Positions 1-64,000 of a stretch of DNA of 64,000 nucleotides are shown here, piece by piece. Numbering within the stretch: position 1 is the first letter of the stretch; every line of letters begins with the position of its first letter. Both the position numbers and the translations under genes were made by a program. The stretch lies in assembly GCF_053078305.1 (NCBI RefSeq), contig NZ_CP166879.1; one strand, given 5' to 3'. The notes beneath the pieces are model-generated. The model made no database searches, had not been told where the DNA came from, and saw only the letters and a program-made list of their open reading frames with translations.

Positions 1-1924
<1,924 letters not shown>

Positions 1925-1966
1925 TTATAGCACAGTGGTGGTGACTTGACCACCGTGCGCGTAGTG

Positions 1967-3268
1967 TCAAGCAGAGGTAAATTGCGGGATGTTATGCCAT
2001 AACGGCCAGCTAAACGAGAAGCGGGCACCACCCAGTTCGCTGGTGTCACAATTAACCGTACCGCCCATTGCCAGTGCTATAGAGTGGACAATTGCCAGCC
2101 CCAGCCCGCAGCCGCCGGTTGAGCGATCCCGGCTGGGATCGAGGCGAACAAAAGGTTCAAAGATATGTTCGCGGTTTTCTGGGGCAATCCCTGGGCCATC
2201 ATCCTCAACAATTAATGTCGCTCTATTCCCCGACAGTAGCAGGCTGGTTTCAACCGTTGAATGGCAGTAGCGAAGGGCGTTATTGAGCAAATTATCCAGC
2301 ACGCGCTCCATTAAGCGCATATCCAACGCCGCATAATGGCCTTGCATGAGCGTTTTTATCCGTACCGTTTTATCGGGCGTTACTGCCTGAATATCTGCCA
2401 GATGCGTTGATAGCCACAACGGCAGGTCTGGTTCGCTAAGATGAAGCTCGTTTTGTGGGCGATCGAGTCGGGCATAAGTCAGCAGCTCTTCAATTAAAGC
2501 TTCAAGTTGACTGATATCACGATTCAACGCCTGGGATTCGGCGGCGCTCAGGTTATCGCTCATCTCCAGTCGATAACGCAGGCGCACTAACGGTGTTCGC
2601 AGTTCGTGAGCGATACCGTCAATAAGCTGTTTTTTGCTGGCAATCAAGGCGTTGATATTGTCCGCCATCTGGTTAAATGCGATACCAAGTCGTTCAAAGC
2701 TCGAACCCTCATCAAAGTGGATACGTTCATTGAGATGCCCATCGCCAAATCGTTGCGCCGCTGCTTCCAGTTTTAACATATCCTGCCAGTGCGGACGCAT
2801 CCAGATAAACACCGGAAAGGCGAGGGAAATAGCAATAAAAGCGATCAGGGCGATATCCAGCAATCGCATCTGATGGAGATAATAAAGATAAGGAACAGGA
2901 CCAACTGCCAGCACGTAGTGGCTGCGCGGGATACGCTGCAAAAACGTGTACTGATCGTCCAGGGCGACAATTTCGCCGCCACGCAGTCGGTGCATGGAAA
3001 TATCATCAAGATGGTATTTACTCAGTGGCTCGACACGCAGATCGAAAGAGAGATTTAAATCCATCTCTTTCAGCGTCTTACCCCAGTCGTGTGGGGGGAT
3101 CTCACGCAATTCGCTGCGCATCAGATACAGCGAACTGTTCATCAAATCATCCAGCGACTGTTTGCCCGCGCGTTCGGCGGTAAATTTGTACACCAGCCCA
3201 ACCAGCAGAGACATCACAAGGAAGCAGACAAACAATAACAGGTAAAACTGGATAAACAGTTTTTTCAT
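1967..3268 (-). CDS. rstB: Sensor histidine kinase RstB
   Basis: 433-aa minus-strand ORF; N-terminal TM segments, HAMP region, H-box (AHELRTPL) and HATPase C-terminus; synteny with rstA. Confidence 0.9.
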   Translation of the reverse strand: MKKLFIQFYLLLFVCFLVMSLLVGLVYKFTAERAGKQSLDDLMNSSLYLMRSELREIPPHDWGKTLKEMDLNLSFDLRVEPLSKYHLDDISMHRLRGGEIVALDDQYTFLQRIPRSHYVLAVGPVPYLYYLHQMRLLDIALIAFIAISLAFPVFIWMRPHWQDMLKLEAAAQRFGDGHLNERIHFDEGSSFERLGIAFNQMADNINALIASKKQLIDGIAHELRTPLVRLRYRLEMSDNLSAAESQALNRDISQLEALIEELLTYARLDRPQNELHLSEPDLPLWLSTHLADIQAVTPDKTVRIKTLMQGHYAALDMRLMERVLDNLLNNALRYCHSTVETSLLLSGNRATLIVEDDGPGIAPENREHIFEPFVRLDPSRDRSTGGCGLGLAIVHSIALAMGGTVNCDTSELGGARFSFSWPLWHNIPQFTSA

Positions 3269-3271
3269 CGC

Positions 3272-3991
3272 TTATTCCCATGCATGAGGCGCAAAAAGAT
3301 AGCCTTTGTTACGCACAGTTTTAATGCGATAAGGTTCTGCGGCGTTATCGAGCAGTTTTTTTCTTAACCGCGAAATAGCCACGTCCACGCTACGATCCAG
3401 TCCGTCATAACTGACGCCGCGTAAATTTTTCAGCAATGCATCGCGGTCCATGATTTGCCCGGCATGGGTAGCTAATTCCCACAATAATTCGAAATCAGCT
3501 GTCGAGAGCGAGATTTCAGTGTTAGCCAGGGTGACTACGCGGTTGATGGGATCGATGGTCAACGTGCCGAAATGCAGGGCTTTGTAGGGAGTCAGAGACG
3601 TTTCCTGAAGACCTTTGGTCAGTGTGGCTTGCTCATTCTGACGCAAATGCAAACGTAAACGCGCTAACAAAACAGCAGGGGGCGTCGTTTTGAGAATATA
3701 GTCGCAGGCACCCATTTCCAGTGCCAGGATATGGTTCATATCGCTATCGAGAGAGGTTAGAAGAACAATCGGTCCGGACCACTTTGCGCGTAAATCACGA
3801 CAAATGGTCATGCCGTCCTTGCCTGGTAGCATGATGTCGAGTAACACCAAATCCGGATTTTCTCGCAAAATGGTTTCTTCGGCCTGGTCGCCGCGCGGCT
3901 CTACGGTAACCTGCATATCATGTTTTGCCAGGTACGCGGCAATCAGTGAACCGACTTCCGCATCATCTTCCACAAATACGATAGTGTTCAT
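3272..3991 (-). CDS. rstA: Response regulator RstA (OmpR family)
   Basis: Translation MNTIVFVEDD... with receiver and winged-helix domains; track ORF trimmed by 20 codons to the ATG at 3989-3991. Confidence 0.9.
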   Translation of the reverse strand: MNTIVFVEDDAEVGSLIAAYLAKHDMQVTVEPRGDQAEETILRENPDLVLLDIMLPGKDGMTICRDLRAKWSGPIVLLTSLDSDMNHILALEMGACDYILKTTPPAVLLARLRLHLRQNEQATLTKGLQETSLTPYKALHFGTLTIDPINRVVTLANTEISLSTADFELLWELATHAGQIMDRDALLKNLRGVSYDGLDRSVDVAISRLRKKLLDNAAEPYRIKTVRNKGYLFAPHAWE

Positions 3992-4119
3992 AACATTCAC
4001 GGTAGATATAAAAACGTCACAATACACCGCGCTGTTTTTACTTACTATCAATCGTTTCTAAACAAGTTTTCATCAGGTATTCTACTGATGACTTGTTATG
4101 GAAGTGTTAAGGTAAAAAG

Positions 4120-4455
4120 ATGGGGCTGGTAATCAAAGCCGCGCTCGGTGCGCTGGTAGTGCTGTTGATTGGTGTTTTAGCAAAAACGAAAAATTATTAT
4201 ATCGCCGGGCTGATTCCACTTTTCCCGACCTTTGCGCTCATCGCGCATTATATTGTTGCCAGCGAACGTGGCATCGAAGCCTTGCGTGCAACCATCATTT
4301 TTAGCATGTGGTCGATTATTCCCTATTTTGTTTACCTGGTGTCACTGTGGTATTTCACCGGAATGATGCGCTTACCCGCTGCTTTTGTTGGTTCTGTTGC
4401 GTGTTGGGGGATAAGCGCATGGGTGTTGATTATATGCTGGATAAAGCTGCATTAA
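4120..4455 (+). CDS. ydgC: Inner membrane protein YdgC (GlpM family)
   Basis: 111-aa hydrophobic ORF between rstA and folM, matching K-12 gene order. Confidence 0.8.
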   Translation: MGLVIKAALGALVVLLIGVLAKTKNYYIAGLIPLFPTFALIAHYIVASERGIEALRATIIFSMWSIIPYFVYLVSLWYFTGMMRLPAAFVGSVACWGISAWVLIICWIKLH

Positions 4456-5174
4456 CGCAGATGACGACCGCCATCAAGTGGGAAACTGCGTCCGGTGACA
4501 AAGCAACTGGTAAGTAAGTAATCGACCAGGTCGATCACTTCTTTCTCGCCAGGCGCGGTTTTCATCAGTGATTTATTCAGCGCCTGTTGTCGATATTCGG
4601 CATCATCATGTTCATTAAACAGGATCAGCGATGGCGCAATAGAATTCACTTTCACTTCCGGTGCCAGCTTGCGGGCAAACGAGCGGGTCATATTATCCAG
4701 TGCCGCTTTGCTTGCAGCATACGCAATATGCTTGTCGCTACCGCGCTCCACCACATAATCGGTAAAGTGAATGATATCGCTGGCGGCGTGTCCGTGCCCA
4801 CGCAGTAATCTTTCCAGCGCATGGTTGAGCAGGTATGGGGTATTAACGTGGATCTGCATCATGCAAGCCAGTACGTCGGCCAGTGGCGCACCCGGTTTTT
4901 CCGCCATCCACGCACTGGCGTTATGCAAAATAGCACGCAGACCATGGGTGCTTTTTAGTACTTCATCGGCAAACGCCATCACACCGTCGTTGGTCGAAAA
5001 ATCAGCCTGAATACACTGCGCACCTGCATTAATCAGTCCATCAATGGCTGGATAGTGTGTCCGATAGCTGACAATCACCGGTTGCTTTTGATTAATGAAA
5101 TGCCATGCAAGGGCGAGGCCGATGCGACGACCTCCGCCAGTAATTAATATTGGCAAGGGCTGGGTTTTACCCAT
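4452..5174 (-). CDS. folM: Dihydromonapterin reductase FolM (short-chain dehydrogenase)
   Basis: 240-aa ORF with N-terminal TGGGRRIG dinucleotide-binding motif and YxxxK active-site pattern; synteny. Confidence 0.85.
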   Translation of the reverse strand: MGKTQPLPILITGGGRRIGLALAWHFINQKQPVIVSYRTHYPAIDGLINAGAQCIQADFSTNDGVMAFADEVLKSTHGLRAILHNASAWMAEKPGAPLADVLACMMQIHVNTPYLLNHALERLLRGHGHAASDIIHFTDYVVERGSDKHIAYAASKAALDNMTRSFARKLAPEVKVNSIAPSLILFNEHDDAEYRQQALNKSLMKTAPGEKEVIDLVDYLLTSCFVTGRSFPLDGGRHLR

Positions 5175-5210
5175 CGTTATCTCCTTTACTATCCAACGAT
5201 GGGATGAACG

Positions 5211-6593
5211 TTATCCCACCAGCATCCAGGTCGCCGGAACTGAGGCAATTAACAGCATGCCAATCAGCACCATTTCCTGACGGTTCAGTACATTATCATG
5301 TGTATGCGTTTTGCGCGCATACAGGAAAACCAGCAGCCCCGGTGCATACAGAACAACGGATAACAGCAAGTGCATTGGACCAGAGGCGTACAATAACCAT
5401 AAGCCATAAATGCAGGCACCGACACCTACCGCTTTATGCAGTGGACGGGTTGCGATTTTCAGCAAGAACGCGCCGACCAGGAAATAGGGCACCAGAATCA
5501 TTTCTGAGGCGATGGTCAGCAACGTGTTGTAATCGGAACCGGTCAGCCAGATGAGTACCAGACAAATTTGCACGCAGATGTTGGTCAACCACAGTGAGGC
5601 GGATGGCGCAGCTTGTGCGTTCTGGCGCGCAAAAATGCGTGGGAATGCTTTATGAGTGGCAGCCAGGAACGGAACTTCTGCCGCCATGATGGTCCAGCTT
5701 AAGTACGCGCCGCAAACGGAAACGATCAAACCGGCAGCGATGATGATTTCGCCCCATGGTCCCATCATTTCCACCATCAGACCGGCCATTGATGGGTTAC
5801 GAATTTCAGCCAGTTCAGGACGTGCCACCACACCCAGCGAAAGCAGCGTTACCAGCAAGTAAACGCCCAGAGCGGAGAGAACCGCCAGTAGTGTCGCTTT
5901 GCCAACATCACGTTTATTACGCGCACGCGCAGAAACAACCACGGCACCTTCCACACCAATGAAAACCCACAGGGTGATCAGCATGGTGTTTTTCACCTGT
6001 TCCCAAACAGGTACGCCAAGTGCAAGTCCGGTGAAGTCGAGCTTGAAGGTATCCAGTTTGAACATCATCATCGCCAGCACAACAAACAGACCCAGCGGCA
6101 ACAATTTTGCCAGTGTCGCCACCAGGTTAATGCTGGCAGCGGTTTGCACCCCGCGCAGGATCAAAAAGTGAACAATCCACAATAAAGCCGATGCACCGAC
6201 TATCGATTGCCAGGTATTACCATCGCCAAACAGGCGCAATTCCGGCGTGTCCGTAAAAAAGCTTAACGCGGAAAAAACGATCACCAGATAGGAGACGTTG
6301 GCGATGACTGCACACAGCCAGTATCCCCATGCGGAACAAAAGCCGATTAGCTCGCCAAACCCTTCGCGGGCATAGGTAAAGATACCGCCGTCAAGTTCGG
6401 GACGAATGCGCGTGAGGATCAGCATGGCAAAGGCCAGCAATAAAATGCCAGCGCCAGTAATACCCCAGCCGATGAGCAGTGCTGCCGGGCTGGCAACTGC
6501 CGCCATATTTTGCGGCAGACTGAAAACACCCGCGCCCAGCATTGAGCTTAATACCAGCGCGGTGAGTGCGCTCAGTCCCAGTTTCTTTTCCAT
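5211..6593 (-). CDS. ydgI: Amino-acid antiporter YdgI/ArcD family (APC transporter)
   Basis: 460-aa polytopic membrane ORF; conserved position between folM and ydgH. Confidence 0.85.
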   Translation of the reverse strand: MEKKLGLSALTALVLSSMLGAGVFSLPQNMAAVASPAALLIGWGITGAGILLLAFAMLILTRIRPELDGGIFTYAREGFGELIGFCSAWGYWLCAVIANVSYLVIVFSALSFFTDTPELRLFGDGNTWQSIVGASALLWIVHFLILRGVQTAASINLVATLAKLLPLGLFVVLAMMMFKLDTFKLDFTGLALGVPVWEQVKNTMLITLWVFIGVEGAVVVSARARNKRDVGKATLLAVLSALGVYLLVTLLSLGVVARPELAEIRNPSMAGLMVEMMGPWGEIIIAAGLIVSVCGAYLSWTIMAAEVPFLAATHKAFPRIFARQNAQAAPSASLWLTNICVQICLVLIWLTGSDYNTLLTIASEMILVPYFLVGAFLLKIATRPLHKAVGVGACIYGLWLLYASGPMHLLLSVVLYAPGLLVFLYARKTHTHDNVLNRQEMVLIGMLLIASVPATWMLVG

Positions 6594-6725
6594 CGATATC
6601 CAGTGATTAAAACGTGATAAGAAGAATAAATATTAGGGCAAAACGCATAAAAATGGAGTTTGCCACTGAAGCGCGGGATTTTACGAAGAGATGTGTCTGC
6701 ATGCAATGGTCGTAGGGAAATTTGT

Positions 6726-6760
6726 GACTAAAAATGCGAAAGGCGGCATCAAGCCGCCTT
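6726..6760 (-). terminator. Putative intrinsic terminator downstream of ydgH
   Basis: Hairpin AGGCGGC-ATCAA-GCCGCCT (6741-6760) followed on the minus strand by a T-rich run. Confidence 0.4.
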
Positions 6761-6778
6761 ATAGGAGTAACTGAATAG

Positions 6779-7723
6779 TTATTTATACAGATCTGCGCTG
6801 ACGGTCAGGTTATTACCACGTTCCTGCCACTGGCGGGTGATGTGGTAATACTTAGCACCTTTCTTCGCGGCACGTTTCGCAACCTGATAGGAGACTTCGG
6901 TCATGTTGCCGTAGTTGCCAGAGAATTTGATGCTGTCGAACGGGACCATCATCGCTGCTGTCGCTTTGTTCAGTTCTTCGACTTTAGTGCCATCCGGGAG
7001 CGTGACGGTGTAACGCCCGCCTTTTGATGACTGGGTTTCAAAGAAGCGACCGACTTCAGAACTTGGTGATGCGGTAGTCGCAACACCCGGGATCTCAACT
7101 TTCTTCGCGGCTTCGCCACCGGCAGCCAGAGCTGCACGTCCTGCTTCGGAATCTGCCGGGATCACATCCGGGCTCTGGACGATACGTTTCTTAGCATCTT
7201 TTTTATAGATGAATGCAGTAATACGCTGGTTGCCGCCCTGGTTGGCATCGATTTGACGAACGATGTAGAAAGAGTAGGCACCTTTCGCTTTTGCCGCTTT
7301 GGTGATGGCATCATTGACTTCTGGCTGGCTACGATAGAAGCCCTGGACGGTGACCGTGTCAAACGGTTCAATCAGAACAGCCTGATCTTTCGGCAGTTCG
7401 ACAACACCGTTAATTACGCGATTACTTGTTTCTTCTGCTTTTTCAGCATCGGCTTTATAGAGGTCAGCGACCACACGCCAGTTACCGCTGTTACCAAAAT
7501 CAGAAGTGTCGACAACATAAAAAGAGGCGGCACCTTCTTTATCTGCGCGACGAGAAACGGCTTTCACCGCTTCGCCAATAGCATTAAAACGACCGGTAAC
7601 CACTACACGGTCAAAAGGTTTAACCGCTGCCGCTTGCTCCGGTGTCAGTTCTGTTGCTGCGTTAACGGAGAATGCCGTAGCAGAAAGCAGTGCCGACGCC
7701 AGGAGGGTGTTCTTAAGCTTCAT
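6779..7723 (-). CDS. ydgH: Periplasmic protein YdgH (DUF1471 repeats)
   Basis: 314-aa ORF with signal peptide and three internally repeated segments; synteny. Confidence 0.85.
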   Translation of the reverse strand: MKLKNTLLASALLSATAFSVNAATELTPEQAAAVKPFDRVVVTGRFNAIGEAVKAVSRRADKEGAASFYVVDTSDFGNSGNWRVVADLYKADAEKAEETSNRVINGVVELPKDQAVLIEPFDTVTVQGFYRSQPEVNDAITKAAKAKGAYSFYIVRQIDANQGGNQRITAFIYKKDAKKRIVQSPDVIPADSEAGRAALAAGGEAAKKVEIPGVATTASPSSEVGRFFETQSSKGGRYTVTLPDGTKVEELNKATAAMMVPFDSIKFSGNYGNMTEVSYQVAKRAAKKGAKYYHITRQWQERGNNLTVSADLYK

Positions 7724-8183
7724 AAAAATAATCCTTCGCCTTGCGCAAACCAGGTACTGGTATTGTTATTAACGAGAAACGTGGCTGATTATTGCATTTA
7801 AACGGTGTAACTGTCTGCGTCATTTTTCATATCACATTCCTTAAGCCAATTTTAATCCTGCTCAAATGACCGTCTATGCTTAAAAAACAGCCGTATCAGC
7901 ATCATTACTACTGAAGCAACTGAATTGTATAAGTTAATTTAATGTTAAGTAGTGATTCGTGCCGGGGCGATGTCTCGTTTTACCCGACCGTCGAAGACAA
8001 TTATCAGTCTTTATCCGGCGTTCTAAGGTGTTTATCCCACTATCACGGCTGAATCGTTAATATTTTGCGAGTTCACGCCGAAATACTGATTTTTGGCGCT
8101 AGATCACAGGCATAATTTTCAGTACGTTATAGGGCGTTTGTTACTAATTTATTTTAACGGAGTAACATTTAGCTCGTACATGA

Positions 8184-9779
<1,596 letters not shown>

Positions 9780-9786
9780 GGGGTAA

Positions 9787-11178
<1,392 letters not shown>

Positions 11179-11182
11179 CCCT

Positions 11183-11214
11183 GACGGCCTCTGCGGAGGC
11201 CGTCACTCTTTATT
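11183..11214 (+). terminator. Intrinsic terminator after pntB
   Basis: GC-rich hairpin GACGGCCTC-TGC-GGAGGCCGTC followed by ACTCTTTATT; overlaps the convergent tqsA stop. Confidence 0.6.
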
Positions 11215-12237
11215 GAGATCGCTTAACAGAACGGCGATGCTTTGACCTCCCGCTGTTTGTTCAAGCGCAATTTTGACAATAATTGTCAACGGCACGGAAA
11301 GCAGCATACCCACCGGTCCTAACAACCATCCCCAAAAAATCAACGACAAAAATACCACCAATGTGGAAAGACCCAGCCCACGCCCCATGATGCGCGGCTC
11401 CAGAATATTGCCGAAGACCAGATTAATCAGCAGATATCCCGCCAGCACCAGCAACGCTTCGTAGAAGCCATTAAATACCAGTACCTGAGCGATAGGGGGG
11501 ATTGCCGCGAGAACTGAACCAATATTAGGGATGTAATTAAGCGCAAAGGCCAGCAATCCCCAGACAAAAGCGAAGCGAACATCGAGGGCGGCGAGCATCG
11601 CCCATGCGACCAGGCCGGTGATGATGCTGATGGCTGTTTTCAGCACCAGATAATGAGACACACTGTCAATCGCACGCTGAATCGCCGCCATCCCTTCAAC
11701 CGGACGCGCCATCATTTGCTGAAATTTTCCGGGCAATTGTGGCACTTCGAGCAGCATAAACAGCACCGTCAGCAGCAATAAAAATATTGATGACATGGCA
11801 TTAGATAACTGCGTCAATAAGTTGGTGAGCAACGTCATCGCCGCGTTCGGATCAATGTAATGCGCCAGTTGGTCAACTGAGACGTCAATCCCTACGCGTT
11901 GCAACAACGGCTCAAGAGCTTGCAGCGGCGTCATAATAGAGTTGCGATATTGCGGTAACGTCCGCGTCAACTCGTTGAGCGCGGAACCCAGATAAGCTAA
12001 CAGCAACACCATAGCCATCACAATGATGGTCATCAAAATCGACACCGCCAGTACACGCGGCACTCGCCAGCGGACCATGTGTTGCACCAGCGGGTTAAGA
12101 ATAACAGCAATAAATAATGCGAGAATAAACGGCACGATGATCTCGGCGGCAAAACGGATACCGCAGAGAATAATGACCAGCATTCCCAACATAATGACGA
12201 TTTTTAGGCCATTGAGCGTGATGATCGGCTTTGCCAT
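11203..12237 (-). CDS. tqsA: AI-2 transport protein TqsA (YdgG)
   Basis: 344-aa polytopic membrane ORF ([14 protein letters not shown]...); synteny. Confidence 0.85.
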
Positions 12238-12648
12238 GCTTGTCCCCGTTTTTTCTTCCTTTGCTAATAATAATGTCTTTTTCGCTCCGTCATCATAACG
12301 AAAATCAAACCGCTCAGGTAAAGAAGTGAAAATATTTTGAGTTAATTCTTAAGCTATGATACAAATCAGGCGTGTTCAACTACCGAGGACAATTATCATC
12401 CGCGATGACGAGAAGCAACACTGCGGATAATTGTAATATTATGGACAATTTGTTCAGGACGTTATTTTCTACATTTACCCATCTTCGTACCTCATCCACT
12501 ATCTTGCTCGTAGGTGAGCAGCACTGGCGCAACGCGCTTTAGTCCTTTCTTCTGCCAAAGCTTGCGCTAAGCGCGGGGCTTGACCACTTTACTTTGGTTT
12601 CGCTGAATTAAGCGAAAATTAAAATAATTCTCTTGCAGGAGAAGGACA

Positions 12649-13014
12649 ATGTATATTTATTGGATTTTATTAGGTCTGGCTATTGCTACAGAAATTACCG
12701 GTACGCTGTCCATGAAATGGGCGAGCGTCAGTGAGGGAAATGGCGGTTTTATTTTAATGCTGGTGATGATTTCTCTGTCGTATATATTTCTCTCTATCGC
12801 CGTTAAAAAAATCGCCTTAGGCGTAGCTTATGCGCTGTGGGAAGGTATCGGTATTTTATTTATTACCTTGTTTAGCGTTTTGTTATTCGACGAAAGTTTA
12901 TCGCTGATGAAAATTGCCGGGTTAACCACCCTGGTCGCCGGGATTGTGTTGATAAAATCAGGTACCCGTAAAGCGCGTAAACCTGAACTGGAGGTGAACC
13001 ATGGCGCAGTTTGA
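12649..13014 (+). CDS. mdtJ: Spermidine export protein MdtJ (SMR family)
   Basis: 121-aa four-helix SMR-type ORF; long upstream leader (12250-12648); overlaps mdtI. Confidence 0.9.
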
Positions 13015-13330
13015 ATGGGTTCACGCCGCCTGGCTGGCATTGGCAATCGTGCTGGAAATCGTTGCTAACGTCTTTTTGAAATTTTCTGACGGCTTTCGTC
13101 GCAAAATATTTGGCTTGCTCTCCCTGGCGGCGGTGCTGGCTGCCTTTAGTGCGCTTTCTCAGGCCGTTATAGGGATCGACTTGTCTGTCGCTTATGCATT
13201 GTGGGGCGGGTTTGGTATTGCCGCCACGTTAGCCGCAGGTTGGATCTTGTTTGGTCAACGGTTAAATCGTAAAGGCTGGATTGGCCTGGTCTTGCTGTTG
13301 GCTGGAATGATCATGGTGAAACTTGCCTGA
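13001..13330 (+). CDS. mdtI: Spermidine export protein MdtI (SMR family)
   Basis: 109-aa SMR-type ORF overlapping the mdtJ 3' end. Confidence 0.9.
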
Positions 13331-13335
13331 TGAAC

Positions 13336-13377
13336 ACGCTGCCCGCACAGTCGGGCAGCGTTTGAACATTATTTTTG
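13336..13377 (+). terminator. Terminator between convergent mdtI and ydgD
   Basis: 10-bp perfect stem ACGCTGCCCG/CGGGCAGCGT followed by TTGAACATTATTTTT. Confidence 0.6.
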
Positions 13378-14190
13378 CGACAGTTGATCCAGCTTGTCGC
13401 GAAAACCGGTAACAGAAATGGCCCGGTTATCGGCGCGCCAGCGATCTTTCGCGGCAGGAGCCGAACTTTGCACCCCAATTAATTGCCAGCCGTCATCGGT
13501 ATGCAACATCAGAGGCGAACCGCTGTCACCCGGCAAGGTATCGCACTGATGTGACATCACCGACGTTTGCGCCCAGCCAGTCACTTCACAGTTTTGATGA
13601 CTGTACAACGTATCGAGATGATCTTCAGGGTATCCTGCCTGAGTCACTTTACGACCTGCCGCTTTTAATGCGGCGGTAAGCGCGGCTTTATCTCCCTCAA
13701 ATAACGGCAACGGCGTAATGCCAGAAGGGGGATTACGTAGCACAATCAATCCGAAGTCCCACGGCGCGGCTGCGGGAGGTACAATCCAACCATCCCCATC
13801 TGCTTTTAACCGCTTTCCCAGTGTCGGATCAACGCGGCCTTCTATGTCGTGGATGTCATAGCGCCAAAGACCTTTATTTGACACAAAACGCAGCGCCACT
13901 GCTTTATCGGCTTTACCCCTTGGAGGTGTCAATAAACAGTGTCCTGCCGTTAATGCCAGATTGGGTGCAATCAGCGTCGCCGTACATAAATTGCCGCTGG
14001 CCGTTTCCAGTTGCCCAACCGCATCCCACGGTGATTGGGTCGTGTCATTCACTGGCACACGATCATCATGACCAAAAAACAGGGTGCTGACCTCATCGTT
14101 TGCCGATTTGGCAACGTCTGGTTTATCTGCAAACACAAAAGCAGACGTCAAACTAATTGCACCCAACACTACAGCAATGGTTGTACGCAT
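13369..14190 (-). CDS. ydgD: Trypsin-like serine peptidase YdgD
   Basis: 273-aa ORF with signal peptide, TAGHC histidine motif and GDSGSP serine motif. Confidence 0.85.
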
Positions 14191-14289
14191 ATCACACTCT
14201 GGTGGGTAATTATGATTATTAAAAGCAAACCCTCATAAATACTATAGACGGGACGGGATGAAAGTGGGAGTAAAATCAGATAACTACAG

Positions 14290-14373
14290 TCAGGAAAGAT
14301 AAAAACGGGCGGCAATCAGTGCGCATAAAATAAGGATGATAAGAATGAACTCAAAGCGATAACGGCCCACCAT
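14290..14373 (-). CDS. ydgU: Small membrane protein YdgU (27 aa)
   Basis: Minus-strand translation MVGRYRFEFILIILILCALIAARFYLS; matches the position of the K-12 small protein between asr and ydgD. Confidence 0.55.
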   Translation of the reverse strand: MVGRYRFEFILIILILCALIAARFYLS

Positions 14374-14465
14374 ACTACCCTCCGCTAAAGGCGGTGCTAA
14401 ACGTTACCCGCTTAGCACCGTAATTTTCAGGCGCGAGGGGGCGCGCCAGCATTACTGTTGAAAAC

Positions 14466-14774
14466 TTACGCTGCGGGTTGTGCAGCAGGTTTTGCCGGTT
14501 GCTGATGGCTGTGTTTCTTGGCGTGTTTCTTCGCTGCCTGCGCTTTTTGTTCTGGGGCTTTCTGTTCAGCTTTCGCATTTTTATGATGCTTTTTAGCCGC
14601 CTGCGCTTTCTGGGCAGGTGCTGCTTTATGCTGTTTTTTATGATGTGTAGTTTTCGCCGGTGCTGCTTTGGTGGTCGTCGCAGTCGGAGCAGGTGTGGTC
14701 GCAGTCTCTGCAGCAAAGGCGGCAGAAGACAGACCCATAGCAGCGGCAACAACCAGAGCTAATACTTTTTTCAT
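14466..14774 (-). CDS. asr: Acid shock protein Asr
   Basis: Translation [21 protein letters not shown] followed by a low-complexity A/K/H/Q-rich repeat; track ORF trimmed by 9 codons. Confidence 0.85.
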
Positions 14775-14877
14775 TGTCATACCCTCAATTTGTTTTTTCA
14801 TTTAACCCCACTGCGGGGCCGTTGAAATAACTATATCCCTGGGAATGGCAGACTTCCGTGAGTGGTTGGTTTCAGCG

Positions 14878-14893
14878 TGTAACGATATGTACA
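14878..14893 (-). promoter_or_regulatory. RstA box upstream of asr
   Basis: Minus-strand TGTACATATCGTTACA fits the reported RstA consensus TACATNTNGTTACA, about 105 bp upstream of the asr start. Confidence 0.55.
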
Positions 14894-15197
14894 AACGCTG
14901 AATAAATTACAGCGTTGATAATAACGTATTGTGACTTAAGGAAAATTTAGCTACCAATAATAGTAGTCTTGATCGGGTTAACTATTTTACTACTTACAAA
15001 GCGGTAGAATAACTGCGCATCAGTAATAAATGACACACAGCAAAATGAATCCGTTTATTTGGGTACTTATAATCCTGATGACGCTAGACGCGCTGCGGGA
15101 ATTGGCTGGCGCTTCGTCTATTTTAGGATGGCTATTAACGTTGGTTTGAGTAGGCAATAAGTCCGGACGGGTATTTACCGCAGTCCGGACTTATTTT

Positions 15198-16451
15198 TCA
15201 GGCGTGCAGACGACGATGCAAACGCGTCCCGACCAGCAGAGCAATGACCAGCATCAGAGCAATAAATGCGCCGACGCCGTTCCAGCCATAGTTATGCCAG
15301 AAAACACCACCCAGCGTCCCGGCAATACTCGACCCCAGATAGTAACTGAACAGATACAGCGAGGAGGCCTGGCCTTTAGCGCGTTTTGCGCGGGGGCCGA
15401 TCCAGCTGCTGGCAACTGAGTGGGCTGCGAAGAATCCTGCTGAGAAGAGTAACATTCCGGCAAAGATCAGCCACAGCGAGCTGAATAAGGTCATCAGTAA
15501 ACCAAACAGCATAACCCCCGTCGAAAACAACATCACTGGACCACGCCCATAGCGGGTGGTCATGGTTCCGGCTTTGGGTGAGCTCCATGTACCGGTCAAA
15601 TAAGCCAGCGATAATAAGCCAACCACGGCCTGACTGACATGCCAGGGGGAGAGCATCAACCGATAGCCGATGTAATTAAACAGCGTGACGAACGACCCCA
15701 TCAGCAAAAAGCCTTCTGCGAACAATAACGGTAATCCCCGGTCACGCCAGTGCAGACGAAAGTTGATAAACAACGACTTAGGTCGCAGCGAAGTCGGGCG
15801 AAAATGGCGTGATTCCGGGAGGATTTTCCAGAACATCAACGCCGAGGCTAGCGCGAAACAACCGATAGCCGCCAGAGCAATTCGCCAGTTGAAAAAGTCC
15901 GTGAAGACACCGCTAATTAAGCGTCCGCTCATGCCGCCAATTGAGTTGCCGCTGATATACAACCCCATCGAAAAGGCCACGAAACTGGGGTGGATTTCCT
16001 CGCTAAGATAAGTCATGCCAACAGCTGCCACGCCACTTAACGAAAGCCCAATCAAGGCGCGCATAATCAAAATGCCGTGCCAGCTGGTCATCATTGTCGA
16101 AAGTAACGTACAAATGGAGGCCAACAGTAGCGCCGTGACCATCACTGGTTTGCGACCAATGGCATCGGATAGGGGGCCAGTAAACAGCAAACCAATAGCC
16201 AACATCGCCGTGGAAATGGACAGTGAAATACTACTGTTCGCGGGCGTTAAGCCAAACTCCTGCGAAAGCACCGGAAGGATAGGCTGCACACAATAGAGAA
16301 GTGCAAATGTTGCCAGTCCGGCAGAGAACAGCGCCAGGGTGACGCGCATAAATTGCGGCGTACCGCGTTTAATAAATTGATTTGGCTGAGAAATGCTTTG
16401 CTTGTCAGTGTCGCTTGCCGGAGCGCCATCAACAGTTGTAGTACGGCTCAC
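15198..16451 (-). CDS. ynfM: MFS transporter YnfM
   Basis: 417-aa 12-TM ORF; synteny. Confidence 0.85.
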   Translation of the reverse strand: MSRTTTVDGAPASDTDKQSISQPNQFIKRGTPQFMRVTLALFSAGLATFALLYCVQPILPVLSQEFGLTPANSSISLSISTAMLAIGLLFTGPLSDAIGRKPVMVTALLLASICTLLSTMMTSWHGILIMRALIGLSLSGVAAVGMTYLSEEIHPSFVAFSMGLYISGNSIGGMSGRLISGVFTDFFNWRIALAAIGCFALASALMFWKILPESRHFRPTSLRPKSLFINFRLHWRDRGLPLLFAEGFLLMGSFVTLFNYIGYRLMLSPWHVSQAVVGLLSLAYLTGTWSSPKAGTMTTRYGRGPVMLFSTGVMLFGLLMTLFSSLWLIFAGMLLFSAGFFAAHSVASSWIGPRAKRAKGQASSLYLFSYYLGSSIAGTLGGVFWHNYGWNGVGAFIALMLVIALLVGTRLHRRLHA

Positions 16452-16557
16452 TTGAAATCCTTGCTAAATATGCCTGTGGATCAGGCTTATACATAGGGTA
16501 GGAAAATCGAATTGTTCTGTCTAATATATTAATAATCTCAAATAAGATGTTTTAAAT

Positions 16558-17451
16558 ATGAATATTGAACTTCGTCATCTGCGTTACTTTGTTGCTGTTG
16601 CGGAAGAGCTGCATTTCGGGCGCGCCGCTGCCCGCCTGAATATTTCGCAACCGCCGCTAAGTCAGCAGATTCAGGCGCTGGAGCAACAAATTGGTGCCCG
16701 ACTGCTGGCACGAACCAATCGCAGTGTATTGCTGACGGCAGCAGGAAAACAGTTTCTTGCAGATAGTCGGCAAATCCTGTCTATGGTGGATGACGCTGCC
16801 GCTCGCGCTGAAAGACTGCATCAGGGTGAAGCGGGGGAGTTGCGCATTGGTTTTACTTCGTCGGCTCCTTTTATTCGGGCGGTGTCCGATACGTTATCGC
16901 TGTTTCGCCGAGATTATCCCGATGTCCATTTACAAACCCGCGAAATGAACACTCGCGAGCAAATCGCTCCGCTCATTGAAGGAACGCTGGATATGGGATT
17001 GCTGCGTAACACAGCGTTACCGGAGACGCTTGAACACGCAGTCATCGTCCATGAACCGCTTATGGCGATGATCCCGCACGATCATCCCCTGGCAAATAAC
17101 CCGAATGTAACGCTGGCTGAACTGGCGAAAGAACCCTTTGTCTTTTTTGATCCGCACGTCGGGACAGGGCTGTATGACGATATTCTCGGGCTGATGCGAC
17201 GTTACCATTTGACGCCCGTCATCACTCAGGAGGTGGGCGAGGCAATGACCATCATCGGTCTGGTTTCCGCCGGTCTGGGTGTTTCAATTTTGCCTGCGTC
17301 ATTTAAACGTGTTCAGCTCAACGAAATGCGCTGGGTGCCGATTGCTGAAGAGGATGCGGTTTCTGAAATGTGGTTGGTCTGGCCGAAACATCATGAACAA
17401 AGTCCAGCTGCGCGTAACTTTCGTATTCATCTGCTGAATGCTCTCAGGTGA
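16558..17451 (+). CDS. ynfL: LysR-family transcriptional regulator YnfL
   Basis: 297-aa ORF with N-terminal LysR HTH, divergent from ynfM. Confidence 0.85.
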   Translation: MNIELRHLRYFVAVAEELHFGRAAARLNISQPPLSQQIQALEQQIGARLLARTNRSVLLTAAGKQFLADSRQILSMVDDAAARAERLHQGEAGELRIGFTSSAPFIRAVSDTLSLFRRDYPDVHLQTREMNTREQIAPLIEGTLDMGLLRNTALPETLEHAVIVHEPLMAMIPHDHPLANNPNVTLAELAKEPFVFFDPHVGTGLYDDILGLMRRYHLTPVITQEVGEAMTIIGLVSAGLGVSILPASFKRVQLNEMRWVPIAEEDAVSEMWLVWPKHHEQSPAARNFRIHLLNALR

Positions 17452-17585
17452 GGGAAATTTCAGCGAAAAAGCCCGAAAAATGTGCTGTTAATCACATGCC
17501 TAAGTAAAAATTTGACGACACGTATTGAAGTGCTTCACCATAGCCTACAGATTATTTCGGAGCGCGAAAATATAGGGAGTATGCG

Positions 17586-18806
17586 GTGGTTGCTGAAAAC
17601 CAGCCTGGGCACATTGATCAAATAAAGCAGACCAACGCGGGCGCGGTTTATCGCCTGATTGATCAACTTGGTCCAGTCTCGCGTATCGATCTTTCCCGTC
17701 TGGCGCAGCTGGCTCCTGCCAGTATCACTAAAATTGTCCGTGAGATGCTCGAAGCACACCTGGTGCAAGAGCTGGAAATCAAAGAAGCGGGGAACCGTGG
17801 CCGTCCGGCGGTGGGGCTGGTGGTTGAAACTGAAGCCTGGCACTATCTTTCTCTGCGCATTAGTCGCGGGGAGATTTTCCTTGCTCTGCGCGATCTGAGC
17901 AGCAAACTGGTGGTGGAAGAGTCGCAGGAACTGGCGTTAAAAGATGACTCGCCATTGCTGGATCGTATCATTTCCCATATCGATCAGTTTTTTATCCGCC
18001 ACCAGAAAAAACTTGAGCGTCTAACTTCGATTGCCATAACCCTGCCGGGAATTATTGATACGGAAAATGGCATTGTACATCGCATGCCGTTCTACGAGGA
18101 TGTAAAAGAGATGCCGCTCGGCGAGGCTCTGGAGCAGCATACCGGCGTTCCGGTTTATATACAGCATGATATCAGCGCATGGACGATGGCAGAGGCCTTG
18201 TTTGGTGCCTCACGCGGGGCGCGCGATGTGATTCAGGTGGTTATCGATCACAACGTGGGGGCGGGCGTCATTACCGATGGTCATCTGCTACACGCAGGCA
18301 GCAGTAGCCTCGTGGAAATAGGTCACACACAGGTAGACCCATATGGTAAACGCTGTTATTGCGGGAACCACGGCTGCCTCGAAACCATCGCCAGTGTGGA
18401 CAGTATTCTGGAGCTGGCACAGCTGCGTCTCAATCAATCCATGAGCTCGATGTTACATGGGCAACCGTTAACCGTGGACTCATTGTGTCAGGCGGCATTG
18501 CGCGGCGATCTGCTGGCAAAAGACATCATTACCGGGGTGGGCGCGCATGTAGGGCGCATTCTTGCCATCATGGTGAATTTATTTAACCCACAAAAAATAC
18601 TGATTGGCTCACCGTTAAGTAAAGCGGCAGATATCCTCTTCCCGGTCATCTCAGATAGCATCCGTCAGCAGGCCCTTCCTGCGTATAGTCAGCACATTAG
18701 CGTTGAGAGTACTCAGTTTTCTAACCAGGGCACGATGGCAGGGGCTGCGCTGGTAAAAGACGCGATGTATAACGGTTCTTTGTTGATTCGTCTGTTGCAG
18801 GGTTAA
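17586..18806 (+). CDS. mlc: ROK-family global regulator Mlc (DgsA)
   Basis: 406-aa ORF starting at GTG (VAENQPGHIDQIK...), ROK zinc motif CYCGNHGCLE. Confidence 0.9.
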   Translation: MVAENQPGHIDQIKQTNAGAVYRLIDQLGPVSRIDLSRLAQLAPASITKIVREMLEAHLVQELEIKEAGNRGRPAVGLVVETEAWHYLSLRISRGEIFLALRDLSSKLVVEESQELALKDDSPLLDRIISHIDQFFIRHQKKLERLTSIAITLPGIIDTENGIVHRMPFYEDVKEMPLGEALEQHTGVPVYIQHDISAWTMAEALFGASRGARDVIQVVIDHNVGAGVITDGHLLHAGSSSLVEIGHTQVDPYGKRCYCGNHGCLETIASVDSILELAQLRLNQSMSSMLHGQPLTVDSLCQAALRGDLLAKDIITGVGAHVGRILAIMVNLFNPQKILIGSPLSKAADILFPVISDSIRQQALPAYSQHISVESTQFSNQGTMAGAALVKDAMYNGSLLIRLLQG

Positions 18807-18930
18807 CATTTTTTAACTGTTCTACCAAAATTTGCGCTATCTCAATTTGGGCCAGGAAAGCATAACTTAGACTTTCAAGGTTAATTATTTTCCTGGTTTA
18901 TATTTGTGAAGCATAACGGTGGAGTTAGTG

Positions 18931-19626
18931 ATGCTGAAGCGTTTCTTTATTACCGGTACAGACACTTCTGTAGGGAAAACGGTGGTTTCCCGCGCATTGC
19001 TACAAGCGTTAGCCTCCCAGGGAAAAACGGTTGCGGGATATAAACCCGTAGCGAAGGGGAGCAAAGAGACACCCGAAGGGCTGCGTAATAAAGATGCCCT
19101 GGTGTTGCAGAGTGTTTCAACCATCGAACTGCCTTATGAAGCAGTTAATCCTATCGCGTTAAGCGAAGAAGAAAGTAGCGTGGCGCACAGTTGCCCAATC
19201 AATTACACCCTCATTTCAAACGGCTTGGCAAACCTGACCGAAAAAGTCGATCATGTCGTGGTAGAAGGGACTGGCGGCTGGCGTAGTCTGATGAATGATT
19301 TGCGTCCACTCTCTGAATGGGTGGTGCAGGAACAACTGCCGGTGTTGATGGTTGTCGGTATTCAGGAAGGTTGCATTAACCATGCACTGCTAACAGCTCA
19401 GGCGATTGCCAACGACGGGCTGCCGCTCATTGGCTGGGTGGCTAACCGAATCAACCCAGGACTGGCGCATTATGCGGAAATCATTGATGTGCTCGATAAA
19501 AAACTTCCGGCACCGCTCATTGGTGAACTGCCTTATCTGCCGCGCGCCGAACAGCGTGAACTGGGGCAATACATCCGCTTAGCTATGCTGCGCAGTGTGC
19601 TGGCGGTAGATAGAGTCACGGTGTAA
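18931..19626 (+). CDS. ynfK: Dethiobiotin synthetase paralogue YnfK (BioD2)
   Basis: Translation [17 protein letters not shown] (P-loop); start set to the ATG at 18931. Confidence 0.85.
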
Positions 19627-20835
19627 CGTCCGCGAGATTACCGACGCAATTACGCAGGCAATCAATAAACCGGGGAGTAGCTGATACTCCCCGGTCATTT
19701 CACATATCATCAACGTCGACATAATCGGCGCGTGCGTGGTTGCCGCCAACAGTGTCGCCATCCCGGTCAATCCGAGTAAAAGCGTAATTTCTTCGCCATC
19801 AGGGAACCATAATCCCATGCTACGACCATACAACATGCCAATGGCAAGACCGATAAATAGCGTCGGTGTAAAGACACCACCGGGTGCGCCGGAACCGCTA
19901 CTCGCCAGCACGGCACACAGTTTACAAAGGAAGATCCCGGCAATGATCATTAACAGTGGCGGGGCGGTTAAAAAGGATTGTACGGTGCTATAGCCGTTGC
20001 CCCACACTGCAGGTGTGAACAGGGAAAGCAGACCCACGATCAACCCGCCTAGTGCCAGTTGCCAGGGCGGCGCAAGTTTGAGACTCACAAATCCACGATG
20101 ACAGGCGTTCATTAACGTTAACAACAGTGGTCCGCACAGACCTGCCAGCACACCTGTACTGATAATCAGCGCATAGTCACGAGCCTGAACCGTCACTGAG
20201 AATTGTACGCTGTAGAGTAACGCGTCGCTATGATTAATCAGATTGCTAACCAGCAATGCCACGACGGCGGAAATAATCACCGGGCCGAGAGAGGCCAACA
20301 TCATAGTGCCAAACAGCACTTCGGCTATAAATAAACTGCCAGCAAGCGGGGCACGATAGGCCGCAGCCATTCCCGCCGCGGCCCCACAGGCGATCCATAA
20401 TTTCCACTCCTGGCGTGGCGTAAAACGTTGGGCAAAACAGGAGGCGGCAAGGGCAGCTAAAAGAATCATCGCACCTTCGCGACCAATTGCACTGCCGCTG
20501 GTTACTACCAGCAGAGAGGCAAGCGATTTAACCAGGCTTGCTGCGTAATCAAACTGACCCTCGGTTTGCAACGCTTCCATATAATCGGTCGGCGCATGAG
20601 GGCGTTGCTGGGTAAATTTCTGCCAGCCCATCAGCAACAAACCCGCCGCCAGTCCGCCGAGCGCCGGAGTTAGCAGCCGTCGCCAGGGGGAAAGGTTTGT
20701 CGCTGCATTGACCAGACTGCCGGAGTCATTATTGAGGAACAACCACTCCAGTAGCAGCATCGCATGACGAAACCCGGCAACGGCAAAGGCCGCGAGAATA
20801 CCGACGACTGTTGCGATAAGCAGACGGCGGAACAT
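19579..20835 (-). CDS. clcB: ClC-type voltage-gated chloride channel ClcB
   Basis: Translation [12 protein letters not shown]..., GREGA selectivity motif; trimmed to the 418-aa form; 3' end overlaps ynfK convergently. Confidence 0.85.
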
Positions 20836-21029
20836 AGTGCGCAGATCCGGATAGATGTGTAGATGATGCATGAGCAGAAATGGGCAATGAAACACGGGCG
20901 ACTATTTTGCGGCAAAAGAGGCCAGCCGCAAAAGCAGTGCGTGCTTTAAGAGATAAAAAAACGTGACACTGTAACCTATTATTGCCGGATTGCGCGTAAT
21001 CGTCACCATCCGGCAATATTACGGTGATC

Positions 21030-21644
21030 CTATCGAAACAGCGGTTTAACCGCGACAGGAATTAACAGTTGTGATTGCCATTGCGCCAGCGTTAAGCGAG
21101 CCAGTTCACCCAGTGCACGGTAGAAAGGGTGTTCTGCTTTTTCGATAAAAACATCAAGAAAACGTGTTGACCACGGAAAAAGGTGCCATGCCAGCAATTC
21201 TTCGCATTCTGTCTGGCGACCATTCTCCGCCAACCACGCAGCCATCAACAGCAGTGAACCAAAATGATCTTCCGGTTCGTTTTGCTTCATTTCAAACTGA
21301 ATGCCTTTCTCGCGCATCCACTGACGAAGTGCCAATGTTGAATCGCCAAACAGCACAGATTCGCGATCCAGCCAGACCGACCCCCACGGCGGAGACGGCA
21401 GTGCCCACGGGCCGACAAACAAACGCTGCCAGGCCTGGGCGTGAGTCTCTTCACACTGTGTCTGAAAAGCCGTCACCAGCGGCGCTAATGACGCTTCTGG
21501 TAGAGGCCACTGAGTTTCCCAGCCGTCACTGGTGAGTACCGCAACCAGAGGTGCGGCTTCAGCACTCTCTGGAGCGTAGTAAAACAGTGCGCCCAACACG
21601 CGCGCCGCAACAGAAAAATTATCTTGCTGTGAAAAATGGGTCAT
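21030..21644 (-). CDS. dmsD: Tat proofreading chaperone DmsD
   Basis: Translation MTHFSQQDNFSVAARVLGALFYYAPES...; downstream of ynfH. Confidence 0.85.
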   Translation of the reverse strand: MTHFSQQDNFSVAARVLGALFYYAPESAEAAPLVAVLTSDGWETQWPLPEASLAPLVTAFQTQCEETHAQAWQRLFVGPWALPSPPWGSVWLDRESVLFGDSTLALRQWMREKGIQFEMKQNEPEDHFGSLLLMAAWLAENGRQTECEELLAWHLFPWSTRFLDVFIEKAEHPFYRALGELARLTLAQWQSQLLIPVAVKPLFR

Positions 21645-21686
21645 TCCTAACATCCTGAAATGTGCGGGTTGCCCCGCACTAATTTG

Positions 21687-22541
21687 TTAACCTGCAATAG
21701 CCATTCCTACCGTCATGTGCAGGCCATAAAAGAGCACACGCCCGATCATCTCACCGCCAAGTATGAGGATTAGCCCCAGAATAAGTCCGGCAACGTGAGG
21801 TTCACGGCGACGAATGAGCGGACAAAGCCAGCATCCAAGACCTGCGCATAACAATACCACACGCCAGACCTGTAAGGAGGCGTAATCTGGTACCAGTGCG
21901 CTGGCTTGTTGCACGGATGAGTGAATAGACGACAGAGACAAACCTTGCAGCACAATCACCCCGGCACAAGCGATCAGCGCCAGAACGCTAATGATGGCAA
22001 ATGGTGTGGTATTAAATGTAACGCGGGCTGCCCGCAGAATTGCGGCAGCAAGTATTGGACCACTCAACAATACCGTCAGGAAGAAAGCCAGCGTAGTGTA
22101 ACCGTTATGCCAGGTTGGCACAGTGTCGATTTGATACACGCAGGTCATCATCCAGACGAAAATGACGCCGAGCGCCATGCTGACAAGTAACCAGAGTTTC
22201 CCCAACGCTTGCGGCATTTTACCGATGACCGCCACCAGCCACCATAGTCCGCCAACGGCAAAAAATATGGAACCGGCAGCAATCTCGTTACTTAGACCAG
22301 AAGCTCCGATTCGATTCAGCGAGTTAAACGCCCGCAGTGGCGATCCCAGGTGCATGACAGAGGCAATAAACCCGATGCCCATCAACAGCCAGAGGAAAAA
22401 CATGCCACGAACAATGTGCTGACGGTCTGCGTCATTTTTGGCGGCGAACCAGCCAATTCCGCTAACAATCAGCGCGCCTACTACGCATTGACCCAATACG
22501 GTAAAGATAACCAGTGGCCATTCATGCCATCCATTTCCCAT
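21687..22541 (-). CDS. ynfH: DMSO-reductase-type membrane anchor subunit YnfH (DmsC paralogue)
   Basis: Translation MGNGWHEWPLVIFTVLGQ...; 284-aa polytopic protein; track ORF trimmed by 80 codons. Confidence 0.85.
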   Translation of the reverse strand: MGNGWHEWPLVIFTVLGQCVVGALIVSGIGWFAAKNDADRQHIVRGMFFLWLLMGIGFIASVMHLGSPLRAFNSLNRIGASGLSNEIAAGSIFFAVGGLWWLVAVIGKMPQALGKLWLLVSMALGVIFVWMMTCVYQIDTVPTWHNGYTTLAFFLTVLLSGPILAAAILRAARVTFNTTPFAIISVLALIACAGVIVLQGLSLSSIHSSVQQASALVPDYASLQVWRVVLLCAGLGCWLCPLIRRREPHVAGLILGLILILGGEMIGRVLFYGLHMTVGMAIAG

Positions 22542-22542
22542 T

Positions 22543-23160
22543 TTACACTTCCTCCGGATTAGCCAGATAACCAGTGGTATCGCCGGTCGGGCGGCTGTTG
22601 GCGTTAGGTTTGATAACGATATTGGGTTTTGTGAAATGCGCGCGCGGCAGTGGCGCGACGGCAGCAAGAGTGCCGTGCTTCTGGCGCAGCTCTTCAATTG
22701 GACCGAACTCAAGTGCACGCAGCGGGCAGGATTCGACACATATGGGTTGTTTCCCCTCGGCGACGCGCGAATAACAACCATCGCACTTCGTCATGTGCCC
22801 TTTTTCAGCATTGTACTGTGGCGCGCCGTACGGACAAGCCATGTGGCAGTAGCGGCAGCCGATACAAACATCTTCATCAACCACCACAAAGCCATCTTCA
22901 CGCTTATGCATTGCGCCGCTGGGGCAGACTTTTGTACATGCGGGGTCATCGCAATGGTTACAGGAGATGGAGAGATAATAAGCGAACACGTTCTGGTGCC
23001 AGACGCCATTATCTTCCTGCCAGTCGCCGCCAGCATATTCATAAATACGGCGGAAACTGACTTCCGGGCCAAGATCTTTAAAATCTTTGCACGCCAGTTC
23101 GCAGGTTTTACAGCCAGTACAGCGGCTGGAATCGATAAAAAATCCATATTGTGTGGTCAT
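22543..23160 (-). CDS. ynfG: DMSO-reductase-type Fe-S subunit YnfG (DmsB paralogue)
   Basis: 205-aa ORF with four ferredoxin-type Cys clusters. Confidence 0.9.
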   Translation of the reverse strand: MTTQYGFFIDSSRCTGCKTCELACKDFKDLGPEVSFRRIYEYAGGDWQEDNGVWHQNVFAYYLSISCNHCDDPACTKVCPSGAMHKREDGFVVVDEDVCIGCRYCHMACPYGAPQYNAEKGHMTKCDGCYSRVAEGKQPICVESCPLRALEFGPIEELRQKHGTLAAVAPLPRAHFTKPNIVIKPNANSRPTGDTTGYLANPEEV

Positions 23161-23170
23161 GGGCTACTCC

Positions 23171-25594
23171 TTAAACCTTTTCGATCTGGACAAGATTGCT
23201 GTGCGACGGGTTTCCCTTTGCCAGCGGTGAAGGGCGGTGAGAGGTCAGAATATTAATACTGCCGCCGTGATCGACCCGGTCACCAAACATATCCGCTTTA
23301 AGCCACGCACCTTGCCCGATGGCGGTAACGCCAGGCAGAATACGCGGAGTCACTTTTGCGGCAATCAGCATTTCTCCATTATTGTTAAATACCCGCACGG
23401 TATCGCCATGACGGATACCGCGAGCCTGAGCATCAATGGGGTTGATCCACACCTCTTGTGGGCAGGCCTGCTGTAACACATCAATATTGCCGTAGCTGGA
23501 GTGGGTACGCGCTTTGTAGTGGAAGCCCGTTAACTGCAGTGGATAGGTTTTCCGCAGGGGATCGTCCCAGCCATCAAAACCTGGGGTATACGCAGGAAGG
23601 GGATGAATAATTTCATCTTTTTTCAATTCCCAGGTATCTGCAATCTTCGCCAGTCGTTCAGAATAAATTTCGATTTTCCCCGAAGGTGTTTTCAACGGGT
23701 TTGCCTGTGGATCTTCACGGAATGCGCGGAAAGCGACGTAGTGTTCTTCCGGGCATTTTTTCTTAAAGATCCCGGTCGTTTTCATCTCCTCGTAGTCGGG
23801 CATCTCAGGGTTACGTTCCTTCGTTTTCGCATGGAGATATTTGATCCATTCATGCTGACTGCGACCTTCAGTAAAGGTTTGATAAACGTCCGGTCCTAAG
23901 CGTTTGGCGACTTCACTCAGCATCCAGTAGATGGGTTTGCGTTCAAATTTTGCTGAGGTTGCGGGTTGGGCGAGGATCACATAGCCCATATTCCCTGCAG
24001 ATTCATGAGAGATAAGGTCTTCTTGCTCTGTTGGCATCAGGTCGGGCAACAGGATATCGCAATACTTAGCCGAGGCCGTCATGAAGTGGTCAATGCCGAC
24101 AATCATCTCGCACTTGCTGTCATCCTGAAGCACCTCATGGGTGTGATTGATGTCGCCATGTTGATTGATCAATGTGTTACTGGCGTAGCACCATAAAAAC
24201 TTGATGGGGACATCCAGTTTTTCTTTTCCACGAACACCATCACGGGTCGCGGTCATTTCCGTACCATGGTCGATGGCATCTGTCCATGTAAAGACGGAAA
24301 TCTGCGTTTTAACAGGATTCTCGAGCATCGGGAACCATTCTACCCCCAGATCCCAGCTACCTTCGCGTACGCCTGAGTTGCCGCCGTTTATGCCGACGTT
24401 ACCGGTGAGAACGGAAAGCATGGCAATAGCGCGGGATGTTTGTTCGCCGTTGGAGTGTCGTTGTGGCCCCCAACCCTGACAAATATAAGCAGGTTTTGCT
24501 GAACCGATCTCTCGTGCCAACTGGATAATTTTTTCTGCCGGGATGCTGGTGATTTTTGCTGCCCATTCCGGCGTTTTAGCTATGCCGTCAGGCCCTTCGC
24601 CCAGAATATAGGCTTTATAATGCGCGTTACGTGGTGCGTTGGCGGGCAGCGTTTTTTCATCGTAACCAACACAATATTTGTCGAGAAATGGCTGATCGAC
24701 CATGTTTTCAGTAATCAGTACCCAGGCAATCGCACAGGCCAGTGCGCCATCGGTGCCAGGGCGAATGGGCAGCCATTCATCTTCACGCCCGGCAGCTGTG
24801 TCGTTATAACGTGGATCGATGACGATCATGCGTGCGTTTGAACGTTCGCGGGCTTGCTCGACGTAGTAAGTGACACCACCGCCGCTCATCCGCGTTTCTG
24901 CCGGGTTATTTCCGAACATAACGACCAGTTTCGTATTGGCGATATCATCCGGGCTGTTGCCATCATTGGCACCGAACATATAACTCATTGCGGCACTGAT
25001 CTGTGCGGTACTGTAGCTGCCATAGCGACTGAGAAAACCACCGCAAGAGTTCATCAGACGGTACGGGACGTTTGAGTTGGTGATGTTTCCGCCATCTACG
25101 CCTGTTCCGTACAGGACATGTACAGCCTCATTGCCGTAATCTTTCAGGATCCGCCGAAGATTATCACTGATGGTATCCAGGGCTTCGTCCCAACTTATCC
25201 GTTCAAATTTACCTTCACCGCGCTTGCCGACGCGCTTCATGGGATATTTCAACCTATCAGGATGATTCATCCGTCGGCGGATAGAGCGCCCGCGTAAACA
25301 CGCTCGAACCTGATGATTACCGTAGACGTCGTCACCTGTCGTATCAGATTCCACCCAGTACACGGTGTCATCTTTCACATGCAAACGTAACAGACAGCGG
25401 CTCCCGCAGTTAACGGTGCAGGAACTCCAGACCGCTTTCTCTTCTACCGGAGCCTGTGCCGCCCGGACCATTTGGGAAAATGGCAGAGTGAAAGCACTGC
25501 TTGCCAGCGCAAGACTGCCAAGTGCGGAGGTTTTCATCAGACTTCTACGGCTGATTTCAGCCTTCATGAGCGCCTCTGTGGTATGGATTTTCAT
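23171..25594 (-). CDS. ynfF: Molybdopterin oxidoreductase catalytic subunit YnfF (DmsA paralogue)
   Basis: About 807-aa ORF with Tat signal (SRRSLMK) and Cys cluster; tandem paralogue of ynfE. Confidence 0.9.
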   Translation of the reverse strand: MKIHTTEALMKAEISRRSLMKTSALGSLALASSAFTLPFSQMVRAAQAPVEEKAVWSSCTVNCGSRCLLRLHVKDDTVYWVESDTTGDDVYGNHQVRACLRGRSIRRRMNHPDRLKYPMKRVGKRGEGKFERISWDEALDTISDNLRRILKDYGNEAVHVLYGTGVDGGNITNSNVPYRLMNSCGGFLSRYGSYSTAQISAAMSYMFGANDGNSPDDIANTKLVVMFGNNPAETRMSGGGVTYYVEQARERSNARMIVIDPRYNDTAAGREDEWLPIRPGTDGALACAIAWVLITENMVDQPFLDKYCVGYDEKTLPANAPRNAHYKAYILGEGPDGIAKTPEWAAKITSIPAEKIIQLAREIGSAKPAYICQGWGPQRHSNGEQTSRAIAMLSVLTGNVGINGGNSGVREGSWDLGVEWFPMLENPVKTQISVFTWTDAIDHGTEMTATRDGVRGKEKLDVPIKFLWCYASNTLINQHGDINHTHEVLQDDSKCEMIVGIDHFMTASAKYCDILLPDLMPTEQEDLISHESAGNMGYVILAQPATSAKFERKPIYWMLSEVAKRLGPDVYQTFTEGRSQHEWIKYLHAKTKERNPEMPDYEEMKTTGIFKKKCPEEHYVAFRAFREDPQANPLKTPSGKIEIYSERLAKIADTWELKKDEIIHPLPAYTPGFDGWDDPLRKTYPLQLTGFHYKARTHSSYGNIDVLQQACPQEVWINPIDAQARGIRHGDTVRVFNNNGEMLIAAKVTPRILPGVTAIGQGAWLKADMFGDRVDHGGSINILTSHRPSPLAKGNPSHSNLVQIEKV

Positions 25595-25654
25595 CATTAC
25601 TCACTTATTGCTTTTCAAACAAAATGTCATGCCAGAATTTATGGTTGTAGTGGG

Positions 25655-28081
25655 TTATATTTTTTCGATCTCGACCAGATTCGTATGCTGCGGGTTTCCC
25701 TTCGCCAGTGGTGAAGGGCGCAGAGTGGTTAGCGTATTCACACAGCCTCCATGGTCGATTTTATCGCCAGACATATTGGCCTCGTGCCAGGCTCCCTGGC
25801 CCATAGCGCTAACTCCAGGGAGAATACGTGGTGTCACTTTGGCTGGTAGCCGAACTTCGCCACGATGGTTAAACACCCGCACCATATCGCCGTTGGCAAT
25901 CCCACGTTTCTGCGCATCTATAGGGTTGATCCACACCTCCTGACGGCAGGCAGCCTTCAGGAGATCAATATTGCCGTAGGTCGAGTGAGTACGGGATTTG
26001 TAATGGAAACCAAACAGTTGCAGTGGAAAGGTACTACGTTCAGGGGAGTCCCAGCCTTCAAAGGTTGAGGCATAAACTGGCAGTGGGCTTATCACTTCAT
26101 CTTTTTCCAGTTCCCAGGTACGGGCAATTTCCGCCAGCTTGCTGGAATAAATTTCAATCTTACCGGAAGGTGTTTTAAGTGGATTTGCCTCGGGGTCGTC
26201 ACGAAATGCTTTGTAGGCGACAAAATGACCATTGGGATCTTTACGCTTATAGATACCCATTTTTTTCAGTTCGTCGTAAGATGGTAACGCCGGATCTTTG
26301 GCAAGCATTTTGGCGTACAGATGTTGTAACCATTGTTCCTGCGTGCGACCTTCAGTGAACTTTTGATAGACGTCAGGTCCAAGACGTTTCGCGACTTCAC
26401 TCAGGATCCAGTAAATCGGTTTACGTTCGAATTTTTCGCTGGTGACTGGCTGGAGGAAAATGAGATATCCCATGTTACCGGCGTAGTCGTTAGGAATAAT
26501 ATCTTCCTGCTCAACGGTCATCAGGTCTGGCAGCAGAATGTCGGCATATTTTGCCGATGAGGTCATAAAGTTTTCGATGACCACAATCATTTCGCATTTC
26601 GATTCGTCCTGCAGAATTTCATGCGTTTTGTTGATGTCAGAATGCTGATTAACGAGGGTATTTCCCGCGTAGTTCCAGATGAACTTAATGGGCACATCCA
26701 GTTTATCTTTGCCGCGGACGCCATCGCGGATTGCCGTCATTTGCGGAACATGATCGATAGCATCTGTCCAGCTGAAGCAGGAAATTGACGTTTTGACCGG
26801 ATTATCCAGCACCGGCAGTCGCTCTATGGTAATGGTATAGGTCGATTCACGCGCGCCACTATTTCCGCCGCTGATGCCGACATTGCCCGTCAGAATAGGC
26901 AACATAGCAATAGCGCGTGCGGTCAGTTCGCCGTTTGCCTGGCGTTGCGGCCCCCAGCCCTGGCAGATATAAGCGGGTTTTGCTGTGCCAATTTCACGCG
27001 CCAGTTTGATGATACGGTCCACCGGGATACCGGTAATTTGCGAAGCCCACTGCGGCGTTTTCGCTGTGTTATCATCACCTTCACCAAGAATATAGGCTTT
27101 ATAGTGACCATTTTTGGGTGCATCTGCAGGTAAGGTTTTTTCGTCATAGCCGACGCAGTATTTATCGAGAAAAGGTTGATCAACGAGATTTTCGTTAATC
27201 AATACCCAGGCAATCCCCGCAACCAGCGCGGCATCGGTGCCCGGGCGAATAGGAAGCCATTCATCTTCACGACCAGCAGCCGTATCGGTATATCGCGGAT
27301 CGATAACAATCATTTTGGCGTTCGATTTCTCGCGCGCTTTTTCAAGAAGATAAGTGATGCCACCGCCGCTCATGCGGGTTTCTGCCGGGTTGTTACCAAA
27401 CATCACGACCAGCTTGCTGTTTTCAATATCCGTGGTGCTGTTGCCATCATTACTGCCGTAGGTGTAGGGCATGGCACAGGAAATTTGTGCGGTGCTGTAG
27501 GAGCCATACTGATTGAGTGAACCGCCGTAGCAGTTCATCAGGCGTTTGACCGCCGAGGCTGATGGCGAAGAGCGGGTCATATTGCCGCCAACGATCCCCG
27601 AAGAGTACTGAATATATACAGCCTCATTGCCATATTGTTCGACGGTTTTCTTCAGGCTACTGGCGATAGTATCCAGGGCTTCATCCCAGCTAATCCGTTC
27701 GAATTTGCCTTCGCCGCGTTTGCCCACGCGTTTCATTGGGTAATTCAAGCGATCGGGATGATTAATACGCCGACGGATGGAGCGACCACGCAAACAGGCG
27801 CGTACTTGATGATTGCCATACTCGTCGTTGCCGGTGTTGTCAGTTTCCACCCAGATCACTTCATTATCTTTAACATGCAGACGAAGTGCACAGCGGCTAC
27901 CACAGTTGACGGAACAGGCACCCCAGACCACTTTTTCGCTGGCCTGTTGTACTGCTGCCGCTGCACTGCGCAGGGTGAACGGTAAAGAAAAATCGCCTGC
28001 AGCCAGCGCCAGAGAACCTATTGCGGTAGATTTAACGAGTGTTCTGCGGCTGATGCCCACCATTTGTTCATTTTTGGACAT
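25655..28081 (-). CDS. ynfE: Molybdopterin oxidoreductase catalytic subunit YnfE (DmsA paralogue)
   Basis: 808-aa ORF with Tat signal (SRRTLVK); first gene of the ynfEFGH-dmsD operon. Confidence 0.9.
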   Translation of the reverse strand: MSKNEQMVGISRRTLVKSTAIGSLALAAGDFSLPFTLRSAAAAVQQASEKVVWGACSVNCGSRCALRLHVKDNEVIWVETDNTGNDEYGNHQVRACLRGRSIRRRINHPDRLNYPMKRVGKRGEGKFERISWDEALDTIASSLKKTVEQYGNEAVYIQYSSGIVGGNMTRSSPSASAVKRLMNCYGGSLNQYGSYSTAQISCAMPYTYGSNDGNSTTDIENSKLVVMFGNNPAETRMSGGGITYLLEKAREKSNAKMIVIDPRYTDTAAGREDEWLPIRPGTDAALVAGIAWVLINENLVDQPFLDKYCVGYDEKTLPADAPKNGHYKAYILGEGDDNTAKTPQWASQITGIPVDRIIKLAREIGTAKPAYICQGWGPQRQANGELTARAIAMLPILTGNVGISGGNSGARESTYTITIERLPVLDNPVKTSISCFSWTDAIDHVPQMTAIRDGVRGKDKLDVPIKFIWNYAGNTLVNQHSDINKTHEILQDESKCEMIVVIENFMTSSAKYADILLPDLMTVEQEDIIPNDYAGNMGYLIFLQPVTSEKFERKPIYWILSEVAKRLGPDVYQKFTEGRTQEQWLQHLYAKMLAKDPALPSYDELKKMGIYKRKDPNGHFVAYKAFRDDPEANPLKTPSGKIEIYSSKLAEIARTWELEKDEVISPLPVYASTFEGWDSPERSTFPLQLFGFHYKSRTHSTYGNIDLLKAACRQEVWINPIDAQKRGIANGDMVRVFNHRGEVRLPAKVTPRILPGVSAMGQGAWHEANMSGDKIDHGGCVNTLTTLRPSPLAKGNPQHTNLVEIEKI

Positions 28082-28180
28082 AACTCACTCCCTGTTCTTT
28101 ATCGTTATATAAAAGTTTATATATTGAATATTTAGCGCGCTAATAATAGAGGAAGTCTACCCATTTTGGGTTAAGAATTA

Positions 28181-28194
28181 TTAATCCATATCAA
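28181..28194. promoter_or_regulatory. Possible FNR-type site upstream of ynfE
   Basis: TTAATCCATATCAA resembles TTGAT-N4-ATCAA with one mismatch, about 100 bp upstream of the ynfE start; operon is known to be anaerobically expressed. Confidence 0.3.
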
Positions 28195-28278
28195 TAGAAG
28201 GGTATGAGTAATAAGGTGGGTTATGTTATATGTTCAAATCGCCGGATGCGTCGTATCCGGCGTTCAGTCGATAATGTA

Positions 28279-28584
28279 TTACTGCGGTTCGGCAGGCACG
28301 CCATCCTGGTTAGACTGCGCGGGAGCAGAGACGTTACCGCTGGTGGTGCGGGTGTAGAGAATTTTATGCGTATCATTAGCGCAATGCCCGACGACCTGGG
28401 AATCAGGCTGATCAACCTGGTCATTGGGTACAATACTTAACGTGAAGCTGCTTTCGGGTACGCCATTATTGATAATGCGTTGTGATATATCGCTCTGTAT
28501 GCGCTCACAGGATCCCGGCGCGGCGAGTACCGTGGGTGAGGAGAGGGCGAGCAGAAGCGCGGCACAGCAGGCTGAGAGTTTCAT
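28279..28584 (-). CDS. ynfD: Secreted protein YnfD (DUF1161)
   Basis: Translation MKLSACCAALLLALSSPTVLA (signal peptide); AAGGAG SD 6 nt upstream of this ATG. Confidence 0.8.
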   Translation of the reverse strand: MKLSACCAALLLALSSPTVLAAPGSCERIQSDISQRIINNGVPESSFTLSIVPNDQVDQPDSQVVGHCANDTHKILYTRTTSGNVSAPAQSNQDGVPAEPQ

Positions 28585-28691
28585 CATAAGCTCCTTACGC
28601 GAAGATAACTTCTTTAAGCATAGCATTTAACGTGTAAAGTACTGTATTTGCTACTATGATTGAGAATCATCTCTACTCTCTGGTGACTGAT

Positions 28692-29402
28692 GTGAAATAC
28701 AAATTACTGCCATGCTTACTCGCGATATTACTCACAGGATGTGACCGCACAGAGGTAACACTTTCATTTACTCCTGAGATGGCCAGTTTCTCTAATGAAT
28801 TCGATTTTGATCCGCTGCGTGGTCCGGTAAAAGATTTCACTCAGACATTAATGGATGAGCAAGGTGAAGTGACGAAACGTGTTTCTGGAACTTTGTCGGA
28901 AGAAGGCTGTTTTGATTCACTCGAATTACTGGATCTGGAAAATAATACCGTGGTCGCTCTGGTACTGGACGCCAATTATTACCGTGATGCCGAGACGCTG
29001 GAGAAGAGAGTACGTTTACAGGGAAAATGCCAGCTAGCGGAATTACCTTCCGCCGGGGTGAGTTGGGAAACCGATGATAATGGCTTCGTGATTAAAGCCA
29101 GCAGCAAACAGATGCAGATGGAATATCGCTATGATGATCAGGGGTATCCGCTGGGTAAAACCACGAAAAATAACGACAAAACATTATCTGTCAGCGCCAC
29201 GCCATCAACGGATCCGATCAAAAAATTAGATTACACAGCGGTTACTTTACTGAACAATCAACGGGTTGGTAATGTAAAACAGAGCTGTGAATATGACAGT
29301 CACGCCAATCCGGTGGACTGTCAGCTAATCATTGTTGATGAAGGAGTAAAACCCGCCGTCGAACGGGTTTACACCATCAAAAATACAATCGATTATTATT
29401 AA
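28692..29402 (+). CDS. ynfC: Lipoprotein YnfC (UPF0257)
   Basis: GTG start giving MKYKLLPCLLAILLTGC lipobox; 236 aa. Confidence 0.8.
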   Translation: MKYKLLPCLLAILLTGCDRTEVTLSFTPEMASFSNEFDFDPLRGPVKDFTQTLMDEQGEVTKRVSGTLSEEGCFDSLELLDLENNTVVALVLDANYYRDAETLEKRVRLQGKCQLAELPSAGVSWETDDNGFVIKASSKQMQMEYRYDDQGYPLGKTTKNNDKTLSVSATPSTDPIKKLDYTAVTLLNNQRVGNVKQSCEYDSHANPVDCQLIIVDEGVKPAVERVYTIKNTIDYY

Positions 29403-29404
29403 TG

Positions 29405-29965
29405 CTATTGTGCGGTCGGCTTCAGGAGAGTCTGACCCGGTGTTTTGTGCTCTGCCAGATACTGATGCTGGAATATACACATGCGAATGGCATTACGATA
29501 TTGACCATTAATAAAGAACTCATGCATCAATTCACCTTCAACCGTAAAGCCAAGCTTGCGGTAAATGTGAATCGCTTTTTCATTCTCTTTATCAACGATC
29601 AGATACAGCTTATAGAGATTGAGAACGGTGAAGCCATAGTCCATTGCTAATTTGGCGGCACGGGTTGCCAGACCTTTCCCTTGATACTCCGGGGAGATAA
29701 TTATCTGAAATTCTGCGCGGCGATGAACATGGTTAATTTCCACCAGCTCCACCAGACCGGCTTTTTCGCCGTCACATTCCACCACAAAGCGCCGTTCGCT
29801 CTGATCGTGAATATGCTTATCATACAGATCAGAGAGTTCAACAAAGGCTTCGTAGGGTTCCTCAAACCAGTAACGCATCACACTGGCGTTATTGTCGAGT
29901 TGATGTACATAGCGTAAATCTTCACGCTCCAGCGGGCGTAGCTTAACACTGTGGGCGCTTGGCAT
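29405..29965 (-). CDS. speG: Spermidine N1-acetyltransferase SpeG (GNAT)
   Basis: 186-aa [26 protein letters not shown]... with GNAT motifs. Confidence 0.9.
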
Positions 29966-29999
29966 AACGTGTCCTTACATTCCTTAAATCAATAACAGG

Positions 30000-30341
30000 T
30001 TAGGGGGTAATAACGCGGCCAGTTCGACGGTCCAGGCAGCGCAAAGTATTTGGCTCCCAGTAGGCATTGATGTTGGCGCTTTGCTCACATTTATCGCGGT
30101 TATCAAAAGCGGCGTCGGCTTTATCCCACTCTTTTTCAGTGCGTTTATTCACTTTCTGACGCAGATTGCGCGTGTCATTCCATTGCTCTTTTTCCATAGC
30201 GGCGTGCTGGCGGCTTTGTGCACTGTCGCCAGACTCAATCACCAGTTTGTTAGTTTCGGCATGAACAGTTGTGCTCAATGCCAGTGCGCAAGGCAGCAGA
30301 AAAGCGAGCAGGCCGATTCGTTTGCTGAGAGTGATTTTCAT
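30000..30341 (-). CDS. ynfB: Secreted protein YnfB (UPF0482)
   Basis: 113-aa ORF with signal peptide; synteny. Confidence 0.8.
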
Positions 30342-30475
30342 AATTCATTCCCTGTGTGAATGATTAAAGGTGATTCTACACCATCCACTGCGAACGCAAA
30401 ACGTACCAGGAGGGTGTTTATATTGATGATATTATGTCGCCCTATAACTATACATGATGTCAATAAGTGACAAAG

Positions 30476-30802
30476 ATGATTAAAACAACGTTACTATTTT
30501 TTGCTACTGCGCTGTGTGAAATTATTGGATGCTTTCTGCCCTGGTTGTGGTTAAAACGAAACGCCAGTATCTGGCTGTTGCTTCCGGCGGGGATTTCACT
30601 GGCGCTGTTTGTCTGGTTGTTAACGTTGCATCCTGCGGCGAGTGGGCGTGTTTACGCGGCTTATGGTGGCGTTTATGTCTGCACGGCGTTGATGTGGCTG
30701 CGCGTTGTGGATGGCGTGAAACTGACTCTTTATGACTGGACGGGTGCGTTGATTGCGCTTTGCGGCATGTTGATCATTGTTGCGGGCTGGGGGCGCACGT
30801 AG
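30476..30802 (+). CDS. ynfA: Membrane protein YnfA (UPF0060)
   Basis: Translation [20 protein letters not shown]...; 108 aa, four TM helices. Confidence 0.8.
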
Positions 30803-31007
30803 GAACATAAATCCATTTTATCAATAAGATACGAGGAAGTGTCAGCTGACAAAAGGTATTCTATTTCATCTTTTGTCAACCGTTCACAGCGCAAATATAC
30901 GCCTTTTTTTGTGATCACTCCGGCTTTTTTTGATCTTCATACTTGTATGGTAGTAGCTCAGTTGCGTAGATTTCATGCATCACGACAAGCGATGCAAGGA
31001 ATCGAAC

Positions 31008-32222
31008 ATGAAGATCGTAAAGGCTGAAGTTTTTGTTACCTGTCCGGGGCGTAATTTCGTCACATTAAAAATCACCACTGAGGACGGTATTACGGGCCTT
31101 GGGGATGCCACCCTCAATGGACGTGAGCTTTCTGTGGCCTCTTATTTGCAGGATCACCTTTGTCCGCAGCTTATTGGTCGCGATGCGCACCGTATCGAAG
31201 ATATCTGGCAGTTTTTCTATAAAGGTGCTTACTGGCGTCGCGGTCCGGTTACGATGTCGGCCATTTCAGCGGTTGATATGGCGCTGTGGGATATTAAAGC
31301 CAAAGCTGCCAACATGCCGCTTTACCAGTTACTCGGCGGCGCGTCTCGTGAAGGGGTGATGGTTTATTGCCATACCACCGGTCACAGTATTGATGAAGCT
31401 CTGGATGATTATGCCCGTCATCAGGAGCTGGGATTCAAAGCCATCCGCGTGCAGTGCGGCATCCCTGGTATGAAAACCACCTACGGCATGTCGAAAGGTA
31501 AAGGTCTGGCTTATGAACCCGCAACCAAAGGACAGTGGCCGGAAGAGCAGCTGTGGTCGACGGAGAAATACCTCGATTTCATGCCGAAATTGTTTGACGC
31601 GGTACGTAACAAGTTTGGTTTTAATGAACATTTGCTGCATGACATGCACCATCGCTTAACGCCTATTGAAGCGGCGCGCTTTGGTAAAAGCATTGAAGAT
31701 TATCGCATGTTCTGGATGGAAGACCCGACGCCTGCGGAAAACCAGGAATGCTTCCGTCTCATTCGCCAACATACCATCACACCCATCGCGGTGGGTGAAG
31801 TCTTCAACAGCATCTGGGACTGCAAGCAACTGATTGAAGAGCAACTTATCGATTATATCCGCACCACGCTGACCCATGCAGGCGGAATTACCGGTATGCG
31901 CCGGATTGCCGATTTTGCTTCGTTGTATCAGGTACGTACTGGCTCACACGGTCCTTCCGATTTGTCACCAGTCTGCATGGCTGCGGCGCTGCACTTTGAT
32001 CTGTGGGTCCCCAATTTCGGTGTCCAGGAATACATGGGTTATTCCGAACAAATGCTCGAAGTCTTCCCGCACAACTGGACTTTCGATAACGGCTATATGC
32101 ATCCGGGAGACAAACCGGGTCTTGGCATCGAATTCGATGAAAAGCTGGCGGCGAAATATCCCTATGAACCTGCTTATCTGCCAGTCGCACGTCTGGAAGA
32201 TGGCACGCTGTGGAACTGGTAA
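31008..32222 (+). CDS. rspA: Starvation-sensing protein RspA (enolase superfamily, mannonate dehydratase-like)
   Basis: Translation [22 protein letters not shown]...; track ORF trimmed to the ATG at 31008. Confidence 0.9.
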
Positions 32223-32233
32223 GGAGTAAGATA

Positions 32234-33253
32234 ATGAAAAGCATATTAATTGAAAAACCGAATCAACTGGCGATTGTCGAACGTGAAATACCCACCCCGT
32301 CAGCGGGTGAAGTTCGAGTAAAAGTAAAACTTGCCGGAATTTGTGGTTCAGATAGCCATATTTATCGTGGGCATAATCCTTTTGCGAAATATCCGCGCGT
32401 CATTGGACATGAATTCTTTGGCGTCATTGATGCGGTGGGTGAAGGTGTGGCAAGCGCCAGAGTCGGTGAACGTGTTGCTGTCGATCCGGTGGTCAGCTGT
32501 GGTCATTGCTATCCGTGCTCTATAGGTAAGCCGAACGTTTGTACGACACTGGCTGTATTAGGTGTGCACGCTGACGGTGGTTTCAGTGAATATGCCGTGG
32601 TTCCGGCAAAAAATGCGTGGAAAATTCCTGAAGCAGTGGCCGATCAATATGCGGTGATGATCGAACCTTTTACCATTGCGGCTAACGTAACCGGTCATGG
32701 TCAACCGACTGAAAATGATACCGTTCTGGTTTACGGTGCCGGTCCAATCGGCCTGACGATCGTTCAGGTATTAAAAGGCGTCTATAACGTTAAAAATGTG
32801 ATTGTTGCCGATCGCATTGATGAACGACTGGAAAAAGCGAAAGAGAGCGGGGCTGACTGGGTGATTAATAACAGCCAGACACCGCTTGGCGAGATTTTCG
32901 CTGAAAAAGGCATCAAGCCGACATTAATTATCGATGCGGCTTGTCATCCTTCTATCTTGAAAGAGGCCGTAACGCTGGCTTCTCCAGCGGCACGTATTGT
33001 ATTGATGGGGTTCTCCAGTGAACCGTCTGAAGTGATTCAGCAAGGAATTACCGGAAAAGAACTCTCTATTTTCTCTTCACGCTTAAATGCAAATAAATTT
33101 CCGGTCGTTATCGACTGGTTAAGTAAAGGGTTAATTAAACCAGAAAAATTAATTACCCATACGTTTGATTTTCAGCATGTTGCTGATGCCATTAGTTTAT
33201 TTGAACAGGATCAAAAACATTGCTGCAAAGTCTTACTCACTTTTTCTGAATAA
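32234..33253 (+). CDS. rspB: Starvation-sensing protein RspB (zinc-type alcohol dehydrogenase family)
   Basis: Translation MKSILIEKPNQLAIVER..., GHEFFG zinc motif, GAGPIG Rossmann motif. Confidence 0.9.
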   Translation: MKSILIEKPNQLAIVEREIPTPSAGEVRVKVKLAGICGSDSHIYRGHNPFAKYPRVIGHEFFGVIDAVGEGVASARVGERVAVDPVVSCGHCYPCSIGKPNVCTTLAVLGVHADGGFSEYAVVPAKNAWKIPEAVADQYAVMIEPFTIAANVTGHGQPTENDTVLVYGAGPIGLTIVQVLKGVYNVKNVIVADRIDERLEKAKESGADWVINNSQTPLGEIFAEKGIKPTLIIDAACHPSILKEAVTLASPAARIVLMGFSSEPSEVIQQGITGKELSIFSSRLNANKFPVVIDWLSKGLIKPEKLITHTFDFQHVADAISLFEQDQKHCCKVLLTFSE

Positions 33254-33310
33254 TACCAATAACGGCGAGTAAGTAGTACGCATCTTACCTCTTTTTTAGA
33301 GATAACCATT

Positions 33311-33418
33311 ATGACAATAGAAAAACACGAAAGAAGCACTAAGGATTTGGTGAAAGCAGCGGTATCGGGATGGCTGGGCACTGCGCTTGAATTTATGGAT
33401 TTCAAGAGTCATGCATAG
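33311..33418 (+). pseudogene. ydfJ: 5' fragment of MHS-family transporter gene ydfJ, truncated by prophage insertion
   Basis: ORF MTIEKHERSTKDLVKAAVSGWLGTALEFMDF then stop after only 35 codons; the G-x3-E-[FW]-x-DF motif is the start of an MHS transporter; an integrase gene begins immediately downstream. Confidence 0.6.
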
Positions 33419-33446
33419 TAACCATTTGATAAATATTAAATTAATT

Positions 33447-34721
33447 TTACCCCGCCTTGTTATGGGGCATGGTTGGGGCAAACTCGCTTAGCTGTGTATT
33501 TAACAGCGTTACCTGTGCATTATTATTTTCTGACATCCATTTTCCGTACACCTGAAACACCATTTGCGCATCGGCATGCCCCATCTGGTTTGCTATGAAT
33601 GCAGGATTAGCACCAGCTGTTAGCGACCAGCAGGCATAAGTATGTCTCGACTGATATGATTTTCGGTGGCGGAGTCCTGCTCGTTTTATTGCTGCGTCCC
33701 ACATCTGTCTTATTGAGTCAACAGTAAAATGGTCACCATAATTTTTTACTCTCGCTGACACTTCAGGTTGAAAAACAAAGGTGCATTTTTGTTTTTCTGT
33801 TCTGCCATACTCTCTGAGGTGAACATCAATGATATGCTCTTTGCTCAGTCTCGTTAGTGTCATCTGATTCTGGAGGGCCTCGATTGCTGGCTTAATAAGG
33901 TGAATTACACGATTAGTCCCCGCCTGTGTTTTTGGTACCGTAAAATGGTCTTTTGCTAAATTTCTCCTGATCATCATTGTTCCATTTTTCAGATCTATGT
34001 CCTCCCATCCAAGTGCACACAACTCACCAGGGCGAACGCCAGTATAAACAGAAACACACCACAAATTTTTGGCTTGCTGATTTCTGCACGCATCTATAAG
34101 GCGGATAAATTCCTCCCGCGAAAGAGGATCTGGAATGGTTCTTGATTCCTTTAATGGCGATATCCCCTTAAACGGATTATCTGCCAGGTAGCTGTTATCA
34201 ACACCAAACTGGAACACGGCGTTAAGATTTGTCATGTAATTATTTACGGTAACAGCCGATCTCCCGGGTTGTGTAACAATATAGTTACTTTTGGGGATCT
34301 GGTATCCAGTCAGTAACTCTTTACGAACCTCCAGTAATTTTTCTTTATTAATCGATGAGGCAAGATTTTTTTCACCGATTATGCTCAGGATATTTTTGAT
34401 GACGGCACGGTATGTATTGAGTGAACTTCTGGCAACTTCGGCCTCTTTTAGTGCCAGAAATTTTTCGGCCAGTTCACCTATAGTCAAATTTTGTCTGGCT
34501 TCCCCAAATTTTTCCAGATTGTGGGAGTAGGGGAACTGTTTTGCGTAGTCAAAAATCCCCGTTTTTATTGCGTAACAAACAGAAGCGCGTAGTTCACCAG
34601 CGATGCGTCTGTTTTTTACTGTGTCAGGGACACCGAGGTTTTCCCTGACTCTTACGCCTTTATAAACAAACCAGATGCGTAATGTCCCCCCGTGTTTTTC
34701 TACGCCTGTCGGATATTTCAT
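33447..34721 (-). CDS. int: Phage integrase (tyrosine recombinase)
   Basis: 424-aa ORF with C-terminal catalytic R...H-x-x-R...Y region (RHTYACWSLTAG...HADAQMVFQVYGKW); adjacent to the disrupted ydfJ. Confidence 0.9.
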   Translation of the reverse strand: MKYPTGVEKHGGTLRIWFVYKGVRVRENLGVPDTVKNRRIAGELRASVCYAIKTGIFDYAKQFPYSHNLEKFGEARQNLTIGELAEKFLALKEAEVARSSLNTYRAVIKNILSIIGEKNLASSINKEKLLEVRKELLTGYQIPKSNYIVTQPGRSAVTVNNYMTNLNAVFQFGVDNSYLADNPFKGISPLKESRTIPDPLSREEFIRLIDACRNQQAKNLWCVSVYTGVRPGELCALGWEDIDLKNGTMMIRRNLAKDHFTVPKTQAGTNRVIHLIKPAIEALQNQMTLTRLSKEHIIDVHLREYGRTEKQKCTFVFQPEVSARVKNYGDHFTVDSIRQMWDAAIKRAGLRHRKSYQSRHTYACWSLTAGANPAFIANQMGHADAQMVFQVYGKWMSENNNAQVTLLNTQLSEFAPTMPHNKAG

Positions 34722-34755
34722 GCCAGCTTCTCTCGTTGATTAGTGTTGTTTTGGA

Positions 34756-35007
34756 TTAAGCAAGGTGACGTCTTGGCCTTGCCGATGCCTGACGCTCGAT
34801 CCAGCGATCAATTTCTTCCAGATTGTAAAAACATGGGCTGTTATCCCACGGCATGCCGTCATGAGCGACATGTTTATACTCTCTCCCTTCCATAAATGAT
34901 TTTTCCCTGGCTTTTTTCAGTGTTCCTTTTTTTATTCCTTTCAGCGCAATTAACTGCTCTTCAGATACCCATTTGCCGGGAGAGACAATCATGATTACTT
35001 CACTCAT
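34756..35007 (-). CDS. xis: Putative excisionase
   Basis: 83-aa ORF immediately upstream of int on the same strand; typical xis position. Confidence 0.5.
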   Translation of the reverse strand: MSEVIMIVSPGKWVSEEQLIALKGIKKGTLKKAREKSFMEGREYKHVAHDGMPWDNSPCFYNLEEIDRWIERQASARPRRHLA

Positions 35008-35077
35008 CGCTTTTTATCTCTTACATCAGATGAGCGCCGGTTGCAGAATACCAGTCACAACCGGCGACGGTTGAACA

Positions 35078-37597
35078 TTAAAAATCAGCCTGATTCGGGA
35101 ACAGTTTTTGCCAGATAACTGAAACGTATTTTGCCTGGTAACGCGCATCGTGCAGGGCATTATGGCGTTCACCCTCAAATGTGATGACGTTGCGGGCATC
35201 GAAATCCATCACCAGTCCCAGGGCAACAATCGTTCTTACATCACGATCGTTGTAGTGACGCCACGGGCAGGGGATTTCTTGTCGTTTATATGAACGGCTT
35301 AAAATTACGTTGTCGAAGTTGGCTCCATTTCCCCAGACCTGAACAAAAAACTCACCGGAGTTTTCGTCTATAAATTCCCGTAATTGTAAAAGCGCATCAT
35401 CAAGCGGTATTCGATCAGCTAAAATGGCGGCACGGGCTTCGCCAGAGCGTTGAAGCCACCATTCGATGGTGCTTATGTCTACAGTGCCACCACATGTATC
35501 CATATCAATTATTTTGCTGAATTCTGGCCCCAGTTCTCCGGTTTGCGGATCGAAAAAGACTGCGCCTATTGAGGCTATTGGTGCGTCAGGATTTTTGCCC
35601 ATCGTTTCAAGGTCAATCATCAGGTGATCCCACATTCTGCTGGTGGATGTGCTTTCACGATGACCGTTCACCTTAATTAAGGGATTTGCTGTCTCGCCTG
35701 TTTCATTATTGCCATTGGCATGTTGATCGCCTTCGGTGCACTCCTTGTTCGGGTGTCCGGCACTTTCCATTTCCTCCAGATCTTTTTCCCGGGCTTCATC
35801 CTGGCTTTCTTCGTTGAATGTCTCCTGGTATGTTGCGTCGCCCATCACCGCGCCACAGTCAGGACAGTTGCCGCCACCGCTCTGACCGCAGGCGGTGCAG
35901 ACTTTTTCCTCTTCCTGTTGCGCTACTGGTTCGGATTGTTTCGTTTCTGGCTCGTCTTGTAACGCATTTTGGCTGTTTTGTTCTGCTTTCTGGTCGTTCT
36001 GTTCCGTTTCTTGCTGGTTCTGGTTCACAGAATCGCAGGTTTCAATCCCCTTAACCCATTTCGAATCATTCGGGTCGCTAATCCCTTCAACAAACTCACC
36101 ACGGGAAGCGGCAAGCAATTTGTCGGCATCTGGTCGACTGATGTCTGCTGCCTCCATAATTTTATTTACTTCTTCAGCAGTAACTTTTACCTGTGACTTG
36201 TCATCCAGCGGCTGCGGGTCCTGATGATGTTCAACTGTATCCGCTGCCATTGTTTCAGCCGTTGCCTGTTCATCTGCCATTGCGCCAGATGGCTGCGGTT
36301 TTTCTTCATCATCCTGTTTTCCTTCTTTTGTTACACGCTGAGGGATAGGGGCAGAGGAGCGACCGCAGGCAATATCCACGATTTCCGGATCAGGGTTGGC
36401 ATGATCGGTTTCGGTCAGTACTTTGTTCAGATATTCGGTAACACGGTGGGGAGTAGCCTCGATACCAATTGGTGCTTCTTTCACGGACGCAACTACTATC
36501 GCGCGGGAATAATCCAGGTGACCAGGCATGGCGATGAATTTGTCACGAAAAACAGAAAAGGGCGGCTTATTCTCTGAAACGATTTCTTCAATGCGTTTGG
36601 CGTGTGCCGGATGTGGATTGTAAATATCGATGTCCATTGAACGGGCCAGAACGCCAGCGGCAACGTCACGTTCCACTGACGCATCATCGTGGACAAAACC
36701 TTCACCGCGATCGGTAAGAATTCCTCCGCCAGCATTAGCGCCGGACGGGGTGCGATTGATTTCAGATACGCAATTTCCCTTTGCCCACTCTTTTGTCAAC
36801 AGCCCCTGATCAAGGTAGTCAGTCTTCATCCAGGTGGAAATGAACTTGTCGAATTCTGCCGGGCTGATACGGCGTGTTGTTGCGTGAGTGAATGCCTTTT
36901 CCACCGAATGCGCCAGTCTTCCAAGATGATGGTTTGTCAGCTTATCCAGCTCAGGATGCGAACGTACTGCAGTAAGCAGGCTCTGTATGTTTCCATCTTC
37001 CATATCCATTTCGATGCGGATCACGTCCTTGCGTTGTTCTGGTGTGGCGTGATGTTTGTATTTCTCGTCGAACTCCTGACCAAAGAAGTAGAGGTGCAGG
37101 AAGCGATGGGTAAGACTCAGGGTGGAGACGGGGATTTCACATTCAGGGCAGTCATCGTTGCTGTCCGGGGATTCGCTTTTATCTGCGTTCTCTGTCTGAG
37201 AGTCACTTTGTTCATCGCAGTCACGGCTGACACCTGTAACAGCTTCGCCGCTGGTATTGTCAGTGCTGGCAGGTTTGTCCTGAGCTGAAGGGGAAGGAGC
37301 TATAAATATCATTGTGATACCATCTTCCCCGCCTTTTTCGTAACGGTTGCAGAATTCAGTATCAAACACGCCTTCTGGAGGAAGGTCATTCACAACGGGT
37401 AAATGGACGCGAACAGGTTTTTTAAAGTCGTCCTCGTCATAATCATTATCATCCATTGCGGTAATGCAGCGGGAGATGGCAACAGATAATTTTTTTGCTG
37501 TAGTCCAGTAAAAACCACCTTTAATCCCAAGGCGTTTTCTGACCTTGTCATTTTTTGCTTCGCAATATAGTGCAAAAGTTTCTTTATCAGTGCTCAT
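35078..37597 (-). CDS. Prophage exonuclease, 839 aa, with C-terminal DEDDh-type 3'-5' exonuclease domain (often annotated exodeoxyribonuclease VIII)
   Basis: C-terminal approx. 190 aa carry the exonuclease motifs (MIDLETMG ... NGANFD ... HNALHDARYQA); central region strongly acidic and low-complexity with a CxxC...CxxC pair. Confidence 0.6.
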   Translation of the reverse strand: MSTDKETFALYCEAKNDKVRKRLGIKGGFYWTTAKKLSVAISRCITAMDDNDYDEDDFKKPVRVHLPVVNDLPPEGVFDTEFCNRYEKGGEDGITMIFIAPSPSAQDKPASTDNTSGEAVTGVSRDCDEQSDSQTENADKSESPDSNDDCPECEIPVSTLSLTHRFLHLYFFGQEFDEKYKHHATPEQRKDVIRIEMDMEDGNIQSLLTAVRSHPELDKLTNHHLGRLAHSVEKAFTHATTRRISPAEFDKFISTWMKTDYLDQGLLTKEWAKGNCVSEINRTPSGANAGGGILTDRGEGFVHDDASVERDVAAGVLARSMDIDIYNPHPAHAKRIEEIVSENKPPFSVFRDKFIAMPGHLDYSRAIVVASVKEAPIGIEATPHRVTEYLNKVLTETDHANPDPEIVDIACGRSSAPIPQRVTKEGKQDDEEKPQPSGAMADEQATAETMAADTVEHHQDPQPLDDKSQVKVTAEEVNKIMEAADISRPDADKLLAASRGEFVEGISDPNDSKWVKGIETCDSVNQNQQETEQNDQKAEQNSQNALQDEPETKQSEPVAQQEEEKVCTACGQSGGGNCPDCGAVMGDATYQETFNEESQDEAREKDLEEMESAGHPNKECTEGDQHANGNNETGETANPLIKVNGHRESTSTSRMWDHLMIDLETMGKNPDAPIASIGAVFFDPQTGELGPEFSKIIDMDTCGGTVDISTIEWWLQRSGEARAAILADRIPLDDALLQLREFIDENSGEFFVQVWGNGANFDNVILSRSYKRQEIPCPWRHYNDRDVRTIVALGLVMDFDARNVITFEGERHNALHDARYQAKYVSVIWQKLFPNQADF

Positions 37598-37689
37598 TGA
37601 TAAACCTCATTACTATTTTAAGGTTGTGCGAATCCCTGCCATTGCTGGCATTTTTAATCCGTTTGTATGGCGTTAATATGGCTGGTGGG

Positions 37690-37878
37690 TTATCCAGCCG
37701 GTATTTCGTTATTCAGGTACAGCGATACTTTTTTTAACGGGAGGCATTCGCCAGAAATTTTTTGCTCGTCTCTTGCACGGAGGCATGATTCTTTACTGGC
37801 ATAAATTCCGGTAATCACATTCTGTGGCTCACCCGTTATAAGAAAAACAGTCATTACCAGTGCAAATGCAGAAGTCAC
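37690..37878 (-). CDS. ydfD: YdfD-like small protein (DUF1482)
   Basis: 62-aa ORF immediately downstream of the dicB-like gene; resembles Qin YdfD in length and N-terminal hydrophobic segment. Confidence 0.55.
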   Translation of the reverse strand: MTSAFALVMTVFLITGEPQNVITGIYASKESCLRARDEQKISGECLPLKKVSLYLNNEIPAG

Positions 37879-38063
37879 TGCTGCCCCCCGAAAATACCAA
37901 GTTTAAGAAGGGCAATTCTGGAGAGTATGGAATTATCATTGAGAAGATAAGGCTCATATTTTCTCATCTTAATGGCATCTTCAGTAAACTCCCGGTTACT
38001 GAGCAGAACACCAATATCAAAACACCCTTCAGACGTATTAACGTTTGGTAATAACGTTTCCAT
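37875..38063 (-). CDS. dicB: DicB-like cell-division inhibitor
   Basis: 62-aa ORF METLLPNVNTSEGCFDIGV...FTEDAI... closely resembles K-12 DicB (MKTLLPNVNTSEGCFEIGV...). Confidence 0.7.
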   Translation of the reverse strand: METLLPNVNTSEGCFDIGVLLSNREFTEDAIKMRKYEPYLLNDNSILSRIALLKLGIFGGQQ

Positions 38064-38073
38064 TATCGCGTCC

Positions 38074-38631
38074 TCAACAATGAATTTTTAGTAATTGCTC
38101 CACAGTCATATTTTTAATTGCGCTCCGGTTTACAAGAGTCCAGCCTTGTTTCTCCAGATAAAACTGGAAGGTATCCAGGGTGCAGACCATTGCGCCGTCC
38201 GGAACGGTTTCAGTGAATTTGATATTGCCGTGTTCGTCGAGACGGATAACCAGGGTACGTCCGTCCCCGTGAATCATTTTGTCGGGAGACGGGGCGTTAT
38301 TCTGGCGCAGTTCTTTCTCCATGCGATCGAACTCAGCGATGTAGGCTTCTTTAAATGCAGCGGCTTTTTTGCCGGTGAAGCCCATCACCAGGAAAACGAA
38401 GCCGTTTTTGGTGATTTGGTACATGGGGCGTTTTTCGCCTTTGGCATCGGTGTAGGTAACCGACACAAAATTGTGTTCGTTAAAATTTGATGAGCAGTCT
38501 AAATTGCGAATTTTATCCAGTACTCGCTCGTGACGCTTACCAAAGAACTCTGCAATTGCAACAGACGTAGTGACAGCGCGACCATTTTTGATGGTTACGT
38601 CAGGGTGAGAAAGGGTAGGGATAGTAGCCAT
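38074..38631 (-). CDS. Rha-family phage regulatory protein
   Basis: Translation MATIPTLSHPDVTIKNGRAVTTSVAIAEFFGKRHERVLDKIRNL matches the Rha N-terminal motif; AAGAGG SD upstream; the track's longer ORF (to 38928) crosses a terminator-like hairpin. Confidence 0.6.
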   Translation of the reverse strand: MATIPTLSHPDVTIKNGRAVTTSVAIAEFFGKRHERVLDKIRNLDCSSNFNEHNFVSVTYTDAKGEKRPMYQITKNGFVFLVMGFTGKKAAAFKEAYIAEFDRMEKELRQNNAPSPDKMIHGDGRTLVIRLDEHGNIKFTETVPDGAMVCTLDTFQFYLEKQGWTLVNRSAIKNMTVEQLLKIHC

Positions 38632-38794
38632 AATGGCAGCCTCTTGGTTGAGTATTAATAACTCACCACCAAGGTTTTCCACGACCATAAGGGTGGTGAG
38701 ACGTACAGGGGTGGAAATACCGGTCAACCAAGAATCCGGCCAGCCTTGCGGCTGCCCTGCACGCCCCACCATAATCTGAATGTGGCTGTGCATT

Positions 38795-38823
38795 ACGCAT
38801 AAAAAAACCGCCTGAGCGCGGTT
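38795..38823 (-). terminator. Weak intrinsic terminator between the DicF-like RNA and the Rha-like gene
   Basis: Minus-strand AACCGCGCTCAGGCGG followed by TTTTTTT; stem only 4-5 bp. Confidence 0.3.
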
Positions 38824-39119
38824 ATGCGCTTGATTGAATTCCGGGTTTCCACGCCCGGCACCCGCTTTATGAGGTGCAGATGAACTATAATTCCACCCGT
38901 TCTGGTTTTCAATAGCTACATTCAACATTTTCTCTTACCCTTCATCACCGAAGTGAACTTTGTTGATGCAGTGCCTGGTGCCTCCAGGTGACGTTAACCA
39001 GTTAACAATTAACGCCGGAATACAGAAGTATGCCCGTTACGCCCCGTAAAAGACCACTTTACGGTTTTAACTGTTCCGCGTGCGCTTAGCCGCATTCACC
39101 GCATCACAAAATTCACTTT

Positions 39120-39177
39120 AAAAAGGGTGGCAGAGCAGTCACGGAGTAGAACTGATGCCACCAAAGACTACACATGG
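39120..39177 (-). ncRNA. dicF: DicF-like small RNA
   Basis: Minus strand reads ...GGTGGCATCAGTTCTACTCCGTGACTGCTCTGCCACCCTTTTT, near-identical to the 3' two-thirds of K-12 DicF including its terminator hairpin; 5' segment diverges. Confidence 0.55.
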
Positions 39178-39428
39178 GTATTGTGGCGGGGCTGTCACTT
39201 AAGCGTATGGTCAACCTGACAACCCGGTGCATTTTCTGGAGCAATGGAGGAAACCCCAGCCATACTTACCGCCGCGCCATTTCGCGGAGTGCCACAACCG
39301 GAAGCGCACGTTCGAAGAAATCTAACGACAAGCCTTCTAAGGGAAAGAGCTTCGCCGTACGCTTTCGCGTTATGCCCTGACTTTTCAGGGTAAATTAACC
39401 AGTGGCAACCTGTTTTTACTGGTGCTAA

Positions 39429-39581
39429 TCAGTTAGTGTTTCTTGCTAACCAGCGACGCGCGCCAGCTTCGGTTTTAAACTTTTTACTTTTGGTATACGT
39501 CATCGCGGTAAACGTGCCGTCCTGGTTAGGGAACACACCGCATACCAGAGATTCGTTGTTGCCAAGATTGAGCGTATCCAT
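39429..39581 (-). CDS. ydfA: YdfA-like small protein (DUF1391)
   Basis: 50-aa ORF MDTLNLGNNESLVCGVFPNQDGTFTAMTYTKSK... downstream of the dicA-like gene, as in Qin. Confidence 0.55.
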   Translation of the reverse strand: MDTLNLGNNESLVCGVFPNQDGTFTAMTYTKSKKFKTEAGARRWLARNTN

Positions 39582-39771
39582 GTTGACCTCATTTCCCCTT
39601 AACGCCGGGGTAGCGGAACTGTTTGCTGAGAACACCGTGCGGTGTCTTGATGGATGGTAATTTAGTTTTCTCATTGCGCTTGGTCAAATGTTTTTGATGA
39701 GAAATCTCAATATTTAATACAAAACAAAGCCAATACATTGAAATGTAAGGCTTTAAATTTTGTGAAGGGGG

Positions 39772-40179
39772 TTATTGATGTTTGTTACGTTTGCGAGCTT
39801 CTAGTAGCTCGGTGAATAGGCGATTAAAATTCTCAACGCGGGCACGGAGTTCGCTGATCTGTGCTTGCTGCTCTGATTTTGGAAGTGCGCGATACAATCG
39901 CAACATCTCCAACTCATCTTCCGATAAGTCTAAGGCGCTGTTGAGTGCAACTGGTGGATCTGGTGTTTTATCCTCGTCACCAAACAGTATCCAAGTTGGT
40001 GAACATTGCAATACCTCAGCTAGGCGATGCAAATTTTGCCCGCGCGGGGCTGTATGGTCGCTTTCCCATAGTGAAATTGATGAGCCAGATACGCCAGCAG
40101 CTTTGCTTAAATCGTTTTGACTTAAACCAACCTGTTTGCGTCTTTCTCTAATTCGTTGACCTAAAGTTTTCTCGTTCAT
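39772..40179 (-). CDS. dicA: DicA-like HTH (XRE family) prophage repressor
   Basis: 135-aa ORF with N-terminal HTH (LSQNDLSKAAGVSGSSISLWE) and the DicA-like C-terminal segment VLQCSPTWILFGDEDK; divergent from the Cro-like gene. Confidence 0.8.
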   Translation of the reverse strand: MNEKTLGQRIRERRKQVGLSQNDLSKAAGVSGSSISLWESDHTAPRGQNLHRLAEVLQCSPTWILFGDEDKTPDPPVALNSALDLSEDELEMLRLYRALPKSEQQAQISELRARVENFNRLFTELLEARKRNKHQ

Positions 40180-40256
40180 ATTTAGATATCTTAATAACCC
40201 TTGACTTGAGATTCCTTGAGTGATTACTATTGAGAAAACTCAAGCCTGGAGGGGTG
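40180..40256. promoter_or_regulatory. Immunity-region operator with divergent promoters
   Basis: Repeated half-sites ACTTGAG...TTGAGT...TTGAG...CTCAAG between the divergent dicA-like and dicC-like genes. Confidence 0.5.
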
Positions 40257-40484
40257 ATGTTTAAATCAGACGTAATTAATTTTTATGGGACGAAAGCCAA
40301 AGTAGCGAAAGCTGCTGGTGTTGATCCATCTGCTGTTTCTCAATGGGGGGAACTGGTCCCTGAAGGTCGCGCGATGCGCCTGCAAGAGGCATCCGGCGGG
40401 GAGCTTCAGTATGACCCCAAAGTTTATGACGAATATCGTAAGACGAAGCGGGCGGGGCGGGTGAACAATGAAAATCACTCCTGA
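40257..40484 (+). CDS. dicC: DicC-like Cro-type regulator
   Basis: Translation MFKSDVINFYGTKAKVAKAAGVDPSAVSQWGELVPEGRAMRLQEASGGELQYDP resembles DicC; start set to the internal ATG. Confidence 0.7.
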   Translation: MFKSDVINFYGTKAKVAKAAGVDPSAVSQWGELVPEGRAMRLQEASGGELQYDPKVYDEYRKTKRAGRVNNENHS

Positions 40485-40989
40485 ACAGGTTTGCGAGGCT
40501 CTGGATGCCTGGGTATGCAGACCAGGAATGACACAGGAGCAGGCGACGATATTAATCACCGAAGCATTCTGGGATCTGAAAGAGCGCCCGAACATCGATG
40601 TTCAGCGTGTCACGTTTGATGATGGCGCGGTTGATCAACGGGCGCTTGGCGTTAACCGGGTGAAGATATTCGAACGCTGGAAGGCTATCGACACCAGGGA
40701 TAAGCGTGAAAAATTCACGGCGCTGATTCCGGCAATTATGGAGGCTATCCGGATTAGTGATTTCAGGTTGTACCGCGAAATTACTGACGGAAAAAGCATT
40801 ACGTACATGATTGCCGGGTTAAACAAAGAATATGGCGATGTGGTGGAGTCCGGGCTGCTTTTTGCAGATCCAGCTGTTGTGGAACGTGAGACAGACGAGC
40901 TTATAGAAAAAGCAATCGCTTTCAAGCGTGCCTATCGTCACCAGTACCAACAAAAAGCCGGATGGAATTATGAGCCTTCTTTTTGCTGA
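40468..40989 (+). CDS. YdaT-like prophage protein
   Basis: 173-aa ORF MKITPEQVCEAL... overlapping the dicC-like 3' end; resembles Rac YdaT in N-terminus and the ...REKFTALIPAIMEAI... segment. Confidence 0.45.
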   Translation: MKITPEQVCEALDAWVCRPGMTQEQATILITEAFWDLKERPNIDVQRVTFDDGAVDQRALGVNRVKIFERWKAIDTRDKREKFTALIPAIMEAIRISDFRLYREITDGKSITYMIAGLNKEYGDVVESGLLFADPAVVERETDELIEKAIAFKRAYRHQYQQKAGWNYEPSFC

Positions 40990-41935
40990 ACGCCCGCTGG
41001 TTATAAACACACAGCTGGCGATGAAGATTGGTTTAAACGAAGCCATTGTGTTGCAGCAACTGCATTACTGGTTAAGGGATACCAGTTCCGGCATGGAATG
41101 TGATGGCGTTCGCTGGATTTACAACACAACGGAACAATGGCTGGAACAGTTTCCGTTCTGGTCAGAGTCAACGTTAAAGCGTGCGTTTGCAAGTCTGAAA
41201 GCGCTGGGGCTTTTGCGTAGCGAAAAGCTCAATAAATCGAAGCGTGATATGACTAATTTTTACACAATTAACTACGATAGCGCGCTTTTAGATGATGGCA
41301 AAGTGAACGAATCCATCGGGGCAAAATGCGCCACTCCATCAGGTCAAAATGACACGATGGAAGAGGTCAAAATGAAACGTTCCATTGGTTCAAAACGGCC
41401 CAATGTCATCAGGTCAAAATGGCCCGATGATCCTACAGAGAATACAACAGAGAATACAACAGAGAATAAAAAACTCTCTTGTCCGGACGCTTCGCAACCG
41501 GACGAGTTGACGGCTGAACAGGCGTTTTTAACCCGCCATCCTGATGCAGTTGTGTTCAGCGTGAAAAAACGCCAGTGGGGAACCCGGGAGGATTTGACAT
41601 GTGCGCAGTGGATCTGGGGGCGGGTTGTAAACCTGTACGAACAGGCTGCCAGTGACGATGGTGAGATCACGCGACCGAAAGAGCCCAACTGGACGGCGTG
41701 GGCCAATGACGTGCGCACAATGCGGATGCTGGATGGAAGAAGTCACAGACAAATTTGCGAAATGTTCAGTCGGGCACAACGGGATCCGTTCTGGATAAAA
41801 AACATCAAGAGCCCGGAAAAACTCCGTGAGAAATGGGATGAACTGGTTATTCGACTGTGGCGTGGTCCCGCGCAGCGTTGCGTGAATCATATTTCTGAAC
41901 CGGATACCGAAATTCCGCCGGGTTTCAGGGGGTAG
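40970..41935 (+). CDS. Phage replication initiation protein (O-like replisome organiser)
   Basis: Translation MSLLFAERPLVINTQLAMKIGLNEAIVLQQLHYW...; internal repeat-encoded linker; followed by a DnaC-like loader. Confidence 0.6.
   Translation: MSLLFAERPLVINTQLAMKIGLNEAIVLQQLHYWLRDTSSGMECDGVRWIYNTTEQWLEQFPFWSESTLKRAFASLKALGLLRSEKLNKSKRDMTNFYTINYDSALLDDGKVNESIGAKCATPSGQNDTMEEVKMKRSIGSKRPNVIRSKWPDDPTENTTENTTENKKLSCPDASQPDELTAEQAFLTRHPDAVVFSVKKRQWGTREDLTCAQWIWGRVVNLYEQAASDDGEITRPKEPNWTAWANDVRTMRMLDGRSHRQICEMFSRAQRDPFWIKNIKSPEKLREKWDELVIRLWRGPAQRCVNHISEPDTEIPPGFRG
41318..41475 (+). repeat. Iteron-like direct repeats plus 12-bp tandem repeats (candidate ori) inside the replication gene
   Basis: GGTCAAAATG at 41342, 41365 and 41412, variants GGGCAAAATG and GGTTCAAAACGG, followed by ACAGAGAATACA in about 2.7 tandem copies (41436-41468). 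Confidence 0.55.
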
Positions 41936-41941
41936 CGCACC

Positions 41942-42682
41942 ATGAAAAACATTACGTCAGGTGGTGTTCTGGCAAGAGTCAGCAGATTTGTGCCGCAGGA
42001 TGCAATCCCTCCGTACCGTACGGTGGCGGAGTGGCGGGAATGGCAGCTTGCTGAAGGGCGTAAGCGAAGCGAGGAGGTTAATCGTCTGAATCATCAGACG
42101 CGGGTTGAAAAAATCATTAACCGCTCCGGTATCCAGCTGCTTCACCGGAAGTGTACGTTCGGTAACTACCGGGTGCAGAACGATGGTCAGCGCCATGCCC
42201 TGAGTCAGGCGAAATCCATTGTGGCAGAGCTGGAAGGCGGCTGTACGAATTTTGTTTTCAGTGGCAGGCCTGGCACAGGAAAAAACCACCTGGCGGCGGC
42301 TATTGGCAACCACCTTCTGGCGAAAGGTCGCAGTGTGATTGTGATAACAGTGGCGGATGTGATGCTGGCGTTACATGGCAGCTACGACAACAAAAACTCG
42401 GGCGAAAAATTTTTGCAGGGATTGTGTGGCGTTGACCTGCTGGTACTGGATGAAATTGGCATGCAACGGGATACGCGTAATGAGCAGGTCACGCTTAATC
42501 AGATTGTTGACCGCAGAACGGCATCGTTACTCAGTGTGGGGATGCTGACAAATCTTAATCATGCAGCGATGAATACACTTCTCGGCGAGCGGGTAATGGA
42601 CCGCATGTCCATGAACGGTGGTCGCTGGGTGACTTTTAACTGGGAGAGCTGGCGTCCGAACGTCAGCCAGCACAGGAACTGA
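41942..42682 (+). CDS. DnaC-like helicase loader (IstB-type AAA+ ATPase)
   Basis: Walker [16 protein letters not shown] and Walker [10 protein letters not shown]. Confidence 0.8.
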
Positions 42683-42711
42683 GAAGTAATTTTTATCCGG
42701 AGGAAATTTTA

Positions 42712-43473
42712 ATGGAAACCGTATTGCATGCACTGAAAGCGATGGGTAAAGCCAATTCTGTTGAACTGGCGGCGCGGCTTGATATCAGCCGTGAAGAAGT
42801 TCTCAACGAACTGTGGGAACTCAAAAAAAATGGCGTTGTTGATAAAACGGGTCACACCTGGTTTCTGGCTGGTGAAGGTGAATCCGGGGTAACCGAAGAG
42901 CAGCCAGCACAGTCTGAAGTACCGGATGTGCTGACCGGGGAGGTCGAACAAAAAGTTACCGCGGACATGATGATTGAGTTTATCTGTCAGGATGGGGCTA
43001 AAACGTGTGAGGAACTGGCGGATAAGTTCGGTGTTAGCATTCGCAAGGTTGCTTCCACGTTGGCGGTCGTAACAGCAACGGGGCGCCTGGCACGCGTAAA
43101 TCAGAACGGTAAATTTCGTTACTGCATACCGGGCGCTGATTTACCGGCAGAGCCGGAAGCTGCATCCGTAGCGGAAACCGATGGTAAAGCCTTTCCTCAG
43201 CCAGCAGGTGTTGCGTTACCAGTCCGGGAAGCTGCAACACAGGAAGAAATAAAAACGGAAAGTGTGGCGGTCACAGTGCAGTCACAGCCGTCGTTCACCA
43301 GAAAGCATCCGGATGGTCTGATTTTACCATCGCTGCATGTGGCTAACCGCGAGCTGCGCCGGGCAAAAGGTCAGGTTCAGAAGTGGGAGCGAGTCTGCGC
43401 CGCGCTGCGGGAGCTGAACAAGTGCCGGGATATTCTCCGGGATATTACCGCCACCAGAGAACACCAGCGGTGA
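42712..43473 (+). CDS. Hypothetical phage protein with N-terminal winged-helix-like segment
   Basis: 253-aa ORF; no family recognised. Confidence 0.5.
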
Positions 43474-43532
43474 GTGGGTGGAAGACGTGGTGCCGGGCTG
43501 AAATTCTGATACTCCGGCAGTGCGCGGGAACA

Positions 43533-43787
43533 ATGAAGGTAAAAAGCATTGGCGCACTTATCGGACGAACTGAAGCGGCAGTGAGAACGAAGGCACGGGA
43601 GTTGGGCATCAGCATGATGTTACGTGGTGATTTTCACCCGTCGGCAAAATATTCACAACGTGATATTGAGCTGGCGCGGCAACTGCATCAGCGCGGTGTA
43701 CCCCGACGGGAAATTGCCGAAAAGTTCGGAATGAAGTTGCGCACAGTGAATAACTACGTTTATTTCGACAGGAGGGTTCAGGCGTGA
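43533..43787 (+). CDS. Hypothetical small protein (start uncertain)
   Basis: Frame open from 43383; first ATG after the upstream stop is at 43533; possible HTH (RREIAEKFGMKLRTVNNYV). Confidence 0.35.
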   Translation: MKVKSIGALIGRTEAAVRTKARELGISMMLRGDFHPSAKYSQRDIELARQLHQRGVPRREIAEKFGMKLRTVNNYVYFDRRVQA

Positions 43788-44080
43788 GGGTGAGAATTTA
43801 TATCGCCGGTCCGATGACGGGATATGAAAATTTCAACCGCGAGGCGTTTCACAGGGCGGAAGAAGCACTGAAACGGGAAGGGCATACCGTTTTAAACCCG
43901 GCAGTACTTCCGGACGGGCTGACTCAGCCGCAGTACATGGATATTTGCATGGCAATGATTCGTTGTGTGGATGCGGTTTATATGCTGAAAGGCTGGCAGC
44001 GGTCGGCAGGCGCTAAGGCAGAGCTGGCACTGGCGGAGAAACTGGGGCATGCGGTGATTTATCAGGAGGTGGCTCAATGA
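43784..44080 (+). CDS. DUF4406-type protein (nucleoside 2-deoxyribosyltransferase-like fold)
   Basis: Translation MRVRIYIAGPMTGYENFNREAFHRAEEALKREGHTVLNPA fits the N-terminal motif of this family. Confidence 0.6.
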   Translation: MRVRIYIAGPMTGYENFNREAFHRAEEALKREGHTVLNPAVLPDGLTQPQYMDICMAMIRCVDAVYMLKGWQRSAGAKAELALAEKLGHAVIYQEVAQ

Positions 44081-44538
44081 GAGAGGTTAACTATGAGGCG
44101 CTTCGTGAGGCAGCACAAAACTATCAGTCGACGCTGGCGTGGTATCAGGCTATCCCGGACAGCCCAAATGCTGAACGGGATTGTGATGCGGCTCTTGCTG
44201 CGTTTAAGCGTCACATCCGTCATCGGGAAGCGGATATTATCGCTGATTTGCTGGATGGACTGGAAGAAGCAAAATCACAACTCAACGAGCAACGTGAGTA
44301 TTACGAAGGTGTTATCTCGGATGGGAGTAAGCGCATTGCTGAACTGGAAGCGCGGGAAGTTCAATTACCGACTCGCTACGACCTTCGATATGGACACCCG
44401 ATAAATGCAGATGAGCGACAAGTCATGATACCTAAAGAAAATGGCAGTTGGCTTTACCTGATTGACCTAGAACACGCATTACGCGTCGCTGGCATTCGCA
44501 TCAAAGGAGAGGAGCATGGAAATAAAACCAGAGGATGA
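44077..44538 (+). CDS. Hypothetical phage protein (Ead/Ea22-like, coiled-coil)
   Basis: 153-aa ORF overlapping neighbours by 4 nt; coiled-coil centre; family assignment tentative. Confidence 0.45.
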   Translation: MREVNYEALREAAQNYQSTLAWYQAIPDSPNAERDCDAALAAFKRHIRHREADIIADLLDGLEEAKSQLNEQREYYEGVISDGSKRIAELEAREVQLPTRYDLRYGHPINADERQVMIPKENGSWLYLIDLEHALRVAGIRIKGEEHGNKTRG

Positions 44539-44872
44539 GTTAAGCAATATCGTTTTATTTCCGGTAAAAGAGGATGACCCTCGTAATCAGGTTAATTTTC
44601 TTTATGAGCCATCGGAAAGACCATATTGTCATCACGCCTCTGTTCGGGTTGACGAAAAAGAGCGTCAGGTCCGCTGTAAAATCTGCGGTGCAGTTGTGGA
44701 GCCGTTTGACTGGATGCTCTCTGTGGCGAAAAGAGAAACCAGACTGGCAGATGATGTAAGGCTATTGCACCAGGAGGAACAGGAAAGGCGGAAAAATATA
44801 GAAAAGTTAATTCAGATTGAGCGTAACGCGAAAGCGCGGATACGCAGGGCGACAAAATCCAGAACTGAATAA
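44516..44872 (+). CDS. Hypothetical protein with possible zinc-ribbon
   Basis: 118-aa ORF; CHH...CKIC motif, basic C-terminus. Confidence 0.45.
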   Translation: MEIKPEDELSNIVLFPVKEDDPRNQVNFLYEPSERPYCHHASVRVDEKERQVRCKICGAVVEPFDWMLSVAKRETRLADDVRLLHQEEQERRKNIEKLIQIERNAKARIRRATKSRTE

Positions 44873-44922
44873 ATAAATTTAGCGCTGTAAATAAAATCTA
44901 ATCCTTAACTGGAGGTATATTT

Positions 44923-45135
44923 ATGTTAAATACACAGAAATCCATTAATGCGGAAAAATATAACGAGTGGGCAAGAAAATTCTCTGAGCAGATTTTTAAA
45001 ATTACTGGCGATGAGAATGCGGCAAAAAATGAATTAGAACCGTGGACGCCTGAAGGAGCCGACCCAAATTATTGCTGGAGGGAGGTTGATCCAGTTGATG
45101 CTGCAAATGAAGCTATGAGTTATCACAACGATTAA
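44923..45135 (+). CDS. Hypothetical protein
   Basis: 70-aa ORF preceded by GGAGG. Confidence 0.45.
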   Translation: MLNTQKSINAEKYNEWARKFSEQIFKITGDENAAKNELEPWTPEGADPNYCWREVDPVDAANEAMSYHND

Positions 45136-45167
45136 TGTCAGGAGGCCGCCCGAAAGGGCGGTAATGA

Positions 45168-45386
45168 ATGGTCACATTATTTAGAAAAAAATATCCGCGA
45201 AAGAGTAGAACAACAGAATTTCTGTTTCTCATTCTGTTTATCGTGTTGATGATACCGATATCCCCGTTAATCCTAGTCTGGATAATCGGAAAAATAATTG
45301 AGCCAGTTATTGAATTGTATAACGACGTGGTATGGGCGTCATTCAACACACTGCACAATAAAATTAATCCGTATAAGGAAAGCTGA
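45168..45386 (+). CDS. Hypothetical small membrane protein
   Basis: 72-aa AT-rich ORF with one long hydrophobic segment, filling the gap before the HNH gene. Confidence 0.35.
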   Translation: MVTLFRKKYPRKSRTTEFLFLILFIVLMIPISPLILVWIIGKIIEPVIELYNDVVWASFNTLHNKINPYKES

Positions 45387-45387
45387 T

Positions 45388-45753
45388 ATGGCACTGACGA
45401 AAAAACAACGCGCAGAACTGCGCATGAAGTTCGGTGGTCGCTGTGCTTATTGCGGCTGCGAACTTGGCGAAAAGTGGCATGCAGACCATGTAAAACCGGT
45501 CATTCGTTTTGATGGAAATATGCTTCACCAGGAACGTGACGATATATCCAACATGGTTCCGGCATGCCACCCATGCAATCTGCACAAGCATTGCAGTAGT
45601 CTGGAAGATTATCGGCGAATTATCAGTGATGGTCGTCGTGAATTCCTTGCGTCCGGGAAAGGCAAAGCGCTGGTTCGTATGGGATTGGTTGAAATGAAAT
45701 CTGACCCGGTTGTGTTCTGGTTTGAAAAATATCAAGAAGGGGCTACGGCATGA
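45388..45753 (+). CDS. HNH endonuclease
   Basis: Translation [26 protein letters not shown]...WHADHVKPV...[11 protein letters not shown]; AAGGAA SD upstream. Confidence 0.75.
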
Positions 45754-46094
45754 CGACTTTTACCAGAGAGCAGTTAATAGCTCACGCAGAGGAGACTATT
45801 GAAGCACAGAGACTGTGCATACCGGGCACAATCGACCATGACATCATCCGCACATATAAGATGGATATTGCTGTTCTGGAAATCGCACTGGTATCGCTGG
45901 CAGCAGAGCCAGCCGGTAAATTGCATGAATACAAACCAGTGGGATATCAGCGTCTGGTCGATGAGTTAACCATGCTGGTAAAGCAGTTAACCTGGCAACT
46001 GAGGAAAGCGAAGCCAGACTGCAAATTACCGGATAAGGCGATGAGTTATCTGGAGCGGAACGGACTGATAAGCGTGGAGGATATTTTACGATGA
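45750..46094 (+). CDS. Hypothetical phage protein
   Basis: 114-aa ORF overlapping the HNH stop. Confidence 0.5.
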
Positions 46095-46385
46095 CCTGGC
46101 CTGAAGCATTAACAACGGTAGGAATTGCGATGGCGGTGGCGCTGGTGGTGTATTCGATTTGCCGCTGGGGATAAAAACGGTTTGCGGGAAAAGGAGAGTT
46201 AAGTAGAATTGCAGCGGGTGCTTGAGGCTATCTGTCTCAGGCATGAACACCAAAAGGCAGATAGAGAAAAGCCCCAGTTAACATTACGCGTCCGGCAAGA
46301 CGCTTAACATTAATCTGAGGCTCAATCTGTGAACGGCAAATCTAGGTTAGCCTCTTACGCGCCGAAAGGCAAGGAGAAGCAGGCT

Positions 46386-46541
46386 ATGAAGCAGCAAAAG
46401 GCGATGTTAGTCGCCCTGATCGTCATCTGTATTACCGTCATTGTGACGGCACTGGTAACGAGGAAAGACCTCTGCGAGGTACGAATCCGAACCGGCCAGA
46501 CGGAGGTCGCTGTCTTCACAGCTTACGAACCTGAGGAGTAA
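46386..46541 (+). CDS. hokD: Hok/Gef-family type I toxin (HokD-like)
   Basis: Translation MKQQKAMLVALIVICITVIVTALVTRKDLCEVRIRTGQTEVAVFTAYEPEE; upstream in-frame extension corresponds to the overlapping mok frame. Confidence 0.85.
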   Translation: MKQQKAMLVALIVICITVIVTALVTRKDLCEVRIRTGQTEVAVFTAYEPEE

Positions 46542-46643
46542 GAGACCAGGCGGGGGAGAAATCCCTCGCCACCTCTGATGTGCCAGGCATCCTCAACGCA
46601 CCCGCACTTAACATGCTTCGGCGGGTTTTGTTGTATTAGAATA

Positions 46644-46961
46644 TCAGGATATTACCTGGATCCCGTTTTTCTCGACAACTGAAAGAAGCCGAAGAGCTGC
46701 ACCTCCCGGGCGTTTCACTCCTCGTTCCCAGTCTGATATCAGGTTTTTACTGACGTTGAGGTATCTGGCAAAAACAGGTTGAGACAGATGCTCTCGTTCT
46801 CGCAGTGCACGGATCCTTTCTGGAGACATTACCGGCGCAGGCTGAAGACAAGTTTCATCGAATTCGCGCATAGTTTGTTTTGTGATTGCACCGATATCAT
46901 GGAGTGACTCCATCATTTCATGTACAGATGCAAGTGCATCACTGCGGTAATTTTTACTCAT
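46644..46961 (-). CDS. HTH (XRE family) antitoxin, HigA-like
   Basis: 105-aa ORF with C-terminal HTH (LSQPVFARYLNVSKNLISDWERG); overlaps the upstream toxin gene by 8 nt. Confidence 0.55.
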   Translation of the reverse strand: MSKNYRSDALASVHEMMESLHDIGAITKQTMREFDETCLQPAPVMSPERIRALREREHLSQPVFARYLNVSKNLISDWERGVKRPGGAALRLLSVVEKNGIQVIS

Positions 46962-47325
46962 TGGGTACCTCCGTGAACTGGCCTTGTTGAATCAATTGTG
47001 CCAGCTGTTCATCAGTAAGATTGAGGACATGGGGAGCGGCTTTTCGAAAAGCATTTTCCTCTATAGCAGTGATATTCTCTCGTTCATTCTTTGCGTATGC
47101 GTAGATGAAAAAGGCTTTTTCTGCAACGCGGTAAAAAATTATTGTCCGGTAACCGCCTGATTTTCCGCCACCACTTCGGGCTAATCTTTGTTTAATGACA
47201 CCACTACCCAAATTTGCGGATATGATCCCCTTATCGGCCAGCTCCACGATTTTGCGCAGCGATTTATCGGAAATCCGATGTTTTCGGGCGAAACGTTCAA
47301 ACCAGGCGTTTTTGAAAATTCGCAT
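46954..47325 (-). CDS. RelE/ParE-superfamily toxin, HigB-like
   Basis: 123-aa ORF with GGGKSGGYRTIIFY segment; toxin-first order typical of higBA. Confidence 0.5.
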   Translation of the reverse strand: MRIFKNAWFERFARKHRISDKSLRKIVELADKGIISANLGSGVIKQRLARSGGGKSGGYRTIIFYRVAEKAFFIYAYAKNERENITAIEENAFRKAAPHVLNLTDEQLAQLIQQGQFTEVPNE

Positions 47326-47548
47326 ACCTGCCTCTGCATTTTATATAACACATAGTGTTACACCATGTGGACTATGGAGGCAATCTTTATTTGAGAATGC
47401 TTGCTGATTTATCGGTGTTCAAAAAACAGACGTAATTCAGATTGTATAAACGGCAGACAGAAAAAGTCATTGTTCTTGCGCATAAAATCCTCAGATTTAC
47501 TGAGTGAAATGCGTCTCTTTTCATGGTTATAGTCCGAGAGAAGCGATA

Positions 47549-47776
47549 ATGCATTTCATTTCCTTTACGTCAGGAGGTGTTGTGAAAATCCCAGCCAGTT
47601 TGATCCCGGGGTTTTATGAGAGCACGCGCCCGGTTGTTGTTTACAGAAACAGTGATGGTTCTTTTCAATGTGGTTTTGTTATGCGAAGTAATGAGGTTGT
47701 TGTAAGCCTTTCTCTTCTTTCTGAGGTAAGAGAGTTGGCAGGATTACCTGTTGATGATATTCAGAAGCAGCTATAA
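47549..47776 (+). CDS. Hypothetical protein (start uncertain; alternative GTG at 47582 has an AGGAGG SD)
   Basis: Open frame from 47504; no family recognised. Confidence 0.4.
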   Translation: MHFISFTSGGVVKIPASLIPGFYESTRPVVVYRNSDGSFQCGFVMRSNEVVVSLSLLSEVRELAGLPVDDIQKQL

Positions 47777-47829
47777 AATCAGGCTGACTTGAACCGTCGC
47801 TGAGAAACACCGTGCCACCGGAGATCCCG

Positions 47830-48102
47830 ATGGCGCACGATATCAAACATCACAATTCTGATACCGGCCCTGCCAGCAGGCACGGGCGGCGTTCTCACAC
47901 ATTCAAATCTGACTGGTTCCTGCATGACCCATGCACTGAAGAACAGGCCGAATGGCTGATTCAGTGCTACCGCAGACGCGGGTATAAGTTTGAGAAAGCC
48001 CTCAGTCTTGACCGTCGCCACTGGATAATCTCCGTCAGGCTCCCTTATTCCGAACGCCCACCGCGTCCGTCCCGTACATTCCAGCAGCGCATCTGGAGGT
48101 AA
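47830..48102 (+). CDS. Hypothetical protein
   Basis: Translation MAHDIKHHNSDTG...; GGAGA SD 7 nt upstream. Confidence 0.45.
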   Translation: MAHDIKHHNSDTGPASRHGRRSHTFKSDWFLHDPCTEEQAEWLIQCYRRRGYKFEKALSLDRRHWIISVRLPYSERPPRPSRTFQQRIWR

Positions 48103-48103
48103 C

Positions 48104-49153
48104 GTGCGGGTATTACTTCGACCTGTTCTGGTACCGGAACTCGGGATGGTGCTCCTAAAGCCGGGCCGTGAATCAATGTCAGCATTCCATAACGGCAGAA
48201 TATTGGTGGAGCCGGAACCGAAAAACATGCGCGGTCTGCCGTCCGGAGTCGTTCCTGCCGTTCGACAGCCGCTGGCAGAGGATAAAACATTACTGCCATT
48301 TTTCAGCAACGAACGGGTGATTCGTGCTGCGGGTGGCGCTGGTGCACTGTCTGACTGGTTATTACGTCACGTGAAATCCTGCCAGTGGCCACACGGTGAT
48401 TATCATCACAGCGAAACTGTCATTCACCGTTACGGTACCGGCGCGATGGTGTTGTGCTGGCACTGCGACAACCAGCTGCGCGACCAGACATCAGAATCAC
48501 TCGATCAACTTGCTCAGCAGAATCTGGTTGCCTGGATGATTGACGTTATCCGTCACGCAATAAGCAGTACGCAGGAGAGGGAGTTATCGCTGGCCGAATT
48601 ATCCTGGTGGGCGGCCTGCAATCAGGTGGTGGATGCACTACCTGAGGCAGTAGCGCGTCGTTCGCTGGGATTACCAGCGGAAAAAATCCGCTCCGTATAC
48701 CGTGAGAGTGACATCGTACCGGGAGAACAGACAGCCATCAGCATACTGAAGCAGCGCACAAAAAATATTGCGCTGCCACTTCACGTCCACCAGCAACAAA
48801 ATCCACCACAGAAAAAAACGGTTGTCAGTATCGCCGTTGATCCGGAGTCTCCTGAATCGTTCATGAGGCGGCCTAAACGTCGCCGTTGGGTTAATGAGAA
48901 ATACACGCGCTGGGTAAAGACACAGCCGTGTGCGTGTTGTGGTAAGCCTGCTGACGATCCGCATCACCTGATTGGTCATGGTCAGGGGGGAATGGGGACA
49001 AAGGCCCACGATATTTTCACGCTACCGTTGTGCCGGGAGCACCACAACGAACTTCATGCAGACCCGCTGGAGTTTGAGAAAAAGTACGGCTCTCAGATTG
49101 AGTTAATTTTTCGTTTTCTTGATCACGCCTTTGCGACTGGCGTGCTCGGGTAA
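48104..49153 (+). CDS. ydfU: YdfU-like prophage protein (DUF968)
   Basis: 349-aa ORF; C-terminal CACCGKPADDPHHLIGHG...LPLCREHHNELH Cys/His cluster; same length and position as Qin YdfU. Confidence 0.55.
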   Translation: MRVLLRPVLVPELGMVLLKPGRESMSAFHNGRILVEPEPKNMRGLPSGVVPAVRQPLAEDKTLLPFFSNERVIRAAGGAGALSDWLLRHVKSCQWPHGDYHHSETVIHRYGTGAMVLCWHCDNQLRDQTSESLDQLAQQNLVAWMIDVIRHAISSTQERELSLAELSWWAACNQVVDALPEAVARRSLGLPAEKIRSVYRESDIVPGEQTAISILKQRTKNIALPLHVHQQQNPPQKKTVVSIAVDPESPESFMRRPKRRRWVNEKYTRWVKTQPCACCGKPADDPHHLIGHGQGGMGTKAHDIFTLPLCREHHNELHADPLEFEKKYGSQIELIFRFLDHAFATGVLG

Positions 49154-49165
49154 AAGAGGTGACTG

Positions 49166-49525
49166 ATGCTCATAGATTTGGTTTTACCTTACCCGCCGAC
49201 GGTGAACACTTACTGGCGACGCCGTGGCAGCACATATTTTGTATCAAAAGCAGGGGAGCGTTATCGCCGGGCAGTGGCACTTATTGTTCGCCAGCAGCGG
49301 CTGAAATTAAGCCTGTCCGGACGGCTGGCAATAAAAATTATTGCAGAGCCACCGGATAAGCGTCGTCGTGACCTGGACAATATTCTGAAAGCACCGCTGG
49401 ATGCGCTGACGCATGCGGGAGTGCTCATTGATGACGAGCAGTTTGATGAAATCAATATTGTACGTGGTCAGCTTGTTCCTGGTGGTCGGTTGGGTGTGAA
49501 GATTTACAAAATTGAGAGTGAGTGA
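49166..49525 (+). CDS. rusA: Holliday junction resolvase RusA
   Basis: 119-aa ORF MLIDLVLPYPPTVNTYW...RRRDLDNILKAPLDAL matching RusA. Confidence 0.85.
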   Translation: MLIDLVLPYPPTVNTYWRRRGSTYFVSKAGERYRRAVALIVRQQRLKLSLSGRLAIKIIAEPPDKRRRDLDNILKAPLDALTHAGVLIDDEQFDEINIVRGQLVPGGRLGVKIYKIESE

Positions 49526-50094
49526 GCGTAAATATGATATATCCGGAAATTACAGGCAAAAGCGGCGAACATTTACGCCTGAACACGCTGGAAGCAGTCT
49601 GGATCCAGGGGAAATTACGGATGTGGGGGCGGTGGTCGTATATCGGTGGGGGTAAATCCGGAAATATGTTTAACCGGTTACTGGTTTCGAAGAAGCTGAC
49701 GAAAACAGCAGTTAATGAGGTTTTACGCAGAATGAAGAAATCCGGGCTGGAAAAACCGGAACTTGAGGCATTTTTTCGGGATATGACCAGAGGGAAGCAG
49801 AAGAGCTGGTTGTCACATTGTACAGACACAGAGGCGTTGATTATTGATCGCGTTATCAGTGAGGTGCTTGGGGAATATCCCGGGCTAATCAATATTCTCC
49901 GGCAAAGGTACGAAGGACGGGGAATGAGCAAACTGAAAATGGCCGAAAGGTTAAATGCAGATCATCCTGAGTGGACGTTGGTTACGTGCAGACGCCGAAT
50001 TGATCAGTGGTTGGGGATATCTGAATTTATGTTACATGCCCCCATGCGTATGGCTTTTGTTACAGAGAAAAAAATGTTGCAAACTGATCAATAA
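49522..50094 (+). CDS. Putative late-gene antiterminator (Q-like)
   Basis: 190-aa ORF between rusA and the terminators/tRNAs; assignment by position and loose resemblance to QuuD-type Q proteins. Confidence 0.45.
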   Translation: MSVNMIYPEITGKSGEHLRLNTLEAVWIQGKLRMWGRWSYIGGGKSGNMFNRLLVSKKLTKTAVNEVLRRMKKSGLEKPELEAFFRDMTRGKQKSWLSHCTDTEALIIDRVISEVLGEYPGLINILRQRYEGRGMSKLKMAERLNADHPEWTLVTCRRRIDQWLGISEFMLHAPMRMAFVTEKKMLQTDQ

Positions 50095-50163
50095 ACTGCT
50101 TCAATCCGTATAAGCTTCGCAAGGCTGTATCGCGAGGCGAAACGCAAGTTTTTTCGCACAAGG

Positions 50164-50187
50164 AAGCCACCGGAAGGTGGTTTTTTT
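50164..50187 (+). terminator. Intrinsic terminator about 70 nt downstream of the Q-like gene
   Basis: CCACC-GGAA-GGTGG hairpin followed by TTTTTTT. Confidence 0.6.
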
Positions 50188-50310
50188 GTGTCCGTAATAT
50201 ACAGCAGCGCAATAAATTCGCTGGTGGTTATTAATACCGTTCTTTCAGCTTGCTGGCTTGTTCGACAAGAGTTATTGGTGTGTCACGTTAACCGGAAAAA
50301 GGAAAAAGAC

Positions 50311-50508
50311 ATGCTGAAACAGCAGGATATGACCGAAACCGCCAGAGTGGTGTTTAATGAATTAAGCGTCACAGAACCGGCGACAGTCGGGGAGATTGCG
50401 CAGAATACTTACCTTTCACGCGAACGCTGTCAGTTAATACTGACCCAGCTGGTTATGGCGGGTCTGGCAGACTATCAGTTCGGTTGTTACAGACGCCTTC
50501 AGTCCTGA
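50311..50508 (+). CDS. Hypothetical small protein, possibly winged-helix
   Basis: Translation MLKQQDMTETARVVFNELSVTEPATVGEIAQNTYLSRERCQLILTQLVMAGLADYQFGCYRRLQS; AAGGA SD upstream. Confidence 0.45.
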   Translation: MLKQQDMTETARVVFNELSVTEPATVGEIAQNTYLSRERCQLILTQLVMAGLADYQFGCYRRLQS

Positions 50509-50520
50509 AGGCTTTTTTAT
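50495..50520 (+). terminator. Intrinsic terminator overlapping the stop of the small ORF
   Basis: GCCTTCAG-TCC-TGAAGGC hairpin followed by TTTTTTAT. Confidence 0.65.
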
Positions 50521-50658
50521 TTGTGGTAAATGGGCGGCTGGTGGGTGTTAGGGGCACTCACCAGCCATCTGCTCATGCGTCCGGATCACAAGCAAACCTC
50601 AGGCCCACTGCTTTGCGCAAAAGCAGAATGAGCCTATCAGAGACAGGCTTAATGATCC

Positions 50659-51717
50659 ATGCTTAATACTGTAAAAATATCCAGTTGTGAGTTAATCAAC
50701 GCCGACTGCCTGGCATTTATCCGGTCGTTACCCGAAAATTCTGTTGACCTGATAGTCACGGACCCGCCGTACTTTAAAGTGAAGCCTGAGGGCTGGGATA
50801 ACCAGTGGAAGGGCGACGATGATTACCTGAAGTGGCTGGACCAGTGTCTTGCGCAGTTCTGGCGGGTGCTGAAACCTGCCGGAAGTCTTTACCTGTTCTG
50901 TGGCCATCGCCTGGCATCTGATATCGAAATCATGATGCGTGAACGCTTCAGTGTGCTGAACCATATTATCTGGGCAAAGCCGTCCGGACGCTGGAACGGG
51001 TGCAACAAGGAAAGCCTGAGGGCGTATTTCCCCGCCACAGAGCGCATTCTGTTCGCGGAACATTATCAGGGGCCGTATCGTCCGAAAGATGCCGGGTATG
51101 AGGCGAAGGGCAGGGCACTGAAACAGCATGTGATGGCCCCGCTGATTGCTTACTTTCGTGATGCGCGTGCTGCCCTGGGGATAACGGCAAAACAGATTGT
51201 GGATGCCACAGGAAAGAAAAACATGGTGTCGCACTGGTTCAGTGCCAGTCAGTGGCAGCTACCGAACGAAAGCGATTATCTGAAATTACAGGCGCTGTTT
51301 GCCCGGGTGGCAGAAGAGAAGCATCAGCGCGGTGAACTGGAAAAGCCCCACCACCAGCTGCTGGAGACGTATACTTCACTGAACCGGCAGTATGCGGAAC
51401 TGCAGAGTGAATATAAGCATCTGCGGCGGTATTTTGGCGTGACGGCGCAGGTGCCGTACACCGATGTGTGGACGCATAAACCGGTGCAGTACTATCCCGG
51501 GAAACATCCGTGCGAAAAACCGGCAGAAATGCTGCAGCAGATAATCAGCGCGAGCAGTCGTCCGGGGGACCTGGTTGCAGATTTTTTCATGGGGTCGGGT
51601 TCGACAGTCAAAGCCGCGATGGCGCTGGGGCGTCGTGCAACTGGCGTTGAGCTGGAGACTGAACGTTTTGAGCAGACGGTCAGGGAAGTACAGGATTTAG
51701 CCAGTCAGAACGGATGA
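50659..51717 (+). CDS. DNA methyltransferase (N6-adenine/N4-cytosine, DPPY type)
   Basis: N-terminal LIVTDPPYF and C-terminal FFMGSGST motifs; 352 aa with a long insert between them. Confidence 0.8.
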   Translation: MLNTVKISSCELINADCLAFIRSLPENSVDLIVTDPPYFKVKPEGWDNQWKGDDDYLKWLDQCLAQFWRVLKPAGSLYLFCGHRLASDIEIMMRERFSVLNHIIWAKPSGRWNGCNKESLRAYFPATERILFAEHYQGPYRPKDAGYEAKGRALKQHVMAPLIAYFRDARAALGITAKQIVDATGKKNMVSHWFSASQWQLPNESDYLKLQALFARVAEEKHQRGELEKPHHQLLETYTSLNRQYAELQSEYKHLRRYFGVTAQVPYTDVWTHKPVQYYPGKHPCEKPAEMLQQIISASSRPGDLVADFFMGSGSTVKAAMALGRRATGVELETERFEQTVREVQDLASQNG

Positions 51718-51757
51718 TATTGCAGTATTAGTTACGTACCGTTATTATCCTGCACCC

Positions 51758-51833
51758 GGCCCTTTAGCTCAGTGGTGAGAGCGAGCGACTCATAATCGCC
51801 AGGTCGCTGGTTCAAATCCAGCAAGGGCCACCA
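51758..51833 (+). tRNA. tRNA with CAU anticodon, ileX-like (tRNA-Ile2 lysidine type)
   Basis: Cloverleaf GGCCCTTTAGCTCAGTGGTGAGAGC...ACTCATAATCG...GGTTCAAATCC...AAGGGCCACCA; close to E. coli ileX. Confidence 0.75.
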
Positions 51834-51842
51834 TATCACATA

Positions 51843-51919
51843 CCGCCATTAGCTCATCGGGACAGAGCGTCAGCCTTCGAAGCTGGTTGCGCGGGGTTCG
51901 AGTCCTCGATGGCGGTCCA
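51843..51919 (+). tRNA. tRNA-Arg (anticodon TCG)
   Basis: Acceptor stem CCGCCAT/ATGGCGG, anticodon loop CTTCGAA, T-loop GGTTCGAGTCC, 3' CCA. Confidence 0.7.
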
Positions 51920-51932
51920 TTATCGGTATTCA

Positions 51933-52009
51933 GCGTTGTTAGCTCAGCCGGACAGAGCAATTGCCTTCTAAGCAATCGGTCACTGGTTCGAATCCAGTAC
52001 AACGCGCCA
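51933..52009 (+). tRNA. tRNA-Arg (anticodon TCT)
   Basis: Acceptor stem GCGTTGT/ACAACGC, anticodon loop CTTCTAA, T-loop GGTTCGAATCC, 3' CCA. Confidence 0.75.
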
Positions 52010-52178
52010 TACTTATTTTTCTGGCTCGCTTTTGCGGGCCTTTTTTGTATCCGCGCCACGCCCGGCGCATATCAACCACAGAGCCTTTCGGGGGTGAGCT
52101 TACGGAGTGGTCAGTGTGACTTTCTCTGTGGGCAGATCGCTCCCGGGCGTTGGCTCACCCACCCAAAGGAACGTCACG

Positions 52179-52610
52179 ATGTTTGGTATTTTCAAAAAGA
52201 AAACCCGCAGAGCAGCAACGGAAATTAAAAAGTTTGAGAAACGCGATCTGGCACAGGCGGTTATTAATGCTGCCTACCTGGTAGCCTATGCAGATGGTGA
52301 ATGTGAGGCTTCAGAGAAAGCGAAGATCGAACAGGTATTACGTAACCAGCCTGCGTTGTCCGCGTTTACGTCAGAAATTAATGCCATCAGTGCCACGATC
52401 ACAGGTCAGCTTGACACCAACTTTAAAATTGGTCGTCGAGCGGCGTTGCGTGAAATTGAAGATGTGAAACACGATACGCGTGAAGCGGAAGATGTGCTGG
52501 ATGTGGCGGTGGCTATTGCTGAAGCAGATGGTGAAATTGAGCCGGAAGAGCGTAAGGTTCTGGAAGAGATTGCAGGTGTTCTTGGCCTGCGACTGGAGAA
52601 CCACCTGTGA
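52179..52610 (+). CDS. TerB-domain protein
   Basis: Translation MFGIFKKKTRRAATEIKKFEKRDLAQAVINAAYLVAYADGECEASEKAKIEQVL...AIAEADGEIEPEERKVLEEIAGVLGL; AAAGGA SD upstream. Confidence 0.6.
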   Translation: MFGIFKKKTRRAATEIKKFEKRDLAQAVINAAYLVAYADGECEASEKAKIEQVLRNQPALSAFTSEINAISATITGQLDTNFKIGRRAALREIEDVKHDTREAEDVLDVAVAIAEADGEIEPEERKVLEEIAGVLGLRLENHL

Positions 52611-52771
52611 CGGTAAAACTGCGTCTGGCCGCTGTGGCACTCCTGCTGTTTCTGGTGGTGATGGTGGATTTCACCAGCAGGATCATGTCGGTGCTGGCGG
52701 ATGGAGTGCTGGTGGTCGGTATTGTGGTGGTGCTTTTTCCTTTGGTGAAAAAGGACATGCCAGGTAGTTAG
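52607..52771 (+). CDS. Possible small hydrophobic protein translationally coupled to the TerB-like gene
   Basis: GTG overlapping the upstream TGA (GTGA), GGAGA 7 nt upstream; 54 codons, two hydrophobic stretches; below the track length cutoff. Confidence 0.3.
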   Translation: MTVKLRLAAVALLLFLVVMVDFTSRIMSVLADGVLVVGIVVVLFPLVKKDMPGS

Positions 52772-53019
52772 CCGGGTATCAGTCATGCCCCGAAAATTTT
52801 AAATGTCTCACAATTCAGACGGTTGACAGTTGTCTGTTTTGCGGGGAGTTTGTTAAAAGAAACTGGCATGGTGAATCCCCCTGAGCGGAGGGGCGACTGG
52901 TGCATTAGGTGTTATCTTTGATACCTAGGAAAGTGAACGCGCGGGTTTGGTTGCACCGGGCTGAACTCACCGGGAGGCACCCGGCATCATGCGCATGATG
53001 ATACAGATACGCGGCTTTA

Positions 53020-53046
53020 GCCCCTCTCCGGAGGGGCTTTTATATG
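53020..53046 (+). terminator. Intrinsic terminator
   Basis: GCCCCTC-TCCG-GAGGGGC hairpin followed by TTTTATATG. Confidence 0.6.
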
Positions 53047-53072
53047 AATTTTGTAAGATATGAGTAAACTAA

Positions 53073-53408
53073 TTATGGACACTGTTGTTTTAGTCCGTAA
53101 GGGCATATTTGCAGAATGCAATGATTATTAAAGCATTCTTTCAATACGTTATCTGAATTTGCAGGACATTCCTGGCTGTTTTTGATTAAATCCCAGAATC
53201 TTTTATTGAATGGTACAACGTTGTAAATGGTTACAGGTAGCACTTTGTTATTAAGTACGATACCTGTGTGAGTCAACGTAAATATACTTTCAGGAGGTAA
53301 GAAAACATCCGATTGATACCAGATTATTAATTTTATTTTACTCCATATGGCTGAAAAAGATATTCCGCATGATGGCTGGATAACTGTATCAATCACAATC
53401 CACTTCAT
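53073..53408 (-). CDS. Hypothetical Cys-rich protein on an AT-rich antisense island
   Basis: 111-aa ORF with AAGGAGG SD 5 nt upstream of the ATG; seven Cys, five in the C-terminal third; region visibly AT-rich. Confidence 0.55.
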
Positions 53409-53661
53409 TTAGCCTCCTTATTTATGCTGTGCTGGTGATGTTCTGAAAAGTATAAATGATAATTTTGAATGTAAACCATAGAGCAGAATTATTTTTCTGA
53501 TGTTGTTTATTTAAATACAGGTTTTTTATATCCCGTCTTGTAGTTTATCCATGCATACCTGCTTTATGATGAGGTTTTCATTTAAGGTATGGTTTTGTGT
53601 TTTTTTCTGTATTTCATGTCAGGTATTTTAAAGAATTGTTTTTAATATGGTGGAAAGAACC

Positions 53662-55629
53662 ATGGCATTTAAACACTACGATGTGGTCAGGGCGGCGTCG
53701 CCGTCAGACCTTGCGGAGCGACTGACTCAAAAACTGAAGGAGGGGTGGCAGCCATTTGGCAGTCCTGTCGCCATCACGCCTTATACCCTGATGCAGGCCA
53801 TTGCGGCGGAAGGTGATGTCACCACACCTGTGCTGGTGAAGCCGTCGGATGGAGAAGGCACAGTTATCAGCACCACCAGCGAACCGGAGTATTACTTTGT
53901 TGTTGTTCTGGCGGGGCAGTCAAACAGCATGGCATATGGTGAAGGCCTTCCGCTGCCGGAGACATATGACCGTCCGGACCCGCGTATTAAGCAGCTGGCG
54001 CGCCGCAGTACGGTGACACCGGGCGGTGCCGCCTGTAAGTATAACGACATTATTCCGGCGGACCATTGTCTGCATGATGTGCAGGACATGAGCCGTCTTA
54101 ACCATCCGAAAGCGAACCTGTCAAAGGGGCAGTACGGAACCGTGGGGCAGGGGCTGCATATCGGCAAAAAACTGCTGCCGTTTATACCGGCGAATGCGGG
54201 CATTCTGCTGGTTCCGTGCTGCCGTGGTGCTTCGGCATTCACAACGGGTGCAGACGGCACATACAGCGAATCAGCCGGTGCATCGGAAAATTCACTGCGC
54301 TGGGGTGTGGGTAAGCCGCTGTATCAGGATTTGGTGAGCCGGACTAAAGCCGCACTGGCGAAGAACCCGAAAAACCGTCTGCTTGCGGTGGTGTGGATGC
54401 AGGGAGAAGGTGATGCGGCAGTGGGGACGCATGCGCAGCATCCGGGGCTGTTTAGTGCGATGGTGAATCAGTTCAGAACGGAGCTTGCCGGTCTGGCATC
54501 ACAGAGCACAGGAGGCAGCGCATCAGCGGTACCGTGGATTTGCGGGGACACAACGTATTTCTGGAAGCAGCGTCATGCGGAAGGGTATGCATCAGTATAC
54601 GGAGGGTATAAGGGTAAGGAGTCGCAGAACATTTTCTTTGTACCGTTAATGACGGATGAGAATGGTGCGAATGTGCAGACCAATGACCCGGCAGAAGACC
54701 CGGACCTGGAAGCCGTCGGTTATTACGGTTCAAAGTGGCGTAATGACCAGAAGACCTGGACATCTGTGGACAGGGCAAGCCATTTCAGTTCATGGGCACG
54801 CCGTGGGATTATTTCCGACCGTCTGGCAACGGCGATTCTGGTGCATGCCGGGAGAACTGCTGAATTCATTACCGGAAAACAGCCTGATACGGTGAAGCCC
54901 ACCGGACCTTCCGGTGAAGGCCCGGAGAGAGAGCCGGAAGCCCCGGTCAGTAACCGAACCCTGATGAGTCTGCTGGCGTCCGGTGAAGACCTGGCATCAC
55001 AGGGCTGGCGCTATTATCACAAACCGGCGAGCGGAGACAATGTTGATAAAAACATCGCTGAGGCTGTGGTCAGTGATGAGGGTGCCACCGGTGGTAAGGC
55101 CCTGCAACTGAACAAACCGGAAAGCCACATCTGGTTTCTGGAGCATGATGCCGCCGGGCAGGGGGCAGAGTTGCTGAAGAAAGGCGGACGTGTGAGCGTA
55201 CGGTTTAAGGTGCCGGGCTCACTGGTGCCGAATCAGTTTGCCCTGGGTATTTACTGGCAGTTGTCGTCCCTGCCGGAGGGAGTGACGCTGGCAGAGGAAG
55301 GCAACGACATGCTGATGTCCTTCTTCCTGCAGACGGATGCGACGAACCTGAACGCGATGTACCACAAGAAGCAGAATGCGAAGCTGGATACGTTCGGGGT
55401 CTTTGATAACGGATGGCACACACTGGCTTTTGAGTTTGCCGGAAACAACAGCATTCAGGTGACGCCGGTACTGGATGAGAAACGGGGTACACCGTTCACA
55501 CTGGTGAAATCTCCGGCATCAGGGGCGGCGGACAAACTGCAACTGACAGGCATATCAAAGGCGGCGACATATACGTTGCTGATTGACAGTGTGAAGGTGG
55601 AAGTGAACAACGCGGACGCCGCGGCATGA
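53662..55629 (+). CDS. Prophage O-acetyl sialic acid esterase NanS-p-like protein (DUF1737 + SGNH/DUF303)
   Basis: About 655-aa ORF; N-terminal MAFKHYDVVRAASPSDLAERL... segment and VVVLAGQSNSMAYGEG esterase motif; located after the tRNAs and before the lysis genes as in Stx phages. Start could be the ATG at 53647. Confidence 0.7.
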   Translation: MAFKHYDVVRAASPSDLAERLTQKLKEGWQPFGSPVAITPYTLMQAIAAEGDVTTPVLVKPSDGEGTVISTTSEPEYYFVVVLAGQSNSMAYGEGLPLPETYDRPDPRIKQLARRSTVTPGGAACKYNDIIPADHCLHDVQDMSRLNHPKANLSKGQYGTVGQGLHIGKKLLPFIPANAGILLVPCCRGASAFTTGADGTYSESAGASENSLRWGVGKPLYQDLVSRTKAALAKNPKNRLLAVVWMQGEGDAAVGTHAQHPGLFSAMVNQFRTELAGLASQSTGGSASAVPWICGDTTYFWKQRHAEGYASVYGGYKGKESQNIFFVPLMTDENGANVQTNDPAEDPDLEAVGYYGSKWRNDQKTWTSVDRASHFSSWARRGIISDRLATAILVHAGRTAEFITGKQPDTVKPTGPSGEGPEREPEAPVSNRTLMSLLASGEDLASQGWRYYHKPASGDNVDKNIAEAVVSDEGATGGKALQLNKPESHIWFLEHDAAGQGAELLKKGGRVSVRFKVPGSLVPNQFALGIYWQLSSLPEGVTLAEEGNDMLMSFFLQTDATNLNAMYHKKQNAKLDTFGVFDNGWHTLAFEFAGNNSIQVTPVLDEKRGTPFTLVKSPASGAADKLQLTGISKAATYTLLIDSVKVEVNNADAAA

Positions 55630-55768
55630 TAAAAAGAGCCGCCAGCGGCAGGAATGGAAGCTGGCGGAGGTAATCCCAATGGAGAATGTAAAGAAAAGAT
55701 GCTTTCGTACATCGGTTGTTTTTTTAAATGAAAACAGTTCTCATTGTCAACCATAACGGTAAGAAATT

Positions 55769-55948
55769 ATGACATTTATTCATCAGGTGATGCTGTACTT
55801 CTGTACGGCGGTCTGTGTGCTGTATCTTCTTTCGGGTGGGTACAGGGCCGTGCGCGATTTCTGGCGCAGGCAGATTGATAAAAGGGCCGCAGAGAAAATC
55901 AGCGCCAGTCAGTCAGCCGGAAGCAAACCCGAAGAGCCGCTCATTTAG
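55769..55948 (+). CDS. Possible small membrane protein
   Basis: 59-codon ORF MTFIHQVMLYFCTAVCVLYLLSGG...; weak SD. Confidence 0.3.
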   Translation: MTFIHQVMLYFCTAVCVLYLLSGGYRAVRDFWRRQIDKRAAEKISASQSAGSKPEEPLI

Positions 55949-55988
55949 CTGCAACTTTCTTAACAACCATTTTCAACGAGAAAATCCC

Positions 55989-56234
55989 ATGTCAGAAATC
56001 ACATCCCTGGTCACTGCAGAGGCAGTGAAGGAAGTCCTGCGCTCTGAAGAAGTCCTGAGCGCACTGAAACAGAAACTCCGCCAGAACCTTGAGTCGCGTC
56101 TTGATGCAGAAGTGGATGCCATTCTGGATGAACTGCTGGGCGCACCGGCTGTTCCGGAGCCGGAAGGCATTGCGGGTGACGGGAGTGCTTCAGATGGCGG
56201 TGAACCCACACCCGACAGCGACATGATGATGTAA
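55989..56234 (+). CDS. Hypothetical acidic protein
   Basis: 81-aa [25 protein letters not shown]... upstream of the holin. Confidence 0.45.
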
Positions 56235-56310
56235 GCATGCGCAAGGGACCATCGGTGTGTGCCGGTGGTCTTTATATTGTTGTGAGCTTCCGGATTGCGG
56301 GAGACGGGGT

Positions 56311-56526
56311 ATGTACCAGATGGAAAAAATCACAACAGGTGTGTCATACACCACGTCAGCGGTGGGAACGGGCTACTGGTTCCTGCAGTTGCTGGACAGG
56401 GTTTCCCCGTCTCAGTGGGCGGCAATAGGCGTGCTGGGGAGTCTGCTGTTTGGTCTGCTGACATACCTGACGAACCTGTATTTTAAAATCAGAGAAGACC
56501 GGCGTAAGGCGGCCCGGGGAGAGTAA
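56311..56526 (+). CDS. Class II holin / pinholin (phage 21 S-like)
   Basis: Translation [71 protein letters not shown]; dual-start arrangement (ATG 56311 and 56320). Confidence 0.8.
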
Positions 56527-56530
56527 AGCG

Positions 56531-57517
56531 ATGAATAACAAATATGAACTGGTTGTAAAAGGGATAAATCATTACCCGGATAAGATAACTGTTACGGTGG
56601 CACTGGAAATTGCCGGTCAGCCGTCGTTGTTGTCGCCATATGTGGCGATTAGTCTTGACCGTACTGAAGGTGCCACGCTGGAATTTTACGAAGCTGAGGC
56701 GAAAAAACAGGCGAAGCAGTTTTTCATGGATGCGGCTCTCGGATTACGCGAAGGGACTGCGCGATGTGGCTTTCAGAATATTTCTTCATGGACAATGCCG
56801 GAAAAAATCGCCACTTACCCGGGGCGTGAAAAGGTCAACGAACCGGTAAAAAATGCGCCTGATGATGTGCAGAGCGCGATGGTTAATGTGGAGCTTCCGG
56901 CACGTGTGACACCAGGAGTGAAAGTCGGGGAAGATTCTCGTCTTGTGCTGACCAAAAGAATAGGCAGCGTGGTCAGTGTTCATATTGATCATGAGGAAGT
57001 TCTGTCGGTTATGTACAGGGAAGACTACGATCCGAAAACAACATTCAGCGACTATGAAGCGAGAGCAAAGGAGTATGCCTTGTCGGTATTTGCTGCGGTA
57101 CGTGGCGAGGACTGTCGTAAAAACGGGCATGAAAGTGATTTTACTGTGCCTGTGTCGGACAAAAACCAGGAACGGGAGTGTAACCGGCCATCCTTTGTTG
57201 TATCCGGTGATGACGGGAAAATCACCATATCAGAAAATGGAAAAGTAACACCGCCATCGCACCAGCACAGTGAGACGCTCATTGAATTTGCCATTGATTA
57301 CCTGAAGAACAATAAAAAACAGGGGCTGATGAAGCGCATTGGTCGCTGCATGGGATATCTGCAGCTGGCGGCAGAGATTGAAGCACTTGCCAGTGGTGCA
57401 GACAGGGATGCTGCGGTGCGGGAGGCTCTTCTTTGTGATTTCAATACGCCACCCTTTAAGAAAGAGCCTGATGGCTGGATCCAGCCGGGGCTGACTTATC
57501 TTAAAGTGCGTATTTAG
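56531..57517 (+). CDS. Hypothetical 328-aa protein inserted between holin and endolysin
   Basis: Uninterrupted ORF starting 5 nt after the holin stop; no signal peptide and no motif recognised. Confidence 0.6.
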   Translation: MNNKYELVVKGINHYPDKITVTVALEIAGQPSLLSPYVAISLDRTEGATLEFYEAEAKKQAKQFFMDAALGLREGTARCGFQNISSWTMPEKIATYPGREKVNEPVKNAPDDVQSAMVNVELPARVTPGVKVGEDSRLVLTKRIGSVVSVHIDHEEVLSVMYREDYDPKTTFSDYEARAKEYALSVFAAVRGEDCRKNGHESDFTVPVSDKNQERECNRPSFVVSGDDGKITISENGKVTPPSHQHSETLIEFAIDYLKNNKKQGLMKRIGRCMGYLQLAAEIEALASGADRDAAVREALLCDFNTPPFKKEPDGWIQPGLTYLKVRI

Positions 57518-57553
57518 TGGGCCAGGGACAGCGGCTGAATATTTAATATATAC

Positions 57554-58087
57554 ATGAACGCAAAAATCAAATACGGCCTGTCAGCTGCTGTTCTGGCGCT
57601 GATTGCCGCAGGTGCGCCTGCGCCTGAAATCCTCGACCAGTTTCTTGACGAAAAAGAAGGTAACCACAGCACGGCATACCGTGATGGTGCGGGTATCTGG
57701 ACCATCTGCCGTGGTGCCACCCGGGTGGATGGTAAGCCTGTCGTCCCTGGCATGAAGCTGTCGAAGGAAAAATGCGACCAGGTTAACGCCATTGAACGTG
57801 ATAAGGCGCTGGCATGGGTGGCGAAAAACATCAAAGTGCCACTGACTGAACCCCAGAAAGCGGGGATCGCGTCATTCTGTCCTTACAACATTGGCCCAGG
57901 TAAGTGTTTCCCGTCGACGTTTTATAAACGAATTAATGCAGGCGATCGCAGGGGAGCGTGTGAGGCGATTCGCTGGTGGATTAAGGACGGTGGCAGAGAC
58001 TGCCGTATTCGCTCAAATAACTGTTACGGTCAGGTATCCCGGAGAGACCAGGAGAGCGCGCTGGCGTGCTGGGAAATCGACAGATAA
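57554..58087 (+). CDS. SAR endolysin (T4-lysozyme-type, phage 21 R-like)
   Basis: N-terminal signal-anchor-release segment LSAAVLALIAAGA and catalytic E...D...T pattern (EGNHSTAYRDGAGIWTICRG). Confidence 0.85.
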   Translation: MNAKIKYGLSAAVLALIAAGAPAPEILDQFLDEKEGNHSTAYRDGAGIWTICRGATRVDGKPVVPGMKLSKEKCDQVNAIERDKALAWVAKNIKVPLTEPQKAGIASFCPYNIGPGKCFPSTFYKRINAGDRRGACEAIRWWIKDGGRDCRIRSNNCYGQVSRRDQESALACWEIDR

Positions 58088-58243
58088 GCAGAATATTTTG
58101 CTGAAAAATGAGGTTTGCTTACATGGACGGATAACACGAAATCCTGCGAACTGGCAAAATGTAAGTGAATAAAAGTAAAAACCCCGTTTGTTGGCAGCAA
58201 GCGGGGTTTTGTGTTTCTGACCTTGGATAAGGCAAGGGAGAAC

Positions 58244-58426
58244 ATGGAAAAGTATAAACGAATTCTGTTGAGGTTGACTATGAAAAACGGCCTTGAACTG
58301 AAAGCGCCAGTAACTGATGACATCAGCAGAGCACTGGCTTTTGCTATTAAGTGGGTGGCGGTCGGTATCGCTGTGTCTCCGATGCTGTATGGGCTGGCAA
58401 AACTGGTCATTGCGTTGAAATCGTGA
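58244..58426 (+). CDS. Hypothetical small membrane protein
   Basis: 60-aa ORF MEKYKRILLRLTMKNG... with C-terminal hydrophobic helix; GGGAGA SD upstream. Confidence 0.4.
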   Translation: MEKYKRILLRLTMKNGLELKAPVTDDISRALAFAIKWVAVGIAVSPMLYGLAKLVIALKS

Positions 58427-58440
58427 AGGGAGGATTAAAC

Positions 58441-58572
58441 ATGTCAGACAAACTCATAATGCTGGCGAAGATCCTCTGTGTAATCGTCGGCATTTCATTT
58501 TCACTAATGCTGGTTGCTATTTGCTTTTCCACTGCCTGGCGCGTCTTAACTCTGTCAGGGCTGGTGGGGTGA
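58441..58572 (+). CDS. Hypothetical small membrane protein
   Basis: 43-aa ORF MSDKLIMLAKILCVIVGISFSLMLVAICFSTAWRVLTLSGLVG; GGGAGG SD upstream. Confidence 0.45.
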   Translation: MSDKLIMLAKILCVIVGISFSLMLVAICFSTAWRVLTLSGLVG

Positions 58573-58579
58573 CAGAAAC

Positions 58580-59515
58580 ATGAAATGTGTACTGTATTCC
58601 GGTGACTGTCTTGATGTTATGCCTTCATTACTACCGGGAAGTGTTGACCTGGTTTTATGTGACCCGCCGTATGGAACCATTAAAGGGCTTACACTCCGTA
58701 CATGGGATAAGAGTACGACAGCATGGGACGATGCCTTAAATCCTGAAGATATTTTCACACAGTGCGAACGACTGCTGAGGGTGGGCGGTGTGCTGGTCAT
58801 GTTCAGCCAGGAGCCGCATACAAGCACGATGATTACTCTGGCGGATAAAAACCTGCCGTTTTTATATCGTATGGTGTGGAAGAAGGAGCATTTCCCCAAC
58901 CCGCTTTCAGTAAAAAAAGCACCTGTATCTTTATTCGAGGATATCGTTGTTTTCCGGAAAAAATATGACAGTGAGAAAAACCACCCGCTGAGGGAGTACG
59001 CCCGAAATATCCTTTCTTTCATTGGCCACAGGACAGACAAGGAAGTTAACAAAACACTGGGGCACTGTCGGGCAGAGCATTTTTTTCGCGTGAACACAGT
59101 CCAGTTTTCCCTCTGCTCACAGGATACGTACAACGAGTTAATTAAACGCTTTGGTATCGACCGTATGCCGGGTTTCATGACATATGAAGAAATGTGCAAA
59201 GTGAATTCCGGTTACGGCACTGTGGTTTTTAATCTCCCTCAGGGGAAAAAATACCGCGCAAATATTCTGGAGTACGCGCGGGAGCGGGAGCGATGGCATC
59301 CGACCCAGAAGCCAGTTGCATTACTGGAAGAGCTGATTCAGACGTACAGCAACCCTGGCGACAGGGTACTGGATTTTACTATGGGGAGTGGTTCAACAGG
59401 TGTTGCATGTATCCGGACGGGGAGACGGTTTACCGGAATAGAAAAGGATGACCGGTATTTCGCTGTTGCAAAAAAACGTCTGGAAAAAGAAAACAGTGAA
59501 ATGGTGGTGATATGA
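58580..59515 (+). CDS. DNA methyltransferase (DPPY type), second copy, inserted between endolysin and Rz
   Basis: N-terminal LVLCDPPYG and C-terminal FTMGSGSTG motifs; stop overlaps the Rz start. Confidence 0.8.
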
Positions 59516-59979
59516 ACCGTGTTCTGTGTGTGGTGATTATTGTCCTGCTGGTGGCCTGTGGTGCGCTTAGTCTGGGGCTGAATCATTACCGCGATAACGC
59601 CATCACCTACAAAGCGCAGCGCGATAAAAAAGCCAGAGAGCTGGAGCTGGCAAACGCAACCATTACTGATATGCAGCAGCGCCAGCGCGATGTTGCTGCG
59701 CTCGATGCTAAATACTCGAGGGAATTAGCCGATGCGAGAGCTGAAAATGAAACTCTGCGTGCTGATGTTGCCGCTGGTCGTAAGCGCCTGCGGGTTAAAG
59801 CCACCTGTCCAGGCTCCGTGCGTGAAGCCCCCACCACCTCCGGCGTGGATAATGCAACCGGCCCCCGACTGGCAGACACCGCTGAACGGGATTATTTCAT
59901 CCTCAGAGAACGGTTGATGACAATGCAGAAGCAGCTGGAAGGGGCGAAGGAATATATCCGCACTCAGTGTATTAACTAG
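59512..59979 (+). CDS. Spanin inner-membrane subunit Rz
   Basis: 155-aa ORF with N-terminal TM helix and coiled-coil periplasmic domain; contains Rz1 in the +1 frame. Confidence 0.75.
59732..59917 (+). CDS. Spanin outer-membrane lipoprotein Rz1 (embedded in Rz)
   Basis: Lipobox LVVSAC followed by the proline-rich [27 protein letters not shown] segment, as in lambda Rz1. Confidence 0.65.
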
Positions 59980-60002
59980 TATTTTTGTTATCCGGAGAAT
60001 GC

Positions 60003-60227
60003 ATGAAGAAATTACTGGTAACCGTAAAGCCTTTTCAGGGAACAATTCCGTTCCGTATTTTGCAGTGTGGTCGTGTTCTTGTTGAAGGTTCGTTCAGTGG
60101 TAAATGTACGCAATTACACTCCCGGACCTTTCAGGTGAATGCCACGAATGAAGAGCTAACCGTTGAGTGTACGATGAATGCAGCTAAATGCCGCATGGTA
60201 TCGGCTGCATTACAGCCAGTGTGTTGA
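60003..60227 (+). CDS. Hypothetical Cys-containing small protein
   Basis: 74-aa ORF MKKLLVTVKPFQG...; GGAG SD upstream. Confidence 0.4.
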   Translation: MKKLLVTVKPFQGTIPFRILQCGRVLVEGSFSGKCTQLHSRTFQVNATNEELTVECTMNAAKCRMVSAALQPVC

Positions 60228-60469
60228 GCGACCTTATTATCCATGCGCGGTATTGTCGCCGTATTCCTGCATTAACAGAGACCGCAGCCCGACAGGGAGA
60301 CTCCTCTGCGCGAGTGTGCGGGGATAATCAAAAACGATACACACCGGGGTTTACCGCGTTAACGGAGCGCGGCGTTGTCCCCTCATGGTCGCTGGTCCGG
60401 TGCGATGGTGGAAGAAACTGGATTTTGTTGCAACTGATAATCATTATCATTTTCTCGGGTCCTTTCCGG

Positions 60470-60660
60470 CATATGGACCCGTTACGGGGCGGCGACCTCG
60501 CGGATTTTCACTATTTATGAAAATTTTCCGGGATCCATGTCCGGTTTCTCTGCAAGTTAACCATATGAAAAATATAAAAACATGCTTTCCATGAACCGGA
60601 CATGCGCAAAAAATAGACACTAAAACCGGACATGACCGGTTTTGTTGTGATTGTGAGGTG
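60470..60660 (+). other. cos site (cosN with lambda-identical 12-nt cohesive-end sequence, plus cosB-like R sites)
   Basis: GGGCGGCGACCT at 60487-60498 followed by CGCGGATTTTCACTATTTATGAAAATTTTCCGG, near-identical to the lambda genome ends; three CCGGACATG-type motifs at 60536, 60596 and 60626. Confidence 0.8.
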
Positions 60661-60681
60661 AGAGTTTTTGCGAGGTGAGGA

Positions 60682-61191
60682 GTGGCTACGCAGACTGAAG
60701 TTGCCAGGCATTTAAGTCTGACCGATCGCCAGCTTCGCAGATTGCAGAAATTGCCGGGTGCCCCGATATCGAATAAGCGAGGGCAACTGGATCTGGATGC
60801 CTGGCGCGATTTTTACATATCGTATCTGAGAAGAAGTAAAAACGATGTGCCTGATGGCGATAGCGAAGACGACTATGAGGAGAAATTGCTTATTGCCAGA
60901 TGGGAACTGACAGCAGAACAGGCTGTTACACAGCAGTTAAAAAATGAGGTGTCAAAAGGAAAACTTATTGACACCGGGTTCTGTATTTTTGCCCTCAGCA
61001 AGCTGGCAATGGCGTTATCCAGTACGCTTGATTCCATCCCTTTATCCATGCAGCGACAGTTTCCTGATTTAACACCGCGCCATCTTGACCATCTGAAAAC
61101 CCTTATTGCGAAGGGGGCAAATCAGTGTGCGCGGGCGGGGGATAAATTACCGGATTTACTCGATGAATATATCAGAGCAACAACTGAATAA
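60682..61191 (+). CDS. Terminase small subunit (lambda Nu1-like)
   Basis: GTG start with GAGGTGAGGA SD; C-terminal half aligns with lambda Nu1. Confidence 0.8.
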   Translation: MATQTEVARHLSLTDRQLRRLQKLPGAPISNKRGQLDLDAWRDFYISYLRRSKNDVPDGDSEDDYEEKLLIARWELTAEQAVTQQLKNEVSKGKLIDTGFCIFALSKLAMALSSTLDSIPLSMQRQFPDLTPRHLDHLKTLIAKGANQCARAGDKLPDLLDEYIRATTE

Positions 61192-63091
61192 TATGATGAG
61201 CGCTGTCACAACAGCATTACAGCCCCTGATAAGGGCATTGCCGGTGACGCCAGTTGAATGGGCTGATCAAAATTATTATCTGCCTAAAGAATCTTCATAT
61301 GGTGAGGGAGAATGGAAAACGCTGCCGTTCCAGATCGCCATCATGAACAGCATGGGGAATGATCAGATCCGGACTGTTAATCTGATTAAATCTGCCCGTG
61401 TTGGCTATACAAAGATGTTGCTGGGAGTCGCCGGGTATTTTATTGAGCATAAATCCCGAAACAGTCTGCTTTTTCAGCCCACGGATTCTGCCGCTGAAGA
61501 TTTTATGAAGTCTCACGTGGAGGCGACGATTCGCGATGTTCCCTGCCTGAAAAAACTTTCTCCCTGGCTGGGACGTAAACATCGTGATAATACCATCACG
61601 CTGAAACGCTTTTCATCGGGTGTGGGTTTCTGGTGCCTGGGTGGTGCGGCAGCAAAAAACTACCGTGAAAAATCCGTGGATGTGGTCTGCTATGACGAGC
61701 TTTCCTCGTTCGAGCCGGATGTTGAAAAAGAGGGCTCGCCAACCCTGCTGGGGGATAAGCGTATTGAGGGCTCGGTATGGCCAAAATCCATTCGCGGCTC
61801 GACGCCAAAAATAAAAGGTTCCTGCCAGATCGAAAAAGCGGCCAACGAGTCGGCGCATTTTATGCGTTTTTATGTGCCCTGCCCACACTGCGGGGAGGAG
61901 CAGTATCTGAAATTTGGCGATGAGTCCACGCCTTTTGGCCTTAAATGGGAGAAGGACAGCCCCGAAAGCGTTTTCTACCTCTGTGAACATCATGGCTGCG
62001 TGATCCATCAGTCTGAGCTTGACCAGAGCAACGGGCGGTGGATCTGTGAAAACACGGGGATGTGGACCCGTGATGGTCTGACGTTTTTCAGCGCTGCGGG
62101 TAATGAAATTCCACCGCCGCGCTCCATCACGTTCCACATCTGGACGGCGTACAGTCCGTTCACCACCTGGGTACAGATAGTCTATGACTGGCTGGATGCA
62201 CTGAAAGATCCCAACGGCGTGAAAACCTTTGTGAACACCACGCTGGGCGAGACCTGGGAAGAGGCCGTGGGCGAAAAACTCGATCACCAGGTGCTGATGG
62301 ATAAGGTTGTGCGTTACACAGCGGCGGTGCCTGCCCGGGTGGTTTATCTGACGGCGGGTATTGACTCGCAGCGAAACCGTTTTGAGATGTATGTCTGGGG
62401 ATGGGCTCCGGGAGAGGAAGCCTTTCTGGTGGATAAAATCATCATTATGGGGCGTCCCGATGAGGAAGAGACGCTGTTACGTGTGGATGCGGCGATCAAC
62501 AAAAAATACCGCCATGCAGACGGAACCGAAATGACCATTTCCCGTGTCTGCTGGGACACAGGGGGGATCGATGGCGAAATTGTCTATCAGAGGTCAAAAA
62601 AACACGGTGTTTTCCGGGTGCTGCCGGTAAAAGGTGCATCTGTTTATGGCAAGCCGGTGATCACCATGCCAAAAACCCGCAATCAGCGGGGCGTGTATCT
62701 GTGCGAAGTGGGGACGGACACCGCAAAAGAAATTCTCTATGCCCGTATGAAAGCCGATCCCACGCCTGCGGATGAAGCCACGTCGTATGCCATCCGTTTT
62801 CCTGATGATCCGGAGATTTTTTCGCAGACAGAGGCGCAGCAACTGGTGGCGGAAGAGCTTGTGGAGAAGTGGGAAAAAGGAAAGATGCGTCTGCTGTGGG
62901 ATAACAAAAAGCGGCGTAACGAAGCGCTGGACTGCCTGGTGTATGCCTACGCGGCATTACGTGTGTCCGTGCAACGCTGGCAGCTTGATCTGGCTGTACT
63001 GGCAAAATCCCGGGAAGAAGAGACGACCCGGCCAACCCTTAAAGAACTGGCAGCGAAGCTGTCCGGAGGAGTGAATGGTTACAGTCGCTGA
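61163..63091 (+). CDS. Terminase large subunit (lambda gpA-like)
   Basis: Translation MNISEQQLNNMMSAV...; long stretches match lambda gpA (AVEWADQNYYLPKES, KSARVGYTKMLLGV, EGSVWPKSIRGSTPK, CPHCGEEQYLKFGD, KKRRNEALDC). Confidence 0.9.
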   Translation: MNISEQQLNNMMSAVTTALQPLIRALPVTPVEWADQNYYLPKESSYGEGEWKTLPFQIAIMNSMGNDQIRTVNLIKSARVGYTKMLLGVAGYFIEHKSRNSLLFQPTDSAAEDFMKSHVEATIRDVPCLKKLSPWLGRKHRDNTITLKRFSSGVGFWCLGGAAAKNYREKSVDVVCYDELSSFEPDVEKEGSPTLLGDKRIEGSVWPKSIRGSTPKIKGSCQIEKAANESAHFMRFYVPCPHCGEEQYLKFGDESTPFGLKWEKDSPESVFYLCEHHGCVIHQSELDQSNGRWICENTGMWTRDGLTFFSAAGNEIPPPRSITFHIWTAYSPFTTWVQIVYDWLDALKDPNGVKTFVNTTLGETWEEAVGEKLDHQVLMDKVVRYTAAVPARVVYLTAGIDSQRNRFEMYVWGWAPGEEAFLVDKIIIMGRPDEEETLLRVDAAINKKYRHADGTEMTISRVCWDTGGIDGEIVYQRSKKHGVFRVLPVKGASVYGKPVITMPKTRNQRGVYLCEVGTDTAKEILYARMKADPTPADEATSYAIRFPDDPEIFSQTEAQQLVAEELVEKWEKGKMRLLWDNKKRRNEALDCLVYAYAALRVSVQRWQLDLAVLAKSREEETTRPTLKELAAKLSGGVNGYSR

Positions 63092-63281
63092 ACTGCAGGC
63101 GCTGCGTCAGGCGCGCCTTGATTTATTAACCGGTAAACGGGTGGTGTCTGTCCAGAAAGATGGTCGCAGAATTGAATATACGGCGGCCTCTCTGGATGAG
63201 CTTAACCGTGCGATCAATGATGCTGAGTTGGTACTGGGGACAACCCGCCGTCGCCGTCGTCCGCTGGGAGTGAGGTTATGA
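63075..63281 (+). CDS. Head-tail joining protein (lambda gpW-like)
   Basis: 68-aa ORF with TGKRVVSVQKDGRRIEYTAAS matching lambda W. Confidence 0.85.
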   Translation: MVTVAELQALRQARLDLLTGKRVVSVQKDGRRIEYTAASLDELNRAINDAELVLGTTRRRRRPLGVRL

Positions 63282-64000
63282 AACGAACGCCTGTCCTGAT
63301 TGATGTGAACGGCGTTCCGCTTCGGGAGAGCCTAAGCTACAACGGGGGCGGCGCAGGATTTGGCGGGCAAATGGCAGAGTGGTTGCCACCCTCGCAGAGT
63401 GCCGATGCGGCCCTGCTGCCCGCGTTGCGTCTGGGGAATGCCCGTGCAGATGATCTGGTGCGCAATAACGGAATAGCGGCCAATGCGGTGGCCCTGCATA
63501 AGGATCACATTGTCGGGCATATGTTTCTGATTAGCTACCGTCCGAACTGGCGCTGGCTGGGGATGCGGGAGACCGCGGCAAAAAGTTTTGTCGATGAGGT
63601 GGAGGCGGCCTGGTCAGAATACGCAGAAGGGATGTTTGGTGAGATCGACGTGGAAGGGAAACGCACGTTTACGGAATTTATCCGTGAAGGTGTGGGCGTT
63701 CATGCGTTTAACGGCGAAATCTTTGTGCAGCCGGTCTGGGATACGGAGAGCACGCAACTGTTTCGTACGCGTTTTAAAGCCGTGAGTCCGAAACGGGTGG
63801 ACACGCCAGGACACGGTATGGGGAACCGTTTTCTGCGGGCCGGTGTGGAGGTCGATCGATATGGTCGTGCCGTTGCGTACCATATCTGTGAGGATGATTT
63901 TCCTCACTCCGGGAGTGGACGATGGGAACGGATCCCGCGTGAACTTCTCACCGGGCGTCCGGCCATGCTGCATATTTTCGAGCCGGTGGAGGACGGGCAG
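63278..64000 (+). CDS. Portal protein (lambda gpB-like), 5' part; continues beyond window
   Basis: Open frame from ATG 63278 to the window end (not in the track because no stop is reached); NARADDLVRNNG and IHVFEPVEDGQ-type segments match lambda B. Confidence 0.85.
   Translation, partial: MKRTPVLIDVNGVPLRESLSYNGGGAGFGGQMAEWLPPSQSADAALLPALRLGNARADDLVRNNGIAANAVALHKDHIVGHMFLISYRPNWRWLGMRETAAKSFVDEVEAAWSEYAEGMFGEIDVEGKRTFTEFIREGVGVHAFNGEIFVQPVWDTESTQLFRTRFKAVSPKRVDTPGHGMGNRFLRAGVEVDRYGRAVAYHICEDDFPHSGSGRWERIPRELLTGRPAMLHIFEPVEDGQ

Follow-up and report, generated by a model that had tools for sequence, protein, structure and literature searches.

The segment described here belongs to a 64,000-nucleotide stretch of contig NZ_CP166879.1 (NCBI RefSeq assembly GCF_053078305.1; the whole stretch is called the window below) and lies distally in the early-right (ninR-like) operon of a lambdoid prophage of E. 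coli. The DNA of the segment matches prophage regions with the same annotated genes on many E. coli chromosomes at 93–97% identity. Between 47.5 and 50.1 kb, the genes of ORF1, ORF2, a 349-aa YdfU-like protein, RusA, and a DUF1133/Q-like antiterminator follow one another on the plus strand; the first three span positions 47582–49153, and the last marks the end of the nin-like region. The features are as follows:

47582..47776, + strand: ORF1, 64 aa, small prophage protein (phrog_31309); based on the conserved GTG start, dN/dS, and PGAP
47830..48102, + strand: ORF2, 90 aa, ATG start; phrog_1212, E = 2e-36; residues 25–90 form the core (about 66 aa)
48094..48106, + strand: coupling junction GGAGGTAACGTG; Shine–Dalgarno sequence in the last ORF2 codons, TAA, one base, GTG
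48104..49153, + strand: YdfU-like DUF968 protein, 349 aa, GTG start; based on Pfam, PHROGs, and 85% identity to K-12 YdfU
48104..48493, + strand: N-terminal domain of the YdfU-like protein, residues 1–130; outside all Pfam models
48866..49153, + strand: predicted C-terminal His-Me finger (HNH) domain, residues 255–349; based on model, family, and conservation
49166..49525, + strand: RusA Holliday-junction resolvase gene, next after the YdfU-like gene; Pfam RusA, E = 3e-16
49534..50094, + strand: DUF1133/Q-like late antiterminator; Pfam DUF1133, E = 4e-104, and Phage_antitermQ, E = 1e-7; start transferred from the PGAP annotation

The 5' flank contains a hok/sok module as well as a toxin gene of the RelE/ParE family, which is paired with an HTH antitoxin gene on the minus strand. 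Three tRNAs and a gene for a DNA methyltransferase are located in the 3' flank, and the lysis genes also lie 3' of the YdfU-like gene. A second, unrelated HNH gene (PF01844) sits 2.4 kb 5' of the YdfU-like gene. In a promoter and terminator scan around the cassette, the counts did not exceed the shuffled expectation, and an Rfam search revealed no RNA family within positions 47549–49153.

An earlier sequence-only reading of this DNA had described two small same-strand ORFs of unknown function in front of the YdfU-like gene. Both are real genes, but the first does not appear to begin at ATG 47549, as had been assumed. GTG 47582 and the GGAGG sequence 4 nt 5' of it are both kept in three lineages, whereas ATG 47549 is missing from two diverged lineages, and the PGAP annotation of the closest genome contains the same 195-nt, 64-aa ORF1 CDS from the GTG codon. 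These data point to GTG 47582 as the probable start, giving a protein of 64 aa rather than 75 aa, and place the left edge of the earlier description 33 nt too far 5'. For ORF1, comparison with a 77%-identical copy gives a dN/dS ratio of 0.11, synonymous sites being close to saturation; the pairwise ratios are 0.16–0.31 for ORF2 against five diverged copies and 0.10–0.34 for the YdfU-like gene at the same loci. Such purifying selection indicates that all three ORFs are real protein-coding genes. As for the function of the two small proteins, neither has a match in Pfam, NCBIfam, or PDB, and PADLOC defence models gave nothing for either of them. The only qualification comes from PHROGs, where ORF1 matches phrog_31309 and ORF2 belongs to phrog_1212, both of them families of unknown function. 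ORF1 proteins form only eight clusters, whose members come from E. coli and Salmonella; just 166 of 5426 E. coli genomes contain a full-length match, and a tblastn search with ORF1 against phage genomes yielded no match. At every locus whose context was read, ORF1 is located directly 5' of ORF2–DUF968–RusA. It is a real but rare gene, the optional first member of the cassette.

Of the 5426 complete E. coli genomes, 4528 contain matches to ORF2 together with the start of DUF968, frequently more than one, and the carriers of this pair include Shiga-toxin prophages. The conserved core and tail of the ORF2 family can be written as W-F-x-H...T-x-x-x-A-x-x-L...Y-R-x-R-G...D...L-P...P-R-P-S-R-x-x-Q-Q-R-I-W. 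ORF2 shows no similarity to the lambda nin proteins NinD, NinE, or NinF, nor to K-12 Rem, with which the annotation of one phage record hinted at identity. The ORF2 stop codon and the GTG start of the downstream gene are one base apart inside the conserved GGAGGTAACGTG. This sequence is identical in the window, in four diverged prophage copies, and in K-12, and it is unchanged in every E. coli copy read, whether the upstream gene is rem, hokD, a cytosine methyltransferase gene, or ORF1. Judging from this arrangement, ORF2 is translationally coupled to the predicted nuclease gene.

The genomic slot occupied by ORF2 was surveyed in 80 IMG/VR loci, which were retrieved with the short-form ORF2-family protein of phage mEp237 and whose downstream genes were typed by tblastn. 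The gene directly 3' of the short ORF2 form is NinG in 61 loci and YbcO in 18, and NinG follows after an inserted gene in the remaining one; these counts are not independent, since the loci are closely related (74–100% identity). RusA comes next in 17 of the 18 YbcO loci, and NinB lies 5' of the ORF2 family in 77 of the 80. In phages of enterobacteria other than E. coli, a 66-aa ORF2 form is flanked by NinB/Orf or YbcN on one side and by a nuclease gene on the other: in mEp237 and phiES15 it is followed by YbcO plus RusA, and in SPN3UB, Edno5, and Klebsiella phage 5 by NinG, with PY54 and one Enterobacter phage as exceptions to this order. The identities of the neighbours were confirmed by Pfam. 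In E. coli prophages, ORF2 is followed by DUF968, with RusA next in most copies read, and the DUF968–RusA order recurs; in K-12 Qin and in strain 300709, ydfU is followed straight by the antiterminator and RusA is absent. Thus, one small gene family keeps its place directly 5' of three His-Me nuclease families, NinG, YbcO, and DUF968; NinG occurs without RusA, while YbcO and DUF968 usually occur with it. The shared position of ORF2 and the RusA pattern support a functional equivalence of this slot with that of lambda Rap/NinG. ORF2 itself may be an accessory factor of the nuclease; we consider a physical partnership rather unlikely, and the synteny may instead mark the module boundaries of mosaic phages.

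The largest gene of the cassette encodes a typical member of the DUF968/YdfU family. A profile search, proposed in the earlier reading as a check, matched the Pfam model DUF968 (PF06147; gathering cut-off 27.8 bits) to residues 160–346 with 259.4 bits and E = 2e-77 over profile positions 1–171 of 171. The PHROG family phrog_96, named 'HNH endonuclease', matched residues 1–348 with E = 2e-174; both matches are far beyond chance. A match to HNHc_6 (PF16784; gathering cut-off 26.6 bits) at residues 271–320 was below the cut-off. In Pfam, no HNH model besides DUF968 exceeded its curated cut-off, no further DNA-binding domain was found, and the YbcO, NinG, and RecA_dep_nuc models did not match. PDB sequence searches gave nothing significant, NCBIfam contained no useful match for any of the three proteins of the cassette, and the only PADLOC match, to PglZ (E = 0.087, 9 bits), is not a meaningful defence match.

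Both the family assignment and the nuclease prediction have already been published. Jablonska et al. (2017) assigned DUF968 and DUF1364/YbcO (PDB 3G27) to group 7 of His-Me fingers, with YdfU named, noted RusA and Q as neighbours, and proposed a role in recombination (PMC5714182). The family had been called uncharacterised, and this holds for wet-lab work on YdfU: a literature search found no experiment, toxicity included, on YdfU itself or on any YdfU-type DUF968 protein. It does not hold for the classification, made in 2017, or for the homologue Gp16, characterised in 2026 (PMC12817073).

The Cys/His cluster CACCGKPADDPHHLIGHGQGGMGTKAHDIFTLPLCREHHNELH of the YdfU-like protein, noticed in the first reading as a metal-binding and possibly nuclease-related motif, is indeed present at residues 276–318 (nt 48929–49057). 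An alignment of 31 full-length homologues of 26–79% identity, obtained from a search of 1.8 billion representatives, was used to construct an AlphaFold2 model with a mean pLDDT of 85.8. In this model, strands 285–288 and 306–309 and helix 311–319 make up a beta-beta-alpha unit, that is, the beta-hairpin and following alpha-helix with a metal site that characterise the His-Me finger. We propose that C276, C279, C310, and H313 (CxxC...CxxH) are the zinc ligands and that H288, H314, and H318, intact in the window protein, are the catalytic/metal-binding set; this set agrees with the general-base His closing strand 1 and the metal-binding His or Asn of the helix that the superfamily shares. The three histidines are 80–87% conserved among about 94 representatives covering the region, and conservation of the catalytic and zinc residues extends over homologues with 26–79% identity. 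Some homologues swap the cysteines together while the histidines are retained (e.g., CVITG...LHADEH), and some have lost the HH or the zinc residues. According to the model, the C-terminal 95 residues very probably have the His-Me nuclease fold (HNH, beta-beta-alpha-metal). The DUF968 and phrog_96 matches, the His-Me model, and the Gp16 alignment described below all support a metal-binding, possibly nuclease-related nature of the cluster.

K-12 YdfU (b1560, Qin prophage) is 85% identical to the window protein over all 349 residues. In Qin, as in the window, ydfU is located 5' of a Q-like antiterminator, and an intact ORF2 homologue, which has no annotation in MG1655, lies directly 5' of it with an identical junction. 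Unlike the window, Qin has lost RusA, and where the window has ORF1 and the RelE/ParE-family module upstream, Qin carries rem, hokD, and relBE. K-12 ydfU is preceded by a strong Rho-dependent terminator, which is listed among those said to suppress toxic prophage genes (PMC9160355). The closest genomic copy of the window's YdfU-like gene is a frameshifted pseudogene; together with the homologues lacking the HH or zinc residues, this suggests that the function is dispensable in resident prophages.

When comparing the YdfU-like protein with YbcO (DUF1364, PF07102; PDB 3G27; DLP12/phage 82), differences in architecture can be noted. YbcO is a bare HNH domain of 96 aa, whereas YdfU is extended by an N-terminal domain of 130 residues, a helical segment, and a disordered linker, which sets it outside the single-domain YbcO/DUF1364 proteins of about 96 aa. 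The YbcO motif reads CxxCH...D, and that of YdfU CxxHH...H; hhalign nevertheless aligned the YdfU family profile with YbcO with a probability of 83% (E 9e-6). Lambda Rap/NinG (PF05766), described as a structure-specific endonuclease of recombination intermediates (PMC5714182), belongs to the same superfamily and occupies the same genomic slot, from the ORF2 family/NinB to Q; this shared slot underlies the role proposed here on recombination intermediates. Rap/NinG and YdfU align only locally, over 18 columns around CxxC...H (hhalign probability 6%, E 0.006).

Judged from sequence comparison, the closest characterised homologue is Gp16 of the S. aureus phage phiNM1, a RecA-dependent nickase characterised in January 2026 (PMC12817073). 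It has a CxxC/CxxH zinc site of C145, C148, C181, and H184 and a nuclease centre of H157, H185, and H189; mutations of the zinc-site residues abolish its effect, and its expression inhibits host growth and replication (PMC12817073). The YdfU family profile aligned with Gp16 with a probability of 95% (E 3e-8). In this alignment, Gp16 residues C145, C148, H157, C181, H184, H185, and H189 correspond to C276, C279, H288, C310, H313, H314, and H318 of the YdfU-like protein, the string 'LCREHHNE.H' is identical in the two proteins, and the spacing is nearly equal (22 residues from H288 to C310, 24 from H157 to C181). In Pfam, Gp16 matches HNHc_6 with E 5e-117 and also DUF968 with 29.1 bits, above the cut-off. 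Both genes belong to temperate phages that encode RusA as well, and both are found in the early region devoted to DNA metabolism. The YdfU-like protein is not itself an HNHc_6/Gp16 member, as its HNHc_6 score does not reach the cut-off and it has no NinB/Orf-like N-terminal domain.

The best structural match to the YdfU-like protein is P1 Ref (PDB 3PLW), which PMC4330346 and PMC3973344 describe as a RecA-dependent HNH endonuclease cutting D-loops. The sequence match between them is not significant (E 0.43), their N-terminal regions differ, and ref, unlike the YdfU-like gene, lies outside any nin-like operon. Since P1 Ref and Gp16 are both RecA-dependent, RecA filaments may target or stimulate YdfU-like proteins; however, this dependence need not carry over, given that the YdfU family has neither the NinB-like domain of Gp16 nor the N-terminal segment of Ref. 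By analogy with these enzymes, RecA dependence of the YdfU-like protein is conceivable but doubtful.

The N-terminal domain has no Pfam or PDB sequence match within residues 1–160, and phrog_11007 spans residues 2–135. Larger proteins in which this domain seemed joined to portal, capsid, tail-fibre, or tip-attachment J domains were also encountered; they were read as recombined or mis-assembled prophage junctions and rejected as true architectures. The domain contains the conserved cluster CQWPHGDYHHSETVIHRYGTGAMVLCWHCDNQLR (residues 93–126, nt 48380–48481). Throughout the 31-sequence alignment, C93, C118, and W119 never vary, conservation of Q94 and D122 reaches at least 90%, and positions 101 and 121 are always occupied by Cys or His. 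The pattern of C93, C/H101, C118, and C/H121 (consensus C-Q-x6-[CH]-H...L-C-W-H-[HC]-D-N) fits a four-ligand zinc site, and there is no conserved histidine at the general-base position. AlphaFold2 modelling of the domain by itself, from an alignment without C-terminal sequence, gave a pLDDT of 90.9, with a hairpin at residues 105–118 and a helix at 119–125. A Foldseek search returned nothing significant; sequence-profile comparisons were not significant either, yet the motifs align in register. Residues 1–130 are thus a candidate second, degenerate HNH-like zinc module. We lean slightly towards an HNH origin of the domain; speculatively, the module may be catalytically dead and used for DNA or partner binding.

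Beyond the fold, we infer the role of the protein from its relatives and from the gene position. The explanation that we favour, and regard as reasonably probable as a whole, is that of a nin-region His-Me nuclease acting, together with RusA, on phage recombination or replication intermediates. The YdfU-like protein is probably a zinc-stabilised nickase or endonuclease on these intermediates; by analogy with its relatives, the odds tilt slightly towards its being an active nuclease on such substrates. During lytic growth, the gene would be read through from the early promoter, and in a lysogen, K-12 ydfU would presumably be silent behind its Rho-dependent terminator. The protein would bind DNA and, with a single divalent metal for catalysis, nick or cut branched intermediates of recombination-dependent replication, such as D-loops. 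It would act ahead of RusA, which would resolve Holliday junctions, and the two would perform the job of the single HNH enzyme Rap/NinG in lambda. The slot would then be filled alternatively by NinG alone, by YbcO plus RusA, or by DUF968 plus RusA.

Another possibility, partly compatible with the above, is a host-takeover nuclease that nicks and condenses the host chromosome and thereby arrests replication. Such an activity is reported for Gp16 (PMC12817073), and the position of the K-12 ydfU terminator among the strong Rho-dependent ones said to suppress toxic prophage genes (PMC9160355) agrees with it. However, the literature search found no paper showing YdfU toxicity, and the fixed place between NinB/ORF2 and RusA points to the phage's own DNA transactions, so this explanation appears improbable. 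A smaller chance still is left to a non-catalytic DNA-binding or regulatory protein whose HNH fold has survived just as a zinc finger. PMC5714182 quotes an annotation of one family member as a transcriptional regulator, the HH or zinc residues are missing from some homologues, and the N-terminal module resembles a degenerate HNH; but the H288, H314, and H318 set is kept in the window protein and in about 80–87% of representatives, and the catalytic residues are identical to those of the active nickase Gp16.

The gene could also be thought of as a selfish homing-type HNH endonuclease, spreading by cutting a specific site in related phages that lack it. Mobility is frequent among HNH genes, the content of the nuclease slot is mosaic (NinG, YbcO, DUF968), and the PF01844 gene upstream is another HNH gene in the vicinity. 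But the YdfU-like gene is neither in nor beside a conserved target gene; it has a canonical operon position, is coupled to ORF2, and has evolved under strong purifying selection across deep divergence, and its product shows neither an HNH model above the curated cut-off other than DUF968 nor an additional DNA-binding domain, which makes homing very unlikely. We give equally little credit to a lysogen-expressed nuclease of defence or superinfection exclusion: the moron-like toxin–antitoxin modules nearby (hok/sok and the RelE/ParE-family toxin with its HTH antitoxin) could suggest it, but PADLOC gave no meaningful match, the promoter scan in front of the cassette was not above background, K-12 ydfU lies behind the strong Rho-dependent terminator (PMC9160355), and the position is that of the lytic-cycle nin genes. 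A terminase-associated HNH protein for cos cleavage and packaging, such as HK97 gp74, is the least credible, for although HNH proteins are common in phage packaging machines (background in PMC12817073), the YdfU-like gene is not adjacent to terminase genes and has the early region on one side and the Q-like antiterminator on the other.

Within the favoured reading of a nuclease acting on recombination and replication intermediates, the two domains could be combined in a 'two-headed' YdfU. In it, the dead N-terminal HNH-like module (C93, C/H101, C118, C/H121) would direct the active HNH at the C-terminus to D-loops formed by RecA or to other branched DNA, ORF2 would be the third component, and, together with RusA, the set would be a multi-part alternative to Rap. 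We regard this version as improbable in its full form.

The cassette is noteworthy for its commonness, as the ORF2–DUF968 pair is present in most complete E. coli genomes. What is added here to the published family assignment is small: the synteny of ORF2 with nucleases of three families, a candidate for a second HNH-like module, the connection to Gp16 and Ref, the revised start of ORF1, and the ORF2 homologue of K-12 MG1655, which is a small gain in annotation. The ever-adjacent ORF2 family and the N-terminal candidate zinc domain, which carries no annotation, provide handles for study, and the work on Gp16 and P1 Ref makes RecA-stimulated nicking a concrete question for YdfU-type proteins.

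A homologue of ORF2, the 90-aa protein encoded directly upstream of the YdfU-like DUF968 gene of the cassette, is present as an intact 92-codon ORF in the Qin prophage of K-12 MG1655 (NC_000913.3, 1644306..1644584, minus strand; positions 4307-4585 of locus L002). It lies directly upstream of ydfU, and the junction between the two genes, GGAGGTAACGTG, is the same as in the window cassette. The feature table of the RefSeq record NC_000913.3 has no entry for this homologue at 1644306..1644584; an identical protein is annotated in strain 300709 as WP_012304870.1.

The C-terminus of the ORF2 family (window 48040-48099) is a Pro/Arg-rich tail ending in ...PRPSRxxQQRIW. In alignment A3 of the family, its conservation at the protein level persists across differing downstream genes (NinG, YbcO or DUF968); therefore, an overlapping ribosome-binding site does not explain this conservation. 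The tail may be a short interaction peptide.

The DUF968 gene itself is intact in the window, while in NZ_CP046539.1, the closest genomic relative (96.9% identity), it is annotated as a frameshifted pseudogene (805203-806253; positions 9701-10751 of locus L001). Among the database representatives with YdfU-like sequence, P0126, P0146, P0155, P0172, P0184-P0186, and P0239 carry the first 150-300 residues of YdfU-like proteins, apparently fused in-frame to sequences from tail fibre, tip-attachment J, portal or capsid proteins. Such fusions most likely arose when several lambdoid prophages within one genome recombined or were mis-assembled with each other.

The following features are located upstream of the cassette:

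45388-45753, plus strand: second HNH gene, 121 aa from ATG (Pfam HNH PF01844, E 3e-6), unrelated to the YdfU-like gene
45750-46094, plus strand: 114-aa ORF, the next one downstream of the 121-aa HNH gene and overlapping it; no Pfam match
46216-46541, plus strand: hok/sok type I toxin-antitoxin module (Rfam sok, 109.7 bits at 46216-46391; 51-aa Hok ORF at 46386-46541)
46644-47325, minus strand: divergently oriented type II toxin-antitoxin pair with overlapping genes (RelE/ParE-family toxin at 46954-47325, HTH antitoxin at 46644-46961)

The pair of the 121-aa HNH gene and the 114-aa ORF also precedes the cassette in three other prophages (L015, L017, and L018). The RelE/ParE-family toxin and HTH antitoxin genes are placed between hok and ORF1, whereas K-12 Qin has relBE and rem in this position.

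Downstream of the Q-like antiterminator gene, the window contains:

from 50659, plus strand: DNA methyltransferase ORF, 352 aa, upstream of the tRNA genes
51758-52006, plus strand: three tRNA genes, annotated in the closest genome as Ile, Arg, and Arg
52837-53000, plus strand: match to the STnc100 sRNA family, downstream of the tRNA genes

Stx-type lambdoid prophages typically show this layout downstream of Q. For Irish STEC isolates, a genome-wide association study found haemolytic uraemic syndrome (HUS) to be associated with accessory genes that include a ydfU variant (odds ratio 4.3; PMC11950266). The association of this variant with HUS probably reflects linkage to Stx2 prophages.

Follow-up and report, generated by a model that had tools for sequence, protein, structure and literature searches.

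What controls the genes that follow a Q-like gene in this Escherichia coli prophage, and how does a DNA methyltransferase come to lie among them? The window analysed here (the whole stretch of 64,000 nucleotides; RefSeq assembly GCF_053078305.1, contig NZ_CP166879.1) contains a lambdoid E. coli prophage that resembles Stx phages and is without stx. The original prediction had placed two intrinsic terminators (50164-50187 and 50495-50520) around a 65-aa ORF downstream of a putative antiterminator, followed by a 352-aa DPPY-type methyltransferase and then a tRNA cluster; each of these parts is present (Table 1), both terminators being recovered by a + strand scan. It had also held that the prophage encodes two methyltransferases of one class with differing sequences, and this is correct, the second DPPY enzyme (58580-59515) being 26% identical to the first.

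In phage lambda, a constitutive promoter with a -10-like pause element at the transcript start lies behind the Q gene and gives a short RNA that is terminated ahead of the late genes (PMC9388147; for the general mechanism of Q see also bioRxiv 10.1101/651190), and the parts found here stand in the same order as lambda Q, pR', 6S RNA and tR'. We think it likely that a lambdoid late regulatory switch is joined here to a mobile cassette that has entered the late-operon leader. The switch is of the ordinary, textbook lambdoid kind; what is new is an uncharacterised subfamily of Q (Pfam DUF1133), and a methylase leader that is absent from Rfam.

Table 1. Features of the late regulatory region and the cassette (positions in the window)
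Feature	Position	Strand	Remarks
Q-like antiterminator gene, 186 aa, Pfam DUF1133	49534..50094	+	divergent Q21-family member
Predicted pR' -35, TTGCAA	50077..50082	+	TTG invariant, spacer exactly 17 nt, 17 lineages
Candidate Q-binding element (QBE), ACTGATCA + ATAAACTG	50083..50098	+	placed by phage 21 QBE register
Predicted pR' extended -10, TGc TTCAAT	50097..50105 (hexamer 50100-50105)	+	[TGn]TTnAAT in 17 lineages
-10-like TAAGCT, predicted sigma-dependent pause element	50111..50116	+	identical to hexamer in phage 21 SDPE TAAGCTG
5' hairpin of predicted leader RNA	50114..50138	+	predicted MFE hairpin
Terminator 1, predicted tR'	50159..50187	+	core hairpin 50167-50180 + T7
Chi site GCTGGTGG, left cassette junction	50220..50227	+	
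65-aa winged-helix-like gene	50311..50508	+	ATG, AAGGA Shine-Dalgarno 8-9 nt upstream
Terminator 2	50495..50520	+	overlaps 65-aa gene stop codon
Conserved structured methylase leader, ~135 nt	50521..50658	+	
P1 hairpin of methylase leader	50536-50566	+	contains Chi site 50537-50544
P2 helix of methylase leader	50568-50573 / 50591-50596	+	
Beta-class N6-adenine DNA methyltransferase, 352 aa	50659..51717	+	close M.EcoGII homologue
Three tRNA genes	51758..52009	+	CAT anticodon; Arg-TCG; Arg-TCT
Third intrinsic terminator, cassette end	52023..52046	+	

A remote relative of the Q21 antiterminator

The product of the Q-like gene matches Pfam DUF1133 (E 5e-104), with a weak second match to PF06530 (i-E 4e-6), and is assigned by PHROG to 'anti-termination protein Q-like'. 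When the PDB was searched with a profile of 26 DUF1133 proteins, the Q21 chains of 6P18/6JNX were returned at E 1.4e-8, with the next match at E 0.25, and BLASTP aligned the protein to phage 21 Q over 181 aa (23% identity, E 1e-7); the homology is full-length and takes in the N-terminal WG.W.Y motif. In the AlphaFold2 model, the C-terminal half has a pLDDT of 80-96 and the N-terminal half is of low confidence, such that a Q21-type 'torus' segment is not resolved; a Foldseek search of the PDB with this model nevertheless gave Q21, whose fold is a sigma-region-4-like body with a helix-turn-helix-type motif, for all of the best 12 matches (prob 1.0, target TM 0.58-0.71). By profile, predicted fold and BLASTP, the DUF1133 protein is clearly, if remotely, homologous to the Q21 antiterminator, as the 'putative antiterminator' of the original prediction had anticipated. 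Its gene also occupies the canonical position for Q, with ninG-like and rusA genes ahead of it and the lysis genes behind.

The two proteins also differ in layout. Where Q21 builds its RNA-exit 'torus', the DUF1133 protein has about 30 extra residues, and it has no counterpart to the long loop in the helix-turn[loop]-helix of Q21. No NCBIfam family was found above cut-off for it, for the 65-aa protein or for either methylase. The Q protein of lambda belongs to an unrelated family (PF03589), with a different fold and mode of QBE recognition, and the lambda leader is 194 nt long.

Predicted late promoter, pause element and Q-binding element

A possible promoter, TTGCAA-17 nt-TTCAAT overlapping the Q stop, had been suggested from the sequence, and this exact pair proves to be an element conserved in 17 independent lineages. 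The Q stop codon (50092-50094) lies within the spacer and, in many of the lineages, is embedded in the extended -10 element itself. A second hexamer, with the consensus TAnnCT (the critical A2 and T6 invariant) and represented here by TAAGCT, follows exactly 5 nt past the -10 in 17/17 lineages; the layout extends over about 10 enterobacterial genera, and the window has a single occurrence of the composite pattern, where 0.03 would be expected. The comparison lends support to TTGCAA/TTCAAT as a candidate promoter, with a transcript start predicted at around 50112, and TAAGCT is predicted to act as a sigma-dependent pause element. Promoter activity at pR' and Q-dependent readthrough are predicted for this locus.

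The -10 hexamer is unusual, in that the near-universal A at position 2 is absent from TTCAAT, which is why the candidate was missed by a consensus promoter scan (48500-53500, + strand) that reported no sigma-70 site at all. Two other assignments were considered and rejected: TATAAG (50109-50114) as -10 or pause element, as the other lineages conserve only the TAAGCT register, and TAAGCT itself as the true -10, for want of a suitably spaced -35 and because the TTG-17-hexamer 1 arrangement is invariant.

The closest known counterpart is Q21/pR'21 of phage 21 (PDB 6P18/6P19/6JNX), with which the locus shares a homologous protein, the order of DNA elements and the TAAGCT hexamer. When anchored on the pause hexamer, the candidate QBE falls at -28..-13, the positions of QBEu/QBEd in phage 21 (ATTGAGCA/AATGAGCA), and therefore at an equal distance from the pause hexamer in both. 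The sequence itself is only partly similar, since the likeness is confined to the upstream half (ACTGATCA agrees at 6/8 positions, ATAAACTG at 2/8). Relatives in Enterobacter, Kluyvera, Phytobacter and Salmonella have AGTGAGCA/AGTGAGCC in this register (7/8 or 6/8 to QBEu), AGnAAGYG-like octamers are also found there, and other E. coli classes differ again. A further difference is one of spacing: compared with phage 21, the -35/-10 pair is nearer to the pause hexamer by 2 nt, which would put the hexamer at about -1 to +5.

Downstream, the likeness to phage 21 continues: the GCT of the hexamer opens a hairpin, and a terminator and tRNA genes lie beyond; here, however, the first hairpin is not the terminator, and the leader measures about 76 nt against about 50 nt. 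The initial transcribed block exists in two versions, and when these were compared with the Q protein columns only four columns discriminated between them, confounded by phylogeny.

It could be argued that DUF1133 is no working antiterminator at all, that terminator 1 does no more than close the early-right (nin) operon and that the hexamers are a conserved but unrelated feature or a relic. Such a reading draws on the atypical -10, on the frequent defectiveness of such prophages, on a full-text literature search that found no paper naming DUF1133, and on two Tatumella homologues in which the late-switch pattern is missing. We regard it as very improbable in the face of the full-length homology to Q21, the canonical position of the gene and an element-by-element match to phage 21 that is kept across genera while the flanks and the terminator sequence change.

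The predicted short leader RNA and terminator 1

Terminator 1 has a core of CCACC-GGAA-GGTGG at 50167-50180, followed by T7 at 50181-50187; in the predicted RNA its stem extends to 13 bp, as an upstream A-rich run pairs with the U tract. The predicted transcript from pR' to this terminator is about 76-77 nt long, with a fold z-score of -4.0. In every lineage a strong terminator stands 62-77 nt beyond the predicted start, its position kept and its sequences unrelated; likewise, a hairpin beginning at +2/+3 is kept in 14/17 lineages through two unrelated sequence versions. Scanning the + strand of the window for hairpins of dG <= -7 kcal/mol abutting >=5 T (at least five) gave only 5 sites, three of which cluster at 50167-50187, 50495-50518 and 52023-52046, and this clustering exceeds chance; a separate terminator tool listed terminator 2 on the + strand and terminator 1 only on the - strand.

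Short RNAs from comparable positions are known to have functions of their own. StxS, of Stx1 and Stx2a phages, is a pR'-tR' product with regulatory activity (PMC7547250), and isrK of Gifsy-1 lies just downstream of the Q-like antQ and has a partly read-through terminator, beyond which come a small ORF and one more gene (PMC4825925). Might the transcript between Q and terminator 1 then be mainly the gene for a trans-acting sRNA, with the terminators defining sRNA and mRNA isoforms and not a checkpoint for Q? The good folding of the 77-nt RNA and the persistence of its 5' hairpin speak for this, as do the two precedents. We think it unlikely, since conservation falls on promoter-like hexamers in the DNA whose spacings are constant, as suits the loading of Q, and since no sRNA family of Rfam was matched at this locus or at 12 related ones; moreover, the idea is compatible with the Q-dependent switch that we favour, StxS being both.

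The precedents also differ from this locus. Like the RNA predicted here, StxS is a short late-promoter RNA ended at tR' in lysogens and, in Stx2a phages, is found upstream of the same methylase/tRNA cassette; it is, however, 258 nt long and processed to 74 nt, comes from another Q/pR' module and has no sequence similarity that we could see. The isrK-orf45-anrP arrangement shares with ours a promoter right behind a Q-like gene, a short RNA that ends at a terminator, and a small ORF with a gene beyond, but the downstream genes differ, and antQ is probably of another family, as no Salmonella phage record appears among the DUF1133 matches. IsrK was sought specifically, as the close analogue; Rfam 15 returned only tRNAs, STnc100 and chance-level matches in 48000-54000 (E <= 1), with neither the predicted leader RNA at 50112-50188 nor the methylase leader matched, and gave neither IsrK nor any other sRNA family for the Q-downstream leaders of 12 related loci (E <= 0.1).

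A mobile cassette in the probable late-operon leader

The likeness to a late promoter/terminator region that had been noted originally is backed by the comparative and structural evidence as far as terminator 1, the one terminator (tR') that belongs to the Q unit; terminator 2, by contrast, is to be grouped with the 65-aa gene, the methylase and the tRNAs in a separate mobile cassette (50220-52046), which is portable and independent of Q type. In phages that share the downstream cassette, homology starts only past terminator 1 (at 50210-50219 for Stx2a phages), and the Chi site at this left junction is retained in three related loci (L002, L082 and L101). The cassette is ~97% shared with Stx2a phages, which have a different Q, a terminator of their own and stx2AB downstream, and is 97.8% identical in DNA to that of phage 1720a-02. 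The pair of small ORF and methylase is found behind Q genes of the DUF1133, PF06323 and PF06530 families and ahead of holin/endolysin genes in Salmonella, Klebsiella and Buttiauxella; the location of the cassette is always the late operon, in late orientation. The CAT-anticodon tRNA is annotated ileZ/tRNA-Ile in related records.

The 65-aa protein is named 'TrmB family transcriptional regulator' by NCBI, has weak Pfam matches to TrmB/MarR/DprA_WH and falls in PHROG 331. Its gene is under purifying selection (pN/pS 0.15; 6/8/26 polymorphic sites at the three codon positions) and co-occurs with the methylase in 246/291 loci. An extended 106-aa form starting from GTG 50188 was rejected, in view of a variant with a 1-nt deletion upstream and the good Shine-Dalgarno at ATG 50311; RefSeq, too, annotates the 65-aa form.

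Terminator 2 reads GCCTTCAG-TC-CTGAAGGC at 50495-50512, then TTTTTTATTT, and its GCCTTC/GAAGGC stem with T6 is present in 80/80 analysed loci with the 198-nt form of the small ORF. In other genera, the hairpin is kept through differing sequences and the U tract is weak; a strong U tract is confined to the 198-nt E. coli-type cassette and absent from the Stx2c-phage and other-genus versions.

The methyltransferase and its leader

The methyltransferase matches Pfam N6_N4_Mtase (PF01555; E 3e-43) across residues 29-340, with DPPY at residues 35-38 and FMGSGST at 310-316, the motif order of the beta class, in which an N-terminal DPPY and a C-terminal FxGxG flank a central TRD. It shares this order, and a prophage location, with M.EcoGII and M.EcoGI of E. 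coli O104:H4 prophages, and 328/348 residues (94%) are identical to M.EcoGII as printed in PMC11551740 (Table S1). The differences, about 20 substitutions, are concentrated at residues 234-262 and the C-terminus; a few may be reading errors, since the reference was read from a PDF table. Searching the PDB with the sequence gave distant beta-class enzymes only and no structure of M.EcoGII.

According to Murray et al. (PMC5778455), M.EcoGII is non-specific and toxic, M.EcoGI and M.EcoGII are silent in lysogens, and phage 1720a-02 carries a very similar enzyme; homologues of ~93% identity have been treated as non-specific, by prediction only, and are silent in O111 lysogens (PMC6602927). By its similarity, we infer that the enzyme encoded here is a non-specific adenine methylase of the M.EcoGII type. 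Presumably it is made only late and modifies progeny DNA against restriction.

The methylase gene has no recognisable promoter and no recognisable Shine-Dalgarno. It is preceded by a conserved leader, of which 44 distinct examples align with a mean identity of 84%; these came in part from two extra scans with distant queries, the initial search having given close relatives only. Once the Tatumella outlier and the close P27 and Stx2c relatives are set aside, identity is 79-84% in the leader and 43-54% at the third codon positions of the gene. The leader folds with a z-score of -4.5, and a covariance model built on it matches only upstream of these methylase genes. The column pair with the highest mutual information is 50570/50594 (CG17, AU15, UA9, UG2), and real covariation is confined to helix P2; RNAalifold gave a covariation term of -0.31 (almost nil) and partly different pairing, and helices P3/P4 and a pairing adjacent to the start codon found no support. 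A 33-aa ORF inside the leader (50530-50631) was rejected, as most variants have an in-frame TAG at codon 8.

These properties raise the question of whether the 65-aa protein and the methylase form a self-contained unit, in which the small protein controls transcription of the methylase, as controller (C) proteins do in restriction-modification systems, while terminator 2 and the leader provide attenuation with little dependence on Q. The linkage of the gene pair behind three Q families, the winged-helix matches and NCBI name of the small protein, the strong purifying selection on the leader with its one clearly covarying pair, and the persistence of a hairpin over the stop codon of the small ORF are all in keeping with this proposal. 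Against it, the consensus scan found no sigma-70-like promoter within the cassette, no operator-like repeat came to light, the small ORF is retained without the methylase in at least one locus (L107), the cassette is invariably in the late operon, and M.EcoGI and M.EcoGII are silent in lysogens; on balance, a controller that works largely without Q seems to us improbable, and we continue to favour a cassette under the Q-dependent late switch.

Discussion

Putting these elements together, we envisage the following course of events at the locus. Sigma-70 RNA polymerase would initiate near 50112 and pause some 15 nt into the transcript, as sigma rebinds at TAAGCT; when Q is absent, transcription would then stop at terminator 1, with release of the ~76-nt RNA. 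Upon induction, Q would bind the spacer DNA at 50083-50098 and load onto the paused polymerase, rendering it terminator-resistant, such that transcription would continue past terminators 1, 2 and 3 into the 65-aa gene, the methylase and the tRNAs, and on to the moron, lysis and structural genes.

It is possible, if somewhat doubtful, that the locus holds more than this: that the methylase leader is an undescribed cis-regulatory RNA, and that DUF1133 constitutes a distinct branch of the Q21 type, with an enlarged exit-channel 'torus' segment at residues 40-95 and a shifted promoter/pause geometry. In late phage development, the leader may gate translation or stability of a toxic, non-specific methylase, perhaps in concert with the 65-aa winged-helix protein inherited alongside it and the hairpin that spans the stop codon of the small gene.

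A widespread family annotated only as 'Q-like' can now be placed, by homology, in the Q21 antiterminator type, and the promoter, pause site and binding site predicted for it make this type of Q directly testable. The accessible text of the M.EcoGII publications does not describe the position of the gene behind Q-dependent terminators, nor a conserved leader; we find a gene of this type in a late operon, with as many as two intrinsic terminators ahead of it and a conserved structured leader that has no Shine-Dalgarno. A position behind successive terminators would explain why the methylase is silent in lysogens, and terminators, missing promoter and Shine-Dalgarno, and structured leader would together keep a toxic methylase off in the lysogen; a concrete structural reason, then, for the silence of a family that has biotechnological use. 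In Stx2a phages, this cassette separates stx2 from the late promoter, and its terminators and leader are therefore on the path of Shiga-toxin transcription.

Results

The Q-like protein matches the Pfam family DUF1133 strongly (E 5e-104) and PF06530 weakly (E 4e-6), and its PHROGs family is labelled 'anti-termination protein Q-like'; PF06530, PF03589 and PF06323 are, respectively, the Q21, lambda Q and Q82 families (Yin et al., PMC9388147). Compared with all PDB sequences, a DUF1133 profile of 26 proteins, 43-87% identical to the window protein, had Q21, the antiterminator of phage 21, as its sole match (E 1.4e-8; next at E 0.25), in an alignment spanning the N-terminal W..G.L..WG.W.Y.G motif and Q21 residues 56-154. 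With an AlphaFold2 model (mean pLDDT 62; C-terminal half 80-96), the best 12 PDB matches from Foldseek were all Q21 chains (probability 1.0; target-normalised TM 0.58-0.71), and BLASTP against Q21 directly gave 23% identity over 181 residues (E 1e-7). Profile, predicted model, Foldseek and BLASTP thus all tie DUF1133 to Q21 as a divergent homologue, albeit longer by some 30 residues in the part that makes up the RNA-exit 'torus' of Q21, and without the long loop of its helix-turn[loop]-helix. A full-text literature search returned no paper that mentions DUF1133.

The gene was compared across 80 loci on viral contigs, where Q identity is 77-100%, and 18 in genomes of Citrobacter, Phytobacter, Enterobacter, Klebsiella, Raoultella, Kluyvera, Pluralibacter, Silvania, Superficieibacter and Tatumella, where it is 45-81%. 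At its 3' end, 17 distinct lineages carry TTGnnn, exactly 17 nt, [TGn]TTnAAT (in many lineages with the Q stop codon inside the TTnAAT hexamer), exactly 5 nt and TAnnCT, followed by a block of ~25 nt in one of two unrelated sequence versions, and then by a strong intrinsic terminator whose sequence varies between lineages; the exceptions are two Tatumella loci and one truncated contig. The promoter that the original prediction had tentatively put forward, TTGCAA-17 nt-TTCAAT, is this same conserved element. A single copy of the composite pattern is present in the window (0.03 expected); its predicted -10 is without the usual A at position 2 and was not called by a consensus promoter scan. The two Tatumella loci hold the most distant DUF1133 homologues (45-50% identical), with no promoter, pause or terminator architecture right after the gene.

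The window, its relatives and phage 21 were aligned on the predicted pause hexamer, which in the window is identical to that of phage 21. The GenBank record of that phage gives a late promoter with -35 TTGACA, two Q-binding elements (QBEs) in the spacer, QBEu ATTGAGCA and QBEd AATGAGCA, and -10 AACACT, and then the start site, the sigma-dependent pause element TAAGCTG, the terminator and tRNA genes. Compared with this, the window's -35 and -10 lie 2 nt nearer the pause hexamer, which would place the transcript start at about 50112, on the A of TAAGCT, 7 nt past the -10. Counted from the pause hexamer, the QBEs of phage 21 are two 8-bp sites at -28..-21 and -20..-13; in this register, Enterobacter, Kluyvera, Silvania, Phytobacter and Salmonella loci have AGTGAGCA/AGTGAGCC and AGnAAGYG-like octamers, 7/8 or 6/8 identical to QBEu, and the window has ACTGATCA (6/8) and ATAAACTG (2/8), a weak candidate.

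From start to the end of the U tract, the predicted leader RNA measures 76-77 nt (62-77 nt across lineages); its predicted fold (-30.2 kcal/mol, z -4.0) consists of a hairpin at the 5' end, a second, small one and the terminator. The hairpin from +2/+3 is kept in 14 of the 17 lineages, through both sequence versions; in phage 21, the hairpin that matches it is itself the terminator. An Enterobacter MAG and a Kluyvera locus have a tandem pair of intrinsic terminators ~65-105 nt past the predicted start. Taken together, these features suggest that the region behind the Q-like gene is a Q21-type regulatory cassette.

Features of the late switch and the genes behind it (window positions)
Feature	Position	Strand	Remarks
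Predicted -35, TTGCAA	50077	+	Conserved as TTGnnn across 17 lineages
Predicted extended -10, TGC-TTCAAT	50097-50105	+	Conserved as [TGn]TTnAAT across 17 lineages
Predicted pause hexamer, TAAGCT	50111-50116	+	Conserved as TAnnCT
Terminator 1, CCACC-GGAA-GGTGG	50167-50180	+	Then seven T
65-aa ORF	50311-50508		
Terminator 2, GCCTTCAG-TC-CTGAAGGC	50495-50512	+	Then TTTTTTATTT; overlaps stop codon of 65-aa ORF
Methylase leader	50521-50658		138 nt, terminator 2 to methylase start
Three tRNA genes	51758-52009		3' of methylase
TerB-family (143 aa) and DUF3927-like small genes	52179-52771		
STnc100 Rfam match	52837-53049	+	141 bits; terminator-like hairpin at its end, 53019-53038
111-aa ORF	53073-53408	-	PHROG 4407 (function unknown)
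Second beta-class methyltransferase	58580-59515		311 aa; DPPY near N-terminus; between lysis genes and terminase-sized ORFs

Every element listed in the original prediction is present. Both terminators said to flank the 65-aa ORF were recovered on the + strand by our own scan (hairpin dG of -7 kcal/mol or lower, abutting at least five T); a tool scan placed terminator 2 on the + strand and terminator 1 on the - strand only. Three of the five qualifying + strand sites in 64 kb fall at 50167-50187, 50495-50518 and 52023-52046, and their clustering is therefore not chance. Terminator 2 (stem GCCTTC/GAAGGC and T6) is kept wherever the small ORF has its 198-nt form (80 of 80 loci); in Stx2c phages and other genera, a hairpin over the small-ORF stop codon persists through different sequences (e.g. 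CCTCCCT/AGGGAGG), followed by a weak U tract. The 352-aa methyltransferase has its DPPY at residues 35-38 (Pfam N6_N4_Mtase, E 3e-43) and precedes the tRNA cluster as described, and the second enzyme of its class, likewise anticipated, is 26% identical to it.

By megablast against phage genomes, many Stx2a-converting phages match 50210/50219-52057 at ~97% identity, as does phage 1720a-02 (97.8% over the cassette); none of them has the window's Q gene or terminator 1. This stretch contains the small ORF, terminator 2, methylase and tRNAs. Stx2_EH2201, a Stx2a phage, carries the same cassette after a 126-aa Q and its own terminator, with stx2A/stx2B directly next, and in phage P27 it lies upstream of stx2e. 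Small-ORF homologues of Salmonella, Klebsiella and Buttiauxella likewise have a ~350-aa PF01555 methylase next to them on the 3' side, and lie 3' of Q genes of three families (DUF1133, PF06323 and PF06530) and just 5' of holin and endolysin genes; across 237 viral-contig methylase loci, the Q gene within 1.2 kb upstream is Q82-type in 45, DUF1133 in 18 and 126-aa Q21-type in 10. Found behind different Q families and without the window's Q or terminator 1, the cassette is thus a Q-independent passenger of the late-operon leader, with terminator 1 part of the Q module.

Sequence comparison also indicates that the 65-aa ORF is a real gene (pN/pS 0.15; polymorphic sites by codon position 6/8/26). 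Its Pfam matches are weak winged-helix ones (TrmB 0.003, MarR, DprA_WH), NCBI names the product a TrmB-family regulator, and it is present beside the methylase in 246 of 291 loci. On a Klebsiella aerogenes contig (L107, 3195-3883), the small winged-helix gene is retained together with the leader and the methylase's first codons, and no methylase is called; the pair is therefore breakable by deletion.

The methylase leader is non-coding, because a 33-aa ORF within it is ruled out by an in-frame TAG in most variants. In an alignment of 44 distinct leaders, drawn from E. coli, Salmonella, Klebsiella, Buttiauxella, Tatumella and metagenomic phages, mean identity is 84%. With the Tatumella outlier and the close relatives of the P27 and Stx2c kind left out, identity to the window is 79-84% for the leader and 43-54% for third codon positions of the adjoining gene. 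The fold has z -4.5. RNAalifold showed little covariation, and the top mutual-information column pair of the whole alignment, 50570/50594 (CG 17, AU 15, UA 9, UG 2; 98% paired), sits centrally in a helix of six pairs (50568-50573 with 50591-50596); a long hairpin, 50536-50566, is also kept, with a few compensatory changes. No Shine-Dalgarno sequence precedes the methylase ATG, and a GATC is invariant 2 nt before it. The leader matches no Rfam family, and all matches to its covariance model lie upstream of these methylase genes, with one in the window, the second methylase having no such leader. Strong conservation and one well-supported helix make it a candidate cis-regulatory RNA. A related methylase in one Tatumella locus (L099) has a diverged form of the leader, scoring 99 bits against the model; the hairpin of this form persists and contains no Chi site.

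Chi sites (GCTGGTGG) lie on the + strand at both mosaic junctions of the cassette: at 50220-50227, where Stx2a-phage homology begins, and at 50537-50544, which marks both the onset of homology to the Stx2c-type methylase module and a point of divergence for some E. coli variants. In the conserved leader hairpin, this second site makes up the 5' arm, and the commonest E. coli variant has an opposite-strand Chi in the 3' arm. The whole window contains 17 Chi sites, where shuffles predict 2.3, so this placement is possibly in part coincidence.

The window's E. coli DNA carries a lambdoid prophage, and the 2.8 kb round the finding is 98.4% identical, over its full length, to E. coli strain GE3; portions are present in 3,439 of 5,426 complete E. 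coli genomes, with at least 80% held by 640 records. The gene order is that of the GE3 copy in RefSeq (DUF968 protein, RusA, DUF1133 family protein, hypothetical protein, DNA-methyltransferase, tRNA-Ile, two tRNA-Arg, TerB-family and DUF3927 proteins), continuing with the STnc100 match, a 660-aa esterase-like ORF, lysis genes, the second methylase and terminase-sized ORFs. ARAGORN calls the first tRNA Met (CAT); related records annotate it as ileZ/tRNA-Ile. The TerB-family and DUF3927-like genes take the stx2AB position of Stx2a phages with the same upstream cassette, and the position of the 111-aa ORF is annotated iraM in a Stx2a phage. The STnc100 element sits directly 3' of stx2B in a Stx2a phage (L002, 5704-5915) and, in a Klebsiella prophage without inserted genes (L093, 3239-3430), only ~160 nt past the Q stop codon; it therefore looks like a fixed late-operon landmark, and the morons (methylase cassette, tRNAs, stx, TerB) would be insertions between tR', the late-promoter terminator, and STnc100.

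Discussion

This switch follows the standard Q/pR'/tR' plan, its passenger gene is likewise of a known type, and phage 21 is the closest known system. In the lysogen, the switch would yield an RNA equivalent to lambda 6S RNA and StxS. Functionally, the antQ-isrK-orf45-anrP locus of Gifsy-1 is analogous; an Rfam search of window region 48000-54000 and the Q-downstream leaders of 12 related loci found no match to IsrK. As far as we have searched, three points have no earlier description: the placing of DUF1133 in the Q21 type, with its predicted promoter, pause element and binding site; the conserved methylase leader; and the fact that a small winged-helix gene and M.EcoGII-type methylases are inherited together.

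The window methylase is identical to M.EcoGII (sequence from Supplementary Table S1, PMC11551740) at 328 of 348 aligned residues. According to Murray et al. (PMC5778455), M.EcoGII is a beta-class, non-specific adenine methyltransferase, both it and its near-twin M.EcoGI lying on E. coli O104:H4 prophages; it is silent in the lysogen and harmful once expressed, and phage 1720a-02 has a very similar enzyme. O111 homologues of ~93% similarity are listed as 'nonspecific', and matching methylation was not seen in lysogens (PMC6602927). A consensus promoter scan of the + strand, 48500-53500, gave no recognisable promoter for the methylase itself. We suggest that the gene would be transcribed solely by Q-modified polymerase, and that its silence in the lysogen would follow from this lack of a promoter and from its place behind terminators 1 and 2.

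Follow-up and report, generated by a model that had tools for sequence, protein, structure and literature searches.

The three tRNA genes of the Stx-converting phage 933W (AF125520) are annotated as ileZ (AUA), argN (CGH; CGG?) and argO (AGA; AGG?), with Q lying directly 5' and stx2AB directly 3' of them, and the same cluster is present in VT2-Sakai, Min27 and other Stx-converting phages. In one published account (PMC3491183), the layout of Stx2 phages runs from rusA over Q, a methylase gene and the tRNAs to the cargo, a yjhS-type esterase gene and the lysis genes. The same codons (AUA, AGA/AGG and CGG) are targeted by ileX/ileY and argU of K-12 and by 'Sixpack'-type sets (argU, ileX, argX), and added tRNA gene copies relieve rare-codon limitation in argU, ileX, argX helper strains (PMC12053594). 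Larger sets, some of them with demonstrated anti-nuclease roles, are known from lytic phages like T4, T5 and their relatives, and their proposed roles include codon compensation as well as counter-defence (PMC10264068, PMC11555353). Queries of the open-access literature on ileZ/argN/argO and on 933W in combination with rare codons gave no match, and the tRNAs are not mentioned in a paper on pR' diversity.

In the 64,000-nucleotide stretch analyzed here (the window), a trio of tRNA genes with the anticodons, order, strand and spacing of the 933W cluster is located in the late region of a lambdoid prophage (Table 1). It differs from the tRNA sets of T4 and T5 in comprising three genes only, in its temperate lambdoid context and in having CAU and UCU anticodon loops that match those of the host, and its phage-borne position in a late operon sets it apart from the tRNA genes of the K-12 host. 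As annotation of this cluster dates back to the genome of 933W, the trio as such is already known, and the window holds an ordinary copy of it in a prophage without toxin.

Table 1. Features of the prophage around the tRNA trio (window coordinates).
Feature	Position	Strand	Evidence
Tyrosine integrase, adjoins rspA/rspB; lambdoid prophage from here to window end	33447-34721		
DUF968	48104-49153	+	Pfam
RusA	49166-49525	+	Pfam
Q-like antiterminator, DUF1133 / Phage_antitermQ	49522-50094	+	PF06576 4e-104, PF06530 1e-7
Hairpin CCACC-GGAA-GGTGG then T7, candidate tR' of late promoter region	50167-50187	+	Read from sequence
Small ORF, with terminator at 50495-50512	50312-50508	+	Sequence, terminator scan
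N6/N4 DNA methyltransferase, 352 aa	50659-51717	+	PF01555 6e-44
pT-like sigma-70 promoter, TTGCAG, 17-nt spacer, TATTAT	51720-51748	+	Read from sequence; aligned to 933W pT
tRNA-Ile2, ileZ type, presumed to be lysidine-modified and to decode AUA	51758-51833	+	ARAGORN CAT (CAU); Rfam 72.5 bits
tRNA-Arg, argN type, cognate CGA, CGG possible by wobble	51843-51919	+	ARAGORN TCG (UCG); Rfam 53.4 bits
tRNA-Arg, argO type, decodes AGA, probably AGG	51933-52009	+	ARAGORN TCT (UCU); Rfam 70.1 bits
Intrinsic terminator, GGCTCGC-TTTT-GCGGGCC then T6	52023-52046	+	Terminator scan
Variable cargo slot, stxAB in Stx phages; here TerB, DUF3927, STnc100-like sRNA, IraM-like ORF	52058-53660		
TerB family	52179-52610	+	Pfam
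DUF3927	52607-52771	+	Pfam
STnc100-like sRNA	52837-53049	+	Rfam
IraM-like ORF	53073-53408	-	RefSeq name in STEC1590
SASA/DUF6645 carbohydrate esterase, nanS-p / yjhS type	53647-55629	+	Pfam
DUF826	55815-56234	+	Pfam
Holin	56311-56526	+	Pfam
DUF1327 protein	56531-57517	+	Pfam
Lysozyme	57554-58087	+	Pfam
Second N6/N4 methylase	58580-59515	+	Pfam
Rz	59512-59979	+	Pfam
Nu1	60682-61191	+	Pfam
Terminase large subunit	61106-63091	+	Pfam

In the 64-kb window ARAGORN calls three tRNA genes and no more, each on the plus strand, and together with Rfam it reproduces exactly the coordinates (51758-52009) and anticodons that an earlier note had given for a tRNA trio. The tRNA model RF00005, with a gathering score of 29, matches each gene end to end (model positions 1-71 of 71) at whole-window E-values of 6e-14 to 1e-8. 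The covariance-model alignments yield a full cloverleaf for all three tRNAs, and A27.C43 in the first tRNA is the sole non-standard pair across the trio, so that the tRNA-prediction check proposed in the earlier note was passed by every member. The 3' CCA is encoded in all three genes, as read from the sequence, and the spacers between them are 9 and 13 nt long. Folding by minimum free energy (MFE) did not produce a cloverleaf for any of the three tRNAs (z-scores -4.0, -1.2 and -2.0). MFE folding is known to perform poorly on tRNAs, and we treat this outcome as a limit of the method, not as evidence against the genes; MFE folding was dropped as a test in favor of the covariance-model alignments. 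By cloverleaf and by scores above the gathering threshold the trio belongs to the tRNA class (Rfam RF00005).

The first gene with its CAU anticodon had been called ileX-like, and this description is confirmed by an identity of 68/76 positions (89.5%) to K-12 ileX in comparison with 52/77 (67.5%) to metT; the anticodon loop is the same as that of ileX. Alignment to ileX and metT furthermore revealed the pairs C4-G69 and C5-G68, both of which are required by E. coli TilS (PMC1635315), at the sites where tRNA-Met has U4-A69 and A5-U68. The listed IleRS identity elements A73, C29-G41, A37 and A38 (PMC9976931) are present as well. Judged by its sequence, the first tRNA is a lysidine-type tRNA-Ile2 and not a tRNA-Met. 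ARAGORN labels the gene tRNA-Met, as do many GenBank records of Stx phages, but this label is derived from the anticodon alone, and RefSeq in close relatives as well as the 933W annotation have tRNA-Ile; that the gene is an ordinary elongator tRNA-Met, leaving the trio without AUA decoding, is thus extremely improbable, and we rejected this identity on the ileX similarity in combination with the TilS determinants. For annotation the gain is that the CAU gene should be labelled tRNA-Ile2 instead of tRNA-Met.

Both remaining genes have A20 and C35, together with G36 in the UCG species and U36 in the UCU species, and their discriminators (U73 and G73, respectively) fall within the A/G73 and U73 listed for bacterial tRNA-Arg (PMC9976931, Table 1). 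The two genes therefore carry the bacterial tRNA-Arg identity elements and are predicted to be charged with arginine. C1-G72 and U73 of the UCG tRNA are invariant in 42 distinct copies. Its anticodon does not occur among the K-12 tRNA-Arg genes compared (argU UCU, argX CCG, argQ/Z/Y/V ACG), to which the gene is only 58-66% identical, and the Arg species known in K-12 are ACG, CCG, UCU and CCU only. Reading of CGG by the UCG anticodon is possible by wobble, depending on the modification of U34. The UCU tRNA shares the anticodon loop CUUCUAA with K-12 argU, including the canonical A37, whereas the whole gene is only 72.7% identical to argU. A G37 variant of this loop (CUUCUGA) is found in argO of 933W and in three other variants, which amounts to 4 of the 42 distinct sequences.

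Compared with 933W, ileZ is identical, argN differs at two positions (U27.G43 here instead of C27-G43, plus one base in the variable loop) and argO differs at one (A37 here, G37 in 933W). Going by the sequence-level features compared, we assign the trio to the ileZ-argN-argO cluster family. Over its 252 nt it is 100% identical to the copy located directly 5' of stxA2b/stxB2b in E. coli 2012EL-2448, and it differs by a single substitution in the D-loop of argN from the copy in a non-Stx prophage of E. coli STEC1590 (NZ_CP129345), where the trio is annotated as tRNA-Ile, tRNA-Arg and tRNA-Arg.

The trio seems to come with signals of its own, the sequences of which align with features of 933W. 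The pT-like promoter ends 9 nt upstream of the first tRNA and aligns, with one difference in the spacer, to the 933W sequence annotated as 'pT; putative tRNA promoter', an assignment that is made solely by this alignment. With 8 of 12 matches it stays below the threshold of the consensus scan (9/12) and is for this reason missing from the scan output. Downstream of the trio, the intrinsic terminator aligns with the 'possible rho-independent terminator upstream of the stx genes' of 933W. The promoter, the three tRNAs and the terminator look like a small transcription unit of their own, embedded in the late operon after Q and the methylase and before the cargo, esterase and lysis genes. This is in line with findings in EHEC (Sakai), where a promoter that seems to transcribe the tRNAs has a mapped primary transcription start (PMC7547250). 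The consensus scan lists no plus-strand promoter in the interval from Q to the tRNAs and hence did not locate pR', the late promoter; the palindrome which we read as a candidate tR' was listed by the terminator scan on the minus strand.

The gene order around the trio is that of the published Stx2 phage layout (PMC3491183), and like in 933W the trio follows Q and precedes a nanS-p-type esterase gene and the lysis genes; esterase and lysis genes are arranged in this way in the Stx2b prophage, too. Together with the 933W homology this supports the view of the earlier note that the arrangement is the one found after Q in Stx and related lambdoid phages, and Pfam agrees with the proposed position between a methylase gene and a TerB-family gene. 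Unlike in 933W, the 5' side consists of a DUF1133-type Q gene, a small ORF and the 352-aa methylase gene, and on the 3' side TerB, DUF3927, an STnc100-like sRNA and an IraM-like ORF replace stx. Genes for StxA and StxB, which directly follow the tRNAs in Stx-converting prophages, are not found at this place, and a tblastn search with StxA2b (E <= 1e-3) detected no StxA homologue in the 64-kb window. We therefore regard the prophage as a stx-negative relative of Stx phages with the same late-region scaffold and a different cargo, and the trio is consequently not linked to toxin expression here.

The same organization (methylase, trio, TerB, DUF3927, IraM, esterase) is found in the STEC1590 prophage, which is collinear with positions 50179-56527 of the window at 96.8% identity and has the same cargo, but possesses an 822-bp antitermination gene instead of the 573-bp DUF1133 Q gene. 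The segment from the Q gene to the hairpin with the T7 stretch (49508-50178) represents a swapped module: in the closest relatives its flanks are 88-97% identical, but a different antitermination gene of 822 bp is present. Homology to the Stx2b prophage covers positions 50179-52057 at 97.6% identity, breaks off shortly behind the terminator and sets in again at the esterase gene. In the relatives found in IMG/VR the cargo slot is occupied by Stx, TerB, IraM or nothing, and due to these differing contents the interval behaves like a hot spot where cargo is exchanged, right behind the terminator of the tRNA unit.

Some of the cargo deserves a remark. The STnc100 match is full-length (140.9 bits) and ends in an intrinsic terminator (53019-53038). 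Its region shares 72-75% identity with the stretch directly 3' of stxB in 933W and in the Stx2b prophage, so that toxin phages may have a related RNA behind stx. The ORF on the opposite strand encodes 111 aa without a Pfam match, its collinear gene in STEC1590 is named anti-adapter protein IraM in RefSeq, and its 6 AUA codons in 111 place it among the most AUA-dense ORFs of the window.

According to the earlier note the trio supplies tRNAs for codons that are rare in E. coli, and a comparison of codon usage between late prophage genes and host genes had been suggested. We compared 39 prophage ORFs (33400-64000) with only 32 host ORFs (positions 1-33300), on the basis of heuristic ORF calls, which limits the test, and computed odds ratios within each synonymous family. 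The four codons out of 59 synonymous ones that are most strongly over-used in the prophage relative to the adjacent host part are AGG (0.6 per 1000 codons in the host and 6.1 in the prophage, odds ratio 7.5), AGA (1.3 and 9.1, odds ratio 5.3), AUA (4.6 and 10.1, odds ratio 3.1, p 6e-9) and CGG (3.9 and 12.6, odds ratio 2.5), and all four are readable by the anticodons of the trio if the usual U34 wobble is allowed. The proposal consequently holds for AUA and AGA, but not for CGA, which is not over-used in comparison with the adjacent host ORFs (3.8 and 5.7 per 1000 codons, odds ratio 1.0, not significant); the relevant CGN codon is CGG. An AT bias was rejected as cause of the rare-codon excess, as the overall GC content is nearly equal (50.0% in the host part, 49.5% in the prophage) and the GC-rich codons CGG and AGG are enriched. 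The expected enrichment of rare codons was thus found, but it is not specific for late genes: the over-use in early prophage genes is at least as strong as downstream of Q, which argues against the tRNAs being specifically an aid for late genes. For a temperate phage, the comparison cleanly illustrates at a local scale how tRNAs and codon usage are co-adapted. In relatives with the toxin, stxA2 contains 15-17 AUA and 6 AGA in 320 codons.

The cluster is widespread. The trio segment matches 292 phage records, most of them Stx-converting, and near-full-length matches are present in 2578 of 5426 complete E. coli genomes (about 48%), with up to 13 matching places per genome. None of the complete E. 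coli genomes has the exact prophage: over 6 kb, the closest match reaches 97.4% identity at 89% coverage, and at least 80% of this 6-kb region is covered in only 18 of the 5426 genomes. In addition, we searched IMG/VR with the ileZ anticodon arm and inspected 120 loci, of which 42 have the full trio, 20 a decayed middle tRNA and 6 no recognisable third one. In 45 of 62 loci the closest upstream gene that was recognised is the methylase gene, and the first recognised downstream gene encodes Stx in 7, TerB in 14, IraM in 15 and the NanS esterase in 16; by these counts the arrangement in the window is common.

Among the 42 distinct copies, the fraction of polymorphic sites is 7% in ileZ, 18% in argO and 31% in argN, and increases to 46-89% in the spacers and 72-93% in the flanks, with the qualification that the loci were seeded on an exact 15-nt match to ileZ and filtered by ARAGORN detection, and that the exact seed favors ileZ. 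The stem pairs are kept paired in 95-99.7% of cells, and purifying selection on the tRNA genes is visible in this pattern. In 20 of about 70 related IMG/VR clusters argN is beyond ARAGORN detection, so that some lineages can clearly dispense with it. A recurrent decayed form of argN has the anticodon arm replaced by an unrelated stretch, AGACGACACGATAACAGGGTTGTTGGTG, and other forms show a disrupted T loop and mismatches in the acceptor stem; the decayed copies lie between the CAU and UCU tRNAs, for example in loci L012, L029, L039, L041 and L053.

We consider it likely that the trio consists of functional tRNA genes, a copy of the ileZ-argN-argO cluster that supplies tRNAs for rare codons. 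In the lysogen the pT-like promoter would provide basal expression, which Q-modified read-through could raise after induction. RNase P and 3' processing would then release the three tRNAs, host TilS would convert the CAU tRNA into an AUA reader by lysidine modification, and IleRS and ArgRS would charge the trio. The additional supply is expected to speed up translation of AUA, AGA/AGG and CGG/CGA codons, in the manner of the laboratory helper sets made from argU, ileX and argX. Most of these are used several-fold more often in the prophage than in the neighbouring host genes, and the matching host tRNAs are scarce. The missing enrichment of CGA, which is the Watson-Crick cognate of the UCG anticodon, counts against an explanation by codon supply, as does the decay of argN in some lineages, and the strong over-use in early genes is a misfit for a late-gene-specific role.

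Since E. coli genomes have up to 13 places that match the trio, it could also, if expressed constitutively in the lysogen from its own promoter, act as a genome-wide dosage control for rare-codon-rich acquired genes; or its main benefit could lie in backing up the tRNA-Arg and tRNA-Ile2 pools against tRNA-targeting toxins. In the first case rare-codon-rich prophages other than its own, islands and virulence factors would be served rather than the phage itself. We regard these roles as unlikely, and they would not change what the trio is.

Another explanation, which we rate as quite improbable, is counter-defence, with the trio replacing host tRNAs that are cut by anticodon nucleases and codon matching not being its purpose. 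Colicin D acting on tRNA-Arg and effectors of the PrrC, retron or PARIS type would be candidate targets of such a system. This function has been proposed for phage tRNAs in general and was shown for tRNA-Tyr of T5 and tRNA-Lys of T1/T7 (PMC10264068, PMC11555353). The low identity of the UCG tRNA to the K-12 tRNA-Arg genes compared, none of which has its anticodon, would fit, and so would the G37 variant in the anticodon loop of some argO copies including 933W. However, host ileX and argU have the same CAU and UCU loops as the copy in the window; accordingly, our search of its anticodon loops for a signature of escape mutations found none. Moreover, the tRNAs of the trio correspond exactly to the four most over-used prophage codons, as is predicted by codon matching and not by a defence target, and we know of no nuclease aimed at tRNA-Ile2.

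Very improbable in our view is also a mainly architectural role, in which the trio serves as recombination anchor or module junction for cargo swaps (stx, TerB, IraM or none), or as an RNA-processing or insulating element, and its supply of tRNAs is secondary. Such a role is suggested by the end of the Stx2b prophage homology just after the terminator (52057), where the cargo differs, by the varying downstream genes in the IMG/VR loci and by tRNA bodies which are far more conserved than their flanks. A mere anchor, however, would not need cloverleafs, paired stems, synthetase and TilS identity elements or an encoded CCA, and the match to the over-used codons would be left unexplained. In addition, mosaic junctions at conserved segments are general in lambdoid phages and do not call for a dedicated function. 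That the genes are captured host tRNAs now decaying as neutral passengers, for which the degenerate argN copies and the 6 loci with an unrecognised third tRNA could be put forward, is highly improbable, as all three genes are intact in the window, ileZ and argO vary far less than the flanks, and near-full-length copies occur, often several per genome, in about half of the complete E. coli genomes. Codon supply by functional tRNA genes thus stays our preferred reading.

Several minor observations concern the remaining parts of the window. The second methylase gene sits within the lysis cassette, flanked by the lysozyme gene and the Rz gene, and its protein is only 26% identical to the methylase encoded 5' of the tRNAs. 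In the holin-lysozyme interval, only residues 1-74 of the 328-aa ORF match DUF1327; the segment 56527-57169 is without homology in the two closest relatives, where a 185-aa hypothetical protein is encoded instead. Rfam matches at 38689-39176 (minus strand) and 46216-46391 (plus strand) comprise a group formed by C4 antisense RNA, isrK and DicF in the early part of the prophage and, further on, a sok antitoxin RNA, which implies a hok/sok module. In the host part, two adjacent ORFs of 808 aa each on the minus strand (23171-25597 and 25655-28081) look like tandem paralogues.

Follow-up and report, generated by a model that had tools for sequence, protein, structure and literature searches.

Within the 64,000-nucleotide window analysed here (contig NZ_CP166879.1 of NCBI RefSeq assembly GCF_053078305.1), the gene pair tciA-tciB lies in the slot that Shiga-toxin (Stx) phages fill with stxAB. 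The two pairs are alternative cargos of a single lambdoid-prophage slot, which for both cargos is bounded by tRNA genes and a terminator on one side and by an STnc100-family small RNA (sRNA) gene on the other. With moderate confidence, we favour as the joint best explanation that the region forms an accessory ('moron') module of three parts in the stxAB slot, and this explanation includes the expression scheme and the leader switch proposed below. The cassette itself is already known, and tciA, tciB and STnc100 are labelled in RefSeq, PHROGs and Rfam. One element of the region looks new: the structured 5' leader of tciA, which is better conserved than tciA and, judged by its sequence, apparently undescribed. 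Coordinates of all features are collected in Table 1.

Table 1 Features of the tciA-tciB region, in positions of the window.
Feature	Position	Strand	Basis or remarks
Three tRNAs	51758-52009	+	Adjoin the cassette on its 5' side
Intrinsic-terminator-like hairpin GGCTCGC-TTTT-GCGGGCC and T run	52023-52046 (hairpin 52023-52040)	+	Terminator scan
Structured 5' leader of tciA	52058-52178	+	Conservation and covariation; core of ~100 nt, 52076-52178
Leader block A, CCACAGAG	52076-83	+	
Leader anti-SD, CCTTT	52084-88	+	
Leader G-run, GGGGTGAGC	52091-99	+	
Leader block A', CTCTGTGG	52124-31	+	
Leader block N	52132-51	+	
Leader block B', GGCTCACCC	52152-60	+	
Leader SD, AAAGG	52165-69	+	
tciA, 143 aa, cytoplasmic TerB-fold protein with two ADGxxxxxE acidic motifs	52179-52610	+	Profiles and alignment to PDB 2JXU
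tciB, 54 aa, two hydrophobic segments, GTG start	52607-52771	+	Pfam, PHROG, RefSeq
Promoter-like stretch	52823-52859	+	TTGACA 52823-28, TTGTCT 52830-35, TGT-TAAAAG 52851-59 (extended -10-like)
STnc100-family sRNA gene	52837-53049	+	Rfam RF02076; probable transcript ~52866-53043
STnc100 closing helix, GCAUGGUG / CAUCAUGC	52866-73 / 52985-92	+	Long-range pairing in the model
STnc100 first model hairpin CCCCU/AGGGG, CCCCTGAGCGGAGGGG	52878-52893	+	
STnc100 invariant hairpin, CCGGGAGGCACCCGG	within 52837-53049	+	
Perfect 16-bp palindrome, CATCATGCGCATGATG	52985-53000		Inside the STnc100 gene
STnc100 terminator hairpin, then T run	53019-53038	+	Terminator scan

The identity of the slot follows the gene order of the Stx2a phage Stx2_EH2246, which reads Q, a small open reading frame (ORF), a DNA methylase, tRNA(CAT), tRNA-Arg, tRNA-Arg, stx2A, stx2B, STnc100, iraM (on the opposite strand), yjhS (an esterase) and holin. 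The window follows this order, except that leader-tciA-tciB replaces stx2AB, and the neighbours of tciA are the tRNAs, tciB, STnc100, iraM and the esterase. The first-pass annotation, made from the letters of the sequence, had placed the TerB-domain gene behind three tRNAs at an stx-equivalent locus, and this collinearity bears it out on both counts. ARAGORN calls the first of the three tRNAs Met(CAT), and the RefSeq label for the same gene is tRNA-Ile. Directly 3' of the third tRNA stands a terminator-like hairpin identical to the one that follows the last tRNA of Stx2_EH2246; at other tciA loci, the letters of the stem after the tRNAs vary and the pairing is kept. On the left, similarity to Stx phages spans this post-tRNA terminator and then ends at a junction near 52058; on the right, homology with Stx2 phages picks up again near 52804. 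The slot boundaries shared by tciAB and stxAB are an aid to reading the mosaicism of Stx phages.

The first cargo gene, tciA, has an ATG start with the Shine-Dalgarno (SD) sequence AAGGA 8 nt upstream. Its assignment to the TerB family, initially read from the translation, was confirmed by profile search against Pfam TerB (PF05099; i-E 1.2e-12, residues 26-138), by a full-length match to PHROG 632 ('tellurite resistance'; E 1.1e-69, positions 1-143 of 143) and by alignment to the solved Klebsiella TerB, PDB 2JXU chain A (E 9.4e-8, query residues 14-137 against 20-144 of the chain). This last alignment pairs both acidic DG....E motifs (ADGECEASEK with ASDGVSSEEK, and ADGEIEPEER with SDGNFDDDEK), and RefSeq labels an almost identical locus 'tellurite resistance TerB family protein'. 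Relatives of TciA are encoded in 131 phage genomes, including P1-like, lambdoid, N4-like, jumbo, Vibrio and Pseudomonas phages, and TciA is 42-52% identical to its phage P1 namesake. Among 37 distinct DNA alleles, synonymous differences reach 47% and non-synonymous differences stand at ~1% (pN/pS ~0.02), and on this comparison tciA is under purifying selection.

The second gene, tciB, had been suggested as a possible translationally coupled hydrophobic ORF of 54 codons, and both the gene and the overlap are real. TciB matches Pfam DUF3927 (PF13064; E 3.4e-16) and PHROG 1470 ('TciB-like'; E 1.4e-24), its coordinates agree with the RefSeq annotation, and its pN/pS of 0.13-0.35, at pS of up to 0.43, identifies it by sequence comparison as a protein-coding gene under purifying selection. 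Its hydropathy profile has two hydrophobic segments flanking a conserved DFTS+.MS.LADG motif. The GTG start overlaps the TGA stop of tciA as GTGA, with GGAG 10 nt 5' of the GTG; this overlap is kept in 83 of 85 loci, and its counterpart in P1 is TGATG. The TerB gene is therefore half of a conserved tciA-tciB pair and not the solitary copy that it was first taken for.

Homologues of TciB were located by position together with profile matches; a tblastn search against the phage collection returned 0 hits, probably because the 54-residue query is hydrophobic and fell to low-complexity filtering. By these means, TciB was found directly after TerB in P1, JLK-2012, Fostie, an Actinobacillus phage, Escherichia phage Evi, Klebsiella phages and the N4-like phages SP-076 and Pollock, and in a more divergent form in jumbo Machinavirus phages. 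The same check of position and profile found no TciB after the TerB homologue of one Vibrio and one Pseudomonas phage, which suggests that TciA can work without TciB. The converse was considered for 'solo' DUF3927 genes in other E. coli prophages and rejected: these are remnants of tciB that have lost the 5' end and are joined to unrelated sequence, and they sit where another cargo has replaced tciA. Among 5,426 complete E. coli genomes, 1,245 (nearly a quarter) carry the cassette, in up to eight copies each, and there is little new in the cassette itself. In P1-like elements, tciABC is one of the variable regions; in P1 the 'tci' annotation was given 'by homology', and the genes are non-essential and dispensable for plaque formation. 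TciA and TciB are accordingly a widespread phage gene pair bearing a 20-year-old name that comes from homology only.

Downstream of tciB, 66 nt away and on the same strand, begins an STnc100-family sRNA gene. The first-pass annotation had described a GC-rich structured tail here; the structures are present, and instead of a set of loose palindromes they make up a full-length STnc100 gene, matching RF02076 over model positions 1-206 of 206 with 140.9 bits (gathering score 47; E 2e-32). Two of the elements picked out earlier, CCCCTGAGCGGAGGGG and the terminator hairpin followed by a T run, stood as described, and the 16-bp palindrome exists one position upstream of the 52986-53001 originally assigned to it. 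The terminator hairpin is the only strong terminator downstream of the tciAB operon. Homologues of STnc100 occur in 351 phage records, mostly from Stx phages, and in all three examined the gene lies just downstream of stxB. STnc100 is a separate gene of the phage backbone and not part of the TerB cassette. About 60 nt ahead of it, including TTGACA and TGT-TAAAAG, are conserved alike behind tciB, stx2B and stx1B, and this conservation irrespective of the preceding gene argues for a promoter of its own, which would lie within the promoter-like stretch of Table 1; a consensus promoter scan did not flag that stretch.

The palindrome takes its meaning from its position within this RNA. Its first half, CAUCAUGC, is the 3' strand of the STnc100 closing helix and its second half repeats the 5' strand, GCAUGGUG; the local hairpin is therefore an alternative fold to the long-range pairing. 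In the STnc100 copy of Stx2_EH2246, the two halves change in concert, from T..A to C..G. A role as a protein operator was rejected on the grounds that the palindrome lies inside an RNA gene and that perfect 16-bp palindromes are at chance level in the window (1 observed, 0.98 expected). By contrast, tciA, tciB and the tail taken whole greatly exceed chance, each scoring strongly against a curated family and recurring in hundreds of phages and prophages.

Published work supports the expression of this family in enterohaemorrhagic E. coli (EHEC), in which STnc100 is multi-copy; EDL933 carries 11 copies, and a Northern blot has confirmed one (PMC5331693). A copy just downstream of stx2B is partly overlapped by the Hfq-bound sRNA EcOnc27/sRNA103 (PMC12711010, PMC7873438), and Hfq binding has been reported by Hfq-CRAC for homologous EHEC copies, as distinct from the copy in the window (PMC7873438). 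[quoted passage not shown]

The third element is the leader, which occupies most of the ~140 nt of non-coding sequence between the post-tRNA hairpin and tciA. It is 96-99% identical where the tciA DNA is 89% identical, and it remains 83-84% identical ahead of the Klebsiella, Fostie and Leclercia-type tciA genes, which encode proteins sharing only 42-43% identity with the TciA of the window. It is still recognizable in jumbo Erwinia and Salmonella phages. In a pattern scan with one genome per species, 25 matches were obtained, a number to be read against ~35 chance matches expected from 17 specified bases; 17 of them lacked both the leader and tciA and are chance matches, and in the other eight genomes the leader abuts tciA each time. 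These eight are from Pantoea (two species), Citrobacter, Franconibacter (two species), Leclercia, Pseudocitrobacter and one metagenome-assembled genome. Across unrelated phage backbones, the leader keeps its position and strand relative to the tciA start codon, and the SD and anti-SD are among its most invariant blocks. Against Rfam 15, positions 51000-54000 gave no match to the leader at E<=1, and a search of 52010-52200 alone gave weak terminator-like or generic-hairpin matches of at most 17.6 bits, far under the gathering scores. Two further roles were considered for this sequence and set aside. A leader peptide or N-terminal extension of tciA from the GTG at 52107 was rejected, since indels between leader types break the frame. 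Pairing between STnc100 and the leader was dropped after the predicted energy (-93.4 kcal/mol) proved indistinguishable from the mean for shuffled sRNAs (-93.7 kcal/mol), 50% of which did as well.

Two mutually exclusive helices are predicted within the leader. Fold Y buries the SD by pairing GGCUCACCC...AAAGG with the anti-SD (CCUUU) and the G-run; in fold X, the anti-SD and the G-run pair with block N and the SD is left free. A further helix, Pa, joins CCACAGAG to CUCUGUGG. Helix Y has 15 pairs, with 97.6% of cells paired, one compensatory pair (G-C/A-U) and changes in the anti-SD that are wobble only; helix X has one compensatory pair of its own; and all cells of the eight pairs of Pa are paired, with two compensatory changes, both in the jumbo-phage clade. 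Few independent events underlie these counts: in essence, three sequence types and the jumbo-phage clade. The helices were also derived from these very sequences, and the variable blocks M and N were removed before pairs were counted in Pa and Y. The excision was made because MAFFT and RNAalifold, applied to whole leaders, misaligned the jumbo-phage rows near block A'. In controls, slid helices paired in 23-55% of cells; of 500 shuffles, none reached the observed covariation score. Across 15 variants, the predicted energy gap between X and Y is 0.2-6 kcal/mol, and Pa is predicted to lie 6-19 kcal/mol above the fold of minimum energy. In the window's variant, the SD is largely unpaired in the fold of lowest predicted energy, and the leader may therefore be ON by default. 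A role as an RNA thermometer is not favoured, as the predicted probability that the SD is unpaired barely shifts between 25 and 45 C.

As a tentative proposal, for which our confidence falls clearly short of even, the leader may represent an undescribed class of bistable cis-regulatory RNA controlling a TerB-TciB membrane module, either as a riboswitch for an unknown signal or as a kinetic switch that would allow translation only while the transcript is nascent. Were this true, unrelated lineages (lambdoid phages, jumbo phages and prophages of at least eight enterobacterial species) would have kept the leader together with the module, and its trigger would reveal what the TerB module senses or does. 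The leader is a regulatory RNA candidate that is cheap to test and offers a handle on the long-unclear biology of TerB.

Taken together, these elements suggest the following scheme. As an operon, tciA-tciB would yield a soluble TerB-fold protein, TciA, and a 54-aa partner, TciB, with two predicted membrane-spanning segments, the latter probably made by translational coupling, given the overlap between its GTG and the tciA stop codon. Following the precedent of the reported TerB-TerC complex (PMC12054061, PMC11003894), TciB would most likely tether TciA to the inner membrane. The weakest step concerns what the pair may do there, where it could form a small membrane or cation stress module during phage growth. 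Transcription of the cassette is probably mainly Q-antiterminated late transcription, as judged from gene order: the cassette follows Q, with a terminator in between, and a consensus promoter scan of the + strand found no promoter for tciAB. The same scan missed the promoter-like region of STnc100, so its negative result is weak evidence for Q dependence. A parallel may be drawn with P1, in which tciABC belongs to the C1-repressed ban operon, behind a C1 operator. Folding of the leader into X or Y would gate translation of tciA in this model, and that of tciB through coupling, and STnc100 would be transcribed separately from its promoter-like region to its own terminator. The pair would serve lytic phage growth rather than protection of the lysogen, because strictly lytic phages keep it; its conserved coupling also argues in this direction.

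Both RNA elements admit another reading, and we weighed each. The structured tail could be merely the 3' untranslated region (UTR) and terminator of the tciAB mRNA, with no independent sRNA gene. Many Hfq-dependent sRNAs are processed from 3' UTRs, and the tail fits such an origin in lying on the tciB strand, close behind the gene, and ending in the operon's one strong downstream terminator. Set against this, STnc100 and the ~60 nt upstream of it also follow stx2B, stx1B and the truncated tciB remnants, and its homologues are reported to be discrete Hfq-bound RNAs seen on Northern blots (PMC5331693, PMC7873438), which makes the 3' UTR reading quite improbable. The leader might likewise be conserved for a reason at the DNA level, as a recombination joint, a protein operator or an insertion sequence (IS) target, rather than as an RNA switch. 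It does sit at the cassette boundary, the IS110-family element ISEc20 is inserted inside it in PPompW phages, and its conserved GC-rich repeats could bind a protein. Against this stand changes that are compensatory or wobble-compatible in three different helices, an SD and anti-SD among the most invariant blocks and a position and strand fixed relative to the tciA start in unrelated backbones, and we regard a DNA-level explanation as unlikely.

The function of the pair is a separate matter, on which a defence role is the main competitor to the proposed stress module. Here tciAB would be a moron benefiting the lysogen by exclusion, with membrane-bound TciA-TciB blocking DNA entry by superinfecting phages or the action of pore-forming colicins. 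TerB-like domains do occur in some defence systems (for example, Shango SngA), the cassette occupies a classic moron slot in which it is swapped with toxin genes, tciABC is variable among P1-like elements, and the cassette reaches its eight copies per genome in E. coli. In addition, both phage inhibition and colicin resistance have been associated with ter operons (PMC9603915, PMC8123226, PMC12054061). A search of PADLOC-DB, however, returned no system match (the best for TciA was PDC-S48, E 0.002 over 35 residues; for TciB there was none), and helicase or ATPase partner genes are absent nearby. The cassette also persists in strictly lytic N4-like and jumbo phages, which gain nothing from guarding a lysogen, and it stands behind a terminator in a late operon and under C1 repression in P1. 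A defence role is thus conceivable but doubtful. Far less probable is that tciAB determines tellurite resistance, as the Pfam, PHROG and RefSeq names and the full-length similarity to TerB would have it: the name in P1 was explicitly assigned by homology, and terC, terD, terE and terZ are absent nearby. Recent work cited in PMC12054061 gives TerC-TerD as the smallest functional unit for tellurium resistance in E. coli, and resistance conferred by tciAB without TerC and TerD is unlikely.

Each part of the region has a recognizable counterpart among known systems. Two-state translational leaders include the expression platforms of riboswitches and metastable leaders such as those of the hok mRNA and the MS2 maturation gene. 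The tciA leader resembles them in its mutually exclusive helices, predicted to expose or sequester the SD, and in a 5'-proximal hairpin, Pa, that could form first during transcription. It differs from them in matching no Rfam family and in having no predicted temperature dependence. The protein components recall the ter cluster, terZABCDE(F): TciA has the same domain and size as its TerB (2JXU), with both acidic DG....E motifs aligned, and the TerB-TerC complex offers a precedent for a soluble TerB with a membrane partner, to which a TciA-TciB pairing at the membrane would correspond. Unlike the ter cluster, the window has no TerC, TerD, TerE or TerZ and places its TerB in a phage late region; TerC is a multi-pass protein, whereas TciB is 54 aa long with two hydrophobic segments.

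The closest relative of the pair is P1 tciABC, in which TciA is similar over its full length, TciB also has 54 aa and shares the motif LVDFTS..LSVL(A/S)DG.LV, the stop and start codons overlap and tRNA genes are adjacent. In contrast to the window, P1 has a third small gene, tciC, and lacks the conserved leader; upstream of its tciA there is a partial STnc100-like core of 33 bits, below the gathering score. The setting also differs, being a C1-controlled ban operon in P1 and a probably Q-dependent late region in the window. For the sRNA, the counterpart is the EHEC STnc100 downstream of stx2B, with which the window copy shares a full-length model match, an Hfq-type terminator end and a place after the stx slot and ahead of the esterase and lysis genes. 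The window copy departs from this counterpart in its variant-specific palindrome and in a different variable hairpin (52905-52935), and within the family as a whole seed regions differ among members (bioRxiv 10.64898/2026.05.13.724894).

The leader, a non-coding stretch upstream of the TerB-fold gene tciA (52058-52178, + strand), shows higher conservation than the tciA gene when lambdoid, Klebsiella, Pantoea, Franconibacter and jumbo-phage loci are compared. Three mutually exclusive helices were found within it, each with covariation, and in the predicted fold one of these alternatives buries the Shine-Dalgarno sequence of tciA. An Rfam search of the leader matched no family. In PPompW prophages ISEc20, an element of the IS110 family, splits the leader after ~59 nt.

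In unrelated phages, as in the window, tRNA genes lie just 5' of the leader and tciAB, the pair formed by tciA and the small DUF3927 membrane partner gene tciB; the table gives the tRNA species. The first of the window tRNAs (51758-51833) was called Met (anticodon CAT) by ARAGORN but tRNA-Ile by RefSeq; in the RefSeq sense it is a lysidine-modified Ile2, ileZ/ileX-like. Where genes annotated as 'DUF3927 family protein' stand without a TerB gene, they are remnants of tciB that have lost the 5' end and are joined to unrelated sequence. With a breakpoint inside tciB, they mark sites where other cargo, such as a 118-aa ORF in one prophage record (L002), took the place of tciA.

Elsewhere in the window, the hairpin and the second terminator-like site that follow the Q-like gene plausibly represent the pR'/tR' region of the prophage, at an StxS-like position. 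Further Rfam matches, all above the gathering score, were to C4 antisense RNA, isrK, DicF and sok.

Coordinates of features in the window and in compared phage or prophage records (L-numbers; coordinates local to each record)
Feature	Location	Strand	Detail
Q-like antiterminator gene	~49264-50085		
Hairpin with T run	~50166-50187 (stretch 50090-50190)	+	CCACCGGAAGGTGG-TTTTTTT; just 3' of Q-like gene
Second terminator-like site	50495-50512 (stretch 50495-50520)	+	
C4 antisense RNA	38689-38776	-	Rfam
isrK	38801-38877	-	Rfam
DicF	39125-39176	-	Rfam
sok antitoxin RNA	46216-46391	+	Rfam
IraM homologue (RssB anti-adaptor)	53073-53408	-	111 aa; NCBIfam NF007393, 161 bits (cutoff 121)
tRNAs, window	51758-52009		Ile2/Arg/Arg upstream
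tRNAs, JLK-2012			Asn/Thr/Gly upstream
tRNAs, phage P1 (L003)			Asn/Thr upstream; Ile2 downstream
tRNAs, jumbo phages			Trp/Cys upstream
tRNA, Klebsiella phage 5 LV-2017			one upstream
tciB remnant, 5'-truncated	L002 3290-3421		
tciB remnant, 5'-truncated	L086 1762-1878		
tciB remnant, 5'-truncated	L087 2294-2422		
Leader fragment before ISEc20	LC567822.1 15657-15715		PPompW-type phage example; homologous break point ~window 52094

The prophage-borne IraM homologue gene is convergent with the terminator of STnc100, the Rfam sRNA 3' of tciB, and the Stx2a phage Stx2_EH2246 carries the same gene at the equivalent position. Directly 5' of tciA in P1 (NC_005856; record L003, 1648-1767) lies a partial STnc100-like core containing CACCGGGAAGCACCCGGCACC, which covers model positions 31-147 and scores below the gathering score (33.4 bits, E 4e-4). 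STnc100-like sequence and tciAB therefore adjoin in P1 as in the window, but in reversed order.

Follow-up and report, generated by a model that had tools for sequence, protein, structure and literature searches.

A stretch of unusually low GC content in the late region of a lambdoid prophage, carrying a short reading frame that runs against all of its neighbors, raises the question of what that reading frame is and what it might do for the lysogen. The locus lies within a 64,000-nt stretch of contig NZ_CP166879.1 (NCBI RefSeq assembly GCF_053078305.1); this entire stretch is referred to here as the window. An earlier description made from the DNA letters only (the sequence-only reading) had taken the locus for an independently acquired moron with its own promoter, encoding a Cys-rich product of no recognizable family. 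The analysis reported here points to a different identity for the product and, on the evidence of homology, makes it very probable that the reading frame is a functional iraL-type RssB anti-adaptor gene, carried as a lysogenic-conversion cassette on the prophage.

Base composition and coding character

The reading frame occupies positions 53073–53408 on the minus strand and encodes 111 amino acids, from an ATG start to a stop codon at 53073–53075. The Shine-Dalgarno sequence AAGGAGG described for it is present at 53413–53419 (minus strand), 4 nt 5′ of the ATG. Its orientation opposite to the late operon is likewise borne out, as the plus strand carries, in order, the Q antiterminator, a hypothetical gene, a DNA methyltransferase (50659–51717), three tRNAs (51758–52009), TerB, DUF3927, nanS-p, DUF1378, DUF826, holin and lysozyme (neighbor identities are from the RefSeq annotation of the 98.7%-identical locus FHI_NMBU_10 and from ARAGORN). 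By composition count the GC fraction over 53050–53646 is 0.315, the lowest of any 597-bp stretch in the 64-kb window (mean 0.497, sd 0.039), so that the description of the stretch as AT-rich stands. Within it the reading frame has a GC fraction of 0.342 (GC3 0.33) and the intergenic part 0.286, compared with 0.51 in the left flank (52107–53049) and 0.56 on the nanS-p side. The number of cysteines in the product, given earlier as seven, is six (positions 14, 81, 92, 97, 102 and 110).

A reading frame that is short, AT-rich and without a Pfam hit could in principle be a chance frame in the regulatory spacer of nanS-p or in the 3′ region of the STnc100 sRNA gene. The ratio dN/dS is, however, 0.26 in comparison with E. 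coli CFT073 and 0.18 in comparison with K-12, and this holds in the N-terminal domain and in the tail; values of 0.18–0.26 argue for a protein-coding gene under purifying selection and not a chance frame. Furthermore, when 1.84 billion representative proteins are searched in full with HMMER, 84 relatives are found at E ≤ 1e-3, distributed across the Enterobacterales and many of them full length, and the family includes a homolog of solved structure and a characterized near-ortholog. The homology and selection data refute a chance frame, to which we assign a negligible probability.

Identity of the gene

The product matches the NCBIfam model NF007393 ("anti-adapter protein IraM") with 161.1 bits, where the curated cutoff is 121 (E 9e-48), its residues 1–109 aligning to positions 1–112 of the 114 in the model, and its match to phrog_4407 spans the full length. 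It is identical to IraL of CFT073 at 100 of 111 residues (90%; coding DNA 314/336, or 93.5%) and to IraM of K-12 (b1160) at 67 of 107 (63%), and the IraM chain of PDB 8TWD (8twd_A) is matched by sequence at E 7e-33. Megablast of positions 52780–53660 finds matches in 2623 of 5426 complete E. coli genomes, and the feature is always annotated "anti-adapter protein IraM"; an identical 403-bp sequence comprising gene and promoter occurs in STEC strain 2013C-3181, where the product is WP_021574136.1 under the same name. Judged by these matches the reading frame is a full-length known gene of the IraM/IraL/RssC family of RssB anti-adaptors, is already present in RefSeq and is no orphan. The sequence-only reading, which recognized no family, is thus superseded on this point, since a whole member of the IraM/IraL family is labeled as such by RefSeq in roughly one complete E. 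coli genome in four; it had also considered that the reading frame might prove to be a fragment of a known gene, and a known gene was found, but a whole one.

The gene together with its core promoter is present in 1445 of the 5426 genomes. By identity to the window sequence, 1419 of these fall at 90–95% (the CFT073 type) and 26 at 95% or above, the latter made up of 8 at ≥99% and 18 at 95–99%; with 26 genomes against 1419, the window allele is a rare form of a gene that is itself common and known. The iraL matches of the 2014 survey all share at least 95% nucleotide identity (Hryckowian et al., 2014, PMC4045071), and the window allele, at 93.5% to CFT073 iraL, falls below that mark yet resembles iraL much more than iraM.

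An hmmscan against Pfam-A, with the threshold relaxed to E ≤ 10, returned no family for the window protein or any of 14 relatives, unlike a precomputed protein-database table in which PF11183.15 (PmrD) is listed for every homolog. The discrepancy may reflect a difference in library version.

Predicted fold and RssB contacts

Homology search and structure prediction, which had been proposed as checks in the sequence-only reading, were both run, and alongside the NF007393 match they yielded an IraM fold. The AF2 model built on 34 diverse homologs has a mean pLDDT of 86.6, with values of 89–97 over residues 1–80, and Foldseek superimposes its N-terminal domain on 8twd_A with a TM score of 0.92 and an rmsd of 0.9 Å over 77 columns. 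In the model, residues 1–78 form a PmrD-like antiparallel beta-barrel plus helix (TM 0.73 to PmrD 4HN7, at a sequence identity to PmrD of about 15%), which reproduces the statement in PMC10844676 that IraM has a PmrD-like fold. The same paper places the IraM–RssB contacts of its crystal structure in three clusters (I4, I6, W22, K26 and I42; T13, C14, F18, W30 and L75; I61, Y62, H63 and I64). At 11 of these 14 contact residues the window protein is identical; the changes are the conservative T13S, L75I and I64V, plus H63N, N being the residue found in most of the family.

The fold also bears on a different reading, in which the product would be a PmrD-like connector with a target other than RssB among the response regulators (PmrA, say, or a regulator of phage or host origin) and no effect on RpoS. 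IraM and PmrD are alike in their small size and in binding response regulators at the receiver domain (PMC10844676), and such a connector would be in keeping with the PmrD fold of the N-terminal domain (4HN7 at TM 0.73, with 2JSO and 2RQX also matching), with the precomputed Pfam tables that assign PF11183 to all homologs, and with the divergence of IraM-family members in how they contact RssB. What makes it very improbable is that an identity of about 15% to PmrD compares with 90% to IraL and 63% to IraM, both of which have been shown to bind RssB, that 11 of 14 RssB-contact residues are retained, and that the NF007393 score lies well above its cutoff.

Promoter and regulatory inputs

The 5′ end of the CFT073 iraL mRNA has been mapped by 5′ RACE and reported as a 32-nt sequence, ACATCACCAGCAAGGCATAAACAAGGAAACCA (PMC4045071). 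This sequence occurs exactly in CFT073, and its aligned counterpart in the window is ACATCACCAGCACAGCATAAATAAGGAGGCTA. By homology to the mapped start, a sigma-70 promoter is predicted at 53441–53475 on the minus strand, with transcription starting at about 53441, a −10 element TATACT at 53449–53454, a −35 element TTTACA at 53470–53475 and a spacer of 15 nt; the motif at the start site (ACATCACC) and both hexamers are identical in the window and in CFT073. An independent promoter had been claimed for 53409–53640, and the alignment of the CFT073 start to 53441 with conserved −10 and −35 elements supports that claim by homology. The predicted leader is 33 nt long and unstructured on folding. A generic sigma-70 scan gave two minus-strand sites, one within the reading frame and one at 53488–53515, no more than in shuffled sequences; it missed the promoter that homology supports because of the 15-nt spacer.

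Upstream of the predicted start the window and CFT073 are about 95% identical, with one 7-bp indel. The heptamer AATAAAC occurs once in the window, at 53505–53511, about 65 nt upstream of the predicted start, and is tandemly duplicated in CFT073, ATCC 25922 and FHI_NMBU_10; the indel falls inside the −100 to +33 fragment that is sufficient for complementation in CFT073. At the position of the window Shine-Dalgarno sequence AAGGAGG, CFT073 and ATCC 25922 have the weaker AAGGAAA.

Inputs to this promoter can be proposed for the window allele only by transfer and by motif search. No PhoP box of the form (T/G)GTTTA-N5-(T/G)GTTTA was found in 53409–53661 with up to two mismatches (in the whole window the same scan gave 19 matches against about 16 expected), and PhoP input to the window gene is considered unlikely. 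The best intergenic match to a Fur box, 11/19, is no better than those in shuffled sequences. CFT073 iraL mRNA is higher in a fur mutant (PMC7157518), and since no Fur box surpasses the shuffled controls this effect is probably indirect. CFT073 iraL mRNA also rises by 1.6 log2 when the temperature is shifted from 23 to 37 °C (PMC12890032), and K-12 iraM is reported, in the title of Battesti et al. (2012, PMC3347191), to be regulated by H-NS. Because the upstream region has a GC content of only 28.6%, it is reasonable to suppose that the gene is under thermoregulated, H-NS-type silencing, and an input of the temperature or H-NS type to the cassette is likely.

A near-consensus Fur box, GATAATCATTATCATTTTC, is found elsewhere in the window, at 60436–60454; no other site in the window matches as well as its 17/19. 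The surrounding ~700 bp, between an Rz-like lysis gene (59512–59979) and the small terminase subunit gene (60682–61191), hold no convincing open reading frame, and the box might mark an iron-regulated moron or sRNA.

In the closest full-locus relative, FHI_NMBU_10, iraL is annotated as a frameshifted pseudogene (locus positions 6294–6628), with a run of T4 where the window has T5 at about 53340–53345. Either genuine decay or a sequencing error in the homopolymer could account for the frameshift; given that this copy is frameshifted, iraL may be dispensable in some hosts.

Such a history is the essence of a further reading, in which the gene is intact but silent cargo: an AT-rich cassette silenced by H-NS-type proteins and drifting toward a pseudogene, with no present function. 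To the frameshift in the near-identical locus may be added the composition of the promoter region (28.6% GC), the reported H-NS regulation of K-12 iraM, and the rarity of the allele (8 genomes at ≥99% and 18 at 95–99% identity, out of 5426). Yet dN/dS values of 0.18–0.26 indicate purifying selection; the frame, the start codon and the promoter elements are intact, and the Shine-Dalgarno sequence is stronger than that of CFT073; and CFT073 iraL, whose upstream region is 95% identical, is active in log phase and gains 1.6 log2 at 37 °C. Silent cargo is accordingly held to be improbable, somewhat less so than a connector for another response regulator, and a functional iraL-type anti-adaptor remains the preferred reading.

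The cassette and its slot in the prophage

The boundaries of the island follow from comparison with phages that lack iraL. In PPwrbA_EH2201 an unrelated 223-bp spacer of normal GC, located between the sRNA terminator and the nanS-p ATG, replaces the 0.6-kb island; the tRNAs (95.6% nucleotide identity to the window), an STnc100-like sRNA (79%) and nanS-p (74%) are kept on either side, and homology between the two sequences ends right after the terminator T-run and restarts at the nanS-p ATG. These breakpoints place the whole AT-rich cassette at 53047–53661 (GC 0.315, no strand assigned). Phage genomes with iraL in the same place include vB_EcoS-640R1. With a promoter of its own (by homology), deviant GC and presence or absence between collinear phages, the cassette is a moron by the usual criteria. 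The earlier claim of independent acquisition gains in this way from the cassette's absence in PPwrbA_EH2201 between kept flanks and from its GC content, the lowest of the window.

To the left of the cassette, and outside it, the STnc100 sRNA gene converges on iraL (52837–53049, plus strand; Rfam RF02076, 140.9 bits against a gathering score of 47, model positions 1–206 of 206). Its intrinsic terminator hairpin lies at 53019–53038 on the plus strand and has an 8-bp stem (z −2.5), with the sequence AGCCCCTC-TCCG-GAGGGGCT followed by the T-run TTTTATAT. Seen from iraL, which is transcribed toward it from the opposite side, this plus-strand hairpin comes 35 nt after the stop codon; a minus-strand transcript forms the stem as well, but with UAAAGCC behind it instead of a U-run, so that the hairpin would be at best a weak terminator for iraL.

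To the right lies the next late-operon gene, a nanS-p-type SASA/DUF1737 esterase (53662–55629, plus strand; phrog_143; "SASA family carbohydrate esterase" in the PGAP annotation of FHI_NMBU_10 and of another relative). Its start is most likely 53662 (MAFKHY...), the start used by PGAP and in PPwrbA_EH2201, and not the 53647 of the mechanically called open reading frame (MVERTMAFKHY...); the divergent intergenic region between iraL and nanS-p therefore extends from 53409 to 53661 (28.6% GC, no strand assigned) and includes both the iraL promoter and the conserved sequence upstream of it. A second GC-rich hairpin had been described on this side. The corresponding pseudo-palindrome, at about 53685–53710, is part of the nanS-p coding sequence, and its folding does not surpass that of shuffled sequence (z +0.44), so that of the two hairpins said to flank the island only the left one, the STnc100 terminator, is retained.

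STnc100 occurs without iraL in Stx and other lambdoid phages (see also PMC12370729), and in Stx2 phages it lies 75 nt downstream of stx2B (PMC12370729). Because STnc100 follows stx2B, the stx slot is the one upstream of STnc100, here filled by TerB and DUF3927; iraL sits in a second slot, downstream of STnc100 and one past the stx position. The TerB and DUF3927 genes (52179–52771, plus strand) take up the interval between the tRNAs and STnc100, which is the stx position in Stx phages. The TerB-family gene (phrog_632, "tellurite resistance"; PGAP start at about 52179) overlaps by 4 nt the DUF3927/TciB-like gene (52607–52771, plus strand; phrog_1470), which encodes a hydrophobic product of 54 aa.

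The first of the phage tRNAs (51758–51833, plus strand) is called tRNA-Met (CAT) by ARAGORN and tRNA-Ile in its PGAP homolog. An ileZ-type tRNA-Ile, with a lysidine-modified CAT anticodon, is typical of Stx-like phages. Other small RNA genes in the window that score above their Rfam gathering thresholds are, on the minus strand, the C4 antisense RNA (38689–38776), an isrK-like RNA (38801–38877) and DicF (39125–39176) and, on the plus strand, the sok antitoxin RNA (46216–46391).

Proposed function in the lysogen

IraL raises the level and the stability of sigma-S in log phase, as shown by immunoblot and half-life measurements, and binds RssB in two-hybrid and pull-down experiments (PMC4045071), and IraM inhibits RssB and thereby stabilizes RpoS (PMC10844676). 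By homology, iraL in the lysogen would be transcribed from its own sigma-70 promoter (start at about 53441), against a silent late operon, and a consensus Shine-Dalgarno site would direct translation of its mRNA. Residues 1–78 of the product, the PmrD-like beta-barrel at the N terminus, would bind the adaptor RssB, which once bound would no longer deliver sigma-S (RpoS) to the ClpXP protease; RpoS would accumulate and the general stress response would be raised, as with CFT073 IraL in exponential phase. We infer RssB binding and RpoS stabilization by the window allele, as well as its expression in the host strain, from these characterized relatives. The mode of binding is a separate matter: IraL binds only the N-domain of RssB and IraM binds both domains (PMC4045071), and because the two bind differently neither mode can be transferred to the window allele.

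The lysogenic-conversion function itself, in which higher RpoS brings higher stress tolerance, is known, as is the gene; the remaining interest lies in the regulatory effects of the antisense placement and in a conserved four-cysteine tail. With regard to the former, iraL transcripts that read through would be antisense to STnc100, and interference by late transcription after induction can be envisaged; both are speculative. In a specific form of this idea, antisense placement could make iraL a lysogeny-only gene, in that Q-antiterminated late transcription continuing past the STnc100 terminator would shut iraL off by collision. If this is true, RpoS stabilization would be withdrawn on prophage induction.

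The cysteine-rich tail

In an alignment of 34 family sequences with a mean column identity of 29%, only M1, W72, C81, C97 and C102 are invariant, and C92, P82, P103, W3, P12 and W30 are conserved in at least 90%. The tail motif reads C-P-x(9-11)-C-x(4-5)-C-x4-C-P; the sixth cysteine of the window protein, C110, is peculiar to its allele. The named relatives, all called IraM, come from Citrobacter, Salmonella, Enterobacter, Kosakonia, Cronobacter, Intestinirhabdus and Pantoea. Full-length members from all of these except Salmonella go beyond the Escherichia, Shigella and Salmonella range of the 2014 paper. Some relatives carry long C-terminal extensions, for example a 144-aa form in Cronobacter muytjensii. 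A modest new point is the invariance or near-invariance, in the aligned sequences, of four C-terminal cysteines in a family that spans the Enterobacterales.

In the structural work on IraM, residues 79–107 were cut off because the full-length protein was unstable, the tail was called less conserved and flexible, and neither cysteine nor zinc is mentioned (PMC10844676); a literature search for IraM with zinc or cysteine found nothing about IraM cysteines. The AF2 prediction for this region depends on the alignment supplied: with 15 close homologs, residues 80–111 have pLDDT below 50, and with 34 diverse homologs the tail reaches a moderate pLDDT of about 69–75. Since the cysteines are conserved and the confidence of the tail rises with the diverse alignment, a role in metal binding or redox chemistry is a fair hypothesis, namely that the anti-adaptor's stability or activity could be set by its tail, acting as a Zn(Cys)4 or redox-sensitive module. 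Such a module, if real, would also explain the instability of purified full-length IraM, and the four-cysteine conservation, absent from the discussion in PMC10844676, thus leads to a hypothesis on how an anti-adaptor is stabilized or senses its surroundings. A functional Zn(Cys)4 or redox module and, separately, a lysogeny-only iraL brought about by antisense placement are offered tentatively, as possibilities that are well short of probable.

Comparison with known anti-adaptor systems

The most distant comparison is with PmrD (4HN7, 2JSO and 2RQX), which shares the beta-barrel and helix of residues 1–78 at about 15% identity and differs in having no Cys-rich tail and in its target, PmrA rather than RssB. 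Salmonella RssC, described as IraL/IraM-like (PMC4045071), and the proteins called IraM in Citrobacter, Enterobacter, Cronobacter, Kosakonia and Pantoea are closer; with lengths of 105–125 aa they can be aligned end to end with the window protein at 25–54% identity, and W72, C81, C97 and C102 are invariant among them and C92 nearly so.

K-12 IraM (YcgW), encoded beside the e14 element, belongs to the same NF007393 family and shares the PmrD-like fold and the four C-terminal cysteines. The two loci differ in their surroundings and in their control. K-12 iraM lies at the icdC/e14 border and the window gene in a lambdoid late region; K-12 iraM has no recognizable Shine-Dalgarno sequence, in contrast to AAGGAGG in the window; and low Mg2+ induces K-12 iraM by way of PhoP/PhoQ (PMC10844676; PMC11825808), whereas no PhoP box was found in 53409–53661. 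The DNA upstream of K-12 iraM cannot be aligned with the window, and because only the coding part is alignable the promoter and PhoP data from K-12 are not transferable.

The closest characterized system is IraL of uropathogenic E. coli CFT073 (c1429; PMC4045071). It too has 111 aa, and it shares with the window protein a C-terminal ...KQQxP extension that K-12 IraM lacks; the residue differences (window first) are A20V, V35A, V51M, R70T, D73N, A83T, S85T, K90N, H96R, I98T and C110S. By alignment the promoter, transcription start and leader are the same, and identity across the entire 0.6-kb AT-rich cassette is about 95%. Outside the protein, the window has AAGGAGG where CFT073 has AAGGAAA, one copy of AATAAAC instead of two, and a full-length nanS-p downstream, which is truncated in CFT073. 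STEC-associated prophages carry a rare, divergent iraL allele whose ribosome-binding site is stronger. In CFT073, the prophage at potB has Q, tRNA Ile/Arg/Arg, DUF3927, iraL on the minus strand, DUF1737/nanS-p and holin, the same slot and orientation as in the window, and the iraL locus of the CFT073 "potB island" can accordingly be recognized as a standard lambdoid late-region slot, located between the STnc100 sRNA and nanS-p.
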